Shown piece after piece: positions 1 to 64,000 of a stretch of DNA of 64,000 nucleotides. The stretch is taken from contig OZ024743.1 of NCBI GenBank assembly GCA_964016885.1, forward strand, positions 291,214,001 to 291,278,000. The letters are read 5' to 3'. Positions within the stretch are counted from its first letter, which is position 1. Every line of letters starts with the position of its first letter. Below the pieces are notes generated by a model. The model was given only the letters and a program-made list of their open reading frames with translations. It had not been told where the DNA came from and ran no database searches. Both the position numbers and the translations under genes were made by a program. Source of the stretch: Eledone cirrhosa (lineage: Eukaryota).

Positions 1-370
1 TCCTTGCTGATGCGTGGGTGTGGGTGGCATTATCTTTAAATTTGTAGAGGGGAAAGCTTCTGAAGTTGGGATGATTTTGGGCGGCACAAGTATCAATGTG
101 TTCACTCAGTGGTATTTTCCTGTATTCCCGTATTTTAATTTGGGATCTATGGACAGTCATGCGTTGGCGGAGGCTGTTTTTGGTCTGGCCTATGTATTGT
201 TCTCGACAACCTGAGCAAGTTAATACATATATTAGATTTTCTGATGCGCATGTGAAATTGTGTTTTACTATAAAACGTTGTCCTTCTTTGAAATAGAATT
301 CCGAACCCTCTTTTAGGTTGATGCAAATACCACAGTTGGGTCTATCGCATTTTTTTACTGTGGGTTTCGT
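1..370 (-). pseudogene. GIY-YIG endonuclease domain of the Neptune-type PLE (absent from the ORF track)
   Basis: Manual translation: KKCDRPNCGICINL...FTCASENLIYVLTCSGCREQYIGQTKNSLRQRMTVHRSQI...LSEHIDTC; Cys-rich linker, LIY-YIG and CCHH pattern. Confidence 0.88.
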
Positions 371-416
371 TGTTGTGGTTTGGCAGTACTTTGTCATGTG
401 TTAGGCTGTTTTCCAT

Positions 417-1696
417 TCACTTAGATTGTCTTTTGCTCTTTATGATATCGTGTGTTCGTAGGATTTGGTTCATTCTATGGTCCTTTTTCAACACAGGGAT
501 GTTCTGGAGGATGGTGTCAAAGGCCTCATTGTTGAAGGGGTTGTGTGTGGAGATGTATGGAAGACCTTTTAGTTTCGGTTGATTTACTTTAGGGTGTCTA
601 AGGTCCTGGGTACTGAGTTTTAGGGCACGTTGGATTCCATTGTCAATTAGTGATGCAGGGTAGTCCCTGCCTATGAGTGTGTCCTTTAGTTCTTGTAGCC
701 GTAAGTAGCAGGTGTTTTTATTGGAGACTATAGTACAGATTCTCTTGGCTAAGTTGTAGGGAATATTAATTTTAACGTGTCTAGGGTGGCAAGAGTTGAA
801 AGGAAGATATTGCCTGGAGTCTGTGGGCTTGTAGTATATGTCTGTTTCTATTTTTTTCTTATGGATCTTAATGAGGATGTCGAGGAAGGGGAGTTGTTGA
901 TGGCTGTATTCCATCGTGAAGTTAATATTCGTGTTGAGCCCATTTATAAGGGTGTGAAATTCTTTAAGCTTCTCGATGTTTTCGTGCCAAAGGATGAAGC
1001 AGTCATCTAGATATCGCTTCCACTCCTTTCTATGTGTAGGTGGAGAGTGTTTCCAAATTTGTTTAGGACTTTAGTGTAGAGGGTGATTTCCAGGTATCCC
1101 ATGACTATGTTGGCATAAGTGGGGGCTGTTTTCGTTCCCATAGTGGTCCCAGATTTCTGCTTGTAGGGTTTGTTATTGAAAACGAAATAATTGTTCTCCA
1201 AGATAAATATCACGAATTCTTTTTTGATGCGTTGTGGGAGTTCATTGTGGTAATTATCCAGCCAGAATTGGATAGCTTCTATTCCTAGGTTGTGGGGGAT
1301 TTGGGAGTATAGTTTGACTACATCGAACGTCACTAGTAGGGTTTGTTCAGAAAGTGGCATATTAGGGAGGTGATTGAGCATATCTAGGTCGTCCTTTATA
1401 TAGATCTTGATGTGTTTGAGAAAAGGCTTGAGAAGGGTATCAATGAAGTTGCTGAGGCGGTGGGTTTGGCAAGCGGGGCCTGCTATTATAGGTCTTAATT
1501 TAAGATCATTGGGTGAGGGGACATTGATGACTATATCTGTGTCTTCCTTGCATGCCTTACTTATTAATTCGCTTTCATGTTCTTTATGGATACCGTAGAA
1601 AAGGTTGGATTTACTTGTGAAGTCTGTGATGAAGCTGAATTCCTTGTTAGTGAGTCCTACTTTGTATTGGTTGATAAGAGTTTTTAGGTTTCTCAT
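417..1696 (-). pseudogene. PLE reverse transcriptase, frameshifted
   Basis: RT motifs split over ORFs 1007-1696 and 417-914, with YLDD in a third segment. Confidence 0.9.
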
Positions 1697-4600
1697 AATT
1701 TTCTGTTGATTGTAGTGTTCAGCCTTCTCGTAGTATGTTTAGTTTTCCAAAGTGGAGAGCGCTAAGTTGATATAGAATTATGTCTCCATTAGGACTACTG
1801 TCCTCCCTTTATCAGCCTCTTTAATTGTAATGATTCTGTCGGTTTTTAATCTATTTAATTCTTCCCATTCTTTCTTGTTGTGGTTTGGCTTGTGTTTTTT
1901 GTCTGTGCAAGTGTTGGTAAGGGAAGATTGTGATGTGTTCACAGAATTCGTCCAGGATTTTATTTCTACATTTTGATGGGGTGTAATTGCTTCTATTTCT
2001 GGCTAATGATTCATCCTAATTGTACTGGTCGAATAGTTCTTCACTGAGTCGTAACTTTCTACATAAGTCTGTGATGTCTTCCTTCATTTCATAGTAGTTA
2101 GGACGTAGTGGGTGGACCTTTGGAGAGTAAGTTGATAAGGTTGGGTGTTGGTTCTGCACTAGTTAGATTGATAATTTTTATTACTATCGGTTTCTCCTCC
2201 CCTCTTGTGTTATTTTGTTTGCCTATATCTGTGTGCTGTGTCTAAAAAATGGTTGGGGTAGAGGGGTTGTCTGCTGATGTTAAGTGGGCTCCTGTGTTTG
2301 TTATATTCCTTGTTGTTGTAAAATGTGGTTCCGGTTGGTGGTTGTATATTGAATGGGGTGTTCCTGTACTGTGAGTATGGGTGTGTGTTTCTATGTGCCA
2401 TGTTGGATTGTGGTGTTATAGGTGGCATACGTTGTTGGTTGTATCGTGTGGTGTGGGTTTGTTGTGTATTGTGGAAGCGAGAGTTGAGAAAATGGAAATT
2501 ACCTTGCTGTCCCCTTGAAGCGGGGAAGTTGTTACATCTATCATGGTGGTGGTATCTTTTCCCTATGTTTGACGATGAGGCATCCACGTAGTAGTTGAGT
2601 GATTTGGTATGGTGTCTCCTTGAAGGGGGAAAGTTGTAACTGTCACTCTGGGGGAGATGATATCTAGGGTTTTTGTTCCTTCTTATGGTAGCGAGGTTGG
2701 GAAGTTCATCTTCGGTGTGGTGCTTTCCTCTTCGTTTGTTAGTGGCTTGGGGGTTTGCGAAGTTGTTGTGCGGTTCAGTTATGGGTTTTCCTAATTTTAT
2801 GAACGGGTTATTGGAGGTGTAATCCGTTAGAAAATCAATTCATAGTGTAGGAACAAAGAGGCACTTTTTTTCCCAGCGTTGAAGGGATTTCAGTTCTTCT
2901 CTGTTGCAGTCCCCTTTCCATAATTTGGAGATCTTCTCTACCTTGGGGCCTTCAGTTTTATTGTTGATTTCCAGGAGGATCTCTTCATCGATGGTTTTGA
3001 TTTTTACCTCATGTGTTTTGGCCCTTAGTTTAAGAAGTTCAATTTCTGTCTTCATTTTTTCCAATGCCATTCTTTCCCTAAGGTGTCTTTGAGGTTCGGG
3101 TTCATTTGGAATGGATTTTATTTGTATTTTACGGGGGGGGGGTTAGAGGGGTTGAGTTAAGCCATTTTTCATATATTTCCGCTTTGTTGTGATTTTGTTA
3201 TATATATATATATACCAGTCGCTCTCGAATGCTACTGGTAACATGAAACCCAGTACAACCTGTCTCATGGTCGTGTCATTGGCGATTAAACTGGCAACTC
3301 AACCAAGCTTGCTTGGTGAGGTGGGTGTTACTGGGACACCCTGTGGAATGAAATACAAGACCGGGCTAAGGGTGGATGAACTCGGCAGAGTCAACCGCCA
3401 TCCAAATAATAATTCTTTTTTTTTTTGTTTGCTCCTGCATGTGAGAGGCCTCCAATTTGTTGTCACAACACCTTTCTAGCAGAGGGAAACTCTGGGAAAA
3501 AAAAGACCTGCAACTTCAGAAACATCAGAGGATACAAATGTATGCATACACCCATACTGATATAAATGGTTGCATATATACACAAATAGTCATAGTGTAA
3601 AAGTTACAGATACGATGAAAAATTAATAATTATATTTTAAAACTAAAACAGCACAAATTACATTGAATTTTAGATTTTACCATTTCTGAAGAAATAAACA
3701 ATACAAACCATACTTTACTGCTGCTGAAAATGGGATTCCCCTAAATTTTTTAACTTAATAGCTTATTGTTATTCACTGTTTCAAATTATTATAATATTTC
3801 AACAATTTCCTTTGCTTTATAGTTCCACACCGGTATTAAATTTGAATGGGTGTCTAAAATAGTGATCATATTGTACAATTAAGACAATAATAAATTATCA
3901 TATGTGAGTAGAACTCTTCAGCTCCTTTCCTGAGCATTATTATTTATGCATATACCAATGCACTGCCTTATTGCCCCATCAAAGCCGAAATTGTGTAACC
4001 TCCAAGACATTGTCTTTCCTGAATATGCAGTGGCATGTTTACTTTAGTAAATCCTTTTATTTTGAGGCCATATTAAGTGTCCACGAATAATCGATAGACA
4101 AAATTCGTCAGCAGATGCCGAAAAGCTTTAGCGAAAAATTTGTAAAAGCTGCAAATTATATATGGTGATTTAGATATTAATAATATTGGTTCCAAACCTT
4201 TCCCTTATTACGTTATCTGTTATGACCCTCCACTTTACTGCTTCTATAGAGCTCGTGTTTCATATCACCAATGTTTGTAGTGTTCTTATTGAATATTGTA
4301 AAAACGCATGGATCTTAGAATAGATATGTTTTTAGCTCAAACGTCGTTTCATTCTATTCTTTGTTTCATGAATTCCCTGCCACCGACATAATCACTGATC
4401 ATATCATTTTCATATGAATAGTCCAATTGCTCCTCTAAACAACCACTGCATGTGTCCATGAATGCATACTTTCAGTTGTAGAGCTAAATCTACAATCAAA
4501 TGATGGATTGTTGAAAAGGTTAATCTATCAAGTCTATTTGCCATCAAATATATGGCTCAGCTACGTCTGCATCTTCTCCAGTTATGTGAATGGTTCCCTG

Positions 4601-4966
4601 TTACTATATATGTTAACCGGATATCTTTGACAAATTCCCAAAAGTAGAAGAAATGCATCTATACCAATTTTGACGAGAATGCGTTACGCACGGATCTAAT
4701 TACATACAATCATATATCCCCGAAAATAAAACCTAAAACGCTCAACTTTCATCCATTTGAGATAAAAAGAAGTACCAGTCTGGTACTGGGGTTAATTCTT
4801 CATCTATAACTATTTCTCATTTCCTCTCTCTTACATAATCCGGAAGAAAGCTGCTGTTCTCATGTCTGGAAAGGTATGAGCTCCGTCAAGTTTAAAAAGT
4901 CAATGCGGTGCTCCTACAATTCTATCAGGAGTTAAGGGGCAATAACGTACCATATACATGCACATT

Positions 4967-5167
<201 letters not shown>

Positions 5168-6128
5168 TTAATGGTAGCTATGATGCTTCCATATGCGGTA
5201 TGCCAGTTGAGCACACAATGATCGTGTCTCGAGCTGTCTGCCAGCGAAACAATTGTAACACGCAATAAATTGAGTCCAGATGCATTACTGATTTTTCGTT
5301 TTATATTATATATATATATTTATGTGTGTGAATGACATATAACAATTGAGATAGGGAAGAGATAAATCATTGCATACACCAATATCATGAATCATCGCAT
5401 TTCTTGCTAGTCGTTTATATAACGTTCTCGTTATGAAATCAATACCTTAATGTCTTACATTAATAGTTTAAGACTTGTATTATTGACACTGTAGAGTAAT
5501 TGAAATATGTTGTAGTGTGTTACTATTCGTAAGTATGCTATCACATGATTTCCAGCATGGTTAGCGAATATGCCATGCGGCGTTTCTCATCCGGGTTATA
5601 TTAGATCCATATGCGTCTATTCCTTTTCAAGTCACGGTTAATTTTCTCTCTTTTTGATACACTAGTTATATATTAAGTTTGGTCGTTTATTTTATGTTGT
5701 TATCTTCCTCTTTTATGGTATTTAGCTCGATGACTTGATCAAATCCAATAATCGAACAAGCTGTAAAACGTGGTGTTTTATTTGTTCTATCAACGCGACA
5801 CAGGTAATGAAAAACATGAGGGAAAACAAAACAGAAAAAATGGCTGATGATTTATTGCAAACACAATATAGGGTGAAACACATAAAAAATACGTGTGTCA
5901 AGCATACTCAAGAGGGAGAAATATAGAATGGGAAGTGAGGAGTGGGATTTTAAGAGAATACTTACTTATCATATAGTGACTCATTTTCATTTCTCCTTGT
6001 TTACACGTTCCGATGTTCTATGAGATGGAAGAAAAAACAAAAACACTTCCAATAAACTATAAAGAATACAAAAATCAATAGAGAATTTATATCAAATATT
6101 TCTGCCATATTTCACACGCAAACACAAA

Positions 6129-6179
<51 letters not shown>

Positions 6180-6180
6180 T

Positions 6181-6237
<57 letters not shown>

Positions 6238-6283
6238 GCGAAATATGAATTGTTCTATATGCACGTGCGTTCATATATGTATG

Positions 6284-6373
<90 letters not shown>

Positions 6374-6606
6374 CGCATGTATCTCCATGCATGAATATAT
6401 GTATATAAAACAAATATGTTAAACAGGTTGTTTCGGTTGTTTATTTACAAAACTAATTGTGTATGCATATAGATAACTACTTCAAAAAGATATTTTAAAC
6501 CAGTTTATGATTTCTAGTCGAGCAATATCAATTCGTTAATAAAACTTCGCCGTCTTGCGAAAAAATGTTAACACGAATATACGCATATATAAATCCCCCC
6601 CCCCCC

Positions 6607-6650
<44 letters not shown>

Positions 6651-6653
6651 GTG

Positions 6654-6686
<33 letters not shown>

Positions 6687-7085
6687 GGGCTAGTGAATAA
6701 ACAAACATGTACACAGACACATTCTGGCAGACATGAATATGCATACCTAAAAACGCAGACGCTACGCAAACACACGCTGAAACACCCGATTAGCAAGATC
6801 GAAGGTTGGTTGGTGTTTAGTGATTGGAACATTTGGATGCACATCTGACAATTTCCTGGACTGTGTAAACATGATATAATCGGAATTGATGTAAGGTTGC
6901 AGAATCAGCCAGAAAATAGATCTTCTTGCTTCAGCAAAGATTTTAAGGAAAGTCTTGGCCATATAAAAGAAAGGATAGTATGCAGTGCGGGACCTTTGTC
7001 AACTTGTTGTTGACTGCTCCCTAACTGAAATATCCATATTTTATACATCTAAATTCCTGAGATTTAAAAAAAATGAAACAATATT

Positions 7086-7275
7086 TATAATTGTTTCTAG
7101 TTTTGGCACAAGGCCAGTAATTATCTCAGTGCATTACTGGTACTTTATTTTATCGACTTCGTAAAGATGAAAGACAAAGTTACCCTCGGCGGGATTTGAA
7201 CTCAGAACGTAAGGGGCCAAGTCTCTATGCTGCAAAGTACGGTGTCTGACGCTCTACCGACACAGCCAAACCACC
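7086..7275 (-). mobile_element. tRNA-derived SINE
   Basis: minus strand has B-box GAGTTCAAATCCC followed by GCCGAGGGTAACTTTGTCTTTCATC...GTCGATAAAATAAAGTACCAGT...GGCCTTGTGCCAAAACTAGAAACAATT; homologous to copies at 13.3, 46.5 and 63.4 kb. Confidence 0.85.
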
Positions 7276-7292
7276 TACCTTTTAATTATGAT

Positions 7293-7462
7293 AATAATAA
7301 TGGCTTCTGATTTAGGTACAAGGCCAACAATTTCAGGGGAAGGGGAAAGTTGATTAAATCGACAAAAGTGCATTACTGGCACTTTATTAATAATGCAATG
7401 GGGTCGATTTAATCGATATTTGCCTCCTCCAAAATGATTTGTCTTGTGCCTAATAGTAGAAA
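7293..7462. mobile_element. two SINE 3' fragments in inverted orientation
   Basis: ggtacaaggccaacaatttc...cattactggcactttatt followed by ggggtcgatttaatcgat...gtcttgtgcctaatagtagaaat. Confidence 0.6.
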
Positions 7463-7968
7463 TCATTATTATTATAAGTAGTAGTAAATAATATTAATAA
7501 ATAAATAAAATATTGCGCTGCACTTACCGTTATCTTTACAGTCCAAACAGACAGTGGTTCATAATAAAATGATGCCTGCTTGTCATGAACAGCAGAAACA
7601 TATCCTGTATCGGATGTCAGAAGCAGCTTCTTCATCGGTGCGATTAGCTAGAGTAGTTTTGGAAGAAAACCTCACGGACCTCTTGGCAGAGATCACATCG
7701 AAAATTAACCTTGTCTAGATATCTGAATTCTTTGAAAATTGACGATCCTGTTTTATCATTTGAAGAGTTGGAATGCATCGCGACTGTTGATCACATCAGA
7801 CCGTTCGACGAATGAGAGAAAATCATTACTATTTTCACCATCTTAGTACCAATAATGTAATTCATTAAACCAGAACAAAAAAAAAGGCTAAAAATAAATT
7901 CCATGAAACGAAACATATTTGAATATTTGACAGGATTTCCACAAAATCCATTCACCAACTATTTCATT

Positions 7969-8035
<67 letters not shown>

Positions 8036-8149
8036 TCACTCTCCCTATATATATCTATCTCCAACCCTCTCCCCTTCTCTCTTCATATATATATATATAT
8101 ATATATAGGATAACAAGGTATCGTTTAACGTAATCCAGGTAGAGGTTAT

Positions 8150-8820
8150 GAGTATGTGTCGAGGATAGTTTTAACGTACGGCGTTGATTGACTCAACAAG
8201 AAGTTTCCTTAGTCGAGTGGCCGGTTTAAGAAAGTTCCTTGGTAGGCGTTTCTTGGAGTAATAATATCAAAAGAATGAAGAAAAACATGGACAGCTGTAC
8301 AATATCCCTATGAATGAAACTGTATCCAAAGCATGAATAAATATATGTAGTAGGATAATATAAGTCTTTAAAACATGGCGGCCTCATTTCTCATCCGATA
8401 GCAATATACACCCCGCAGAAACGATGAGTAATACGATCCATTGGCTTAATGAATACATATGGCTGTGTAATGTATGAGATGACGATATCTGATATAAGCA
8501 TATCCATGACGATTTTGAGGAGTAAAAGTGGTTATGAAAAGTATGCGACGGCTTTATGACATAATTACTTCACCGCTATACATGAGAGTAAACAGACATT
8601 CATTTATAATTATGAGCATTTCGCTTAGTATTCTTTCTTAGAAGTAATGCTATTGTGAGATATTTCAGACATCATGACGGTAGATTGACAGAACCATTAG
8701 AAGATGGGACAAATTTCGATATCGCAAGCCTTACTGTTCCTCGTTTAGGGATCTATAATTTAAGGAAGACTCAATGAGCTGTTGGTCGGCAGAAACGTTA
8801 ATGATTTGGACGAGATGTTT
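8150..8820 (+). mobile_element. possible highly decayed mariner-type transposase relic
   Basis: weak resemblance only: MTILRSKSGYEK at ~8506 (region preceding WVPHxL) and GIYNLRK at ~8748 (mariner C-terminus); many stops and frameshifts. Confidence 0.25.
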
Positions 8821-11262
8821 CATGGTTTGTTCCGGTAGTTTAACATGGATGGCAACTTATTAATTTACATAATTGCATAAGCACTCAAGTAGCAAATAAA
8901 GTAAGGTTATTGAAACTATGAAGAGGAAGAATAATGAAATAACATAGCAGTGTAAACGGAATTTGCAGGGCTCGTTAATTGATGGTTTGCGTTTGTAATT
9001 TAGATATAATACCCAAACATTTAACAGACAAACTTAAAGATTATATTATACACATTATGTCTTACTTTCCACGCTATAAGTTGTATATCAAACCAGACAT
9101 CTCTGTCTAATGGAATGGTAAATTAATATACCAATCAAGAACTAATTTGCTATTTGATGCAAATTATATCCCAAGAAAACGAAGTGTCATTCAGTTTTGT
9201 GCATATATGGTTGTGCATATATATATGAATATCAGCTTATCAGTCATTACCTTACTGCCTTGCAGGAAAGGTCACGAAGTCAATGCCAGTGGAGATCACC
9301 ATGATAGAGAATCAAGCTGTGATTGTCAGTGCAAAGTCGGTTTCAAAGAGACTTGATTGCCGGCAACCTCAGTCGTATTGTGTGACATATGACTTTGGAC
9401 TTATGCGTTTCCCAGCCAATGTAGTATCATTGGGAAATGCGCACATTGACACTACTATACACTTTCTTTCTCTGGTATATTTTCATACAAAGCTGATTTT
9501 AGTTCATTAACCATCCTGGCGGCGATTGATCGTGAGGCATTGGTAGAAGATCTGAATGTTGCGGAAACAGTTAGAAGATCAGAGTATGGTAAAATCAATT
9601 GTTACAGGCACACGTCGTAGTGAGCTGGAATTGAGTGGGAGCTGCCTCCGACTGATCCCTATGTAACTGGGCAACTCTATCTACGGATCACGCTTCTCAC
9701 TCCAGCAGAAGTAGGATCTATATATTATGGTCAAAGATTCATGCACCCAGTTCAACTGCTGAATATTTTCAATAGGTCGTCGCATTCGTCGTGTGAAACA
9801 TACCATTTTTATAACTCAGACTCCTGTCAGCATTGATGTGCGACTAATATCATTCCGAATCTCTTGTTCGAAGAGTCAATATGCTATATATTTAAGTGCC
9901 TACCTACCCACTCTGCCGTCTGATAGTCGGGAGGAAAAATGATTCCATCAAATATAGATTAAGCCTTGATGAAACATCTAAAATCATGCCAAATCATCTT
10001 AATTTTAATGGAAATGTACGCAGGAAACAGAAAACATGGGAACGTGTGTTCGGGAACGAGAGTTTGGGATTTAGAAACGACATCAATATTATTCTACCAG
10101 AACATTACGTATGCGAAATCATGGAACCATTGTAGATCCGATAATATCGTTGTCAGGCGGACAGATACATGTTGTTCTCCTGTGCATTTCGAGGAAAAGT
10201 GATTGTAAGGACACTCATCATATGACATTTGCAAAGGACAAGAACACCAAGGATCTTAATATTCGTGCATCTTTGTCAAAACATTGAATAACGAAGACAA
10301 AATAATGTTGGAGTCACTTTAGTTTTAGTCACTTTCTATAGGTATGTACGTATGTGTATGATTAAACGCATTGTTGTTATAGGTAATTCATTTTCGAATT
10401 ATTAGGATACTATGAAGTGTTGATGTAAATATACCCTCGAACCAAAGGAAATTGAGTATTAAAATCTATGCTGAACTATGAATGAATTAGACAAAGCGAA
10501 GTGGGTATTTAATCCACTATATTTAGGATCACTTGAGTGTTATTCAACTAATGCTATGAGAGGAGAAATAAAATAAAAGATCTGAATTGAAATGTTATAG
10601 CAGCACCCATAACAATTTTACTGGTTTATACGCCAATATTTGCGTGGATATCAAACAGCACAGAGAGAGAGACATATAAGAAACTGTATTATTACAAAAG
10701 CTTTATTTGAATTGATTCATCAAGTACCATGTTTAAATAATGAACGAGAATTCACAAGTAAACACATATTTAAAATTGCTTGGCGGAAAAAAAAGCTTGA
10801 CTTATGATTTTCTAGGTTTTAATAGCACATTTCGACATGAAAAGCGATTAAATATTTAAATCGCATTGAGATGATATAGCCGATTATATTATCCAAAGAT
10901 TTCAGTTCCCTTTTGAAGTTTCCAGTACAACAACACAACGTTCCTTTCTGAACGTAGCAGTGACGCCATTTCACCCGCATCTCTGCAATAGCAGAACATG
11001 TGTGGTTTTTCGTTGTTTTCCAGGTCCTCAGAACAATACTATAATAATTCGAGTCACCTACTCGTTTCACTCACATTTTAAAATATTTCACATCAAGACA
11101 AATTTCTTTCGTCATACAAGAATATACAACTATCTGTCTCTCTCTGTGATATAGGAAAGTGAATTATTATATTAGCTATCTTCAGCTTTTCATTACTTTT
11201 ACCCCATAAACTTCGCACAAGGATATAATAACTCCTACATCTCTCGCCCTCTTTCTCTCTCA

Positions 11263-11311
<49 letters not shown>

Positions 11312-11312
11312 C

Positions 11313-11372
<60 letters not shown>

Positions 11373-13273
11373 GTGTGTGTGTATGTATGTGTGCGTGCAT
11401 GTGTGTGTGTATGTGTGCATGTGTGTGCATGGGTGTGAGCGTGTGTGTGTTATAATATATTTATTATTAACACAGTGTCGTTACTACCATTTGTTTCCGA
11501 TCCCCCATTTGTCTTAGTTTGAATATAGCACAGAGTAATCTAATTCCTTTATGAGTTCTACGGAATCATTCAGCACTAGCCATATATATATACAATATAT
11601 ACATATATATATACATGCATATAGAATATATGTGAGATACAAATTTCTCCTAAAATAACATTAATAAAAAAATATCTGTGAACAACTTTTATAGACACGT
11701 ATAGAAGACGTTTAAATGTAAAAGTACACCTATTAATCTGGAAACAAATATACTGACAAGAATAAAACAGAAATCGGGAAAAAAAACATTTAGACCAGAG
11801 AAAGAAGGAAGCATAGCTAAAAAAAAACCTGGGAAAAGAGAGAAAAGAAAAAATGTGGTGTGTGGCTAAACTCACACATACACATACACAGAAACCGTTT
11901 TTGTTTTTAACTATCTCATAGATTCTTCGAGCTATGTTTTCACATTCCTCTACTCGTATTACTGTTTCTCGATTCATGTTTATTCTTGTAACTGTATTTA
12001 TTTGCAAATCAAAAGGTGTACTTGTACATTTAAGCGACTTCTCTGCATGTCAAGAAAAGTTATTCAGAGAGCTTTTTTTTCGGAAATGTTATTTTAGGAT
12101 GATTTTGTATATCACATTTGATAACGAATCATTTACATGTTTCTTGAAACTACAGTTTAGAGTTTAGCATTATACACGGAGTAACACATTTTGAATTACA
12201 TGAAAATATTTTTCTCTATTGCGTTTAACATTTGCAAATACTATTTCGTACTTTCCTCATACTTTCGTTTGCCCGGTATTGGGTTTTCAACATTATTCAG
12301 TGGCAAAGAATATCTGCCTACCTCACGGTATCAATCCGGTGAGGTACTTGTTTATTGGATTTTAAACTTTTGTTAATCATTGTTAATTGTTGAGAATTAT
12401 GTACCGTGAATTTCCATTAATCGTAATATGTTTCATGCTAACTACTACTTAGTTCAGCCAACGCGTTAATACAAATTTTGTTTTAGATAAATCATAAACT
12501 TATTGCAATATGGCGACATTCTGGCGAATGGCCATACTAATACCTGTTGGAAATCTTTAGGAAGTGTTCTTGTGACCAAAACGTTCCCGGCGCTGTACCG
12601 ATCAAGCAAAAGCTATCAAAAAGAATCTCATGACACATAATTATAAGTGTGAAACATTGATTAATTTCCTTACTGGCATTGCTTTACTCTTCAGAGTAAG
12701 TTGTTCATGCTTTGGATTTCAATATTTGTTTATATATATTCAATTTTCTATATTCAATCATGTCTACTGCATGTAGATAATAGTGACCTTCTGCTTAAAT
12801 AAATACGTACAGGAATTAATCAAGTAATACAATACATTTCATGCTTGAGATATAAGAGAATTTTTATATGATACATTACAAAAATATATATATATATTAA
12901 ATAAATGAAATAAAATACTTTATGCAGTTATATGAGATAAGCATATCATAAACGTTCAATCTATGTGTTGTAAAGTGGTAACAGTATATGCCTTTTCAAG
13001 ATAAATACACATTCAGTGGCATCACGTTTAACGCCAAGTATCTATTGCATAACGACACGGAAATGACTCACTTCCAAGTACATAGTAGTATCCTTCAAAG
13101 TGACCTGCCAAAGGTATAAAAGGACGCATGACGTTACAGGAGACTAGATATAGCTACGGAAATCATATTGCATTGTCCGGTACAGCAAATGATTAAACTA
13201 ATTTTAATGTCACCGGAATGAGTAGCCACAGACATAATCACAAGGTTGTGCATATCAATCGTGTACATGAAAA

Positions 13274-13430
13274 TAATTGTTTCTACATTTAATTACTTCC
13301 AGCAATTATCCCAGTGTATTACTGGTACTTTATTTTATCGACCCCGTAAGGATGAAAGGCAAAGTTAACCTTGGCGGGATTTGAACTCACACCATAAATG
13401 GCCGTAACTCTTTGCTGCAAAGCAGAGCGT
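13274..13430 (-). mobile_element. tRNA-derived SINE
   Basis: actggtactttattttatcgaccccgtaaggatgaaaggcaaagttaaccttggcgggatttgaactc matches the other SINE copies. Confidence 0.85.
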
Positions 13431-14088
13431 CCCACTGCTGCAAAGCCTGGCATGTATATGAAAATAATGAACATAAGTGGTGACACTACACGAGCATCAA
13501 ACCCGTGAAGTGTAAGTCGGAGACCACCTTCTGTCGAGTTAAATAGCACCGGTTCGTCGGAAATGTCTAGCCGACTAATTTTAGACCTCCCACTCGTGAT
13601 ACCACTTCTAACACAGCTGCACATAACATTCCTGTTCAAGTAAAAAATGAACAAGAGAAGTGACAGTACACACCCATAGTGGTGTCGTATTCCACATTGA
13701 ATTGCTTTGATTTAGCACCATTTATCCGAACACACGTACACAGGCATTCGTATAGAGACATGAAGGCAATTACAATTCGATCATCGGTCCCATACTCCTG
13801 CAGATCCTTCCATAATATGTCCGTGGTAAGTGGTCATTTCCCTTATCGTGGTCTACAAAGCAATTGTCCTCATCGTGGTACTTTTCCCACGATTTCTAAC
13901 ATACCTCAGTGTCAACAGCTTGATAGTTAGCATAAACTTTAGCGGGGTGAGATTTTACAGGGAAACCCAACCGGCAGGAGACCCAAAGCTATAGCTGGAG
14001 GAAAATGGTTGGATAACATATATTAGCTCGATTTAGCTCGGCTGGTTTCCTTGGGGATCCAGCTGGATTAATTGGAAACGTGAGTAGC

Positions 14089-14288
14089 GAAGAAGAAGAA
14101 GAAGAAGAAGAAGAAGAAGAAGAAGAAGAAGAAGAAGAAGAAGAAGAAGAAGAAGAAGAAGAAGAAGAAGAAGAAGAAGAAGAAGAAGAAGAAGAAGAAG
14201 AAGAAGAAGAAGAAGAAGAAGAAGAAGAAGAAGAAGAAGAAGAAGAAGAAGAAGAAGAAGAAGAAGAAGAAGAAGAAGAAGAAGAAGA
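14089..14288. repeat. pure (GAA)~66 trinucleotide repeat
   Basis: direct reading. Confidence 0.99.
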
Positions 14289-16403
14289 TATCTAGAATTT
14301 CGTTTAGTCTTACAAGCGTTGTTATTGAACATCTGCGATAATTTCACAATTTTCGTTCTAAAGCTAACGAAGTTAACGAGCCAATTAGTAGATAGAAGAT
14401 ATTCATTTAATTTGAAATAATGTCGTGTACTTAATATGCTTTTGTTGTATAGTAACGGATAATTATCAACGCGCACTAAGAATCGATCACTGCATTCGTG
14501 CAACATTTAGACACCGATTAAGTTGTGATATGCAAGGGATTTCATAATACGCATTCAGACACGCACACGCACACACACAATATATTTACATGTTAGTGTG
14601 TGTATGTGTATGAGTGTGTTTGTCTATGCATACATAGTGAGCATAGGATTGTAGAATTATTACATAAACGATGGAATTGTTTTCAAACTGCATTCATTCA
14701 GTGCTTCTTTCACGTGTTTTAAATTAACAGAAAATATTTTTCCTTTTGTGATAATTCTTTATATTTTAAAATTTACTTTGGACACTGTTGATATATCTCC
14801 TATTGTAGGCCTTGTAGTCTAATGAACTGATAGTTAAGTATTTGCTCCAAACTGGTTACATTCCTGTTAATTAGTTAAGCCATTTTTTGGCCTATATATT
14901 AAGTTTCAGCATCTCGATTTAAGGTTTTGACTCTGTGACTGATAACGTACAAAAATTTCCTGCTAGAGATTATATATAAATTATAAATATAAATTCGTCA
15001 TTTAGTAATAAATAGAGGTGTTTGTTTTTCGGCTAGTTTTCTGTAAACCCAGTTTTGTGATGTTAACCATGTTTTGTCATATGGTAATAGAATAAATATT
15101 TTAAAATTTGAGGATGGTAATTTCGATTCATTTAACGACTTGTACACTAATATAATACTAATTATAGCCATATTTTCGATGAATAGTTAGCTTCTCATAT
15201 CTCGCTCTATTTCTTCACTCTCTTATTCATGAGAAGGTCGTAATTGTAGAGTTCTCAAACAGACTTTCAACCAGGATCTGTCAGAAGCAACTCTCTCTAA
15301 TTGAACTGTCTGGACACTCAAGCGCGACGAACTGAGCTCATGGATGTCTTGCAGCTACCTTGCTCGGTCTCCTGCCGGTTTTGCCCGTAAAATCTGGTGC
15401 AGTAATGCGCCAGAATCAGCGTTCGGACATCAGAAGAAGGGAGGTAGATGTAAATGCCACCTTTAATTCGGTATTTGTACCAACACATGTCTATGGTCAT
15501 AAATCATATTATGACCGAAATACCACGATCGCGAATACAATCTGCCGAAACGGGTAGCTCCATGCGGTCTATGGAGTAAGGTTACGCGATAGAATATGTA
15601 GCTCGGCGATCAGAGTCTCCCACCAGGTGGAAACCCGCTACATTTCCGATTTGAGGGATCAACACACTCATACTACCGATATGTGGTTAGAATGTCTAAG
15701 ATTAACATGTTTACCATTATACTTGTAGATGTGAATAACAATTATATAGTTAGCCGGATTAGGAATCAAATGGGTAAATTTATCTACGAATTATTTTTAT
15801 TTTGTTAGCAGTGATAGAAAATAGTTACATTTTGAATGGCTCTCGATACATGGGATTAACTATGTTTGTAGCATATTGATATTCTTTGTTTACTAACAGA
15901 AATAATCACATAATATATGCATACATCACATTTGTCAAGCCTTTAGGTTACTAGATTAGGTAGTGGGTAGGTAAAGGGTAGTATTTGTTCTGTGACTTGT
16001 CACATTTTAGCTAAGGTATTTACCCTGTGTTGTAATTGATGTGTAGATGTTGAATACTGTAAGAATTATAGTTTAGTGTGTCAGATTCGGAATACTTAGT
16101 AATAGTTATGACAGAAACAATTTATTAAACGATTTGCTGAAGTAATATGTCCTTGTTGCTCTGTGTGCATTAATTTGTTGCAACGTTGGTTGCTTCTGGA
16201 TGTAGTGAATCATTGTATGCATGCTTTTTATTTGCCAAGCAGATGGTAGATAAAATGAATACATAATGCAGATATGGTAATAGGTCAGAGATCATATTGA
16301 TAGACATACACAAATAGACCGGACGCACACATACACACTCACACACATACATACACAGGCACAGATACACAGTCACACACACTCATATATATATATATAT
16401 ATG

Positions 16404-16836
16404 GGTAAACGGAAAAGAAAATGCTGACGAATTGTTCACAGTGAAAAATAGTTTAATTAGGAATAAGTGAGAATTAGTAATAGTATTGGTTAGTATTCAG
16501 TTTTGGTTTTAAGTTTTACCGGTTGCGCATTTCTAATGCTTTTCAAAAATTATTTTGAGATAGAGCGTCCGTGATGTTTGCTCGGATTTAAAAGTATTTT
16601 GAAGACCTTTACTTCTTTTGTCAGCAAACAAAATGAGATAAGCTGACAGATCTCTGTTTCGTACATCACGGACGCTCTATCTCAAAATTATTTTTGAAAA
16701 GCATTAGAAATACGCAACCGGTAAAACTTAAAACCAAAACTGAATACTAACCGATACTATTACTAATTCTCACTTATTCCTAATTAAACTATTTTTCACT
16801 GTGAACAATTTGTCAGCATTGTATTTTCCGTTTACC
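16404..16836. repeat. inverted repeat, ~174-bp arms, ~85-bp spacer containing a reverse-strand HHR 3' half
   Basis: ggtaaacggaaaa...gagcgtccgtgatgt / acatcacggacgctc...ttttccgtttacc; spacer contains the reverse complement of GTACGAAACAGAGATCTGTCAGCTTA. Confidence 0.9.
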
Positions 16837-16873
16837 AATACATCATAACTTGTGTGTTACACCTCTATTCTTT

Positions 16874-16951
<78 letters not shown>

Positions 16952-16959
16952 TGTATATA

Positions 16960-17650
16960 TTAGAATTGGTACTCTGATATAGCGATATATATAAACATGT
17001 TTATATAGTGTATTTTGCAACACACAGTATGCTTAATTAAAAGCATTTGAAACAATAGCGTAAGATCTTCAAGATGCTTTTAATTAAGCATACAGTGTAT
17101 TGCAAAATACACTATATATACATTCATCTATATATCGCTATTTCAGTGCACCAATTCTAATTTTCAATTTTTGCTGGACCGGCAACTGCTCTGTATAATC
17201 AGTTCCTGAATATTACTGGAATTCTATAAGAATCCAACATTCATAATTTTTAGGAGGGAAAACGAGTACTAAGCTCTGAGGAGTACCAACAGTACGAAAC
17301 AGAGATCTGTCAGCTTATCTCCCTTTGTTTGCTGAAAAAAGAAGTAAAGGTCTTCAAAATACTTTTAATTAAGCATACATTGTATTGCAAAATACACTAT
17401 ATATACATATATATATATATATCGCTATTTCAGAGGACCAATTCTAATGTTCAATGTTTGCTGGACAGGGAACTGCTGTCTATAATTAGTTCCTGCTTAT
17501 TACTGGGATTCTATAAGAATCCAACATTCATCATTTTCAGCAGGCAAAGGGAGTGCTAAGTAAGTGACATAGTCACTACTTTGTAACAATAGCGTAAGGT
17601 GTTCAAAATGCTTTTAATTAAGCATACATTGTATTGCCAAATACACTATA
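16960..17650 (+). repeat. ~285-bp HHR-bearing repeat (family F1): short inverted copy plus partial tandem copies
   Basis: ttttaattaagcataca...aaatacactatatat recurs at ~17078, ~17363 and ~17612, and inverted at 16960-17048. Confidence 0.8.
17270..17317 (+). ncRNA. type I hammerhead ribozyme F1 (canonical, GUC site after 17311)
   Basis: TAAGCT-CTGAGGA-GTAC(CAACA)GTAC-GAAA-CAGAGATCTG-TC-AGCTTA; all three helices pair and the core matches consensus. Confidence 0.93.
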
Positions 17651-17660
17651 TATATATATA

Positions 17661-17721
<61 letters not shown>

Positions 17722-17771
17722 ATAAGGGTGAAAGCAGCGATTCTTTGCTTAAACTTTAATCTGTTATTTTA

Positions 17772-17827
<56 letters not shown>

Positions 17828-17890
17828 CGTAAAATAAGAAAATACTTTTTAAAAAAATAAAAAAAAAATTGTTTACTTACTTAAATGTTC

Positions 17891-17972
17891 ACTCCAACTA
17901 ATTAGTTTCTGCAATGGGATAAAGACAGTTACGCAATCCAACTGTCGAGAATTCATTGCGTCATCAGGGAGT
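17891..17972 (-). ncRNA. type I hammerhead F2
   Basis: ACTCC-CTGATGA-C-GCAATG..GACAGTT..AACTGTC..CATTGC-A-GAAA-CTAATTAG-TT-GGAGT on minus strand. Confidence 0.85.
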
Positions 17973-18651
17973 CTATTCTCAGCTAAGTCTCCAGGCAATG
18001 CGCGGACACTGGCGGCTCATATAAAAATAATAATAATTCGGTAGATAGAACAGCTGGTGAGGACTGGATTCCATGTACTGAAATTCTCACTGCTTCTAGT
18101 CAAATGGCCGATTCTAAAGAATCAATCACGTGACACAGAGGCTAGTTAGAAGGAATGGGATGGTAAGATGACTGACGCCTACTAACACGCCAAAAAATTT
18201 AGAAGTGGTTTTGGCAGGTTTGCTCGACAAATCAGTGATTTGGAGGTAAATATAGATAATTTAATATATCAACTAACATAAGCGCACAGATGCACGTCCA
18301 TGCCAGCAAATACACAGGTTATGTCATAGTACCTAGGTGGTTCAATGCAGGAGGATGCAGAACAATAATATAAAAGACGTAACATAAGAAAAATATTTTT
18401 TTTTTAAATTTTTTACCACTTCTAAATTTTTTGGGGTGTTAGTAGGCGTCAGTCATCTTACCATCCCATTCCTTCTAACTAGCCTATGTGTCACGTGATT
18501 GATTCTTTAGAATCGGCCATTTGACTAGAAGCAGTGAGAATTTCATTACATGGAATCCAGTCCTCGCCAGCTGTTCTATCTACCGAATTATTATTATTTT
18601 TATATGAGCCGCCAGTGTCCGCGCATTGCCTGGAGACTTAGCTGAGAATAG

Positions 18652-18733
18652 ACTCCCTGATGACGCAATGAATTCTCGACAGTTGGATTGCGTAACCATC
18701 TTTATCCCATTGCAGAAACTAATTAGTTGGAGT
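18652..18733 (+). ncRNA. type I hammerhead F2 (distal stem II hairpin partly mutated)
   Basis: same motif; AACTGTC reads AACCATC here. Confidence 0.8.
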
Positions 18734-19205
18734 GAAAATTTAAGTAAGTAAGTAAAAAATGTTTAAAAAATCTTTTTTAAAAATATTTTCTTGTTTTACG
18801 TCTTTTATATTATTGTTCTGCATCCTCCTGCATTGAACCACCTAGGTACTATGACATAACCTGTGTATTTGCTGGCATGGACGTGCATCTGTGCGTTTAT
18901 GTTAGTTGATATATTAAATTATCTATATTTATCTCCAAATCACTGATTTGTCGAGCAAACCTGCCAAAACCACTTCTAAATTGTTTGGCGTGTTAGTACG
19001 CGTCAGTCATCTTACCATCCCATTCCTTCTAACTAGCCTCTGTGTCACGTGATTGATTCTTTAGAATCGGCCATTTGACTAGAAGCAGTGAGAATTTCAG
19101 TACATGGAATCCAGTCCTCACCAGCTGTTCTATCTACCGAATTATTATTATTTTTATATGAGCCGCCAGTGTCCGCGCATTGCCTGGAGACTTAGCTGAG
19201 AATAG

Positions 19206-19287
19206 ACTCCCTGATGACGCAATGAATTCTCGACAGTTGGATTGCGTAACTGTCTTTATCCCATTGCAGAAACTAATTAGTTGGAGT
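19206..19287 (+). ncRNA. type I hammerhead F2
   Basis: same motif, intact. Confidence 0.85.
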
Positions 19288-19472
19288 GAAAATTTAAGTA
19301 AGTAAGTAAACAATTTTTTAAAAATTTTTTAAAAAGTATTTTCTTATTTTACGTTTTTTATATTATTGTTCTGCATCCTCCTGCATTGAACCACCTAGGT
19401 ACTATGACATAACCTGTGTATTTGCTGGCATGGACGTGCATCTGTGCGCTTATGTTAGTTGATATATTAAAT

Positions 19473-19549
<77 letters not shown>

Positions 19550-19735
19550 TTATTAATACAATAACAGAGATAGCTTAACGCTAAACTCCGACTGGTAACC
19601 ATCTCACTCAACAAACATTAGGTTATATGTTAGTATAACCCAATTTAAGTGTTTGGAGTGCTAACTATATGTATCTTGTGGAAAGCCAGTTGTATTATTT
19701 TATGAGATATAATTAAAGTTAAAATATATCTCTCT

Positions 19736-19860
19736 TTCCAAACAATTGTTTCATTATAAGTTTTCTACAAGTTGGGAGAATTTTTCCAGTTTATGTAGAA
19801 GCCTAACATATATTCATGTAAGAATATATTTAGGTGGGTACTTATAAATCTTCAGTGGAA
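19736..19860 (-). ncRNA. type I hammerhead F3 with branched stem II
   Basis: TTCCA-CTGAAGA-T-TTATAAGT-[two hairpins]-ACTTATAA-T-GAAA-CAATTG-TT-TGGAA. Confidence 0.8.
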
Positions 19861-20738
19861 GCCCATTAAACTTTGAAATAAGAAAAAATTCTTACCGCAG
19901 TTAAAAATCGTGTCCGCTAAGCTGCTCCTTCACGCATCGAATCACCGCCAAATTTGAAATTCCAGCAGTCTTTTGACTGGGGAAGTTTCATAGCGTCACG
20001 AAGCGGGAAAGGGAGACAACCACGACACGAGAAAAGAAAAAAATAATATACACTCGGGTTAATTAGTTTTTTTCAAAAACATTATCAATCCAACGTGTTA
20101 AGAACTCAATTGAAATTAAAAAAATAAATGTATGCGTGTATTAATTACACACTCATATAGATATTTTCTTAGGCTAAAAACAGAGGTGATACCAAAATAA
20201 CAAACCACATCACATCACCGCAGCAAATACTGAAGGTTACGCTTTAAATGCAATTGGGAATGTAAATCTCTGGCCAAATTAAGAGGAAAATATTTAATAC
20301 ACGCGGTTTAATTAGTTATTTAAAACTATTATCTATTCCACGTGTTAAGAACTCAATTAACTTAAACAAATAAATGTGTGCATGTAATTATTTACACACG
20401 CATATATATATTTTCCTAGGCTAAAAGCAGAGAAGTGACAACCAAAAAACCTCCATATCTCACAACAGTAACAAATACAGAAAGTCATGTTTATAAGGTA
20501 CCTGGAAATAAGTACCTCTGGCCAAATCAATTCTAACATAATTAATACAATAACAGAGATAGCTAAACGCTCAACTCCGACTGGTAACCATCTCACTCAA
20601 CAAACATTAGGTTATATGTAACCTATATATAACCTATATATAACCCAATTTAAGTGTTTGGGGTGCTAACTATATGTATTTTGTGGAAAGCCAGTTGTAT
20701 TATTTTATGAGATATAATTAAAGTTAAAATATATCTCT

Positions 20739-20863
20739 TTCCAAACAATTGTTTCATTATAAGTTTTCTACAAGTTGGGAGAATTTTTCCAATTTATGTA
20801 GAAGCCAAACATATATTCATTTAAGAATATATTTAGGTGGGCACTTATAAATCTTCAGTGAAA
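20739..20863 (-). ncRNA. type I hammerhead F3, second copy
   Basis: same; stem I TTTCA/TGGAA keeps pairing through a G-U. Confidence 0.78.
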
Positions 20864-21129
20864 GCCCATTAAACTTTGAAATAAGAAAAAAATTATTACC
20901 GCAGTTAAAAGTCGTGTCCGCTAAGCTGCTCCTTCACGCATCGAATGACCGCCAAATTTGAAATTCCAGCAGTCTTTTGACTGAGGAAGTTTCATAGCGT
21001 CCCGAAGCGGGAAAGGGAGACAACCACGACACGAGAAAAGAAAAAAAATAATATACACTCGGGTTAATTAGTTTTTTTCAAAAACACCAATCCATATATA
21101 TATATATATATATATCAATGATATTAATA

Positions 21130-22400
21130 AATGGAAACTATATTTATAAAACCATATTATTCTATTATATATATTTCAAGGGTACCAAAATATTTTGCAA
21201 AATAAATTGCAAAGTTAGTTTTATGAATATTGACATATCCAGGAAGGAGATCTCACGTTTTTCCTGGATAGTAAAAGGAAAGAGGGGAAAGAGAAGAAAA
21301 GTCGATTATTTCAAATTATTAAGATGAAATTATTTTTATACGTTAGGTAGATTTAAATAATTATTAGGATATATATATATATATATGTATGTGTAGGAAG
21401 AAGAAAGAGGAAGAAAGAAAAGCTTGTATTTACGTGAATTTAAAAAGAATTAACAGTTTGTAGGAATAGTGGAATATGATTCCAGAATTAAAAAAATATA
21501 TATATATTTAGCTATGTTATGAGTAATAATAATATGTTATAATCAATTAGATTATATGAAGAATTATGATTGTAAGTACATTTTATCCTATTATATTGCA
21601 ACAGGCTGTAAGTATATAAATATCTATATAGATTATAGTGTGCAAGTATAAGTATTATTGGTGATTTTATCGAAATAAAACACACGTATTAAATGTTTAC
21701 ATTTTTAATATGAGTTACAAAGATGGTTTTACGATGATGGTTTTACATTTTACATAAATATTTAAGTAAAAGACGTAGTTCAAATTGTAAGAGAAGAACA
21801 ATTTGTAGATTCAAATATTTTCATCCAACATAATCAGAAAATTATTAATTTAGCGAAATTATATAATTTATCGTACAAGTTATTTTGTGTATGTTTGCTC
21901 AATTGTAAAGGTGACGATAACTCCAATACTATTTGTAACCATTAAATTTTATGAATGATTTTCTTAGAAAGTATGTAGAGAAAATTAAATCTTATTTTGT
22001 GTGAGATTATAAGGTATTTTAAATTAAATGTTTTTCAAGGATAATAATTTCAATTATATTATCTATGTCGAAAGATGTGTGAACAGTTTGAAGATTAAAG
22101 AGAGGAAAAAAGTATTATTAGATAAGTCAAGAGTGCATTTAGAAGAATTAGCGTAAAGACGATATATTTCAGAATGTCAATTTAAAAGTATCGATCTAAA
22201 AAATATATATAAATCTATTAAAAAATATAAATATGAACAAATAGATTTAGAAGAGTATCATTAGGGAAAGAATATCAATTTGGTAAAAATACTAAATTTA
22301 AGAAGGAAGATCAATTAAAAAATGTTAAATGATTTAAGGAAAACCTCAGTAAGTAGCAGGACCATTTTAATGGTGTATAAAATGTAGTCAAGTGTAATGA
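21130..22400 (+). pseudogene. possible very decayed PLE RT-EN relic
   Basis: IATGCK (21595) and in-frame WFYDDGF (21724) resemble RT motifs B and C; NYIIYVERC at ~22052 resembles a GIY-YIG start; otherwise riddled with stops. Confidence 0.35.
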
Positions 22401-22638
22401 ATATTATAGATTAAGATATATATATATAAATATAAGTATGTATACTACATAAATATATATGTATACAGACGTACAGTAGTATGTATATACATACATGTAC
22501 ACATATATATATATCTACGTATGGGTTTACCGAACATTTATTATAATGCTCGGTTTGTTTGTAAATAAATAGGCCGAATTATTAGCCGTACAGTGTTCGG
22601 CACCCATCGTTGACATTTTGTTCAACACTGACAGAGGA

Positions 22639-22681
22639 ACAATGGACTAGTTTCTAGCTTATTAGATGTCATCAGCACCGT
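22639..22681 (-). ncRNA. minimal type I hammerhead F4 (GUC)
   Basis: ACGGTG-CTGATGA-C-ATCT(AATA)AGCT-A-GAAA-CTAG-TC-CATTGT. Confidence 0.8.
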
Positions 22682-23087
22682 ATACCTCCTTCCTGTTAGA
22701 TGATTGAACGTTTTGAAAGCATATACTTTTCTTAGGCATATTAGCAGCTTAGTAGCCTAATTTGCATATCGAGTGAGTTAGTCAGCCGGGCGTACCGAAA
22801 ACGATAAATGGAAAAAATGAAATTTCATTTCTCACTCTTAGTACCGCTGATACTTAAATATAAGTACATACATATATGTATGCAGATGTACAATAGTATG
22901 TATATACATACACACACACACACACACATATTTATATATATATATATATATATATATGTTTGTGTACGAATGGGTTTACCGAACATTTATTATAATGCCC
23001 GGTTTGTTTGTAAATAAACAGCCCGAATTATTAGCCGTACAGTGTTCGGCAACCATCATTGCCATTTTGTTCAACACTGACAAAGGA

Positions 23088-23130
23088 ACGATGAACTAGT
23101 TTCTTGATTATTAGCTGTCATCAGCACCGT
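23088..23130 (-). ncRNA. minimal type I hammerhead F4 (GUU; stem II damaged)
   Basis: ACGGTG-CTGATGA-CAGCTAATAATCAA-GAAA-CTAG-TT-CATCGT. Confidence 0.7.
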
Positions 23131-23459
23131 ATACCTTCCTGTCAGATGATTGAACGACTGAAAGTATATATTTTCCTCATGCATATTCATGGCTGAGTAG
23201 CCTAATTTGCATTTCGAGTGAGTTAGTCGGCCGGGCGTACCGAAAATGATAAATGGAAAAAATGAAATTTTATTTCTCACTCTTAGTACGGCTGATACTT
23301 AAATATAAGTATGTATGCGTACATACATATATGTATACAGACGTACAGTACTATATATATGAACATATATATATGTACGTAAGGGTTTATCTGGCTACTC
23401 AGCCGTTAATATGCATAAGTATATACTTATAAACGTTCAATCATCTGACAGGAAGGTAT

Positions 23460-23502
23460 ACGGTGCTGATGACAGCTAATAAGCTAGAAACTATTTCATC
23501 GT
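23460..23502 (+). ncRNA. minimal type I hammerhead F4 (stem II perfect, stem III mutated)
   Basis: ACGGTG-CTGATGA-C-AGCT(AATA)AGCT-A-GAAA-CTAT-TT-CATCGT. Confidence 0.72.
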
Positions 23503-23805
23503 TCCTTTGTCAGTGTTGATCAAAATGTCAACGATAGTTGCCGAACACCGTACGGCTAATAATTCGGGCTGTTTGTTTACAAACAAACCGAGCATTATAG
23601 TAAATGTTCGGTAAACCCATACGTACATATATATATGTGTGCATGTATGTATATACATACTACTGTACGTCTGTATAGATATATGTATGTACGTATACAT
23701 ACTTATATTTAAGTATCAGCCGTACTAAGAGTGAGAAATGAAATTTCATTTTTTCCATATATATATACATACATACATACATACATACATACATACATAC
23801 ATACA

Positions 23806-23880
<75 letters not shown>

Positions 23881-25013
23881 TATAAAGTATGTCCATAGAA
23901 TCATTTGATAATATATATACATCATTTCTTCTCCCAATTAGCATAATTAACCACAAAAAAATCAATTAGACCAGGCTATATGATTAAAAGGCACCTATGA
24001 AGAAATAGAATATGAATAAACGATAGAAATTGATAGCAAGCATATACATATATGAATATTATTCATCATAATAGTGATAAAGATAATATCATTATTAAGT
24101 TGAGTATTTAAACTTTGTTGAATAGTTAGAAGCTCAATGCAATAACTTAATATTTTACATATTAATCCGTTGTCTATCGATATGCAAAAATAAACTGTGA
24201 GAAAGCGGGCATGAAACCCACTCCTGAGGATCAAATTATATAACTCTGAATACATTTTTAAATGATTTTTTTAGTAGAATGAAGTTGATCTTTGAAATTT
24301 TAAATTTAATAATGTTGAGGTTTATTAAATTATAATTCTATGATCCCGATACGAAGTTTAGGTCGTCTGAAACATATTTTAGCCTGAAAGTGCATTGATA
24401 CTTTGGTGCATGTTTTCAATAGTATATTGCGCAAAGAAGACACAATAAAATAAACAAACAAGCAAATAAATAAATAAATATATAGACAGACTGAATAAAA
24501 ATGGCGTAGACATACAATACAACAGGAGGAAAATATAGCACCACTGACGATGTTGCAGATGTGCAACGAAAGCTTTATGATAAACTATATATATGTGTTT
24601 GTGTCTATATTGTATCTGTATTATTTTGACCGCCGGTCAGTCAATGGCAACATTGAGGACCGATTATATTAGATTACCGATATAAAAGACAGAAGCGAGA
24701 AGCGAAAACCAACCAAACAGTGAGTGTGTTCTGTTATTAATTCTGGCAATATTACACAAATATGACCCTCCCCAAGTATAACAATATATATATATATATA
24801 TTGATATGTGTGTGTGTGTATGTGTCAATAATACAGAAGTTTATTTATAATGATTCAAATATTGATTACTCAATCTCAAGTCTGTCATTATGATTTCTAA
24901 TGAATGAAACAGTTCTAGTCCTGTAGAATCTCATCTATATTAAAACTGTTATACTCTACTATGTATTGAGTACCTTACTTACTGTGGTTACCTCCGATTC
25001 AACCCGGAATAAC

Positions 25014-25057
<44 letters not shown>

Positions 25058-25059
<2 letters not shown>

Positions 25060-27585
25060 TAAAAAAGAAAACACAGGTAAGCATTAAGAGAAGGATTTAA
25101 TCCAGGTATTTACACCCGTTTCATTGGTAAGTGCAACCTTATATTGCTATACTGCAAATAGCAGCCACTCAATTATAATTGTTGTTCACAGTCCAAATTT
25201 TCAAAATAGTGAGTAAGTAACTCTTCAAATAATTCTTAATATATAGAGAAAAACATTTATTTGGAATTGTATTTACTAGTATAGAGAGAGAGAGGAATCA
25301 GAAGGTGAGGGGAAAAACGGAATAGTATAGAGAGAGAGAGGAAGGGGGAGGAGTTAGGAAGTAGAGTGACACACTGAGATGGAGGGAGGGGTAGAGGTGG
25401 AAGGATTCCTTGATCAGTTTTGATATTTAGACTCCATGTCGTGGAATGTAGTTAGTTAAAGAGAATTAAATTGATCATAGTGGAAGGGATGGAGAGAGAA
25501 AGAGAGGGGGGATATATAAAGAGATAAATATATATATAAAAAATAAAGATAAAGATAATAATGACAACAATAAAAGCAAAGAACAGGGAAGAAAGAAGAA
25601 AAGAAAAGATAGTTAAGAAGGGAAGGAAAGGAAGGAAGAAAACGAAGAAATAGAAGAGGAATGAAGGAGAAGGGGGATATAGGTTTTGGTTTTTGTGGGT
25701 AATTAAAAGGGTTTAGATACAATACGAGGGTATAAAGTCTAAGTAGATGCAGTTTGTCAGTTGGTAGAAAGAGGTTAAGGGTTCGATTTGCAGTTGTAGT
25801 GCGAAAACTTCTCTTTGAGTCTATGGTTACAATAAATTGATATTTCGATTTTATTGTTGAGTAACTTATTCTTCGAACTCAAGATGTGGTACAGCTCAGG
25901 GTCGCATAATCGACAGCTTCTCATACCACTCCGATATGGGGGCGCGTTCGATAATTTGTTCCACTTCAGGGTGTATTGATGGTTACTTTCACTCAGTTGC
26001 CAGGTCTTGTTTGCAAGGATAGTTACATAATGATGCTGGGAATGTTTCATTGCGTAACGGTGTGTATACCAACGGGCTTTAAATGTATTCCCAGTCACTC
26101 CGATGTAATACCATTTCTGGTTGTCTGATTCCACTGTGCATTGGTAAACCAAGTTGACTGCATACATTCATTATGTAATGGACAGGTTTCAGATAGGTCG
26201 CAGTTACAATTCTTGTCATGGGCAACTTTGGCATTATTGGTGGGCTGCGATACCTGTACAAGTGCGTGTGTTTCCAGAGTTTGTGTTATGCGTGTCCGTG
26301 TGGGCTTTACGGAGGCTCTCTTCTATATATTCTACTCTGTCTAAGTGGCCTGCTTTGTCTAATGCGGTATTGTAGTATTCTGCATGTTCTTTGAAGAATT
26401 GTCGGTTAGACGAGGCGGGAGATCCTAAGGGATATGCTGCGTTGAATGGATTTAATTATGGATAGTGGGTGGTTTGAGTTACAGTTGATGTATGCTAAGT
26501 TTTAATTAATCTTGTGAATAAGTCCCGTATTTAGGTTAAGCGTCGCGTCTAGAAAGTTAACTGTTTTAGTGCTATATTCATACGTTATTCCAAGGCCTAG
26601 TTTCCCCAAAAGTCTTTGTAATATTCTTACGGAGTCTTTCTATGCTCTGGTTATTTAGGTTCTTAACTAGGAGAAGGGCATTGTCTCTGTAGATTCCACC
26701 GTGAAGGTCGCTAAACTCACTCTGTAAACTATGGGCTATGTAAATAACTACTAAATCTGTGACTTGAGCCGAGTCGCTGGCCCCCCATCGTGATGTAAAA
26801 GTTATTTAATCTATCCTTACGTTCCGAATAGGCGTTTTCAAATGTAATCATTTTTTTCCTGAGAGCTAATATGATTTTTATCTCGTCGTCTGTTATGTCA
26901 GAATTGGCTTTGGCGAATGCTAAGTCTTTATCCAATGTGTTGGGGGATATAGATGAGTAATAATCGTTAATGTCAAATTGTATAAATTTAGACACTTCTT
27001 TGTTAGCTATATTGTTACACCATTTAATTGCTTCGGTAGTGTTACCCCATAGATTAATCACTAGTTTATTCTTCATTTGTTCTATCACTCTGTCTAATAT
27101 ATGTTTACTAATTTTCCCGATGTCCGATTTGGACGGGCATATAAGTCTAATTGTGGGGTTATAATCAACATTTACCTTGTGGTCCTTGAGAGTACATATG
27201 GGGGTACATGGCCTAAGTGGCTCCGTTCTGTCGTCTATTCCTAGGTGTTTGACTATGTTGTGTGCCTTGTTTTTTATGTTTATCACTGCCGCCTCATTAA
27301 TTTTTTTTGTATTTCCTATGTAATTCCTTCCGTATGAAGCTATTGTATGTATTAACATCCATCGTATACACATGTGATGTTTTGTCCGCTTTGACAATAA
27401 TACTATTGGTGGTTCGCAGCTTTTTTAGGAATGTATTTATGTCATACTCGAGTTTATTATTCCGCCACTTTTTTAATTTGATATTCATAATCATCTTCAG
27501 TAAGTCCTGTTCAAAGGTATCCTGTTGAGTGTTGGTAGGTGGGTTCTTACACGATTTGAAGTCGTATGTTTCCTTGTTGTATTCC
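25058..27585 (-). mobile_element. Naiad-type PLE family A, decayed copy 1
   Basis: ORFs 27297-27587, 26729-27397 (TLKDHK, IRLICPSKSDIG, QFDINDYYSSI, ITMG) and 25775-26167 (LVYQC..YYIG..FKARW..H..CRLC..LLN..CNH); catalytic motif reads YRDN; purine-rich 3' UTR 25058-25774. Confidence 0.9.
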
Positions 27586-27640
27586 ACGGTGCGACCATTA
27601 CGTCCTTTGTCGAAAGGCTACAAAATAAATTCCCAAATAC

Positions 27641-27912
27641 GGGCGCAAAATTTAATGAACTTTTTCACGTGACAGTCATAATTTCATTTATAACCAATCA
27701 AATTACATTTATAAAAAAAAGTCTTTGTGAGCGACTTTTTTTAAAGTAAAAAGAAATTCAAACAAACTGGCGCGAAAGCTGATGTGCTTATTCACGTGAC
27801 TGCATCAACCAACCAAACTTCACTCATATATGAAAAAACAACATGAGCCACCCCCCCCCCTTTGTTTGAAGAACTGGCGCGAAATTTATTATACTTATTC
27901 ACAACCCAATCA
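27641..27912. promoter_or_regulatory. triplicated module: E2F-like GGCGCGAAA + CACGTGAC E-box + CCAAT
   Basis: GGCGC(G/A)AAA at 27642, 27769, 27876; CACGTGAC at 27666, 27793; CCAATCA at 27694, 27906. Confidence 0.45.
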
Positions 27913-29333
27913 AATTAGTTCTCTAAAAACCTGGCGTTTCGAGCCACTTTTTTCCATACAAAACAAGTAACATTTAAAGACCAACGAGATGTGAGAAAAA
28001 CCACAGACCCTCCATCTCAACTCTACTTTTGAAAAGCAGAAGAACTGCGAAACCGGTAAAGGAACCAAATAAATATATATATTTAAAAATAATTAAGACT
28101 CCAGTTGCATTTTCGATTTCATCTTTTTTCCTTATACTTTCGTCTCGTGTAGGACACCTCGATTATTTTTCATTTTGTAAAAAAACCTCACTTTCTAATA
28201 ATAATAATAATAATAATATATATATATATATATTTTTTTCAAAGCTGAACGTCGGTTTAAAAACTCAAAATCATATCCTACGATTGAATATGCTCAAGCA
28301 ACATATTTCGGGCTCTTTAAAAATCAGCATATAGAAAGAAATACACTTCGATATGTGTTTAGTCATAGGGGACTTCCAACAACCACTATGAAGAACATAT
28401 TAACTAGGAATGGAATGATGAGTTGAGTAAACATCAATTAGAAGAATAAAGAGTGCTAACCATCCAATTATAAATATAACATCCGGACATGTTCAAAATA
28501 GTCCATGTTTCGCTATAAAAAAGGAAGGTTTTATATCGTGGTCGTAGCCCTTCGGTGAATGCCCAATAGCATCTTCACTTCTAAATATATATTAGATAAC
28601 AAAAATACGCACATGTCGTAAAATTAGATGTACGCTTTATCTACGTGTATTTCTCTCTATAAGCTGATATACACAAATACAATAGTATCATGTTTCACGA
28701 AGTTGCACGTCAGCACGTTGGCTGAGAAGATAGAAAAACAGCTGTCCGTTCGTATTATGTAAAATTGTGCAATTTCAGCTGATAATATATTTATATATGT
28801 TGACAATACACATGGCAATTTCTTGAAAAACAGCTATAATATTTACTCTCTTGACATACACTCCTCTTAATTTCTATTGTGTTCAAACTACGCACCTATT
28901 CTATCCCTCTCTCACTGTTTCTCCTTATTCTACTCTCTCTGAACGTTTGACTACCTATCTATTTCATCCCTGGCCCTTGATCTTTAATATATTTTTCAGG
29001 CCACTTAACTCAATAAAATATCAATGACGAATGTCGTTTTCAGACTTACATTCCACCCAGTGTTAACTTTTATGTATTATATATTAAGTCCGTTGTCTAT
29101 TTATTTTTAGTCGTAAGATTTTTATTTAATTATCTCTATTGTGCTCCGTCAGTTTTGTTTAGTTTTTTTTATCGTCTCTCATGTCATCTTACCGGCAGAA
29201 ACTGGCATCACAAATGCAATACTATCTAAATATCAGAAACTGTACAACAGAAATATAGCTAACTAGCTAAATATGCATATGCTTTTTCATTTTATTTTCA
29301 GCCGATATATATATGTATATATATATGTATATA

Positions 29334-29434
<101 letters not shown>

Positions 29435-29846
29435 ATATATGAATGTATGTGTGTGTGTGGGGGGGGGGGGGTTATATGTACGGATTAGAGTTTAAGCATG
29501 AATCGCTGCTTCACACTTTTAGGGGATCTCCTGGAACTGAGTTTCGATCCCGTAAAATGGTGTAAACTGTGATTATTTGCACTTTAATATGTACATATAA
29601 TAGATATTTGCTCTACGAGTATATATATATATATATATAGAGTAATACGAAAAAAATGTGAAGACTAAAATCCAAAGAGGGTTCGATAAGGATAATATAT
29701 ATATATCAAATATATAAGAACGCTAGACGAAATATTTATTAAAACAACAGATTAACGTGTAAGCAATGAATCTCTGCTTTCACCCTTAACGTGTGAAAGC
29801 AGCTATTCATCGATTAAACTTTAATCTGTTTTATATATATATATAT

Positions 29847-30052
29847 ATATCACAGAAAAAAGAGAATCAGTGTTGCGACGAAAGGAATTTATTGGACATA
29901 TTAAGGAAAATCTGCTTCGTAGAATGAAGACGTATCCGAGGACCACGCAATTTCAGACAATCGTGTCTCGAGGTGTTCGCACGAGAAACAATTTTTAATA
30001 TGTCCAATAAATTCCTTTCGTCGCAACACTGATTCTCTTTTTTCTGTGATAT
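29847..30052. repeat. inverted repeat, ~57-bp perfect arms, ~90-bp spacer
   Basis: atatcacagaaaaaagagaatcagtgttgcgacgaaaggaatttattggacatattaa / ttaatatgtccaataaattcctttcgtcgcaacactgattctcttttttctgtgatat. Confidence 0.92.
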
Positions 30053-31151
30053 CATACTCTGCTCTATGAGGGCATCGAGTGCTCAAACGGCCTATCGCAT
30101 ACGGACGCTTTAAGCATCCAACACCAATTATATATATATATGTATATATATAGTACGGTACGAAATCTACCTGATTTCCTCCGTGGCATTTTTCATTCTC
30201 ATATTATTTTTTAATCCATCTTATCAATCAGTTGTACGTTGGAACACACAGATGCATAAAACTGAAGCAATCTCCAACAGAAAAGAAAACGGATGTTGAA
30301 TAAAAAGGAATCTGTTATTAAACGACACGTGATATCTGTGTATGAGAGTCTGTGTCTCTGACACATTGTTTTTAAATTGTGTCCATAGATATACATTTAA
30401 GCCTAATTAAATGTCTGATAACCAGGAGTCATTCTGCATGATTATTATATTTTATTGTCCTTCACGTGGTTATAATTTTTTTTTAGGTGGTGGTGGTAGT
30501 GGTGGTGCGGCTAAACATGGAATAGAATCTATTATACAAATTATATATATATATTTATATGTATATACTATATATGTGTGTGCGCGTGCTTATGTATGTA
30601 TATATATATATATATGTATGTATGTATGTAAAATGGTTTATATATATATATAGGTGTGTATGTGTGTGTATGTATGTAAAATATTATACATATATACATA
30701 TACATATAAGATAGAAATTTTTAGAACTACTTATACACATATAAATAAGGTCAGCCAGGATTCCATTATATATTGGCTAATAATGTTCTTTTATGTATCG
30801 ATTATTAATTGTAACAAGAAATAACTCTATTTTAAATGGGTCTGATTTATAATCTATTTCCGAAAAAACACTATCATTCCTAGTTTTTTTCTTTATTTCC
30901 CTCTTAGCGAATAAAATACTATGGAATGTTGCGTGGGAGTTGACATACATAGACGATAAGCATTTTTTTTTTACCGGGATTTATATTTGCTGTAAATTAA
31001 ATTTAATTTCGAACATTCTTTTTTATACAGTTAAACGTTATATTATTTTATTGCCAGAGATTTTTAAAGATATACTATGCAATGAATTGATAGATGATAA
31101 ATATATATATATATAGGCTAACAAAGTTCTTTCGATACACACACACATATC

Positions 31152-31562
<411 letters not shown>

Positions 31563-31610
31563 AGTAATTAAGTCAAATATTTAAAATTTGGCCTCGTTTA
31601 TTAAAGATGT

Positions 31611-31665
31611 ACTGCTATATATATTTCGGTGACAGCCATCATTGTCTGTGACCTCTTCAGGCAGT
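31611..31665 (-). ncRNA. type I hammerhead F5 (AUA site), core intact
   Basis: ACTGC-CTGAAGA-GGTCACAGACA(ATGA)TGGCTGTCACC-GAAA-TATATA-TA-GCAGT. Confidence 0.87.
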
Positions 31666-31891
31666 CCGAATTGGTGAGGTAGAGACAGGTAGACATTGTG
31701 TTAAAGTGTTTTACTCCGTCAATACTCCGATATATCAAGCTCCTGGTTGGGTTGTTATTTCTCTGAGGAACTGAAATCATATGATATCGTTCTTCAGAGA
31801 AATAACAACCCAACCAGGAGCTGGACATATCGGAGTGTTGACGGATTAAAAGACTTTAACATGTGTACCTGTCTCTACCGTACACATTTGG

Positions 31892-31946
31892 ACTGCCTGA
31901 ATAGGTCACAGCCAATGATGGCTGTCACCGAAATATATATAGCAGT
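31892..31946 (+). ncRNA. hammerhead F5 with core mutation G8U (CTGAATA), probably inactive
   Basis: ACTGC-CTGAATA-GGTCACAGCCA(ATGA)TGGCTGTCACC-GAAA-TATATATA-GCAGT. Confidence 0.75.
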
Positions 31947-32093
31947 ACATCTTTAATATACCAAGCCAAATTTAAATTATTTGACTTAATTACTTTATTT
32001 TACATTATTCCGGAGTAACCAAACCAACCTGTGTACTTCGTCGAGTGCTCCAATATGTTTACAGAGTTGTCGGTAAACAGCCAACATATACTC

Positions 32094-32156
<63 letters not shown>

Positions 32157-32213
32157 TATTAAACAAATAATGAATAAAACAATGAAACAGTTCCTTATAT
32201 TAAACAAAAAAAG

Positions 32214-32368
32214 TTCATTATTTAACGATCGTTTCTAGGATATATATGTGTTAGAATTGGCATGCATATTCAACAGATCTATGTACAAAATTATACAAAA
32301 TTATACAAACTATCAAGATTAAATATACATACCAAACACACATATACGCCGTCTTCAGAAATAATGAA
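32214..32368 (-). ncRNA. type I hammerhead F6 in Naiad 3' pLTR, 116-nt stem II
   Basis: TTCATTATTT-CTGAAGA-[116 nt hairpin]-GAAA-CGATCG-TT-AAATAATGAA. Confidence 0.85.
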
Positions 32369-32982
32369 ATATATTTATTGATAATAACAACAATTCAAAA
32401 TTTCAGGTCCGTTTGGGAACAGTTCAAAATTGACCAATGAAAATACAAAAGGTTTTATGCAGTTTGGTGTGTGTATATACATGTATCTAACCCCGTACAC
32501 ATATTTATACAAAGATGTATGCTCAACATGCATACGCATGCCAAAAAGATGCATGCAAATACAAAATGTCAAGGCTAATGTCTCTGTAAGTTTATAATGC
32601 ACAGATAAAATGCGTATAGACACATAAATATGAAATAAGTGTATACACATATTCTCATACTCACACATATCCGTACACTCACACACACGCGCGCGTATAT
32701 GCATAAACATACACATAATTACGAACATACATACACACACACACACCCACACACATATATATGTGGATATAATATTATCATAAGCACATGGATATTAATT
32801 CACTCACATAAACACTGCCACACACATTTAGATCAAGATACAGAAATTAGGTGGGAGGGGGGAGAGGTCAGTATTCAACGGTTTGGGCAGACTGCTTATT
32901 TATAGATGTATCTATAAACTAAGAAATAAAAAATAAAAAGGAAAGAAAAGAAAAAGAAAAAAGAAAAAAGAAATATATCAAG

Positions 32983-33045
<63 letters not shown>

Positions 33046-33110
33046 CTACACATAGAACACACAAACACACACATATATAAACATATACATATACATACAT
33101 ACACACATAT

Positions 33111-33153
<43 letters not shown>

Positions 33154-33434
33154 TATCCACATATAATCACACATACATATATAGACACACATATATATAC
33201 ACATACACGCACATATACATACACATACATACTTATATACATACAGACATACACATACATACCTATATATACACACAAATACATACAGACATACATACAT
33301 ACATACACACAAATACTTACGCATCCATATATCGGTATATACATACAAACACCACTACACTCTCACACAACTCAGACATACAAAGAAAAAGGTATATACA
33401 ATACATATACACATACAAATAGAGATACATATAC

Positions 33435-33469
<35 letters not shown>

Positions 33470-33665
33470 CACATACACATATACACACATATATATACAC
33501 ACACATACATACATGTACACACATATACACATACATTCATACACGCATACACACATACATATATAGTCATACACACATATACACCTACACGAACATACAC
33601 ATACACATATATAAAGATATATATACACACACATACATACACACACACACATATATATAAAATAA

Positions 33666-33704
<39 letters not shown>

Positions 33705-33773
33705 TATATACACACACACATATACATACACATATATGTACATACATACACATACTCACATACATATACACAC

Positions 33774-33805
<32 letters not shown>

Positions 33806-34335
33806 ACACATACATACATACACACACAACATACATACACACACATATATACTCATACATAGACATAGATATATATTCATACATACATACGCACTTACAT
33901 ATACTCATATATACAAATACATACGCATCCATATATGCGTATATACATACAAACACCACTACACTCTCACTCAACTCAGACATACAAAGAAAAAGGTATA
34001 TACATATACATATATACACACATTAATAGAGATACATATACACATATATAAATATATATACACATACATTTATATATATACCCACACACACATACAACCA
34101 TAAACACACATACAAACACATACATACACACATATATACATACATATATATACACACACACAAAAAACACACATACACATATATATTTTTACACATATAT
34201 ATACACATATATATACATATACACACCCTCACATATATGCACATACACATAAGTTATATTATAATAATAAATAATATATACATATATATATATATACACA
34301 TACGAATATACACATATATACACACATAGATATAC

Positions 34336-34369
<34 letters not shown>

Positions 34370-35378
34370 TCACATATATATGTGCGCACACGTACATATA
34401 TACACATACACACATATACACATAAACATATACATGTGCATACATGTACATACACACATATACCCACATAGATACGAAGATAGACATATATATAGAGAGA
34501 CATACATATATATACACATATATACATACACATACATACACACATATATATATATACACATATATATACACACACATACATACACGCCCACACACATATA
34601 TACACATATACACATATATATATACATACATATACACATATATATACACATGCATATATACACATATATATATACACACACACATATATATACACACACA
34701 ATCATACATTCTTATTTGCATGCGCATATATGTATTTTTATACTCATATATAAACACACAAACATATATACACCTACCTACATATATATACATACATACA
34801 CGCTTACAAACACAGATGATAATAGTATGGGGGAAAGGGGGGGGGGAGAAGGGGATTATAGTAAATATATGTTTCAAGAAACATAGAATATTAATCTGTA
34901 TCTGGATCCCAATATATGTTTTTACATAGTTTCAGTGTTAGGAAATGCAAGAAATAAGGCAAAATTATGCATTTCAAAATAAGTATACCATTAATTATAT
35001 GTTAACTAAACTAAAGATAGTTAACATATTGATTTCTAAGGTGTAAATTAGTTAGGTTTATAATATTTGAAGCAGAATTTTGAAGTTAAATAGTAGTGGA
35101 GTATTAATTATAGTATAACTAAATTAAAGTTATTAACGTTATGGTATCAATATTAGGAAATGAATTTAGTAATAGGGAAAAAACAAATAAAGTATTACAT
35201 CGGTAGTAGAATATAAATTATAGGTTAACTAAATTAAAAATTATATATTAATTTCTATAGTATATGTTAATTAGGTATATAATAAATAAAACAGATATTG
35301 TATTTTATCAATAGCAGAATATAATTATATGCAATTAGAAATCAAAATTAATACATATACATATACATATACATACAC

Positions 35379-35415
<37 letters not shown>

Positions 35416-35914
35416 TACATATACATACATATACATACATACATATACATATTTTTTCAAAAATTGCAAAGAATATATTAACTAGGTATACATCCAAAAC
35501 ACATCCCATTCTATGATTACATGACACTCTGCAATCCGTCTGTATTAGGATACTAATTTTAAGCCAATTAAATTAAATTTTTAGGTTGACTAAATTTAAA
35601 ACCAAATTATAAATATATTTCTAAAATGTATATTAATTAGGTCTATAATACTAAAAATTATTTCTCTGTCATTGGATACACGATATTTTGTTATATTTTA
35701 TCTGTAAAGGAATTTTAATAAAAGGTTTAAATAAATTAAAATTAATCTATAAATTAAATTACTAAGTATATATTAGTAATATTTAAAGGTTTTTCACAAT
35801 TTATGATTACACAATATTTTATATTCTCATCTGTAGTAGAATTTTAATTAAATTAAATTTATAGATTAACTAACATTTAAATTAAATTATATATTAATTT
35901 CTAAAATAATGTTA

Positions 35915-38356
35915 TTAATTAGGTTTATAATATTTAAATGTTTTTTTTAGTTTATGATTACACGATATAATTAATTCCTGTCGTTTATTTAATAGGATAT
36001 CCTTAGATTTCATTATTTCAAATAGTTCTTGGGAACATAATCTACATTCATTTCTATTATTTTGATAAGGGGTGGCTCTTTTGAGCACACTCCAGGTCAA
36101 ATCATATTCTATATTCTTATTTTTATAACTATTGATTTTTTCTGCTAGAGATGTTGTATTAGCCAGTGCGGCATTTTCAAAACTATGCTTGTGGGTATTA
36201 AACCTTGTCTTAAAATTGTTAGAAGTAGCTCCTATATATGAGCAAATAGAATCTTTAGTTTTAACATTACATTTATAGACTATGTTGTTAACAAGACAAT
36301 TCCCTTTTAATGGGCAGTTTGCTTTGTTTCTACAGTTACAACCTTTCGTTAATTCTGTATTTGAGGAGATATTATGGTTAATTTGATGTACTGGTGGTAT
36401 ACTTATGGTTTTCTTACATTTATATGCATTATAGGCACTTATATTTTGTTTTATGTTATTTGTTGTTGAGTATGAGAATTTAACTGTAGACCTATTTAAG
36501 ATTTGATGGTATTTGTGGTTTGGCGGGAAGTTTTTCTCTAGGATATAACAAAATTTTTTAGCAATATTATCCTTAATTTGTAAATTAAATGGAGCATTAT
36601 ACCAAGTAACCCGTCTATTACGGTTTCTATGTTGTTTATTATTTTTATTATTTTTATATGTTGTATCGTGATGTTTACTAGGAGGATTAATGTTAATGAT
36701 CTCACCACAACCATTTTTAGTTATATTTGTAGATTTAGGTGTTTTATCTTTTTTATTAGGAGTTTTATTATTAATATTTATTAGAGTTGTATGATGAGTA
36801 GTTTTTTGAGAGTTACTATATTTTATATTAGAAGATTTGGTATTTTGGGGTATAGTGTGGGTGGCATTTAGGTGTGTACTTTTCATTTGGTGTTTGTTGG
36901 TAATATTAGGTTGTATGCTTTTAGTATTTTTAGTAGAAGGTATATATTCTAATCTATTTTTGTGGCCACTTCTATCTAGAGCTTCGTTATAGAAGGTCGC
37001 ATTTTTATCAAATACATCTTGGTTAGAAGAAAGGTTAGAAATTCTAAGTGATATATTATATGCAAGGTTTTTAAGGATAGATTTAGGGTGATTAGATTGT
37101 GAGTGTATGTAATGTAAGTTTTGGTTTGGTTTATGGTAAGGTTGGTAGATACCCGTAGCTAAATCTAAAGTTATATCTAGGAAATTTACTACTTTACTTG
37201 TTTTTTCAAAAGTAATATGAAGATTATAATAGTCTTTAAGGAAAGTTCTAATATGTTTTTTGTTTTTTTCAATTTCTGAAAGGCTAAGGTTGTTAGAAAG
37301 AAGAAGACAGTCATCACGATATAAACCACCTTTGAGGTGGGGAAAGGAGGCATTTATGTTGAAAAGGAGAAAGAGGCCCACAAGATCAGTAATTTGGGCG
37401 GAATCGCTTGAACCCATAGTAATATCAAATAGATTACTATATGTGTTTCTGGTCCAGTATTCATTCTGAAATTCAATAAGTGTTAGTCTAGCATGTGTAA
37501 TAATATTAATGTCATCCAAAGTTAAGTTAGATCTATTTTTAGCAAATATCAATGCTTTGTTCAGGAGTATAGGTGATATAGAAGAATAGTAATTATCTAT
37601 ATCAAATTGTAGAAATGAAGCAGAAGATTTACATCTAATATTTTTAAACCAGTTAATTACCTGGGAGGTGTTTTCCCAGAGTGGTAAAATAACGTGTTTT
37701 CTTATTTGTGGGATGACTCTATCCAAAATTTTTTTGCTAATTATTCCAATATCTGATTTGGAGGGACATATAAGTCTTATAGAAGGATTTGAGTTAAAGT
37801 TTGATTTATGATCCTACAGGTTGAAGTGTGGTCTTTTCAATGCCAAAGGTTCAGTTCTATCTTCAATGTTTAGTTTTTTTACTATGTTGTGTGTTTTGTT
37901 GTTGATGTTGGTGAGTGACGCATTATTAGATTTTTTATAATTTTTTCTGAGTTCTTTATATATGAACTCATTATAATGTTCAATATCCATATGATACAAG
38001 TTACCAGTTTTGTCCGAGTGGACATGGATTTTTTTAGACTTTTTTAGGTCCAATAGGGTAGAATCAAGGTCCTTTTGAAAGACGGATTTATACTTTTTAA
38101 ATTTGAGGTGTTTAATTAAATTAAAAAGGTCTTTCTCGAAGTCTTCAAGTAAAAAGTTGTGTGGTGGATTCTTGTAAGTATTGAAATCATACATATATTT
38201 CCGATCTGCTTGTTTAGATTTTTTATCGAAGTGGTAGGCTCTCCATCTAACCCTTCTGATAAAATTATTAGTTTTTTGAATCATAAGGAGTAAGAAGTCA
38301 TCCTTAGAAGGTATTGGTATGTTTTTTAAAGAGGTTCCCAAATATTGTTTTTCCAT
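35915..38356 (-). pseudogene. Naiad-type RT + GIY-YIG ORF (~813 codons) interrupted by one in-frame TAG at 37814-37816
   Basis: ORFs 37814-38377 and 35915-37726 are in the same frame, joined by L*DHKSNFNSNPSIRLICPSKSDIG; QFDIDNYYSSI, ITMGSSDSAQ, GLYRDD, CNCRNKANCPLKGNC, IVY-YIG, CRLC..CNH. Confidence 0.93.
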
Positions 38357-38706
38357 TGTGATATGGATGATGGACAATTGAAAGAGCTCAACTAAATGTA
38401 TATGGGTTTATAAAATCATACATATATATGTATATACATAAATATAAAATTAATACACACATGCAGTACAAAAATACGAATATTTCCGTGAAAATAGGAG
38501 CAAAATTATGTAGATAAATCTACCAAGAGTTTACGGTAGTGTCCAATCCGTATGAAGAACTCAATGTATTCCGGATATCATGGAAAGAAGAGATGTAATG
38601 AAAAATCACTTTCGGTGAAAGATAAACGGTATACAGAGTCAAGATAAAATATTAAACAAATAATGAATAAAACAATGAAACAGTTCCTTATATTAAACAA
38701 AAAAAG

Positions 38707-38861
38707 TTCATTATTTAACGATCGTTTCTAGGATATATATGTGTTAGAATTGGCATGCATATTCAACAGATCTATGTACAAAATTATACAAAATTATACA
38801 AACTATCAAGATTAAATATACATACCAAACACACATATACGCCGTCTTCAGAAATAATGAA
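38707..38861 (-). ncRNA. hammerhead F6 in 5' direct pLTR
   Basis: same sequence as 32214-32368. Confidence 0.85.
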
Positions 38862-39477
38862 ATATATTTATTGATAATAACAACAATTCAAAATTTCAGG
38901 TCCGTTTGGGAACAGTTCAAAATTGACCAATGAAAATACAAAAGGTTTTATGCAGTTTGGTGTGTGTATATACATGTAACTAACCCCGTACACATATTTA
39001 TACAAAGATGTATGCTCAACATGCATACGCATGCCAAAAAGATGCATGCAAATACAAAATTTCAAGGCTAATGTCTCTGTAAGTTTATAATGCACAGATA
39101 AAATGCGTATAGACACATAAATATGAAATAAGTGTATACACATATTCTCATACTCACACATATCCGTACACTCACACACAGGCGCGCGTATATGCATAAA
39201 CATACACATAATTACGAACATACATACACACACACACCCCCCACACACATATATATGTGGATATAATATTATCATAAGCACATGGATATTAATTCACTCA
39301 CATAAACACTGCCACACACATTTAGATCAAGATACAGAAATTAGGTGGGAGGGGGGGAGAGGTCAGTATTCAACGGTTTGGGCAGACTGCTTATTTATAG
39401 ATGTATCTATAAACTAAGAAATAAAAAATAAAAAGGAAAGAAAAGAAAAAGAAAAAAGAAAAAAGAAATATATCAAG

Positions 39478-39536
<59 letters not shown>

Positions 39537-39601
39537 CTACACATAGAACACACACACACACACATATATAAACATATACATATACATACATACACACATA
39601 T

Positions 39602-39652
<51 letters not shown>

Positions 39653-39923
39653 TATCCACATATAATCACACATACATATATAGACACACATATATATACA
39701 CATACACGCACATATACATACACATACATACTTATATACATACAGACATACACATACATACCTATATATACACACAAATACATACAGACATACATACATA
39801 CATACACACAAATACTTACGCATCCATATATCGATATATACATACAAACACCACTACACTCTCACACAACTCATGTGTATATATATGTGTGTCTATATAT
39901 GTATGTGTGATTATATGTGGATA

Positions 39924-39976
<53 letters not shown>

Positions 39977-40041
39977 ATATGTGTGTATGTATGTATATGT
40001 ATATTTTTATATATGTGTGTGTGTGTGTGTTCTATGTGTAG

Positions 40042-40120
<79 letters not shown>

Positions 40121-40736
40121 CTTGATATATTTCTTTTTTTCTTTTTTCTTTTTCTTTTCTTTCCTTTTTATTTTTTATTTCTTAGTTTATAGATACATCT
40201 ATAAATAAGCAGTCTGCCCAAACCGTTGAATACTGACCTCTCCCCCCCTCCCACCTAATTTCTGTATCTTGATCTAAATGTGTGTGGCAGTGTTTATGTG
40301 AGTGAATTAATATCCATGTGCTTATGATAATATTATATCCACATATATATGTGTGTGGGGGTGTGTGTGTGTATGTATGTTCGTAATTATGTGTATGTTT
40401 ATGCATATACGCGCGCGTGTGTGTGAGTGTACGGATATGTGTGAGTATGAGAATATGTGTATACACTTATTACATATTTATGTGTCTATACGCATTTTAT
40501 CTGTGCATTATAAACTTACAGAGACATTAGCCTTGAAATTTTGTATTTGCATGCATCTTTTTGGCATGCGTATGCATGTTGAGCATACATCTTTGTATAA
40601 ATATGTGTACGGGGTTAGTTACATGTATATACACACACCAAACTGCATAAAACCTTTTGTATTTTCATTGGTCAATTTTGAACTGTTCCCAAACGGACCT
40701 GAAATTTTGAATTGTTGTTATTATCAATAAATATAT

Positions 40737-40891
40737 TTCATTATTTCTGAAGACGGCGTATATGTGTGTTTGGTATGTATATTTAATCTTGATAGTTTGT
40801 ATAATTTTGTATAATTTTGTACATAGATCTGTTGAATATGCATGCCAATTCTAACACATATATATCCTAGAAACGATCGTTAAATAATGAA
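40737..40891 (+). ncRNA. hammerhead F6 in inverted pLTR (GUU site after 40881)
   Basis: core CTGAAGA 40747-40753, GAAAC 40870-40874, 10-bp stem I. Confidence 0.87.
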
Positions 40892-41085
40892 CTTTTTTTG
40901 TTTAATATAAGGAACTGTTTCATTGTTTTATTCATTATTTGTTTAATATTTTATCTTGACTCTGTATACCGTTTATCTTTCACCGAAAGTGATTTTTCAT
41001 TACATCTCTTCTTTCCATGATATCCGGAATACATTGAGTTCTTCATACGGATTGGACACTACCGTAAACTCTTGGTAGATTTATC

Positions 41086-41162
<77 letters not shown>

Positions 41163-41351
41163 TAAACCTACCAAAAGTTTACGGTAGCGTCCAATCCGTA
41201 TGAAGAACTCAATGCAATCCGGATATCATGAAAAGAGAAGATGCATTCAAAAACTACTTTCGGTGAAAAATAAACGGAAAACAGAGTCAAGATAAAATAT
41301 TAAAAAAATAATGAATAAACAAAGAAACACTTCCTTATATCAGAAAAATTG

Positions 41352-41489
41352 ATTATTTTACGATCGTTTCTAGGATATATATGTATTAGAGTTGGTATGC
41401 ATATTCTATAGATCTATGTACAATATTTATACAAACTATCAGAGGGAATATACATACCTTCACATATATATGCTGTCTTCAGAAATAAT
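41352..41489 (-). ncRNA. hammerhead F6 variant (GUA site)
   Basis: ATTATTT-CTGAAGA-CAGCATATATATGTG...ATATATATCCTA-GAAA-CGATCG-TA-AAATAAT. Confidence 0.82.
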
Positions 41490-42183
41490 GATACTTGTTT
41501 ATTGCTAAGAACAAAGATTCAATACAATAGGTCTGTTTGGGAACAGGTTTTGAATTGACCAATCAGGAGATAGTGAGGGTCAAGATAGTGAAATTAGGAG
41601 AATCTTAAATTATGGGTAGAGGAAGGTAGATTTCAGTTTTGGATGGAAAAGAGTATTATGAATTAAGGATTACTTTAGGGAAGAAGTAGGTCATATGTTG
41701 ACCTCAGAAATAATTTTATTTGTTCATTGAATAAAACCAACAAAGACCAAATATATTCTGTCTGTTTGGTAAGATGTTTAGAATTAACCAATAGAAGGTT
41801 AATAATTGGCCAAATGGTAAAATAGTAGTAATTGAAACTTATTTTAGGGGTGAAACTAGGTCAGGTGGTCAGTAGAAGGTATACAAGCAGTTGCTGTTAT
41901 AAAATAGTAATGCCAATACAAATATCTAAGGTGACTAGAGTTTTAAGATAAGGATGTTGGTGAAAAAAAATACATCTATGAAAAGGATATAAAATTAATT
42001 TAGTTGATGGGTATATTTATATTGATAACATTATACTAATGCATACAGATATGATAAATAAGAGTTAGATGCAGTTGAAAAGTGCTGTTAAGGATGAGGG
42101 GAGATTAAAAGAAAATAAGAATGATATATATATATATATACATATATGTACCTACATATATATACATACATACACACACACAT

Positions 42184-42250
<67 letters not shown>

Positions 42251-42529
42251 CATACACATACACACACAAATATATACCTATATATATATATATATATATA
42301 TATATACGCATATACACATGTACATATACATACACACGCACACACAGACATATATATATATATATATACTCATACACACACACACATACACATATATATA
42401 TATATATATATATACATACATATATATATATTTTTACACTCACATACATACACACATACATACATACACACTTATATACACACACATCCACACTTACATA
42501 TACATATAATTATTGGGGGGGGGGTATGT

Positions 42530-43032
42530 TTACTTAATGGTATCAGTTTTAGGAAATGATATTTGTAAGAAGGAGAACCAAATTATGTAGTTCATCATTA
42601 GTAGAATATTAATTATAGGTTAACTAAAATAAAAATAGTTTATATCTAAATTTCTAAGGTGTATATTAATTAGGTTTATCATATTTAAAGCAGAATTATG
42701 TAGTTCATCAGTAGTAGAATATTAATTATAGGTTAACTAAATTAAAAATAATTATATATGTTTACTTAATGGTATCAGTTTTAGGAAATGATATTTGTAG
42801 AAGGAAAGCCAAATTATGTAGTTCATCAGTAGTAGAATATTAATTATATGTTAACTAAATTAAAAATAGTTCATATATTAATTTCTAAAGTGTATATTAA
42901 TTAGGTTTATAATATTTAAAGCAGAATTTTGTAATTCATCTGTAGTAGAATATTAATTATAGGTTAACTAAATTAAAATTAATTTATATATTAATTTCTA
43001 AAGTGTATATTAATTAGGTTTATAATATTTAA
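42530..43032. repeat. ~120-bp imperfect tandem repeat covering the Naiad stop codon and proximal 3' UTR
   Basis: gtagtagaatattaattataggttaactaaattaaaa recurs 4 times; degenerate counterpart at ~34960-35915. Confidence 0.8.
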
Positions 43033-44160
43033 ATGTTTTTCTCAGTTTATGATTACACGATATTATTAATTCCTGTCACTTATTTAATAGGATATCCTTA
43101 GATTTCATTATTTCGAAAAGTTCTTGGGAACACAATCTACATTCATTTCTACTATTTTGATAAGGGATGGCCCTTTTGAGCACACTCCAGGTCAGGTCAT
43201 ATTCTATATTCCTCTTTCTATAACTATTAATTTTTTCAGCTAGAAATGTTGTATTAGCTAGTGCGGCATTTTTAAAACTATGTTTGTGGGTATTAAATCT
43301 TACCTTAAAATTGTTAGTGGTAGCTCCTATATATGAATAAATAGAGTCCTTAGTGTTAACTTTACATTTATATATTATGTTATTAACAAGGCAATTTCCT
43401 TTTAATCGACAGTTTGCCTTGTTTCTACAGTTATAACTTTTCGTGAGTCCTGTATCTGAGGAGATATTATGGTTAGTTTGATGTACTGCTGGTATACTTA
43501 TGTTTTTTTTAACATTTATATGCATTATAGGCACTTATATTTTGTTTTATGTTTTTGGTTGTTGAGTAGGAGAATTTAACTGTTGATCTATTTAAGATTT
43601 GATGGTATTTGTGGTTTGGCGGGAATTTTTTCTCTAGGATATTAAAGAATTATTTAGGTATATTATCCTTAACTTGTAAATTAAATGGAGCATTATACCA
43701 AGTAACCCGTCTATTACGGTTTCTATGTTTTTATTGTTTTTATAGGATGCATCCTGATGTTTACTAGGAGAATTATTGTTAATGACCTCTCCACACACAT
43801 TTTTAGTTAGATTTATTGATTTAGGTGTTTTAGCTTGTTTATTAGGAGTTTTATTATTAACATTTATTAGAGTTGTAGGATGAGTAGTTTTTTGAGAGTT
43901 ACTATACTGTATATTAGAAGAGTTAGAGAAAATTGGTTTTATGTTGGTATTTTGGGGTATAGTGTGAGTGGCATTTAGGTGTGTACGTTTCATTTGGTGT
44001 TTGTTGGTAATATTAGGTTGTATGTTTGTAGTATTATTGGTAGAAGATATATATATTAATCTATTTTTGTGGCCACTTCTAGCTAGAGCTTCGTTATAAA
44101 AGGTCGCATTTTTATCAAATACATCTTGTCGCATTTTTATCAAATACATCTTGGTTAGAC

Positions 44161-44220
44161 GAAGCTATAACGAAGCTATAACGAAGCTATAACGAAGCTA
44201 TAACGAAGCTATAACGAAGC
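44161..44220. repeat. (GAAGCTATAAC)x5 at the inversion junction
   Basis: direct reading. Confidence 0.95.
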
Positions 44221-45468
44221 TCTAGCTAGAAGTGGCCACAACAATAGATTAATATATATACCTTCTACCAATAATACTACAAACATACAACCTAATATTA
44301 CCAACAAACACCAAATGAAACGTACACACCTAAATGCCACTCACACTATACCCCAAAATACCAACATAAAACCAATTTTCTCTAACTCTTCTAATATACA
44401 GTATAGTAACTCTCAAAAAACTACTCATCCTACAACTCTAATAAATGTTAATAATAAAACTCCTAATAAACAAGCTAAAACACCTAAATCAATAAATCTA
44501 ACTAAATATGTGTGTGGAGAGGTCATTAACAATAATTCTCCTAGTAAACATCAGGATGCATCCTATAAAAACAATAAACAACATAGAAACCGTAATAGAC
44601 GGGTTACTTGGTATAATGCTCCATTTAATTTACAAGTTAAGGATAATATACCTAAATAATTCTTTAATATCCTAGAGAAAAACTTCCCGCCAAACCACAA
44701 ATACCATCAAATCATAAATAGATCAACAGTTAAATTCTCCTACTCAACAACCAAAAACATAAAACAAAATATAAGTGCCTATAATGCATATAGATGTTAA
44801 AAAAACCATAAGTATACCAGCAGTACATCAAACTAACCATAATATCTCCTCAGATACAGGACTCACGAAAAGTTATAAATGTAGAAACAAGGCAAACTGT
44901 CGATTAAAAGGAAATTGCCTTGTTAATAACATAATATATAAATGTAAAGTTAACACTAAGGACTCTATTTATTCATATATAGGAGCTACCACTAACAGTT
45001 TTAAGGTAAGATTTAATACCCACAAACATAGTTTTAAAAATGCCGCACTAGCTAATACAACATCTCTAGCTGAAAAAATTAATAGTTATAGAAAGAGGAA
45101 TATAGAATATGACCTGACCTGGAGTGTGCTCAAAAGGGCCACCCCTTATCAAAATAGTAGAAATGAATGTAGATTGTGTTCCCAAGAACGTTTCGAAATA
45201 AGGAAATCTAAGGATATCCTATTAAATAACCGACAGTAATTAATAATATCGTGTAATCATAAACTGAGATAAACATTTAAATATTATAAACCTAATTAAT
45301 ATATTTACTATTTCCCACTAATAAATTTAATCCCCCCCCCCAATAATGATATGTATATGTAAGTGTGTATGTATGTATGTGTGTATGTATGTGAGTGTAA
45401 AAATATATATATATGTATGTATATATATATATATATATGTGTGTATATGTGTGTGTATGTGTGTATGA

Positions 45469-45511
<43 letters not shown>

Positions 45512-45548
45512 TGTGTGTGTGTGTATGTATATGTACATGTGTATATGC

Positions 45549-45592
<44 letters not shown>

Positions 45593-45623
45593 ATATATAT
45601 TTGTGTGTGTATGTATGTGTATA

Positions 45624-45676
<53 letters not shown>

Positions 45677-46470
45677 ATGTGTGTGTGTATGTATGTATAT
45701 ATATGTAGGTACATATATGTATATATATATATATATCATTTTTATTTTATTTTAATCTTCCCTTATCCTTAACAGCACTTTTCAACTGCATCTAACTCTT
45801 ATTTATCATATCTGTATGCATTAGTATAATTTTATCAATATAAATATACCCATCAATTAAATTAATTTTATATCCTTTTCATAGATGTATTTTTTTTCAC
45901 TAACATCCTTATCTTAAAAATCTAGTCACCTTAGATATTTGTATTGGCATTACTATTTTATAACAGCAACTGCTTGTATACCTTCTACTGACCACCTGAC
46001 CTAGTTTCACCCCTAAAATAAGTTTCAATTACTACTAATTTACCATTTGGCCAATTATTAACCTTCTATTGGTTAATTCTAAACCTCTTACCAAACAGAC
46101 AGAATATATTTGATCTTTGTTGGTTTTATTCAATGAACAAATAAAATTATTTCTGAGGTCAACATATGACCTACTTCTTCCCTGATGTAATCCATTATTA
46201 TATTGGATCTTTGTTGGTTTTATTCAATGAACAAATAAAATTATTTCTGAGGTCAACATATGACCTACTTCTTCCCTAAAGTAATCCCTCATTCATAATA
46301 CTCTTTTCCATCGAAAATTGAAATCTACCTTCCTCTACCCATAATTTAAGATTCTCCTAATTTCACTATATTGACCCTCACCATCTCCTGATTGGTCAAT
46401 TCAAAACTTGTTCCCAAACAGTCCTATTGTATTGAATCTTTGTTCTTAGCAATAAACAAGTATCATTATT

Positions 46471-46852
46471 GGCAGTATCGGTAGAGGGTCGGACGCCATG
46501 CTTTGACGCATAGAGTTACGGCCCTTGCCATTCTGAGTTCAAATCCCGCCGAGGTTAACTTTGCCTTTCATCCTTACGGGGTCGATAAAATAAAGTACCA
46601 GTAATACACTGGGAAATTGCTGGCCTTGTGCCAAAAGTAGAAACAATTATTTCTGAAGACAGCGGTGAATTGGCAGTATCGGTAGAGGGTCGGACGCCAT
46701 GCTTTGACGCATAGAGTTACGGCCCTTGCCATTCTGAGTTCAAATCCCGCCGAGGTTAACTTTGCCTTTCATCCTTACGGGGTCGATAAAATAAATTACC
46801 AGTAATACACTGGGAAATTGCTGGCCTTGTGCCAAAAGTAGAAACAATTATT
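46471..46852 (+). mobile_element. tandem pair of near-identical tRNA-derived SINEs inserted in HHR stem I
   Basis: ggcagtatcggtagag...gagttcaaatcccgccgagg...gtagaaacaattatt twice, separated by a duplicated TCTGAAGACAGC. Confidence 0.9.
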
Positions 46853-46984
46853 TCTGAAGACAGCATATATATGTGAAGGTATGTATATTCCCTCTGATAG
46901 TTTGTATAAATATTGTACATAGATCTATAGAATATGCATACCAACTCTAACACATATATATCCTAGAAACGATCGTAAAATAAT
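46847..46984 (+). ncRNA. hammerhead F6 variant (GUA site after 46977)
   Basis: ATTATTT-CTGAAGA(46854-60)...GAAAC(46966-70)GATCGTA-AAATAAT. Confidence 0.82.
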
Positions 46985-47030
46985 GAATTTTTCTAATATA
47001 AGGAACTGTTTCTTTGTTTATTCATTATTT

Positions 47031-47092
<62 letters not shown>

Positions 47093-47098
<6 letters not shown>

Positions 47099-47581
47099 GA
47101 AAACACAGGTAAGCATCAAGAGAAGGATTTTATCCAGGTATTTACGAATGTCTCATTGGCAAGTGCAACCTGATATTGCTATACTGCAAATAGCAGCCAC
47201 TCAATTATAATTATTGTTCACGTCCAAATTTTCAAAATAGTGAGTAAGTTACTCTTGAAATAGTTCTTAATTTATATAGAAAAACATTTTTTGGGAATTG
47301 TATTTACTAGTATAGAGAGAGAGTAAGAGGAATTAAGGGGACAACCGGAATATCAAGGGGACAACCGGAATAGTATAGAGAGAGAGGAAGGGGCAGAAGA
47401 GTTAGAAGTTTAGAAATAGAGTGACAAACTGAGATGGAAGGAGGGGTAGAGGTGGAAGGATTCCTTGATCAGTTTTGATATGTAGACTCCATGTCGTGGA
47501 ATGTAGTGAGTTAAAGAGAATTAAATTTATCATAGTGGGAGGGATGGAGAGAGAGAGAGAGAGAAAGAGAGAGTGACAGAC

Positions 47582-47617
<36 letters not shown>

Positions 47618-50290
47618 GGGGGAGATATAAAAAGATAAATATATATATAAAAATAAAGATAAAGATAATAATGACAAAAATAAAAGCAAAGAAGGGGGAG
47701 AAAGAAGGACATAAAAGATAGCCAAAAAAGGGGAGGGAAGGAAGGAAGAAAACGAATAGAAGAGGAATGAAGGATAAGTGAGGGATAAAGGTATTGGTTT
47801 TTGTGGGTAATTAAAAGGATTTAGATACAATAAGATGGTATAAAGTCTAAGTATAAGCAGTTTGTCAGTTGGTAGTAAGAGGTTAAGGGTTCGATTTGAA
47901 CTTGTAGTGCGAAAACTTTTCTTTGAGTCTATGGTTTCAATAAATTGATCTTTCGATGTTATTGTTGAGTAACTTATTCTTCGAACTCAAATTGTGGAAC
48001 AGCTCAAGGTTACATAATCGACAGCTTATCATACCTTTCTGATACGGGGGCGCGTTCGATAATTTTTTTCCACTTCAGGGTGTATTGATGGTTACTTTCA
48101 CTCAGTTGCCAGGTCTTGTTTGCAAGGGTAGTTACATAACGATTCTGGGAATGTTTCATTGCGTAACGGTGTGTATACCAACGGGCTTTAAATGTATTCC
48201 CAGTCGATCAGATGTAATACCATTTCTGGTTTTCTGATTCCAGTGTGCATTGGTAAACCAGGTTAGACTGCATACATTCATTATGTAATGGACAGGTTTC
48301 ATGTAGGTCGCAGTTACAATTCTTGTCATGGGCAACTTTGGCATTATTGGTGGGCTGCGATGCCTGTACAAGTGCGTGTGTTACGTTTTGTTTGCCTTTT
48401 AGTGGGTGGTTGTGTATTAGATATGATGTTGTGTTCAATGGCGATTGTATTGTTATTGTTGTAAATTTGTGTTCTGTTGTTGTTATGTATCTTTTTAGCA
48501 TTAAGCATCTTAATGTGTGCCTCTATATGTGTTGCCGTGGAGTAAGATAGTCAAATATATTTAGTGTTATGGATTTTGCTGTATCTATGTGAATCTGGAA
48601 AGTGCTTATTTATTATTCTAAAGAAGGTAGAGGGTACGTTAATACTAATAGAGTTTTTAAATATGGGGTTATACCAAATATATTTTCTAATGCGTGACTT
48701 GTTTGATTTCGATGTTGTATTTCTATTTACCGTATACTTTGTAGTTCTATGTGTAAGTGCGTGTGTGCGCTTTGCGGAGGCTTTCATCTATATATTCTAC
48801 TCTATCTAAGTGGCCTGCCTTGTCTAATGCGGTATTGTAGTATTCTGCAGGTTCCTCGAAAATTTGTCGGTTAGGCGAGAGGCAGCAGATCCTAAGGGAT
48901 ATGCTGCGTGGAACGGATTTAATTATGGATAGTGGGTGGTTTCAGTTACAGTTGATGTATGTTAAGTTTTCATTAATCTTGTGAAAAGGTCTTATATTTA
49001 GGTTAAGCGTCGCGTCTAGAAAGTTCACTGTTTTAGTGCTATACGCATACGTTATGCTAAGGCCTAGTTTCCTGAGAGTCTTTCTAATATTCTTACAGAG
49101 TCGTTCTATGCTCTGGTTATTTAGGTTCTTAACTAGGAGAAGGGCGTCGCTAAACTCACTCTGTAAACTATGGGCTATGTAAATACCTACTAAATCTGTG
49201 ACTTGAGCCGATTCATTAGCCCCCATCGTGATGTCAAGTTATTTAATCTATCCTTACGTTCCCAATAGGCGTTTTCAAATTTAATTATTGTTTACCTAGC
49301 AGCTAACATGATTTTTATCTCGTCGTCTGTTAGGTCAGAATTGAATTTGGCGAATGCTAAGGCTTTATCCGAGGTGTTGGGTGATATAGAGGAGTTATAG
49401 TCGTTAATGTCAAATTGTATAAATTTAAAGCGGTCAAAACCTCAAATGTGTATGCGATTGATGTTAATACATACAATAGCTTCCTACGGAAATAATTACA
49501 TAGGAAATACGAAAAAACTAATGAGGCGGCACTGATAAACATCACCAATGAGGCACACAATATAGTCAAACACCTAGGAATAGACGACAGAACTTAGGCC
49601 ATGTACCCCCACATTTAATTTCAAGGACCATAAGGTAAATTTTGATTATAACCCCACAATTAGGCTTATATTCCCGTCCAAATCGGACATTGGGAAAATT
49701 AGTAAACATATATTAGACAGAATGATAGCACAAATGAAGAATAAAATAGTGATTAAACTATGGGATAACGCTACCGAAACAATTAAGTGGTTTAACAATA
49801 TAGCTAACAAAAAAGTATCTAAATTCATACAATTTGACATTAACGACTATTACTCCTCCATATCCCCCCAACACCTTGGATAAAGCCTTAGCATTCGCCA
49901 AAGCCAATTCTGACCAAACAGACGACGAGATGAAAATCATATTAACTGCTAGGAAAACAATAATTAAATTTGAAAACGCCTATTGGTAACGTAAGGATAG
50001 ATTAAATAACTTTGACATCACGATGGGGGCTAACGACTCGGCTCAAGTCACAGATTTAGTAGGTATTTACATAAACCATAGTTTACAGAGTGAGTTTAGC
50101 GACCTTCACGGTGGAATCTACAGAGACGTCGCCCTTCTCCTAATTAAGAACCTAAATAACCGGAGCATAGATAGACTCCGGAAGAATATTAGAATAACTC
50201 TCGGGAAACTAGGCCTCAGCATAACGTATGCGTATAGCATTAACACAGTTAACTTTCTAGACGCGACGCTTAACCTAAATACGGGACTTG
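47093..50290. mobile_element. Naiad-type family A copy 2 (- strand 47093-~49428) with inverted RT segment (+ strand ~49429-50290)
   Basis: 3' UTR homologous to 25058-25774; ORFs 48208-48501, 48551-48787, 48942-49226 (YRDD region deleted) and 50023-50307 (YRDV). Confidence 0.9.
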
Positions 50291-50439
50291 GTTTGTTATA
50301 TCTCTGAAGAACTCGTATCATATGATTCCAGTTCCTCAGAGAAATAACAACCCAACCAGGAGCTGGACATATCGGAGTATTGACGGAGTAAAACACTTTA
50401 ACAAAATGTGTACAAGTCTCTACCACAGCAATTCGGACT

Positions 50440-50493
50440 CTGCCTAAAGAGGTCACAGCCAATGATGGCTGTCACCGAAATATATATAGCAGT
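50440..50493 (+). ncRNA. hammerhead F5 with core mutation G5A (CTAAAGA), probably inactive, in a single-arm copy (~50293-50548)
   Basis: CTGC-CTAAAGA-GGTCACAGCCA(ATGA)TGGCTGTCACC-GAAA-TATATATA-GCAGT. Confidence 0.75.
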
Positions 50494-50635
50494 ACATCTT
50501 TAATAAACGAAGCAAAATGTTTAATATTTGACTTAATTACTATATTCTATATACTATCAATAATAATGAGTTCAACACTCAGGCAGTCTTTTACAATGAA
50601 ATAGCTCAAAGTAAGAAGTATTTCTGTGCCGTGTA

Positions 50636-50976
50636 ATACAAGTTAATATAAACTAATATATTTGATAAACACAAATACCAACATATTCATGTTTGTATTG
50701 TAAATGACCAAGTTAGCTAGATTGAAATATACTAATAATAATAATACATTTTGCCTGTCTCAATTTAAGATAATAAATCAATAAAAACAAATCATATTGG
50801 CAACAGCCATTGCCAATATGATTTGTTTTTATTGATTTATTATCTTAAATTGAGACAGGCAAAATGTATTATTATTATTAGTATATTTCAATCTAGCTAA
50901 CTTGGTCATTTACAATACAAACATGAATATGTTGGTATTTGTGTTTATCAAATATATTACTTTATATTAACTTGTA
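50636..50976. repeat. near-perfect ~340-bp palindrome
   Basis: atacaagttaatataaa...aatcatattggcaa-cagcca-ttgccaatatgatt...tttatattaacttgtat. Confidence 0.95.
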
Positions 50977-50977
50977 T

Positions 50978-51019
<42 letters not shown>

Positions 51020-51023
<4 letters not shown>

Positions 51024-54000
51024 TAATTTAATATATCAACTAACATAGGCGCACAGATGCACGTCCATGCCAGCAAATACACAGGTTATGTCATAGTACC
51101 TAGGTGGTTCAATGCAGGAGGGTGCAGAACAATAATATAAAAGACGTAAAATAAGAAAATATTTTTTAAAAAAATTTTTTAAAAAATTTTTTACTTACTT
51201 ACTTAAATTTTCACTCCAACTAATTAGTTTCTGCAATGGGATAAAGACAGTTACATAATCCAACTGTCGAGAATTCATTGCGTCATCAGGGAGTCTATTC
51301 TCAGCTGAGCCTCCAGGCAATGCGCGGACACTAGCGGCTCATATAAAAATAATAATTCGGTAGAAAGAACAGCTAGGCGAGGACTGGATTCTATGTACTG
51401 AAATTCTCACTGCTTCCAGTCAAATGCCCGATTCTAAAGAATCAATCACGTGACATAGAGGCTAGTTAGAAGGAATGGGATGGTAAGATGATTGACGCCT
51501 ACTAACACCCCAAAAAAAATTTTGAAGTGGTTTTGGCAGGTTTGCTCGACAAATCAGTGATTTGGAGATAAATATAGATAATTTAATATATCAACTAACA
51601 TAGGCGCACAGATGTACGTCCATGCCAGCAAATACACAGGTTATGTCATAGTACCTAGGTGGTTCAATGCAGGAGGGTGCAGAACAATAATATAAAAGAC
51701 GTAAAATAAGAAAATATTTTTTAAAAAAATTTTTTTAAAAATTTTTTACTCACTTACTTAAATTTTCACTCCAACTAATTAGTTTCTGCAATGGGATAAA
51801 GACAGTTACATAATCCAACTGTCGAGAATTCATTGCGTCATCAGGGAGTCTATTCTCAGCTGAGCCTCCAGGCAATGCGCGGACACTAGCGGCTCATATA
51901 AAAATAATAATTCGGTAGAAAGAACAGCTAGGCGAGGACTGGATTCTATGTACTGAAATTCTCACTGCTTCCAGTCAAATGCCCGATTCTAAAGAATCAA
52001 TCACGTGACATAGAGGCTAGTTAGAAGGAATGGGATGGTAAGATGATTGACGCCTACTAACACCCCAAAAAAAATTTTGAAGTGGTTTTGGCAGGTTTGC
52101 TCGACAAATCAGTGATTTGGAGATAAATATAGATAATTTAATATATCAACTAACATAGGCGCACAGATGCACGTCCATGCCAGCAAATACACAGGTTATG
52201 TCATAGTACCTAGGTGGTTCAATGCAGGAGGGTGCAGAACAATAATATAAAAGACGTAAAATAAGAAAATATTTTTTTAAAAAATTTTTTTAAAAATTTT
52301 TTACTTACTTAAATTTTCACTCCAACTAATTAGTTTCTGCAATGGGATAAAGACAGTTACATAATCCAACTGTCGAGAATTCATTGCGTCATCAGGGAGT
52401 CTATTCTTTAGATTCTTTAGAATCGGACATTTGACTGGAAGCAGTGAGAATTTCAGTACATAGAATCCAGTCCTCGCCTAGCTGTTCTTTCTACCGAATT
52501 ATTATTTTTATATGAGCCGCTAGTGTCCGCGCATTGCCTGGAGGCTCAGCTGAGAATAGACTCCCTGATGACGCAATGAATTCTCGACAGTTGGATTATG
52601 TAACTGTCTTTATCCCATTGCAGAAACTAATTAGTTGGAGTGAAAATTTAAGTAAGTAAGTAAAAAACTTTTTAAAAAATTGTTTTTAAAAATATTTTCT
52701 TATTTTACGTCTTTTATATTATTGTTCTGCACCCTGCTGCATTGAACCACCTAGGTACTATGACATAACCTGTGTATTTGCTGGCATGGACGTGCATCTG
52801 TGCGCCTATGTTAGTTGATATATTAAATTATCTATATTTATCTCCAAATCACTGATTTGTCGAGCAAACCTGCCAAAACCACTTCAAAATTTTTTTTGGG
52901 GTGTTAGTAGGCGTCAGTCATCTTACCATCCCATTCCTTCTAACTAGCCTCTATGTCACGTGATTGATTCTTTAGAATCGGACATTTGACTGGAAGCAGT
53001 GAGAATTTCAGTACATAGAATCCAGTCCTCGCCTAGCTGTTCTTTCTACCGAATTATTATTTTTATATGAGCCGCTAGTGTCCGAGCATTTCTTGGAGGC
53101 TCAGCTGAGAATAGACTCCCTGATGACGCAATGAATTCTCGACAGTTGGATTATGTAACTGTCTTTATCCCATTGCAGAAACTAATTAGTTGGAGTGAAA
53201 ATTTAAGTAAGTAAGTAAAAAATTTTTTAAAAAATTTTTTAAAAAATTTTTTAAAAAAATATTTTCTTATTTTACGTCTTTTATATTATTGTTCTGCACC
53301 CTCCTGCATTGAACCACCTAGGTACTATGACATAACCTGTGTATTTGCTGGCATGGACGTGCATCTGTGCGCCTATGTTAGTTGATATATTAAATTATCT
53401 ATATTTATCTCCAAATCACTGATTTGTCGAGCAAACCTGCCAAAACCACTTCAAAATTTTTTTTGGGGTGTTAGTAGGCGTCAGTCATCTTACCATCCCA
53501 TTCCTTCTAACTAGCCTCTATGTCACGTGATTGATTCTTTAGAATCGGACATTTGACTGGAAGCAGTGAGAATTTCAGTACATAGAATCCAGTCCTCGCC
53601 TAGCTGTTCTTTCTACCGAATTATTATTTTTATATGAGCCGCTAGTGTCCGCGCATTGCCTGGAGGCTCAGCTGAGAATAGACTCCCTGATGACGCAATG
53701 AATTCTCGACAGTTGGATTATGTAACTGTCTTTATCCCATTGCAGAAACTAATTAGTTGGAGTGAAAATTTAAGTAAGTAAGTAAAAAACTTTTTTAAAA
53801 ATTTTTTAAAAAAATATTTTCTTATTTTACGTCTTTTATATTATTGTTCTGCACCCTCCTGCATTGAACCACCTAGGTACTATGACATAACCTGTGTATT
53901 TGCTGGCATGGACGTGCATCTGTGCGCCTATGTTAGTTGATATATTAAATTATCTATATTTATCTCCAAATCACTGATTTGTCGAGCAAACCTGCCAAAA

Positions 54001-56618
54001 CCACTTCAAAATTTTTTTTTGGGTGTTAGTAGGCGTCAGTCATCTTACCATCCCATTCCTTCTAACTAGCCTCTATGTCACGTGATTGATTCTTTAGAAT
54101 CGGACATTTGACTGGAAGCAGTGAGAATTTCAGTACATAGAATCCAGTCCTCGCCTAGCTGTTCTTTCTACCGAATTATTATTTTTATATGAGCCGCTAG
54201 TGTCCGCGCATTGCCTGGAGGCTCAGCTGAGAATAGACTCCCTGATGACGCAATGAATTCTCGACAGTTGGATTATGTAACTGTCTTTATCCCATTGCAG
54301 AAACTAATTAGTTGGAGTGAAAATTTAAGTAAGTAAGTAAAAAATCTTTTAAAAAATTTTTTTAAAAAATATTTTCTTATTTTACGTCTTTTATATTATT
54401 GTTCTGCACCCTCCTGCATTGAACCACCTAGGTACTATGACATAACCTGTGTATTTGCTGGCATGGACGTGCATCTGTGCGCCTATGTTAGTTGATATAT
54501 TAAATTATCTATATTTATCTCCAAATCACTGATTTGTCGAGCAAACCTGCCAAAACCACTTCAAAATTTTTTTTGGGGTGTTAGTAGGCGTCAGTCATCT
54601 TACCATCCCATTCCTTCTAACTAGCCTCTATGTCACGTGATTGATTCTTTAGAATCGGACATTTGACTGGAAGCAGTGAGAATTTCAGTACATAGAATCC
54701 AGTCCTCGCCTAGCTGTTCTTTCTACCGAATTATTATTTTTATATGAGCCGCTAGTGTCCGCGCATTGCCTGGAGGCTCAGCTGAGAATAGACTCCCTGA
54801 TGACGCAATGAATTCTCGACAGTTGGATTATGTAACTGTCTTTATCCCATTGCAGAAACTAATTAGTTGGAGTGAAAATTTAAGTAAGTAAGTAAACAAT
54901 TTTTTAAAAAAGTTTTTTAAAAAATATTTTCTTATTTTACGTCTTTTATATTATTGTTCTGCACCCTCCTGCATTGAACCACCTAGGTACTATGACATAA
55001 CCTGTGTATTTGCTGGCATGGACGTGCATCTGTGCGCCTATGTTAGTTGATATATTAAATTATCTATATTTATCTCCAAATCACTGATTTGTCGAGCAAA
55101 CCTGCCAAAACCACTTCAAAATTTTTTTGGGGGTGTTAGTAGGCGTCAGTCATCTTACCATCCCATTCCTTCTAACTAGCCTCTATGTCACGTGATTGAT
55201 TCTTTAGAATCGGACATTTGACTGGAAGCAGTGAGAATTTCAGTACATAGAATCCAGTCCTCGCCTAGCTGTTCTTTCTACCGAATTATTATTTTTATAT
55301 GAGCCGCTAGTGTCCGCGCATTTCCTGGAGGCTCAGCTGAGAATAGACTCCCTGATGACGCAATGAATTCTCGACAGTTGGATTATGTAACTGTCTTTAT
55401 CCCATTGCAGAAACTAATTAGTTGGAGTGAAAATTTAAGTAAGTAAGTAAAAAATTTTTTTAAAAATTTTTTAAAAAATTTTTTAAAAAAATATTTTCTT
55501 ATTTTACGTCTTTTATATTATTGTTCTGCACCCTCCTGCATTGAACCACCTAGGTACTATGACATAACCTGTGTATTTGCTGGCATGGACGTGCATCTGT
55601 GCGCCTATGTTAGTTGATATATTAAATTATCTATATTTATCTCCAAATCACTGATTTGTCGAGCAAACCTGCCAAAACCACTTCAAAATTTTTTTTGGGG
55701 TGTTAGTAGGCGTCAGTCATCTTACCATCCCATTCCTTCTAACTAGCCTCTATGTCACGTGATTGATTCTTTAGAATCGGACATTTGACTGGAAGCAGTG
55801 AGAATTTCAGTACATAGAATCCAGTCCTCGCCTAGCTGTTCTTTCTACCGAATTATTATTTTTATATGAGCCGCTAGTGTCCGCGCATTGCCTGGAGGCT
55901 CAGCTGAGAATAGACTCCCTGATGACGCAATGAATTCTCGACAGTTGGATTATGTAACTGTCTTTATCCCATTGCAGAAACTAATTAGTTGGAGTGAAAA
56001 TTTAAGTAAGTAAGTAAAAATTTTTTTTTAAAATTTTTTTAAAAAATATTTTCTTATTTTACGTCTTTTATATTATTGTTCTGCACCCTCCTGCATTGAA
56101 CCACCTAGGTACTATGACATAACCTGTGTATTTGCTGGCATGGACGTGCATCTGTGCGCCTATGTTAATTGATATATTAAATTATCTATATTTATCTCCA
56201 AATCACTGATTTGTCGAGCAAACCTGCCAAAACCACTTCAAAATTTTTTTTGGGGTGTTAGTAGGCGTCAGTCATCTTACCATCCCATTCCTTCTAACTA
56301 GCCTCTATGTCACGTGATTGATTCTTTAGAATCGGACATTTGACTGGAAGCAGTGAGAATTTCAGTACATAGAATCCAGTCCTCGCCTAGCTGTTCTTTC
56401 TACCGAATTATTATTTTTATATGAGCCGCTAGTGTCCGCGCATTGCCTGGAGGCTCAGCTGAGAATAGACTCCCTGATGACGCAATGAATTCTCGACAGT
56501 TGGATTATGTAACTGTCTTTATCCCATTGCAGAAACTAATTAGTTGGAGTGAAAATTTAAGTAAGTAAGTAAAAAATTTTTTAAAAAATTTTTTTAAAAA
56601 ATATTTTCTTATTTTACG

Positions 56619-56626
<8 letters not shown>
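51020..56626. mobile_element. F2 ~555-bp HHR tandem array (retrozyme-like): ~2.5 units on - then ~7.6 units on +; 11 hammerheads
   Basis: unit starts 51020/51575/52130; inversion ~52408; HHRs on - at 51213-51294, 51768-51849, 52319-52400; CTGATGA on + at 52565, 53120, 53687, 54242, 54797, 55352, 55919, 56474. Confidence 0.95.
52560..52641 (+). ncRNA. type I hammerhead F2, representative array copy (GUU site after 52636)
   Basis: ACTCC-CTGATGA-C-GCAATG-AATTCTC-GACAGTT(GGATTATGT)AACTGTC-TTTATCC-CATTGC-A-GAAA-CTAATTAG-TT-GGAGT. Confidence 0.87.
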
Positions 56627-56655
<29 letters not shown>

Positions 56656-56658
<3 letters not shown>

Positions 56659-56897
56659 TGAGGATGAAGAACTCAGAGGTGTATGGGAGCATCCCAAAAG
56701 TTAGCTCGAAAGTGACACAGAGGAGACTGAAGTTAGCTGGACATACTCAGCGACATCCAGAGATGACACTACACTCAGTGCTCCTGTGGGACCAGCTGCA
56801 TGGACATACTGGAAGAGGAAGACCGAGGTTAACATATATTGATGCCCTAAGGACAGACACTGGTCTCTTGGAGCCGCAGGACATGGCAGTAGTAATC
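56656..56897 (+). mobile_element. RTE-like LINE 3' fragment
   Basis: NSEVYGSIPKVSSKVTQRRLKLAGHTQRHPE..LLW..HGHTGRGRPRLTYIDAL; inverted homolog of 31152-31452. Confidence 0.78.
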
Positions 56898-57035
56898 TAT
56901 TTTGTAGTTTATACTCCAAGATTGAACGGAAATCTTATAAACTTGTGGAGTTACTCCTAACCGTACGTTGAAAGCATCCATGAAACTGGCTCGCTTAACC
57001 ACGAACTGGATCACAATAAGCAATTTTCTGCTTCC

Positions 57036-57122
<87 letters not shown>

Positions 57123-57125
<3 letters not shown>

Positions 57126-58255
57126 TTATCTATAAAAAGCACATTGTTTGTGGTTGTGTGCATGTTCCATGTTTATACATTTGCACAATTTTAAACTGAT
57201 TCGACTCAACGTCATGAAGAATGTTGGAAATGGTCTAACCTTGGTCAACGACTATTTATTTCATTCACACTCACCCACAATTACGGAAATAATCGATAAA
57301 ACTAAATACATGACGCTTTACCACTCTAATGCAATCAGATAGCCTCTCTCTACTCCCCTTAAACTTTAAGAGAGAGAGTGAGAGGGAGAGAGAGAGAACG
57401 TTTGTTTTTGAGTGTGGAACGGTCAAATGTGTCTTTACTTCGATGACAAAGAGAACGTATTACATTTCATACGAAACAACAATTATTCAAAAGCAACAGA
57501 TAAATGTATTCAACAACAAAAAAAATAGCGATACATATTGTTTAAAACATCTATCAACGAACGTCGAAGAAAGAAGTATCAGTTCATTTACTATACACAA
57601 TAATATCCTCTATGAGCTCACTAAACCTGCTAGAAACAGCAGCTAACTCTCCCCCATATCACACCACACCCTACTGTCTTAAATTTAGAAAACATATCCT
57701 CTATGAGGTCAATAAACCTGCTAGAAACAGCAGCTAACTCTCCCCCATATTCAAAAGCAACAGATAAATTTATTCAACAACAAATAAAATAGCGATAAAT
57801 CTTTTTTAAACATCTATCAACGAACATGGAAGAAAGAAGTATCAGTTCATTTACTATACACAATAATATCCTCTATGTGGTCGCTAAACCTGCTAGAAAC
57901 AGCAGCTAACTCTCCCCCATATCACACCCCTCCCTACTGACTTAAATTTAGAAAACACACATTAGACAACCAAGCTGAACAACTCCATTGCAGCTCTGTT
58001 GTTCGGCTGGCATCGTCTACGCGCGTGTTGCGCAAGTACTGTGAAACAATAAATTTCAACACTTCTCTGCACAGAGATAATATCCATAGGCGAAACTACA
58101 ATTGTCACTGCTGGCACAGCTCCTGCTTCGGCAGTCCAGGTCTGCAATGCATTCACCCAGTGCCTGACAGACAAAAAAGTGCTGCCATAAAATGGGTGTG
58201 GCAACCTAACTTTGGTAACTTACTGACCCCGAGCAACGCCGGGCTTTAATGCTAG
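57123..58255 (+). mobile_element. non-autonomous Helitron
   Basis: A|TCATTATCTATAAAA 5' end; 3' hairpin CCCG-AGCAACGC-CGGG, then CTAG|T; inserted in (TA)n; internal ~210-bp duplication (57486-57693, 57750-57956). Confidence 0.82.
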
Positions 58256-58292
<37 letters not shown>

Positions 58293-59130
58293 ACTTGTGT
58301 GTGTGTATATATATATGTACAAACTATTCTTTTAAAACTATACCTCCCAGTCGTGCAGATTCAAACGTTATTTGATTATAAAAGAATAGTCTTTATATTG
58401 TAATTTATCCTTTTAATTCTTGAGTATTTCCCATTCTGATCGTAGATTGTATAATGTTAACTCCCGTGGTATTACGTTCCCTATAATTGTATACACGCCT
58501 CTTTATGTACATCTCTCTATATTCTGTCTTATATATACAGTTATGTAAACTAGAACATAACACCGAAGTTCTCTAATAATTGAATAGTTATTTGTGCTTT
58601 ACTTTGAAAGAGACATTAGAACCAAAGACATGTTCTTTTGCAGCAGATGCCAATGTTTTAATGCATAAATTCAAATTGTATGCTTCTTTTCTTTTCAGTA
58701 CAAGATTAGACTATCACAGCAAGCTTATATCCTCACAACATTTAGTGCCCCCGCCACACACACACCGAGAGTTAATAAACTATTTGAAATATCCCAAAAT
58801 ATACATTGGAAATACAATGCAAATTATTAAACATATTTGATCATTGATAGAAAGAACAACACATACAAAATTCACATATTATACTGTTGTCTATCCAACG
58901 TTTCAAATGCCAAAGTGTATATAAGCTAGAGCTTATTATTTTGTACGTACCTAGGAAATAAATGTCATCGATAACGGATATATTCCAGAAACATATATCA
59001 GAGGACCTCACACTGTTATGGACACAGCTGTGACATGAGAGAATTGTTTAATTAATATTCATAATTATATCGTATATCCCTAGATTTCACATAAAGTTCT
59101 ATTATGGACTAGGATACATTAGTGTAACTG

Positions 59131-59191
<61 letters not shown>

Positions 59192-61074
59192 GTGTGTGTG
59201 TGTGTATGTATTATATATGGGGGGGGTATGCATACGTATATGGAATGTCAACAAAGAAAAGTAGCAAGAGAAATCGATATAATGCACTGATGATGTATTA
59301 ATTCACTATTGGATACTGTAGGAAAAATCTTCGGACAACGAAACAAGGGATAGCATATGGGTTTAATAAACGAGAGTATGTATCAAAAGATAATTGCCTC
59401 AATGTGTAGTTTTGTTAATAGTTAGCTCCCTTTACATTATCCATAAGATTTGTTTATTTATTCAATTCAAGGTTACCCGACCTTGAAGATCGGTGTGTGT
59501 TTTTTTTTTAAACACTTAAAAATAATCTGTGGATGTAGCAAATTTTATGTTATATAACAGGCTGTATGAGTTGGGCTGTATAACCCAACGAAACTTAAGT
59601 ACCTCTATATGTCACTGTTGTAACTAATTTCATATATATATATATATATATACAAAGTGAGAGAGAAATACTTTGCAATAAAAATGGTGTAAGGGAGCAC
59701 AATATTGGGATTTTAGAGCCCGAGCCTCAGTCTGTGTGTTTTTGTTGTGTCTAAACAGATTAAATGTAAATCCGAGAGTAGTCATTAAATAAAGAAATGA
59801 ACACGTTCCTGTATATTTTCTCATAAACGCGTCTGTACAAAATACGAGAGCTGAACAGAATATTTGATACAGATTCCACTTTATTTGCCTGGGTGTTTGA
59901 ATGTCCGAGGTGAGTTATAATGGATGGAATTGAAATCAGCGAAACATTGTTATGTCTTTTTGATTTGCAATATATTAACTAAGATATCCCACGGTAAGAT
60001 TTAATTTCTCTATCAGTATTATGCGTTATGCATATATATTTCGCAGTATCCTACGATCTGCTATACAATTTAGGTATATTTAATCAAAGGAACCTGCGAC
60101 GAACTAAATATGCTGTCATAGGTTTTCATATTTCTGTTAATTAGGGCCCTGGACGATCTAAGACTAAGACAAATACATAAATATCATGAATGTGATAAAT
60201 TTGTCTTTGCTGGGTTAATGAAACGAAAGCTTTTCAAATAAAATTCTCCTGCACCCTACCCAACCATTTCTTGAGTTCTGAGTTCTCCCGGAAATATTCG
60301 ATACTATATGATCTTGGATGGTCTCACCTTCTACATACCTTTCTCCGGTGACCATGACATTGCATTTCTTACATGGCACGTGGGCGCAAGTTAAGTGACA
60401 CCGATGAATACTAACGCCATGACTTTGGATTAGATACCTTGCTGCTGTTATTAATGTTTAAATTTCGATCAGTTTTCATAGATCAAACACTTAATCAAAT
60501 ATCATCTAACATTGATCTTCTCCGTTTGTTCCGTAGGTGGAATTTTATATTGTCTAACATGAACAGTTCATGACAGAAGGCGTGGGTTTTAGGTGGTGAT
60601 GTAACTCATATTACGAGAGAAGGTTTTAGATGAATATGAGTATTTTAAAAAAAGAATGGCTTCATATCCTACTATTAAGAGTGGCATCCGGCGATGTGAC
60701 ATCAAAGGGTTATAGTCCTTCTACACCCAGCAACAGCAATAACACCAGCAACGACTGTGTACGTGATTGTTCGCACTGCTTGAAATAGTTGCCAAATCTC
60801 TCTCATATTACATCCTCTCTTCTTAAATAATAAAAGATCGCTTTTGATATTGTAGCCGTACATACTTGTAAAATCACGAAATCGTTCCAGCTGACGTAAT
60901 GAATTTGATCAATACATCGGCTCATGCGAAACTGACCTAGAGTTAAACAACGAAAGAACATAGTAACATCCTTACATCTACAATGATATAGAATATTGCC
61001 TTTTTACATTAATACACATAATTTATTTGCAGGTAAGCTATAGGAGTAATTGGAACAGGCTCCATTAAAGGATT

Positions 61075-61140
61075 ACGAATTTTATTGACTCCGGAAGGAT
61101 GAAAAGAAAATCGACCATGACCAGTTTTAGCTCAGTATAA
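61075..61140 (-). mobile_element. degraded SINE fragment
   Basis: ttttattgactccggaaggatgaaaagaaaatcgacc resembles the SINE body. Confidence 0.5.
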
Positions 61141-61508
61141 AACGGGAGGTAACTACTTCTCCATGGAAATATTCATATAGGATAAATACGTTTAATATAT
61201 TACATAAATAGAGAATTATGGTGTAAAGGATGAAGAGGTCAATGGGAAAGATGTAATATTAGCTGCAATAAATCTCATCAAACTCCAAACTCAACTTAAT
61301 CACTGACTGCCGACAACAAAGCATATATATGTTTTACATTTTACATACGTAAGTCTGCACTCACACACTCTTATATGTGAGTGGGTGTAGGGGTTTGGAT
61401 GTGTGGATGTGTGTACGTGCGCGTGCGTCCTTGTCTATCGATGAATCATTTTGCCTATGCGAATGGTTTGAATGGTAATGTAACTTGGAAAATAATCCTT
61501 CATCTTAC

Positions 61509-62150
61509 GTAGGTATTAGTTTGATAAGATGGCATTGTCTTAAATCGTTTAGTAGTTATGATTTGGGAGACTTCGGTTGAAGTAGTAGCTTTCGTTGAGT
61601 TATTTGTTGTGTTGGTGGCGGTGACGGTGGTGCTAGCGTTTGCATAACTTTTAATGATTGTAGATTATGCTCTGAACACTTGTGTGGATTGCAGTTGTAT
61701 TGATGTTTGACATGTATTGGCTGGTGGTTATTGTTATAGAAGTTTCATTAATTCTATTGTTGTTGCTGGTGGTGTTTGTAATGCAGGTGGTTACAACTAT
61801 AGCTTCTGTTGTATCAAAGCTGGAAAATGAAATATTTTAACGACGTGTTTCAGGGAATTGCTGGTAGAACGGCTCATGAAAAGTATGCTATTGTGGAAAT
61901 ATTGTTTGTAACGTTGTGTTTTTCCTGGTTTTACATAATTGTCAACCATGAGTATATGTCAGTACATCCTATTAAATGTGAGTTATTTTGGTAAACGTGG
62001 AGGTAGAACCTAGATAATATCATTGAAAGTGGATATCATAGTTGAAATTGGGGTTTCATTTCTTGGTAGTGGTTTTAAAGCTGTTGGTAAAACAGCTGAT
62101 CTAGATGCAATTATTGTAGTGTTATTGGTTCTGATGATGGGAATCGAGAA
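61509..62150 (-). pseudogene. possible decayed Thr/Ser/Asn-rich (mucin-like) exon
   Basis: manual translation: DTTEAIVVTTCITNTTSNNNRINETSITITTS.. / ..YANASTTVTATNTTNNSTKATTSTEVSQIITT..TNTY followed by GTAAG; a frameshift and stops are present. Confidence 0.35.
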
Positions 62151-63351
62151 GTAGTCATATATGTTGTATTAATATTCATGCACACATTTCATGTTTTGAC
62201 AATGTTTGCAATACAACGAGGATTAAAGTTGCATCGACTTAGTCAGTTAATTTACGATGAATATGTTTGTGATAAAAATATGATCATTTCTGCTGTTGAA
62301 CATGAAGGTAATTATGATGATATATATGATAATTTTGATGAGGAATATGAAACTACTTACGATAATAATGAGGATCCAAGGAAAATAACGTTATTGTTGA
62401 TGATGATAATGACGATAGCGTATGATTTGCATTGGTTGGTTTCATAATGTTTCTGGTGTTCCTGTTTCCCAGACGGAATGGGTTCATACAATCAAACTGA
62501 ATACTACTAGAGGAAATGATGATGGAATTATTCTAAAGAAGTTCAATCTAATGAGCTATGTAATGTTTTTAACACACATGTCATATCCGTTATGTCAAAG
62601 CTGTTATTACAAGTGCCGAGAATAAACATCAAGGCAGTAACTCTATATCGATGATATACAATTCTAAGCACGGCGACAACATATCTTCCAAACTAAAATA
62701 TTTGTAGTTATCATTGTGGTGTTTGAACTGATCTGATAGGCCAGATATACGTTCGGTAAGCATTGGTGTTTACATCAGCCAGACGTGAAAGTAGTGAGAA
62801 CAGATGAAGCGTATAGATATCCGGAAACCAACATATGGAAACGTTTCATGAAACTATAATGCAAACAAATTCCTAATGAATATTCGCCACATTAGAATGA
62901 GGCTAACAAGGAAACAAAACTAGAAATTGGAAGCAATAAATAACATAGCAATCAAAGAAGCAAGATATGATTATAATGTGGTAAACTCGTAGGCTTTACG
63001 AATGCAATTGATGAATATTTTATCCGAAATATATATTATTTTAAGGTTAAAACGTATGGTAATACCACCACTGTATGCGGCCGGTATAATGAGATTCCCA
63101 GTACTGTACATGTAATGGTATAATAAAAGAAAATAACAAGATAATTTTGTTAACTATATTCATTGTGAGATATGCAAAAGCTATGTATCCAGCTAAAGAA
63201 GAATGATAAAAACACCTTATAGAATCTGTGGAAGATAAGTAAAACATTTAATTTTCTGTGATATGTAAGTACAAAATGCAAAGGAGATGAAAGGCAACGG
63301 AACGGATATTATTATGTGAAAATATATTATGTGAGAAGAGTATGTGAATAG

Positions 63352-63490
63352 GCGGTGGATTGGGAGTATCTGTAGAAAGTTGAACACCATGCTTTGCAGC
63401 ATAGAGTTACGTCCCTTTACGGTCTGCTTTGAAATCCCGCCGAGGTTAACTTTGCTTTTCATCCTCACGTGGTCGATAAAATAAAGCACT
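63352..63490 (+). mobile_element. tRNA-derived SINE, 3'-truncated
   Basis: ggcggtggattggg...aaatcccgccgaggttaactttgcttttcatcct...gtcgataaaataaag. Confidence 0.8.
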
Positions 63491-64000
63491 TTGGTGCCTA
63501 ATGCGCAACAGCAATAACATATTGGGAAACATATTTGAAATGTCTGCTAATAGAAAGACGTAGATTTTGAAATAGCATGAATGTGGAATACAGTGGCAAG
63601 AATATTCGCAGATACTGAAGGAAGACTAGGAGCTCTGGAAGCAATATTAAAGTATTTTTTTAAATGTTGGGACACATTCCTTGAGTCAAAACACGAAAAA
63701 TACGTTGCGGATATGTATATATACATCAGTAAATTATATACCTGCATCAAAAGTATATTAACAATCTACTCCATTCCTGAGTTGCAGATATATTTCAGTG
63801 GAGAGGTGTACAAGCACCATTATCAGGAGAACCATAATGATACACCCCATGATATAAGAATGTCTTACAAAACATCTCTTGGAAGGTGAGTGTGTAAATG
63901 CGCCGTTCCAAACATTTTCTGAAAAAATATCCTGTACACATATGAAAATGACAATGCAAATGTACTATGGGGCTTCGGCTAGTTGCAGATATTAATAAAT

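What the first reader, a model, noticed from the sequence alone, without database searches (positions are those of the whole stretch)
31563..31994. F5: palindromic element whose ribozyme stem III is itself a TA microsatellite
GAAA-TATATATA-GCAGT uses (AT)4 as palindromic stem III and an AUA cleavage site, so the 5' cleavage product would end in ...AUAUAUAUA, complementary to the (TA)n target tracts (inference). One copy has an intact core; the others carry the classic inactivating changes G8U (31892) and G5A (50440).
Basis: partly seen in the sequence, partly recalled or inferred. Interest (0 to 1): 0.7.

Follow-up and report, generated by a model that had tools for sequence, protein, structure and literature searches.

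The report
Hydra Penelope end with AU hammerhead
This palindrome is the mirror-image pair of ends of a known kind of jumping gene (a Hydra-clade Penelope-like retroelement) with a predicted self-cutting RNA in each arm, and because its copies end about 60 or 160 bases past the predicted cut rather than at it, the AU-repeat stem likely pairs two ribozymes rather than priming on TA repeats.

Summary
In detail: a type I hammerhead with an ATATATAT stem III and AUA site; intact at 31665-31611(-), G8U at 31902, G5A at 50446. F5 (really 31558-32096) is a 5'-truncated, head-to-head pair of 3' ends (pLTRs) of a Hydra-clade Penelope-like element. Full copies read pLTR, RT plus GIY-YIG ORF, pLTR, in (TA)n; a sister subfamily keeps an intact 892-aa ORF. 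The priming idea fails its own test: 7,550 copies read through the cut, 12 run on in TA, and at most 4-6 of those end there unexplained. Copies end about +60 or +160 past the cut, one of each per insertion (16/17, 21/22, 13/14). The AT stem is shared by about 34,000 more hammerheads of sister families whose stems I and II covary. But ATATGTAT is as common in one branch, and an ATGCGCAT family also sits in (TA)n, so self-pairing is the likely constraint. Cleavage and expression are untested. The scan noted the two-ended pattern before in other Penelope-driven repeats of this genome. New member of a known kind; interest 0.3.

The parts
31454..31557 (.). Left target tract, (AT)n then (AG)n
   Evidence: 31454-31532, 31532-31558
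31558..31780 (-). Left arm: inverted, 5'-truncated 3' end of the element, ending at the short (S) terminus about 58 nt past the predicted cut
31611..31665 (-). Type I hammerhead, intact core CTGAAGA/GAAA; stem III ATATATAT at 31624-31617; predicted cut 31616|31615; private stem II change at 31645
31776..31785 (.). Self-complementary ATCATATGAT where the two arms meet; a junction hot spot of the family, about 165-169 nt upstream of the cut
   Evidence: 20 of 48 arms in 24 short insertions stop at -164 to -173
31781..32096 (+). Right arm: 3' end of the element, ending at the long (L) terminus about 155 nt past the predicted cut
31892..31946 (+). Type I hammerhead with G8U (31902); stem III 31933-31940; predicted cut 31941|31942
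32000..32096 (+). About 100-nt tail present on one arm only; holds a predicted hairpin (32007-32046) with GAGTGC invariant in 18 of 18 relatives picked for that motif
32097..32152 (.). Right target tract (AT)28
50288..50548 (+). Third copy, S-type arm; hammerhead 50440-50493 with G5A (50446); joined at its 5' side to an RT fragment of a different Hydra-like family

Best explanation
F5 is a 5'-truncated, head-to-head pair of the 3' ends of a Hydra-clade Penelope-like retroelement inserted in a (TA)n tract, likely made when the element's reverse transcriptase-endonuclease extended both sides of a cut in (TA)n from two internal start sites about 60 and 160 nt downstream of an uncut hammerhead, whose self-complementary stem III is predicted to pair with that of a second hammerhead. 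Shown: the link to the ORF, the (TA)n flanks, the two fixed ends, one of each per insertion, no ends at the cut, covariation of stems I and II. Inferred: both DNA ends prime (by analogy to the anole Poseidon protein, PMC11167929), the two cDNAs join near a palindrome at -165, and the ribozyme works only as a dimer or with protein help. The window's own copy is likely inert: one transcript across it carries one hammerhead and its antisense and is predicted to fold into one long hairpin.
For:: L033 reads (TA)n, inverted S arm, pLTR with this hammerhead, 5' UTR, RT frame, 3' UTR, pLTR, L end, (TA)n; the GIY-YIG frame runs into the 3' UTR that ends in F5; L130, L131, L134 hold pLTR-ORF-pLTR; intact 892-aa ORF in a sister subfamily, 86% identical over 370 aa, same stem III. 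Hydra motifs RWK, DKT, CxCX5C, CxxC, CxH are present. Ends: of 130 copies 65 S, 46 L, 12 read on into the 5' UTR, 4 other, 3 cut by the locus edge. One S plus one L in 16 of 17 position-picked insertions, 21 of 22 similarity-picked, 13 of 14 in sister families. 7,550 against 12 at the cut. 14 of 25 pairs change on both sides; 94% of cells paired against 82% shuffled and 31-47% slid. Stem III variants that reach family level stay self-pairing: ATATGTAT, ATGCGCAT. Cofolding two copies gives the double hammerhead with an 8-bp stem III.
Against: No cleavage assay, and no RNA data. The AUAUAUAU duplex is weak (-3.2 kcal/mol at 37 C, against -8 to -10 for two published Hydra stems and -3.6 for a third), and AUAUGUAU weaker still (-2.2), so dimer function may be poor. 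Rfam does not score the motif. Pfam finds no RT domain in P0001 or P0003 and only a sub-threshold GIY-YIG hit in P0002. Clade membership rests on motifs compared by eye, with no tree against the published proteins. Unit length is 4.0-4.3 kb against 'generally <3 kb' for Hydra. No intact ORF of F5's own subfamily was among the 20 long loci. The 130-copy tally required the sequence past the cut, so only searches test ends at the cut without that bias. The 18 relatives were picked by a pattern that fixes AT....AT-A, so their stem III columns are not independent evidence.
Confidence: 0.8

Rival explanations
1. One reading: the ribozyme cuts, and the 5' product ending in AUAUAUAUA pairs with a nicked (TA)n tract to start reverse transcription, which targets the element.
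For: The complementarity is real. The AT stem is kept in at least 42,000 hammerheads across families whose RTs are only about 50% identical. The common A-to-G variant could still wobble-pair with TA DNA. Four copies (L147-L150) end in a TA tract at stem III with no continuation found in 1.5 kb.
Against: Under 0.1% of copies end at the cut, and those can arise by deletion between two TA runs or by nested insertion, as L157 shows. ATGCGCAT and 25 published AC...GT families target (TA)n without the homology. In the anole element, hammerhead mutants insert normally in vitro and no reads end at the cut.
Confidence: 0.04
2. F5 is a distinct non-autonomous element (MITE-like palindrome or retrozyme) that replicates as its own unit.
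For: Most copies are short and non-coding, many are near-symmetric around one palindrome (6 of 24 short insertions have both arms at -164 to -173), and retrozymes are proposed to derive from pLTRs.
Against: Arm lengths vary from -27 to beyond 1 kb and continue into the autonomous 3' UTR and ORF. The two hammerheads are on opposite strands, not in tandem, and the fold buries the core.
Confidence: 0.08
3. The stem III sequence is kept because its DNA or RNA is read by the element's protein, for instance as a (TA)4 endonuclease site in the pLTR, rather than only for RNA pairing.
For: L157 is a copy split exactly in the (AT)4 by other TA-targeting elements, and L152 has a sister arm abutting it. 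The anole protein is proposed to nick its own pLTR. ATAT(A/G)TAT-A holds in 95 of 100 copies where stem II varies widely.
Against: Such splits are rare (1-3 of about 7,560). ATGCGCAT families work without it. Changes that spread keep RNA self-pairing.
Confidence: 0.08

Closest known systems
Hydra clade of C-terminal EN+ Penelope-like elements, e.g. Hydra-1_Obim (Craig et al. 2021, PMC8557442; passages, section 11, supplement parts 1, 2, 52 and search hits read)
   Same: One ORF, RT then GIY-YIG; RWK, DKT, CxCX5C, CxxC and CxH motifs; (TA)n target; canonical hammerhead near the 3' end; pLTR, inverted 5'-truncated copy and a tail at one end, as described for PLEs generally.
   Different: Stem III is ATATATAT-A (AT...AT), where all 25 listed Hydra families have AC...GT. 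Tail about 100 nt, not 30-40. Unit 4.0-4.3 kb with a 1.2-1.5 kb 3' UTR and an 892-aa ORF, not under 3 kb. The hammerhead differs from that of Hydra-1_Obim, so this is another family.
Poseidon element of the green anole, PAc (Frangieh et al. 2024, PMC11167929; parts 1-2 of 4 read, the whole main text)
   Same: Two fixed ends downstream of the hammerhead; no ends at the cut; AT-rich target; little homology at the start sites (2-3 nt of TA here).
   Different: Other clade; the two sites are adjacent there and about 100 nt apart here; there the ORF starts inside the hammerhead, here about 210 nt past the cut. PAc is tested in vitro, this family is not.
Metazoan PLE hammerheads with small palindromic helix III (Cervera and de la Pena 2014, PMC4209133; part 1 of 4 and passages read)
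   Same: Type I, short stem I, long stem II, palindromic helix III unstable as monomer, many single or opposite-strand copies from truncated PLEs.
   Different: Helix III here is all A-U and 8 nt; the passages read do not list such a sequence (figures and supplement not seen).
Animal non-LTR retrozymes (Li, Clavereau, Pollet 2026, 10.64898/2026.07.22.740005; part 1 of 5 read)
   Same: Type I hammerhead, non-coding copies, PLE origin.
   Different: Retrozymes are tandem same-strand arrays; F5 is an inverted pair continuous with an autonomous element.

Membership tests
Hydra-clade PLE | Single ORF with RT and C-terminal GIY-YIG endonuclease | tested here: met
   P0003, 892 aa, RT motifs then IVYG...YIG...FKDRWYNH; Pfam GIY-YIG E 0.0014 on P0002, below cut-off; no Pfam RT hit
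Hydra-clade PLE | RWK motif and DKG changed to DKT | tested here: met
   RRMRWKAF and ADKTNNLY in P0003, as in Hydra-1_Obim
Hydra-clade PLE | Linker CxCX5C; CxxC and CxH around the conserved E and N; no CCHH | tested here: met
   CNCRNPESC, CKLC, CRH in P0003, no CCHH pattern seen (criteria)
Hydra-clade PLE | No insertion-in-fingers domain | tested here: met
   RT3-to-RT4 spacing 64 residues against 65 in Hydra-1_Obim, counted by hand
Hydra-clade PLE | Insertion into (TA)n; canonical hammerhead near the 3' end | tested here: met
Hydra-clade PLE | Generally short (<3 kb); described as a tendency | tested here: not met
   cut-to-cut unit 4.0-4.3 kb in 5 copies and L165
Hydra-clade PLE | Groups with Hydra RTs in a phylogeny | not tested
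   the published proteins were seen only as text in a supplement; compared by eye
PLE (general) | pLTR partial tandem, inverted 5'-truncated copy, tail at one end | tested here: met
   L033, L130, L131, L141, L165
Type I hammerhead ribozyme | CUGANGA, GAAA, NUH and three helices with covariation | tested here: met
   helix III only as a dimer; no Rfam match
Type I hammerhead ribozyme | Self-cleavage | not testable with these tools
   needs an assay
Non-LTR retrozyme | Tandem same-strand units, each with a hammerhead, no coding partner in cis | tested here: not met
   opposite-strand arms, continuous with ORF-bearing copies
Naiad PLE | N-terminal endonuclease, CxC domain, IFD, no canonical hammerhead | tested here: not met
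   endonuclease is C-terminal, hammerhead canonical

The most novel reading that the evidence does not exclude
The near-invariant AU palindrome is a shared plug that lets hammerheads of two RNAs, even of different families, pair in trans and so loads two templates on one dimeric RT-endonuclease; one template starts at the short site and the other at the long site, which would explain the strict one-short-one-long rule and give PLE hammerheads a role that does not need cleavage before insertion.
Probability: 0.1. Interest if true: 0.7.

Novelty: new member of a known kind. Interest (0 to 1): 0.3.

Why it matters
What hammerheads do in Penelope-like elements is open. This family gives a genome-scale negative for one attractive answer: even with a perfect (TA)n match at the cut, under 0.1% of copies end there. 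It also offers a good test system: an intact 892-aa ORF, two start sites 100 nt apart that obey a one-of-each rule, a conserved tail hairpin, and natural stem III variants across tens of thousands of copies. The F5 locus itself is an ordinary, probably dead insertion.

Tried and rejected
Rfam: no hammerhead match; the E-value hits are miRNA-hairpin models scoring the palindrome, all below their gathering scores. Sequencing runs: no RNA holder listed; no reads laid. Pfam on the RT: nothing. First relaxed hammerhead scan missed all copies through a regex flaw and was replaced. 5' ends at the cut joined to TA: 3 hits, 2 expansions and 1 candidate, L159. Transcription start at -168 as the cause of the junction hot spot: considered, not favoured, since 5' pLTRs start anywhere from beyond -260 to +178. 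The window's Hydra-like RT at 47.0-50.3 kb as F5's parent: rejected, only 35-51% identical to P0003 and with a different 3' end. L155 was mis-parsed (expanded stem) and dropped before alignment A1, where the window's right arm was added. No protein tree was built. No protein database, structure or complex jobs were run. Literature searches found no paper on an all-AU stem III or this family; the library is open-access only, figures are not held, and the bioRxiv supplements were closed, so absence is weak. Lunse et al. 2017 on dimeric PLE hammerheads is recalled, not read. Earlier-findings look-ups by sequence, words and near place gave nothing.

Full report
Observation. The window holds an inverted repeat whose arms are 88.8% identical over 446 nt, and a third copy at 50288-50548. 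Each copy carries a type I hammerhead with stem III ATATATAT followed by A. The left arm (31665-31611, minus) has the intact core; the right arm has G8U at 31902 and the third copy G5A at 50446. The motif occurs once intact in the window against 0 in 100 shuffles. The element is longer than given: it runs from about 31558 to 32096, between (AT)n/(AG)n and (AT)28 tracts. Rfam does not score it as a hammerhead.

What it belongs to. A DNA search of the own genome (3.0 Gb, an animal; cephalopod-like is an inference, not tested) gave 1,294 candidates, 40 scored. Walking upstream through longer copies led through a 1.2-1.5 kb non-coding region into a GIY-YIG frame (L031). Walking downstream in L033 led from the same hammerhead through a short 5' UTR into an RT frame, then the 3' UTR and a second hammerhead, with an inverted arm in front and (TA)n on both sides. 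L130, L131 and L134 hold the whole pLTR-ORF-pLTR order with broken frames. A sister subfamily (pLTR about 82% identical, same stem III) has an intact 892-aa ORF, 86% identical over 370 aa. It has RWK, DKT, CxCX5C, CxxC and CxH, the marks of the Hydra clade, and is colinear by eye with Hydra-1_Obim. Pfam gave only a sub-threshold GIY-YIG hit, and no tree with published proteins was built. F5 is thus a 5'-truncated insertion with the inverted copy and one-sided tail described for PLEs.

Test of the priming idea. An exact 30-mer that reads through the cut has 7,550 matches; the same anchor followed by three more TA units has 12 (reversed controls 0). Of the 12, 5 are slippage expansions that read on, L157 is split in the (AT)4 by nested elements with the rest 538 nt further on, L152 has an inverted sister arm abutting, L146 is followed by the end of another family, and 4 (L147-L150) end in TA with nothing found in 1.5 kb. 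So under 0.1% end at the cut, and deletion or nested insertion explains these as well as priming. 5' ends show no footprint either: 0 of 30 ORF-bearing copies start at the cut, the nearest at -14 and +18, and 1 of 3 pattern hits starts there after a TA tract.

Where copies do end. Among 130 distinct copies in L001-L145, 65 end at about +41 to +68 (S; most +54 to +65), 46 at +152 to +164 (L), 12 read on into the 5' UTR, 4 end elsewhere and 3 were cut by the locus edge. This sample needed the sequence past the cut, so it describes the two classes but does not test ends at the cut. In 18 divergent pairs picked by position from the first 100 matches, the outer ends were one S and one L in 16, two L in 1, and undetermined in 1. 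Similarity-picked loci gave 21 of 22, sister families 13 of 14. Both ends share only 2-3 nt of TA with the target. In 24 short insertions, 20 of 48 arms stop at -164 to -173, at a small palindrome, as F5's do; local alignment can overrun a palindrome by a few bases. This matches the anole Poseidon protein, which cuts and extends both strands, starts at two internal sites that define the tail, inserts normally with a dead hammerhead, and shows no RNA ends at the cut. That both DNA ends primed here is inference. Earlier notes of this scan reached the same reading for non-coding repeats of this genome; I read them, and they are not independent support.

Is the AT stem special? It is widespread. 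A pattern that excludes F5's core finds 34,424 matches against 90 for the control, in families whose ORFs are about 50% identical to P0003. Across 18 relatives (43-88% identical) stems I and II covary: 14 of 25 pairs change on both sides, 94% of cells pair against 82% in shuffles and 31-47% when slid; relatedness inflates such counts, and the set was picked with AT....AT-A fixed. Anchored only downstream, one branch has 36,682 matches; of the first 100 listed, 48 have ATATATAT-A, 47 ATATGTAT-A and 5 single variants (hand count). On a tree of 64 copies built without stem III, ATATGTAT needs 5 changes, at least 4 forced by strong branches. A related family with the same stem I, tail motif, S/L ends and (TA)n flanks has ATGCGCAT. 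All 25 Hydra families in the published table have AC...GT stems, and 24 of them are listed as (TA)n-targeting. Self-pairing therefore fits all variants; a match to the target does not.

How the ribozyme likely works. Stem III costs energy in a monomer, while cofolding two copies gives the double hammerhead with an 8-bp stem, the arrangement proposed for metazoan PLE hammerheads, which cleave poorly in vitro. The AU duplex is weak (-3.2 kcal/mol at 37 C, -5.7 at 20 C), so activity may need the two pLTRs of one transcript or protein help. In F5 itself the two hammerheads lie on opposite strands, and a read-through RNA is predicted to form one hairpin of about -300 kcal/mol that pairs most of the core. 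Core positions vary among copies about as much as stem positions, so G8U and G5A look like decay after insertion. G5 and G8 as essential bases is established knowledge, partly seen. Cleavage and expression are untested.

Verdict. Real hammerhead, known kind of element, priming refuted as the main route. New in detail: an AU-stem branch of Hydra elements with at least 42,000 hammerheads in one genome, a 100-nt tail with a conserved hairpin, and a counted one-short-one-long rule. Searches found no description of this branch, within an open-access library without figures. Interest 0.3; the novel case (stem III couples two templates) has probability 0.1.

Noticed in passing
window 47090-50548: A different Hydra-like family (35-51% identical to P0003, broken frames, minus arm to about 47090, inverted RT fragment 49413-50289) is joined directly to an F5 S-type arm: a possible two-family chimeric insertion or a nested one. 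No canonical hammerhead was found at that family's 3' end. Second copy at about 25060-27614.
   Followed up: partly
window 35936-38356 (-), partial copies 43031-45278: Another Hydra-like ORF, 38% identical to P0003 over residues 1-886, with 113-bp repeats downstream; no canonical hammerhead found by the scan.
   Followed up: no
window 17270-17314 (+); 22675, 23124 (-), 23466 (+): Other type I hammerheads: one with a 12-nt palindromic stem III, three of an ACTAGT-type family.
   Followed up: no
window 32007-32049; alignment A1 columns 144-183: The tail between the S and L ends holds a predicted hairpin with GAGTGC in all 18 relatives (picked for that motif); the S end lies a few bases 5' of it. 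Candidate protein-binding or start signal.
   Followed up: partly
The same A-to-G change in stem III (ATATGTAT) arises or reverts at least 4-5 times in sister families. Selection for G-U pairing or RNA editing fixed by retrotransposition; not distinguished.
   Followed up: partly
L157 (G000:C26:14758294-14761323), L152: The (AT)4 of stem III acts as a DNA target: a copy is split there by nested TA-targeting elements.
   Followed up: yes
L179, L180: Tail-to-tail pairs in which one copy's end abuts another's across a short TA run, suggesting insertion into an earlier insertion's flank.
   Followed up: no
L229:3090-6162: Two-armed tandem array of 310-nt units, each with an ACGCGT-stem hammerhead; fits earlier notes on this genome.
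   Followed up: no
G000: The endonuclease query drew 54,921 first-look candidates (150 scored), so Hydra-type elements are a major repeat class here.
   Followed up: no
window 51013-56600: Array of 555-bp units in two opposed arms, with related pieces at 18247-19561.
   Followed up: no

What the first reader, a model, noticed from the sequence alone, without database searches (positions are those of the whole stretch)
40737..40891. F6: Naiad pLTR hammerhead with a 116-nt rod-like stem II supported by structure-preserving substitutions
10-bp stem I and palindromic AACGATCGTT stem III. Stem II contains GTATATGTGTGTT/AACACATATATAT and TGGTATGTATATTTAA/TTGAATATGCATGCCA helices with several G-U pairs. 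In the diverged subfamily (46847-46984) the same positions become Watson-Crick (ATATATATGTG/CACATATATAT; GGTATGTATATTC/GAATATGCATACC) and the site changes GUU to GUA, still NUH. This is internal evidence of selection on RNA structure on the ORF-sense strand. Described PLE HHRs are typically minimal, so this size is unusual.
Basis: partly seen in the sequence, partly recalled or inferred. Interest (0 to 1): 0.88.

Follow-up and report, generated by a model that had tools for sequence, protein, structure and literature searches.

The report
Long-armed hammerhead opening a retrotransposon transcript
This is a likely self-cutting RNA motif with an unusually long, evolutionarily preserved hairpin arm, carried by a jumping gene with more than ten thousand copies in an animal genome; the ends of those copies suggest the motif sits at the very start of the element's transcript, where the long arm would hide a likely splice signal and so could help decide whether the RNA makes protein or gets copied back into DNA.

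Summary
The motif is real: a type I hammerhead with a 116-nt unbranched stem II, over 10,000 genomic copies. The carrier is not a Naiad. RT precedes the endonuclease and the Hydra-clade motifs are present. Other Hydra hammerheads have 10-26-nt stems II. New here: 5' ends of copies pile up about 7 nt before the core (36 and 22 of 100), not at the cut site (1 of 100), often with an extra G. This points to a capped start at window 40740. A conserved AAUAAA lies just upstream, a conserved splice-donor-like motif lies inside the rod, and an acceptor-like motif precedes the ATG. Inferred model: spliced RNA is the mRNA; unspliced RNA holds the ribozyme and both RT start sites. No RNA data were available; cleavage, start and intron are untested. 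The scan noted long-armed Hydra hammerheads before on other DNA.

The parts
40737..40891 (+). Type I hammerhead motif, subfamily A, in the inverted 5'-truncated arm of the insertion
   Evidence: identical at 38707-38861 and 32214-32368 on -
40726..40731 (+). AAUAAA hexamer, 15 nt before C3 and 9-14 nt before the inferred start; likely poly(A) signal for the upstream unit
   Evidence: same 15-nt spacing in subfamilies A, B, C, E; 13 in F; 17-19 in D
40737..40746 (+). Stem I 5' arm; A 40740 (7 nt before C3, initiator-like TCA+1T) is the inferred capped transcription start
   Evidence: 5'-end pile-up with sharp edge; extra G; start itself not shown
40747..40753 (+). Catalytic core CUGAAGA (C3 at 40747, G8 at 40752)
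   Evidence: C3-G8 to U3-A8 swap in subfamily F
40754..40869 (+). Stem II: unbranched rod of about 44 bp with a C-C mismatch at the 4th position, a conserved internal loop near the tip and a 10-nt duplication at 40800-40819
40773..40778 (+). Candidate 5' splice site (GUAUGU) in the 5' strand of the rod, +34 from the inferred start; predicted fully paired
   Evidence: GTRNGT at +32 to +34 in 11 of 15 subfamily majorities, absent in the 4 D majorities; splicing not shown
40870..40881 (+). GAAA, palindromic stem III and GUU triplet; predicted cut after 40881
   Evidence: 8-bp intermolecular duplex, -10 kcal/mol
40882..40891 (+). Stem I 3' arm
   Evidence: covaries with the 5' arm: 3 of 9 pairs changed on both sides
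40919..40940 (+). Conserved downstream repeat of the stem I 5' arm sequence; can pair with the 3' arm in a rival fold that breaks the ribozyme
   Evidence: near-invariant in six lineages, so no covariation
40892..41091 (+). Tail with two discrete element 3' ends, 40954 (short) and 41091 (long): likely two RT start sites
   Evidence: 54 short, 42 long, 4 between, of 100; 21 of 21 inverted pairs have one of each
39873..41091 (+). Inverted 5'-truncated copy beside the upstream pseudo-LTR
41092..41158 (.). (TA)n target; a subfamily B copy abuts it tail to tail
38507..39703 (-). Upstream pseudo-LTR of the full-length unit, with hammerhead 38707-38861 and inferred start 38858
38387..38396 (-). Candidate 3' splice site (intron would end at 38392, 434 nt, about 35 nt before the ATG)
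   Evidence: same AG context in 7 of 7 readable leaders of subfamilies A, B, F; no spliced junction found
35915..38356 (-). Hydra-clade ORF, 813 codons, RT then GIY-YIG endonuclease; this copy has one stop at codon 181
   Evidence: an uninterrupted natural copy exists in L064
32151..35914 (-). About 3.7-kb microsatellite-rich 3' region ending in the hammerhead 32214-32368 and the short end
   Evidence: unit length about 6.5 kb
41346..41492 (-). Subfamily B hammerhead, 105-nt stem II, GUA
46847..46987 (+). Subfamily B hammerhead, preceded by two SINE copies (46471-46645, 46672-46846) joined at the -7 position

Best explanation
This is the hammerhead motif of a Hydra-clade Penelope-like retrotransposon whose stem II is a conserved rod of about 100 nt; it likely lies at the very 5' end of the element's capped transcript and likely works as a slow, dimer- or protein-assisted self-cleaving RNA that forms only in the unspliced RNA. 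Shown: the clade, the copy number, the covariation of stems I and II and of the C3-G8 pair, the pile-up of 5' ends at -7 and the two 3' ends. Inferred: transcription starts at A 40740; the Hydra protein starts reverse transcription at two internal tail sites and runs off the capped end, giving the many short, often head-to-head insertions; a 434-nt intron runs from a donor inside the rod to just before the ATG, so splicing would remove the cut site, both RT start sites and nine of ten upstream AUGs. The rod would then be the structure that buries the donor, completes the ribozyme and marks the RNA as template rather than message; its tip is a likely protein-binding site. Odds by step: catalytically selected fold 0.85; start at -7 0.65; intron 0.5; rod controls splicing 0.3-0.35.
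For: Clade. Fold: 15 of 15 subfamily majority sequences give one unbranched hairpin, z -1.6 to -8.1; register-anchored pairs 106 of 108 paired with 11 extra Watson-Crick types versus 3.7 in nulls, 0 of 5000; 10 natural copies 98% paired, 9 pairs changed on both sides, 0 of 500 shuffles; U3-A8 in 99 of 100 listed F copies, a covariation also reported in Schistosoma PLEs (PMC4209133). Start: 36 of 100 A/B and 22 of 100 F copies end 0-9 nt before C3, about 30- and 10-fold over neighbouring sequence, with a sharp edge at -7; G before that edge in 14 of 28 versus 5 of 40 control ends, the sign taken as reverse-transcribed cap in LINE-1 and SVA (PMC4859970). Two 3' ends match the two internal RT starts shown for the anole element (PMC11167929). 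Intron; a 5'-UTR intron 46 nt after an internal start is known in Penelope (PMC2377424) and expected in other PLEs (PMC8557442).
Against: No RNA, cleavage or splicing data were seen. No spliced junction in the held loci (0 hits) or in contigs of four runs of unknown kind. The four D majorities have an equally long rod but no donor at +29 to +42, so hiding a donor cannot be the rod's only role. Genome-wide the G excess is modest: 649 G versus about 1,400-1,650 non-SINE, non-native A/T junctions, 28-32% against roughly 20% expected. Some G's can come from the inverted partner arm, the control ends include mis-called intact copies, and many ends come in pairs, so they are not independent. Only 1 of 100 copies ends at the cut site. 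The base of stem II is C-A, not the usual G10.1-C11.1, and a rival fold with the downstream repeat is predicted 7-9 kcal/mol lower. In the anole element cleavage was not needed for insertion in vitro.
Confidence: 0.5

Rival explanations
1. The ribozyme only cuts tandem read-through transcripts into unit-length RNAs that are ligated to circles (the published PLE model). The rod is a protein-binding or stabilising arm; the -7 pile-up is reverse transcriptase stalling as it leaves the fold; there is no intron.
For: Head-to-tail arrays of 6.5-kb units; palindromic stem III; model proposed in PMC4209133; a smaller cluster of ends at stem III and the rod base, and occasional fold-back products through stem I; the pile-up tracks the ribozyme in all lineages.
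Against: A stall does not explain the sharp edge at -7 with an extra G, or the donor-like and acceptor-like motifs kept while their neighbours change. A block would be expected on the 3' side of the structure, not after it has been fully copied. This model is compatible with the best one for the fate of read-through RNA.
Confidence: 0.22
2. The -7 ends are 3' products of poly(A)-site cleavage just after the conserved AAUAAA; the rod protects that product from 5'-3' decay, or brings AAUAAA close to a distant poly(A) site after stem I as in HTLV-1.
For: AAUAAA at fixed spacing in all six lineages; U-rich sequence follows stem I; SINE-side junctions fall 3-29 nt after the hexamer. The HTLV-1 parallel is recalled; only the title of Ahmed 1991 was seen in a reference list.
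Against: The edge is only 8 nt after the hexamer, shorter than the 15-23 nt given in PMC12789967; it does not move with the hexamer spacing (mean 5.4 nt before C3 in A/B, 5.5 in F, by hand, although the spacing differs by 2); an uncapped end would not give an extra G. A compact hammerhead would bridge the distance as well as a long one.
Confidence: 0.13
3. Self-cleavage in the 5' leader removes cap and hairpin and allows cap-independent translation of the ORF, as reported for viral 5'-UTR type I hammerheads.
For: The motif lies about 500 nt before the ATG in tandem copies; PMC13725137 (abstract only) reports this role in fungal viruses.
Against: After the cut, six upstream AUGs would remain in the leader; no role for the length of stem II; no animal retroelement precedent seen.
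Confidence: 0.07
4. The rod is a by-product: AT-rich inverted repeats kept symmetrical by template switching between arms at the DNA or cDNA level, and the ribozyme is inactive.
For: Several subfamilies fold as well on the antisense strand; arms are TA-rich; non-canonical base of stem II.
Against: Template switching cannot make the U3-A8 core swap, nor keep the C-C mismatch, the internal loops and G-U pairs across lineages whose nearby proteins range from 40 to 99% identity.
Confidence: 0.08

Closest known systems
Hydra clade of C-terminal EN+ Penelope-like elements (Craig et al. 2021, PMC8557442; sections 6, 11, 15, passages, and supplement parts 1-2 read)
   Same: Domain order, RW[K/R], DKT, CxCx5C, CxxC and CxH motifs, (TA)n targets, sense-strand type I hammerhead near the 3' end, partial tandems with an inverted arm and a one-sided tail.
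   Different: Unit about 6.5 kb, not under 3 kb; stem II region 93-116 nt against at most about 26 nt in the Hydra rows of File S2 (counted by eye) and 10-25 nt in 46 motifs from 77 metagenome loci; tail about 137 nt, not 30-40.
Minimal PLE hammerheads of metazoans (Cervera and de la Pena 2014, PMC4209133; parts 1-2 of 4 read)
   Same: Type I, short palindromic helix III that points to dimers, families full of covariation, U3-A8 variant.
   Different: Their helix II reaches 7-8 bp and keeps G10.1-C11.1; here about 25-44 bp with C-A or A-U at the base and a fixed C-C at the fourth position.
Poseidon element of the green anole, PAc (Frangieh et al. 2024, PMC11167929; parts 1-2 of 4 read)
   Same: Two internal RT start sites that define the tail; hammerhead just upstream of them; AT-rich targets.
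   Different: There the hammerhead overlaps the start codon and is small; here it is 500 nt upstream of the ATG, inside a predicted intron, and copies end at a sharp point before it.
Penelope of Drosophila virilis (Schostak et al. 2008, PMC2377424; passages read)
   Same: Internal promoter in the pseudo-LTR; short first exon and 5'-UTR intron; intron kept in genomic copies.
   Different: There the 75-nt intron ends at the 5' end of helix I; here the predicted intron starts inside stem II and contains the cut site and both RT starts.
Naiad clade (PMC8557442)
   Same: Penelope-like, (TA)n targets, tandem and inverted structure.
   Different: Naiads have an N-terminal endonuclease, CxC linker, DKA and no canonical hammerhead; none of these fits.

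Membership tests
Naiad PLE | GIY-YIG endonuclease N-terminal to RT | tested here: not met
   YRDD at residue 346, GIY-YIG-like motif at 692-709 of 813
Naiad PLE | DKA motif, GxKF/Y and Cx2-5CxxC finger | tested here: not met
   DKT at 115; no GxKF/Y and no Cx2-5CxxC match
Hydra PLE | Single ORF, RT then C-terminal GIY-YIG | tested here: met
   95 homologues of the same layout
Hydra PLE | RWK-type motif and DKT | tested here: met
   RWR at 37 (RWK or RWR in the homologues), DKT at 115
Hydra PLE | CxCx5C linker; CxxC and CxH flanking the conserved E and N | tested here: met
   residues 673, 771, 799
Hydra PLE | Insertion into (TA)n | tested here: met
   88 of 100 3' ends are followed by TATA or ATAT within 12 nt
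Hydra PLE | Generally short, under 3 kb (descriptive, not diagnostic) | tested here: not met
   unit about 6.5 kb with a 3.6-kb 3' region
Hydra PLE | Placement within Hydra in an RT phylogeny with the published reference set | not tested
   reference proteins were not held as data; assignment rests on motifs and homologues
Type I hammerhead ribozyme | Core CUGANGA ... GAAA, A15.1-U16.1, NUH triplet, three stems open at stem I | tested here: met
Type I hammerhead ribozyme | C3-G8 tertiary pair | tested here: met
   C-G in five lineages, U-A in F (99 of 100 listed; 1 U-G, 0 with C3)
Type I hammerhead ribozyme | Purine-pyrimidine pair 10.1-11.1 | tested here: inconclusive
   C-A in A, B, C, E, F and A-U in D; U-U is common in published Hydra motifs and tolerated (PMC3088659)
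Type I hammerhead ribozyme | Loop II - stem I tertiary contact | not testable with these tools
   no loop at the usual distance; the conserved C-C at position 4 of stem II is a candidate only
Type I hammerhead ribozyme | Site-specific self-cleavage | not testable with these tools
   needs a bench assay; no raw RNA reads were offered
Rfam hammerhead families | Score at or above gathering threshold | tested here: not met
   0 matches in the window; expected for a 116-nt insertion, lowers detection, not likeness
Non-LTR retrozyme | Non-coding tandem unit of a few hundred nt with one hammerhead each | tested here: not met
   units are coding and 6.5 kb; short copies are truncated ends of the same element

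The most novel reading that the evidence does not exclude
The long stem II is a splicing-versus-copying switch at the start of the transcript. It buries the donor of a 5' intron that contains the ribozyme cut site and both RT start sites, so only intron-retaining RNA can be reverse transcribed and only spliced RNA is translated. That would give a mechanism, for this family, for two open questions: why Penelope-like elements keep their introns and what their hammerheads do. Thousands of genomic copies record the capped start.
Probability: 0.3. Interest if true: 0.82.

Novelty: new variant of a known kind. Interest (0 to 1): 0.62.

Why it matters
Hammerheads in Penelope-like elements are known, and so is the Hydra clade, but their role is stated to be unclear, as is the meaning of intron retention (PMC8557442). 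This family is young, abundant and has an uninterrupted ORF copy, and it comes with a natural mutational series. It offers a sharp, cheap test: one predicted start, one predicted splice junction, one predicted cut site and two predicted RT starts within 500 nt. It also shows that over ten thousand hammerhead motifs in one animal genome escape Rfam and short-stem descriptors. If only the long arm holds, the finding is a structural variant of moderate interest.

Tried and rejected
Rfam and Pfam: no match. RNA evidence: no RNA holder listed; contigs of six runs of unknown kind show the sequence but no intron-like joint, which says nothing on expression. In those loci one search also listed long candidates of 105-242 nt (L313, L316, L333, L350, L372); I set them aside as chance: two were antisense, two overlapped a short motif, and none had the C...G stem III of the short ones. 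ADAR editing as the source of the G-U pairs: rejected, A>G 20 versus T>C 22 in paired rod positions. Two-subfamily covariation: not significant. Cleavage site as a template end: 1 of 100. A DPE at +28 to +32 fits subfamily C only (by eye), not pursued. Left out of counts: 14 unassigned copies; D2a, D2b, D3 and the two mismatch positions in the anchored test; loci L031-L060 in the extra-G count because their query held SINE bases. Lunse et al. on small PLE hammerhead variants was not held. Ten paper searches found no report of a stem II this long in a PLE or of a start site at stem I; subscription journals and bioRxiv supplements are not covered, and parts 3-59 of the Craig supplement were not read.

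Full report
Observation. It folds at -47.8 kcal/mol, z -6.7. The window holds five whole copies: three identical (40737 on +, 38707 and 32214 on -) and two of a second subfamily with 105 nt and GUA. Rfam finds none.

The carrier. The ORF at 38356-35915 on - has 813 codons with one stop; RT comes first and the GIY-YIG domain last, with RWR, DKT, YRDD, CxCx5C, CxxC and CxH. These are the Hydra diagnostics of Craig et al. 2021 (section 11 read); Naiads have the reverse order and are described as lacking canonical hammerheads. A natural copy elsewhere is uninterrupted, the unit is about 6.5 kb, and arrays of four to five units exist. The copy in the finding is the inverted, truncated arm next to the upstream pseudo-LTR, the usual Penelope layout. 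I did not determine the host; earlier scan notes call it octopus-type.

Abundance and subfamilies. A core-gap-stem III pattern has 10,774 matches and its control none. Further patterns gave 510, 1,689 and 55 matches for more diverged groups. From 175 distinct held copies I formed 15 subfamily majorities (14 copies unassigned): stem II is 93-116 nt and always one unbranched hairpin, z -1.6 to -8.1. Hydra ORF pieces lie in the expected orientation near copies of B, C, E and F (60-92% identity) and near a few D copies (30-53%); most D loci have none within 10 kb. Motifs with the same stem III but a 20-nt stem II also occur in this genome.

Selection on structure. Counting pairs outward from the core needs no alignment. 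For nine pairs in 12 majorities, 106 of 108 cells pair and 11 extra Watson-Crick types occur; a home-made null that moves each branch's substitutions among columns gave 56% and 3.7 types, 0 of 5000 reaching the data; six lineages alone gave the same. Three D majorities with a bulge, and the two mismatch positions, were left out. On ten natural copies, 9 of 25 pairs change on both sides, 5 of 7 at the rod base. The strongest sign is in the core: subfamily F has U3 and A8 together in 99 of 100 listed copies. That pair forms in the active fold; the same swap is reported in Schistosoma PLEs, and a double change at 3 and 8 rescues the anole ribozyme. A C-C (or C-U) mismatch at the fourth position of stem II is kept in all 15 majorities. 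G-U pairs are not generally favoured over A-C (35 versus 26) and are not an editing footprint.

How unusual. Hydra rows in File S2 have at most about 26 nt between the core halves, two spike-moss PLE-X rows about 50 (by eye). In 77 metagenome Hydra loci, 46 distinct motifs in 50 loci have 10-25 nt. The searches named under Tried and rejected found no longer example in print. Four earlier scan notes describe long-armed Hydra hammerheads, in this genome and in others; they are leads, not support.

What the copy ends show. I took the first 100 listed matches to a probe downstream of the cut site and mapped both ends. 3' ends fall at two places, 40954 and 41091 (54 and 42 of 100), and all 21 inverted pairs have one of each; this matches two internal RT starts. 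5' ends: 36 of 100 lie 0-8 nt before C3 (4 are SINE junctions), 17 of them at -7, none at -9 to -12; 1 lies at the cut site; 47 run further. In F, 22 of 100 lie 1-9 nt before position 3. Many are two arms of one insertion, so events are fewer than ends. The base before a -7 end is G in 14 of 28 against 5 of 40 for other ends (P 0.001; solo copies 6 of 13 against 2 of 24, P 0.013). Genome-wide the excess is smaller, 28-32% against about 20%, partly because A/T-rich flanks mimic -7 ends. An untemplated G is read as a copied cap in LINE-1 and SVA (passages). Position -7 is the A of TCAT, an initiator-like motif (consensus recalled). I infer a capped start there. AAUAAA stands 13-19 nt before C3 in all six lineages, that is just upstream of this start, as a poly(A) signal for the upstream unit would; the pile-up does not move with its spacing.

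A predicted intron. From that start the leader to the ATG is 502 nt with ten AUGs and a -53 kcal/mol 5' part. A GTRNGT motif sits at +32 to +34 in 11 of 15 majorities while the three bases before it and the fourth base vary; it is predicted paired inside the rod, with a bulge in F. An AG in a fixed context lies about 35 nt before the ATG in 7 of 7 readable leaders. Splicing would leave 68 nt with one 4-codon upstream frame and would remove the cut site and both RT starts. Penelope has an internal promoter and an intron 46 nt after its start (passages). Against: the D majorities lack this donor, and no spliced junction was found in held DNA or in contigs of unknown kind; the model itself predicts none in DNA.

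Mechanism. Most likely the pseudo-LTR starts a capped RNA at stem I. Spliced RNA is translated. Unspliced RNA folds the rod, hides the donor and is bound by the element's protein, which nicks (TA)n and copies from two tail sites; on a capped RNA it runs off at -7, on read-through or circular RNA it goes on into the upstream unit. Cleavage is likely slow and dimer- or protein-assisted, as for other PLE motifs, and cut linear RNA is rarely a template. Rivals are given with odds; the circle model is compatible for read-through RNA.

Verdict. A real, strongly supported structural variant of the PLE hammerhead in a Hydra, not Naiad, element. The start site is moderately supported, the intron and the switch are predictions with direct tests.

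Noticed in passing
window 46471-46645 and 46672-46846; L032, L042, L049, L403, L413 and others: A SINE (tRNA-type by recall) is joined at exactly the -7 position of subfamily B hammerheads, with at least nine different 5' junctions and arrays of up to four; 31 of 100 listed A/T junctions are of this kind, all in B, so several hundred genome-wide. Site-specific insertion, template jumping at the RNA 5' end, or a few master copies are all open.
   Followed up: partly
L383/L384, L414, L079 (junctions of head-to-head pairs): Junctions between the two arms often hold short repeated copies of nearby sequence, like templated insertions at joined breaks.
   Followed up: no
window 25015-27575 and 47048-50289: Fragments of a further, older Hydra family (41-57% protein identity to the main one); no hammerhead of the searched form was seen at its 3' end.
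   Followed up: partly
window 35915-35940 and about 870 nt downstream; same in L061-L066: The last codons of the ORF are repeated once about 0.9 kb into the 3' region in every full copy examined.
   Followed up: no
L130, L200, L201, L204, L205, L208: Hammerheads with the same palindromic stem III but a 20-21-nt stem II, and others of 40-65 nt, suggest a graded series of stem II lengths in this genome.
   Followed up: partly
L304-L380 (metagenome Hydra loci): A poly(A)-like hexamer lies within 40 nt downstream of the cut site in 18 of 46 motifs and upstream in 6, against 5 of 106 background windows: a general link between Hydra hammerheads and 3'-end signals.
   Followed up: partly
window 50939-56628 and 17647-19561: A tandem array of about 555-bp units with inversions, unrelated to the Hydra element; not examined.
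   Followed up: no
window 43006-45303: A 2.3-kb near-perfect inverted repeat (95%) made of the 3' half of a subfamily B-type ORF.
   Followed up: no
L209 about 3150: A copy whose stem I 5' arm and upstream sequence are the reverse complement of its own downstream sequence: a fold-back through stem I.
   Followed up: partly
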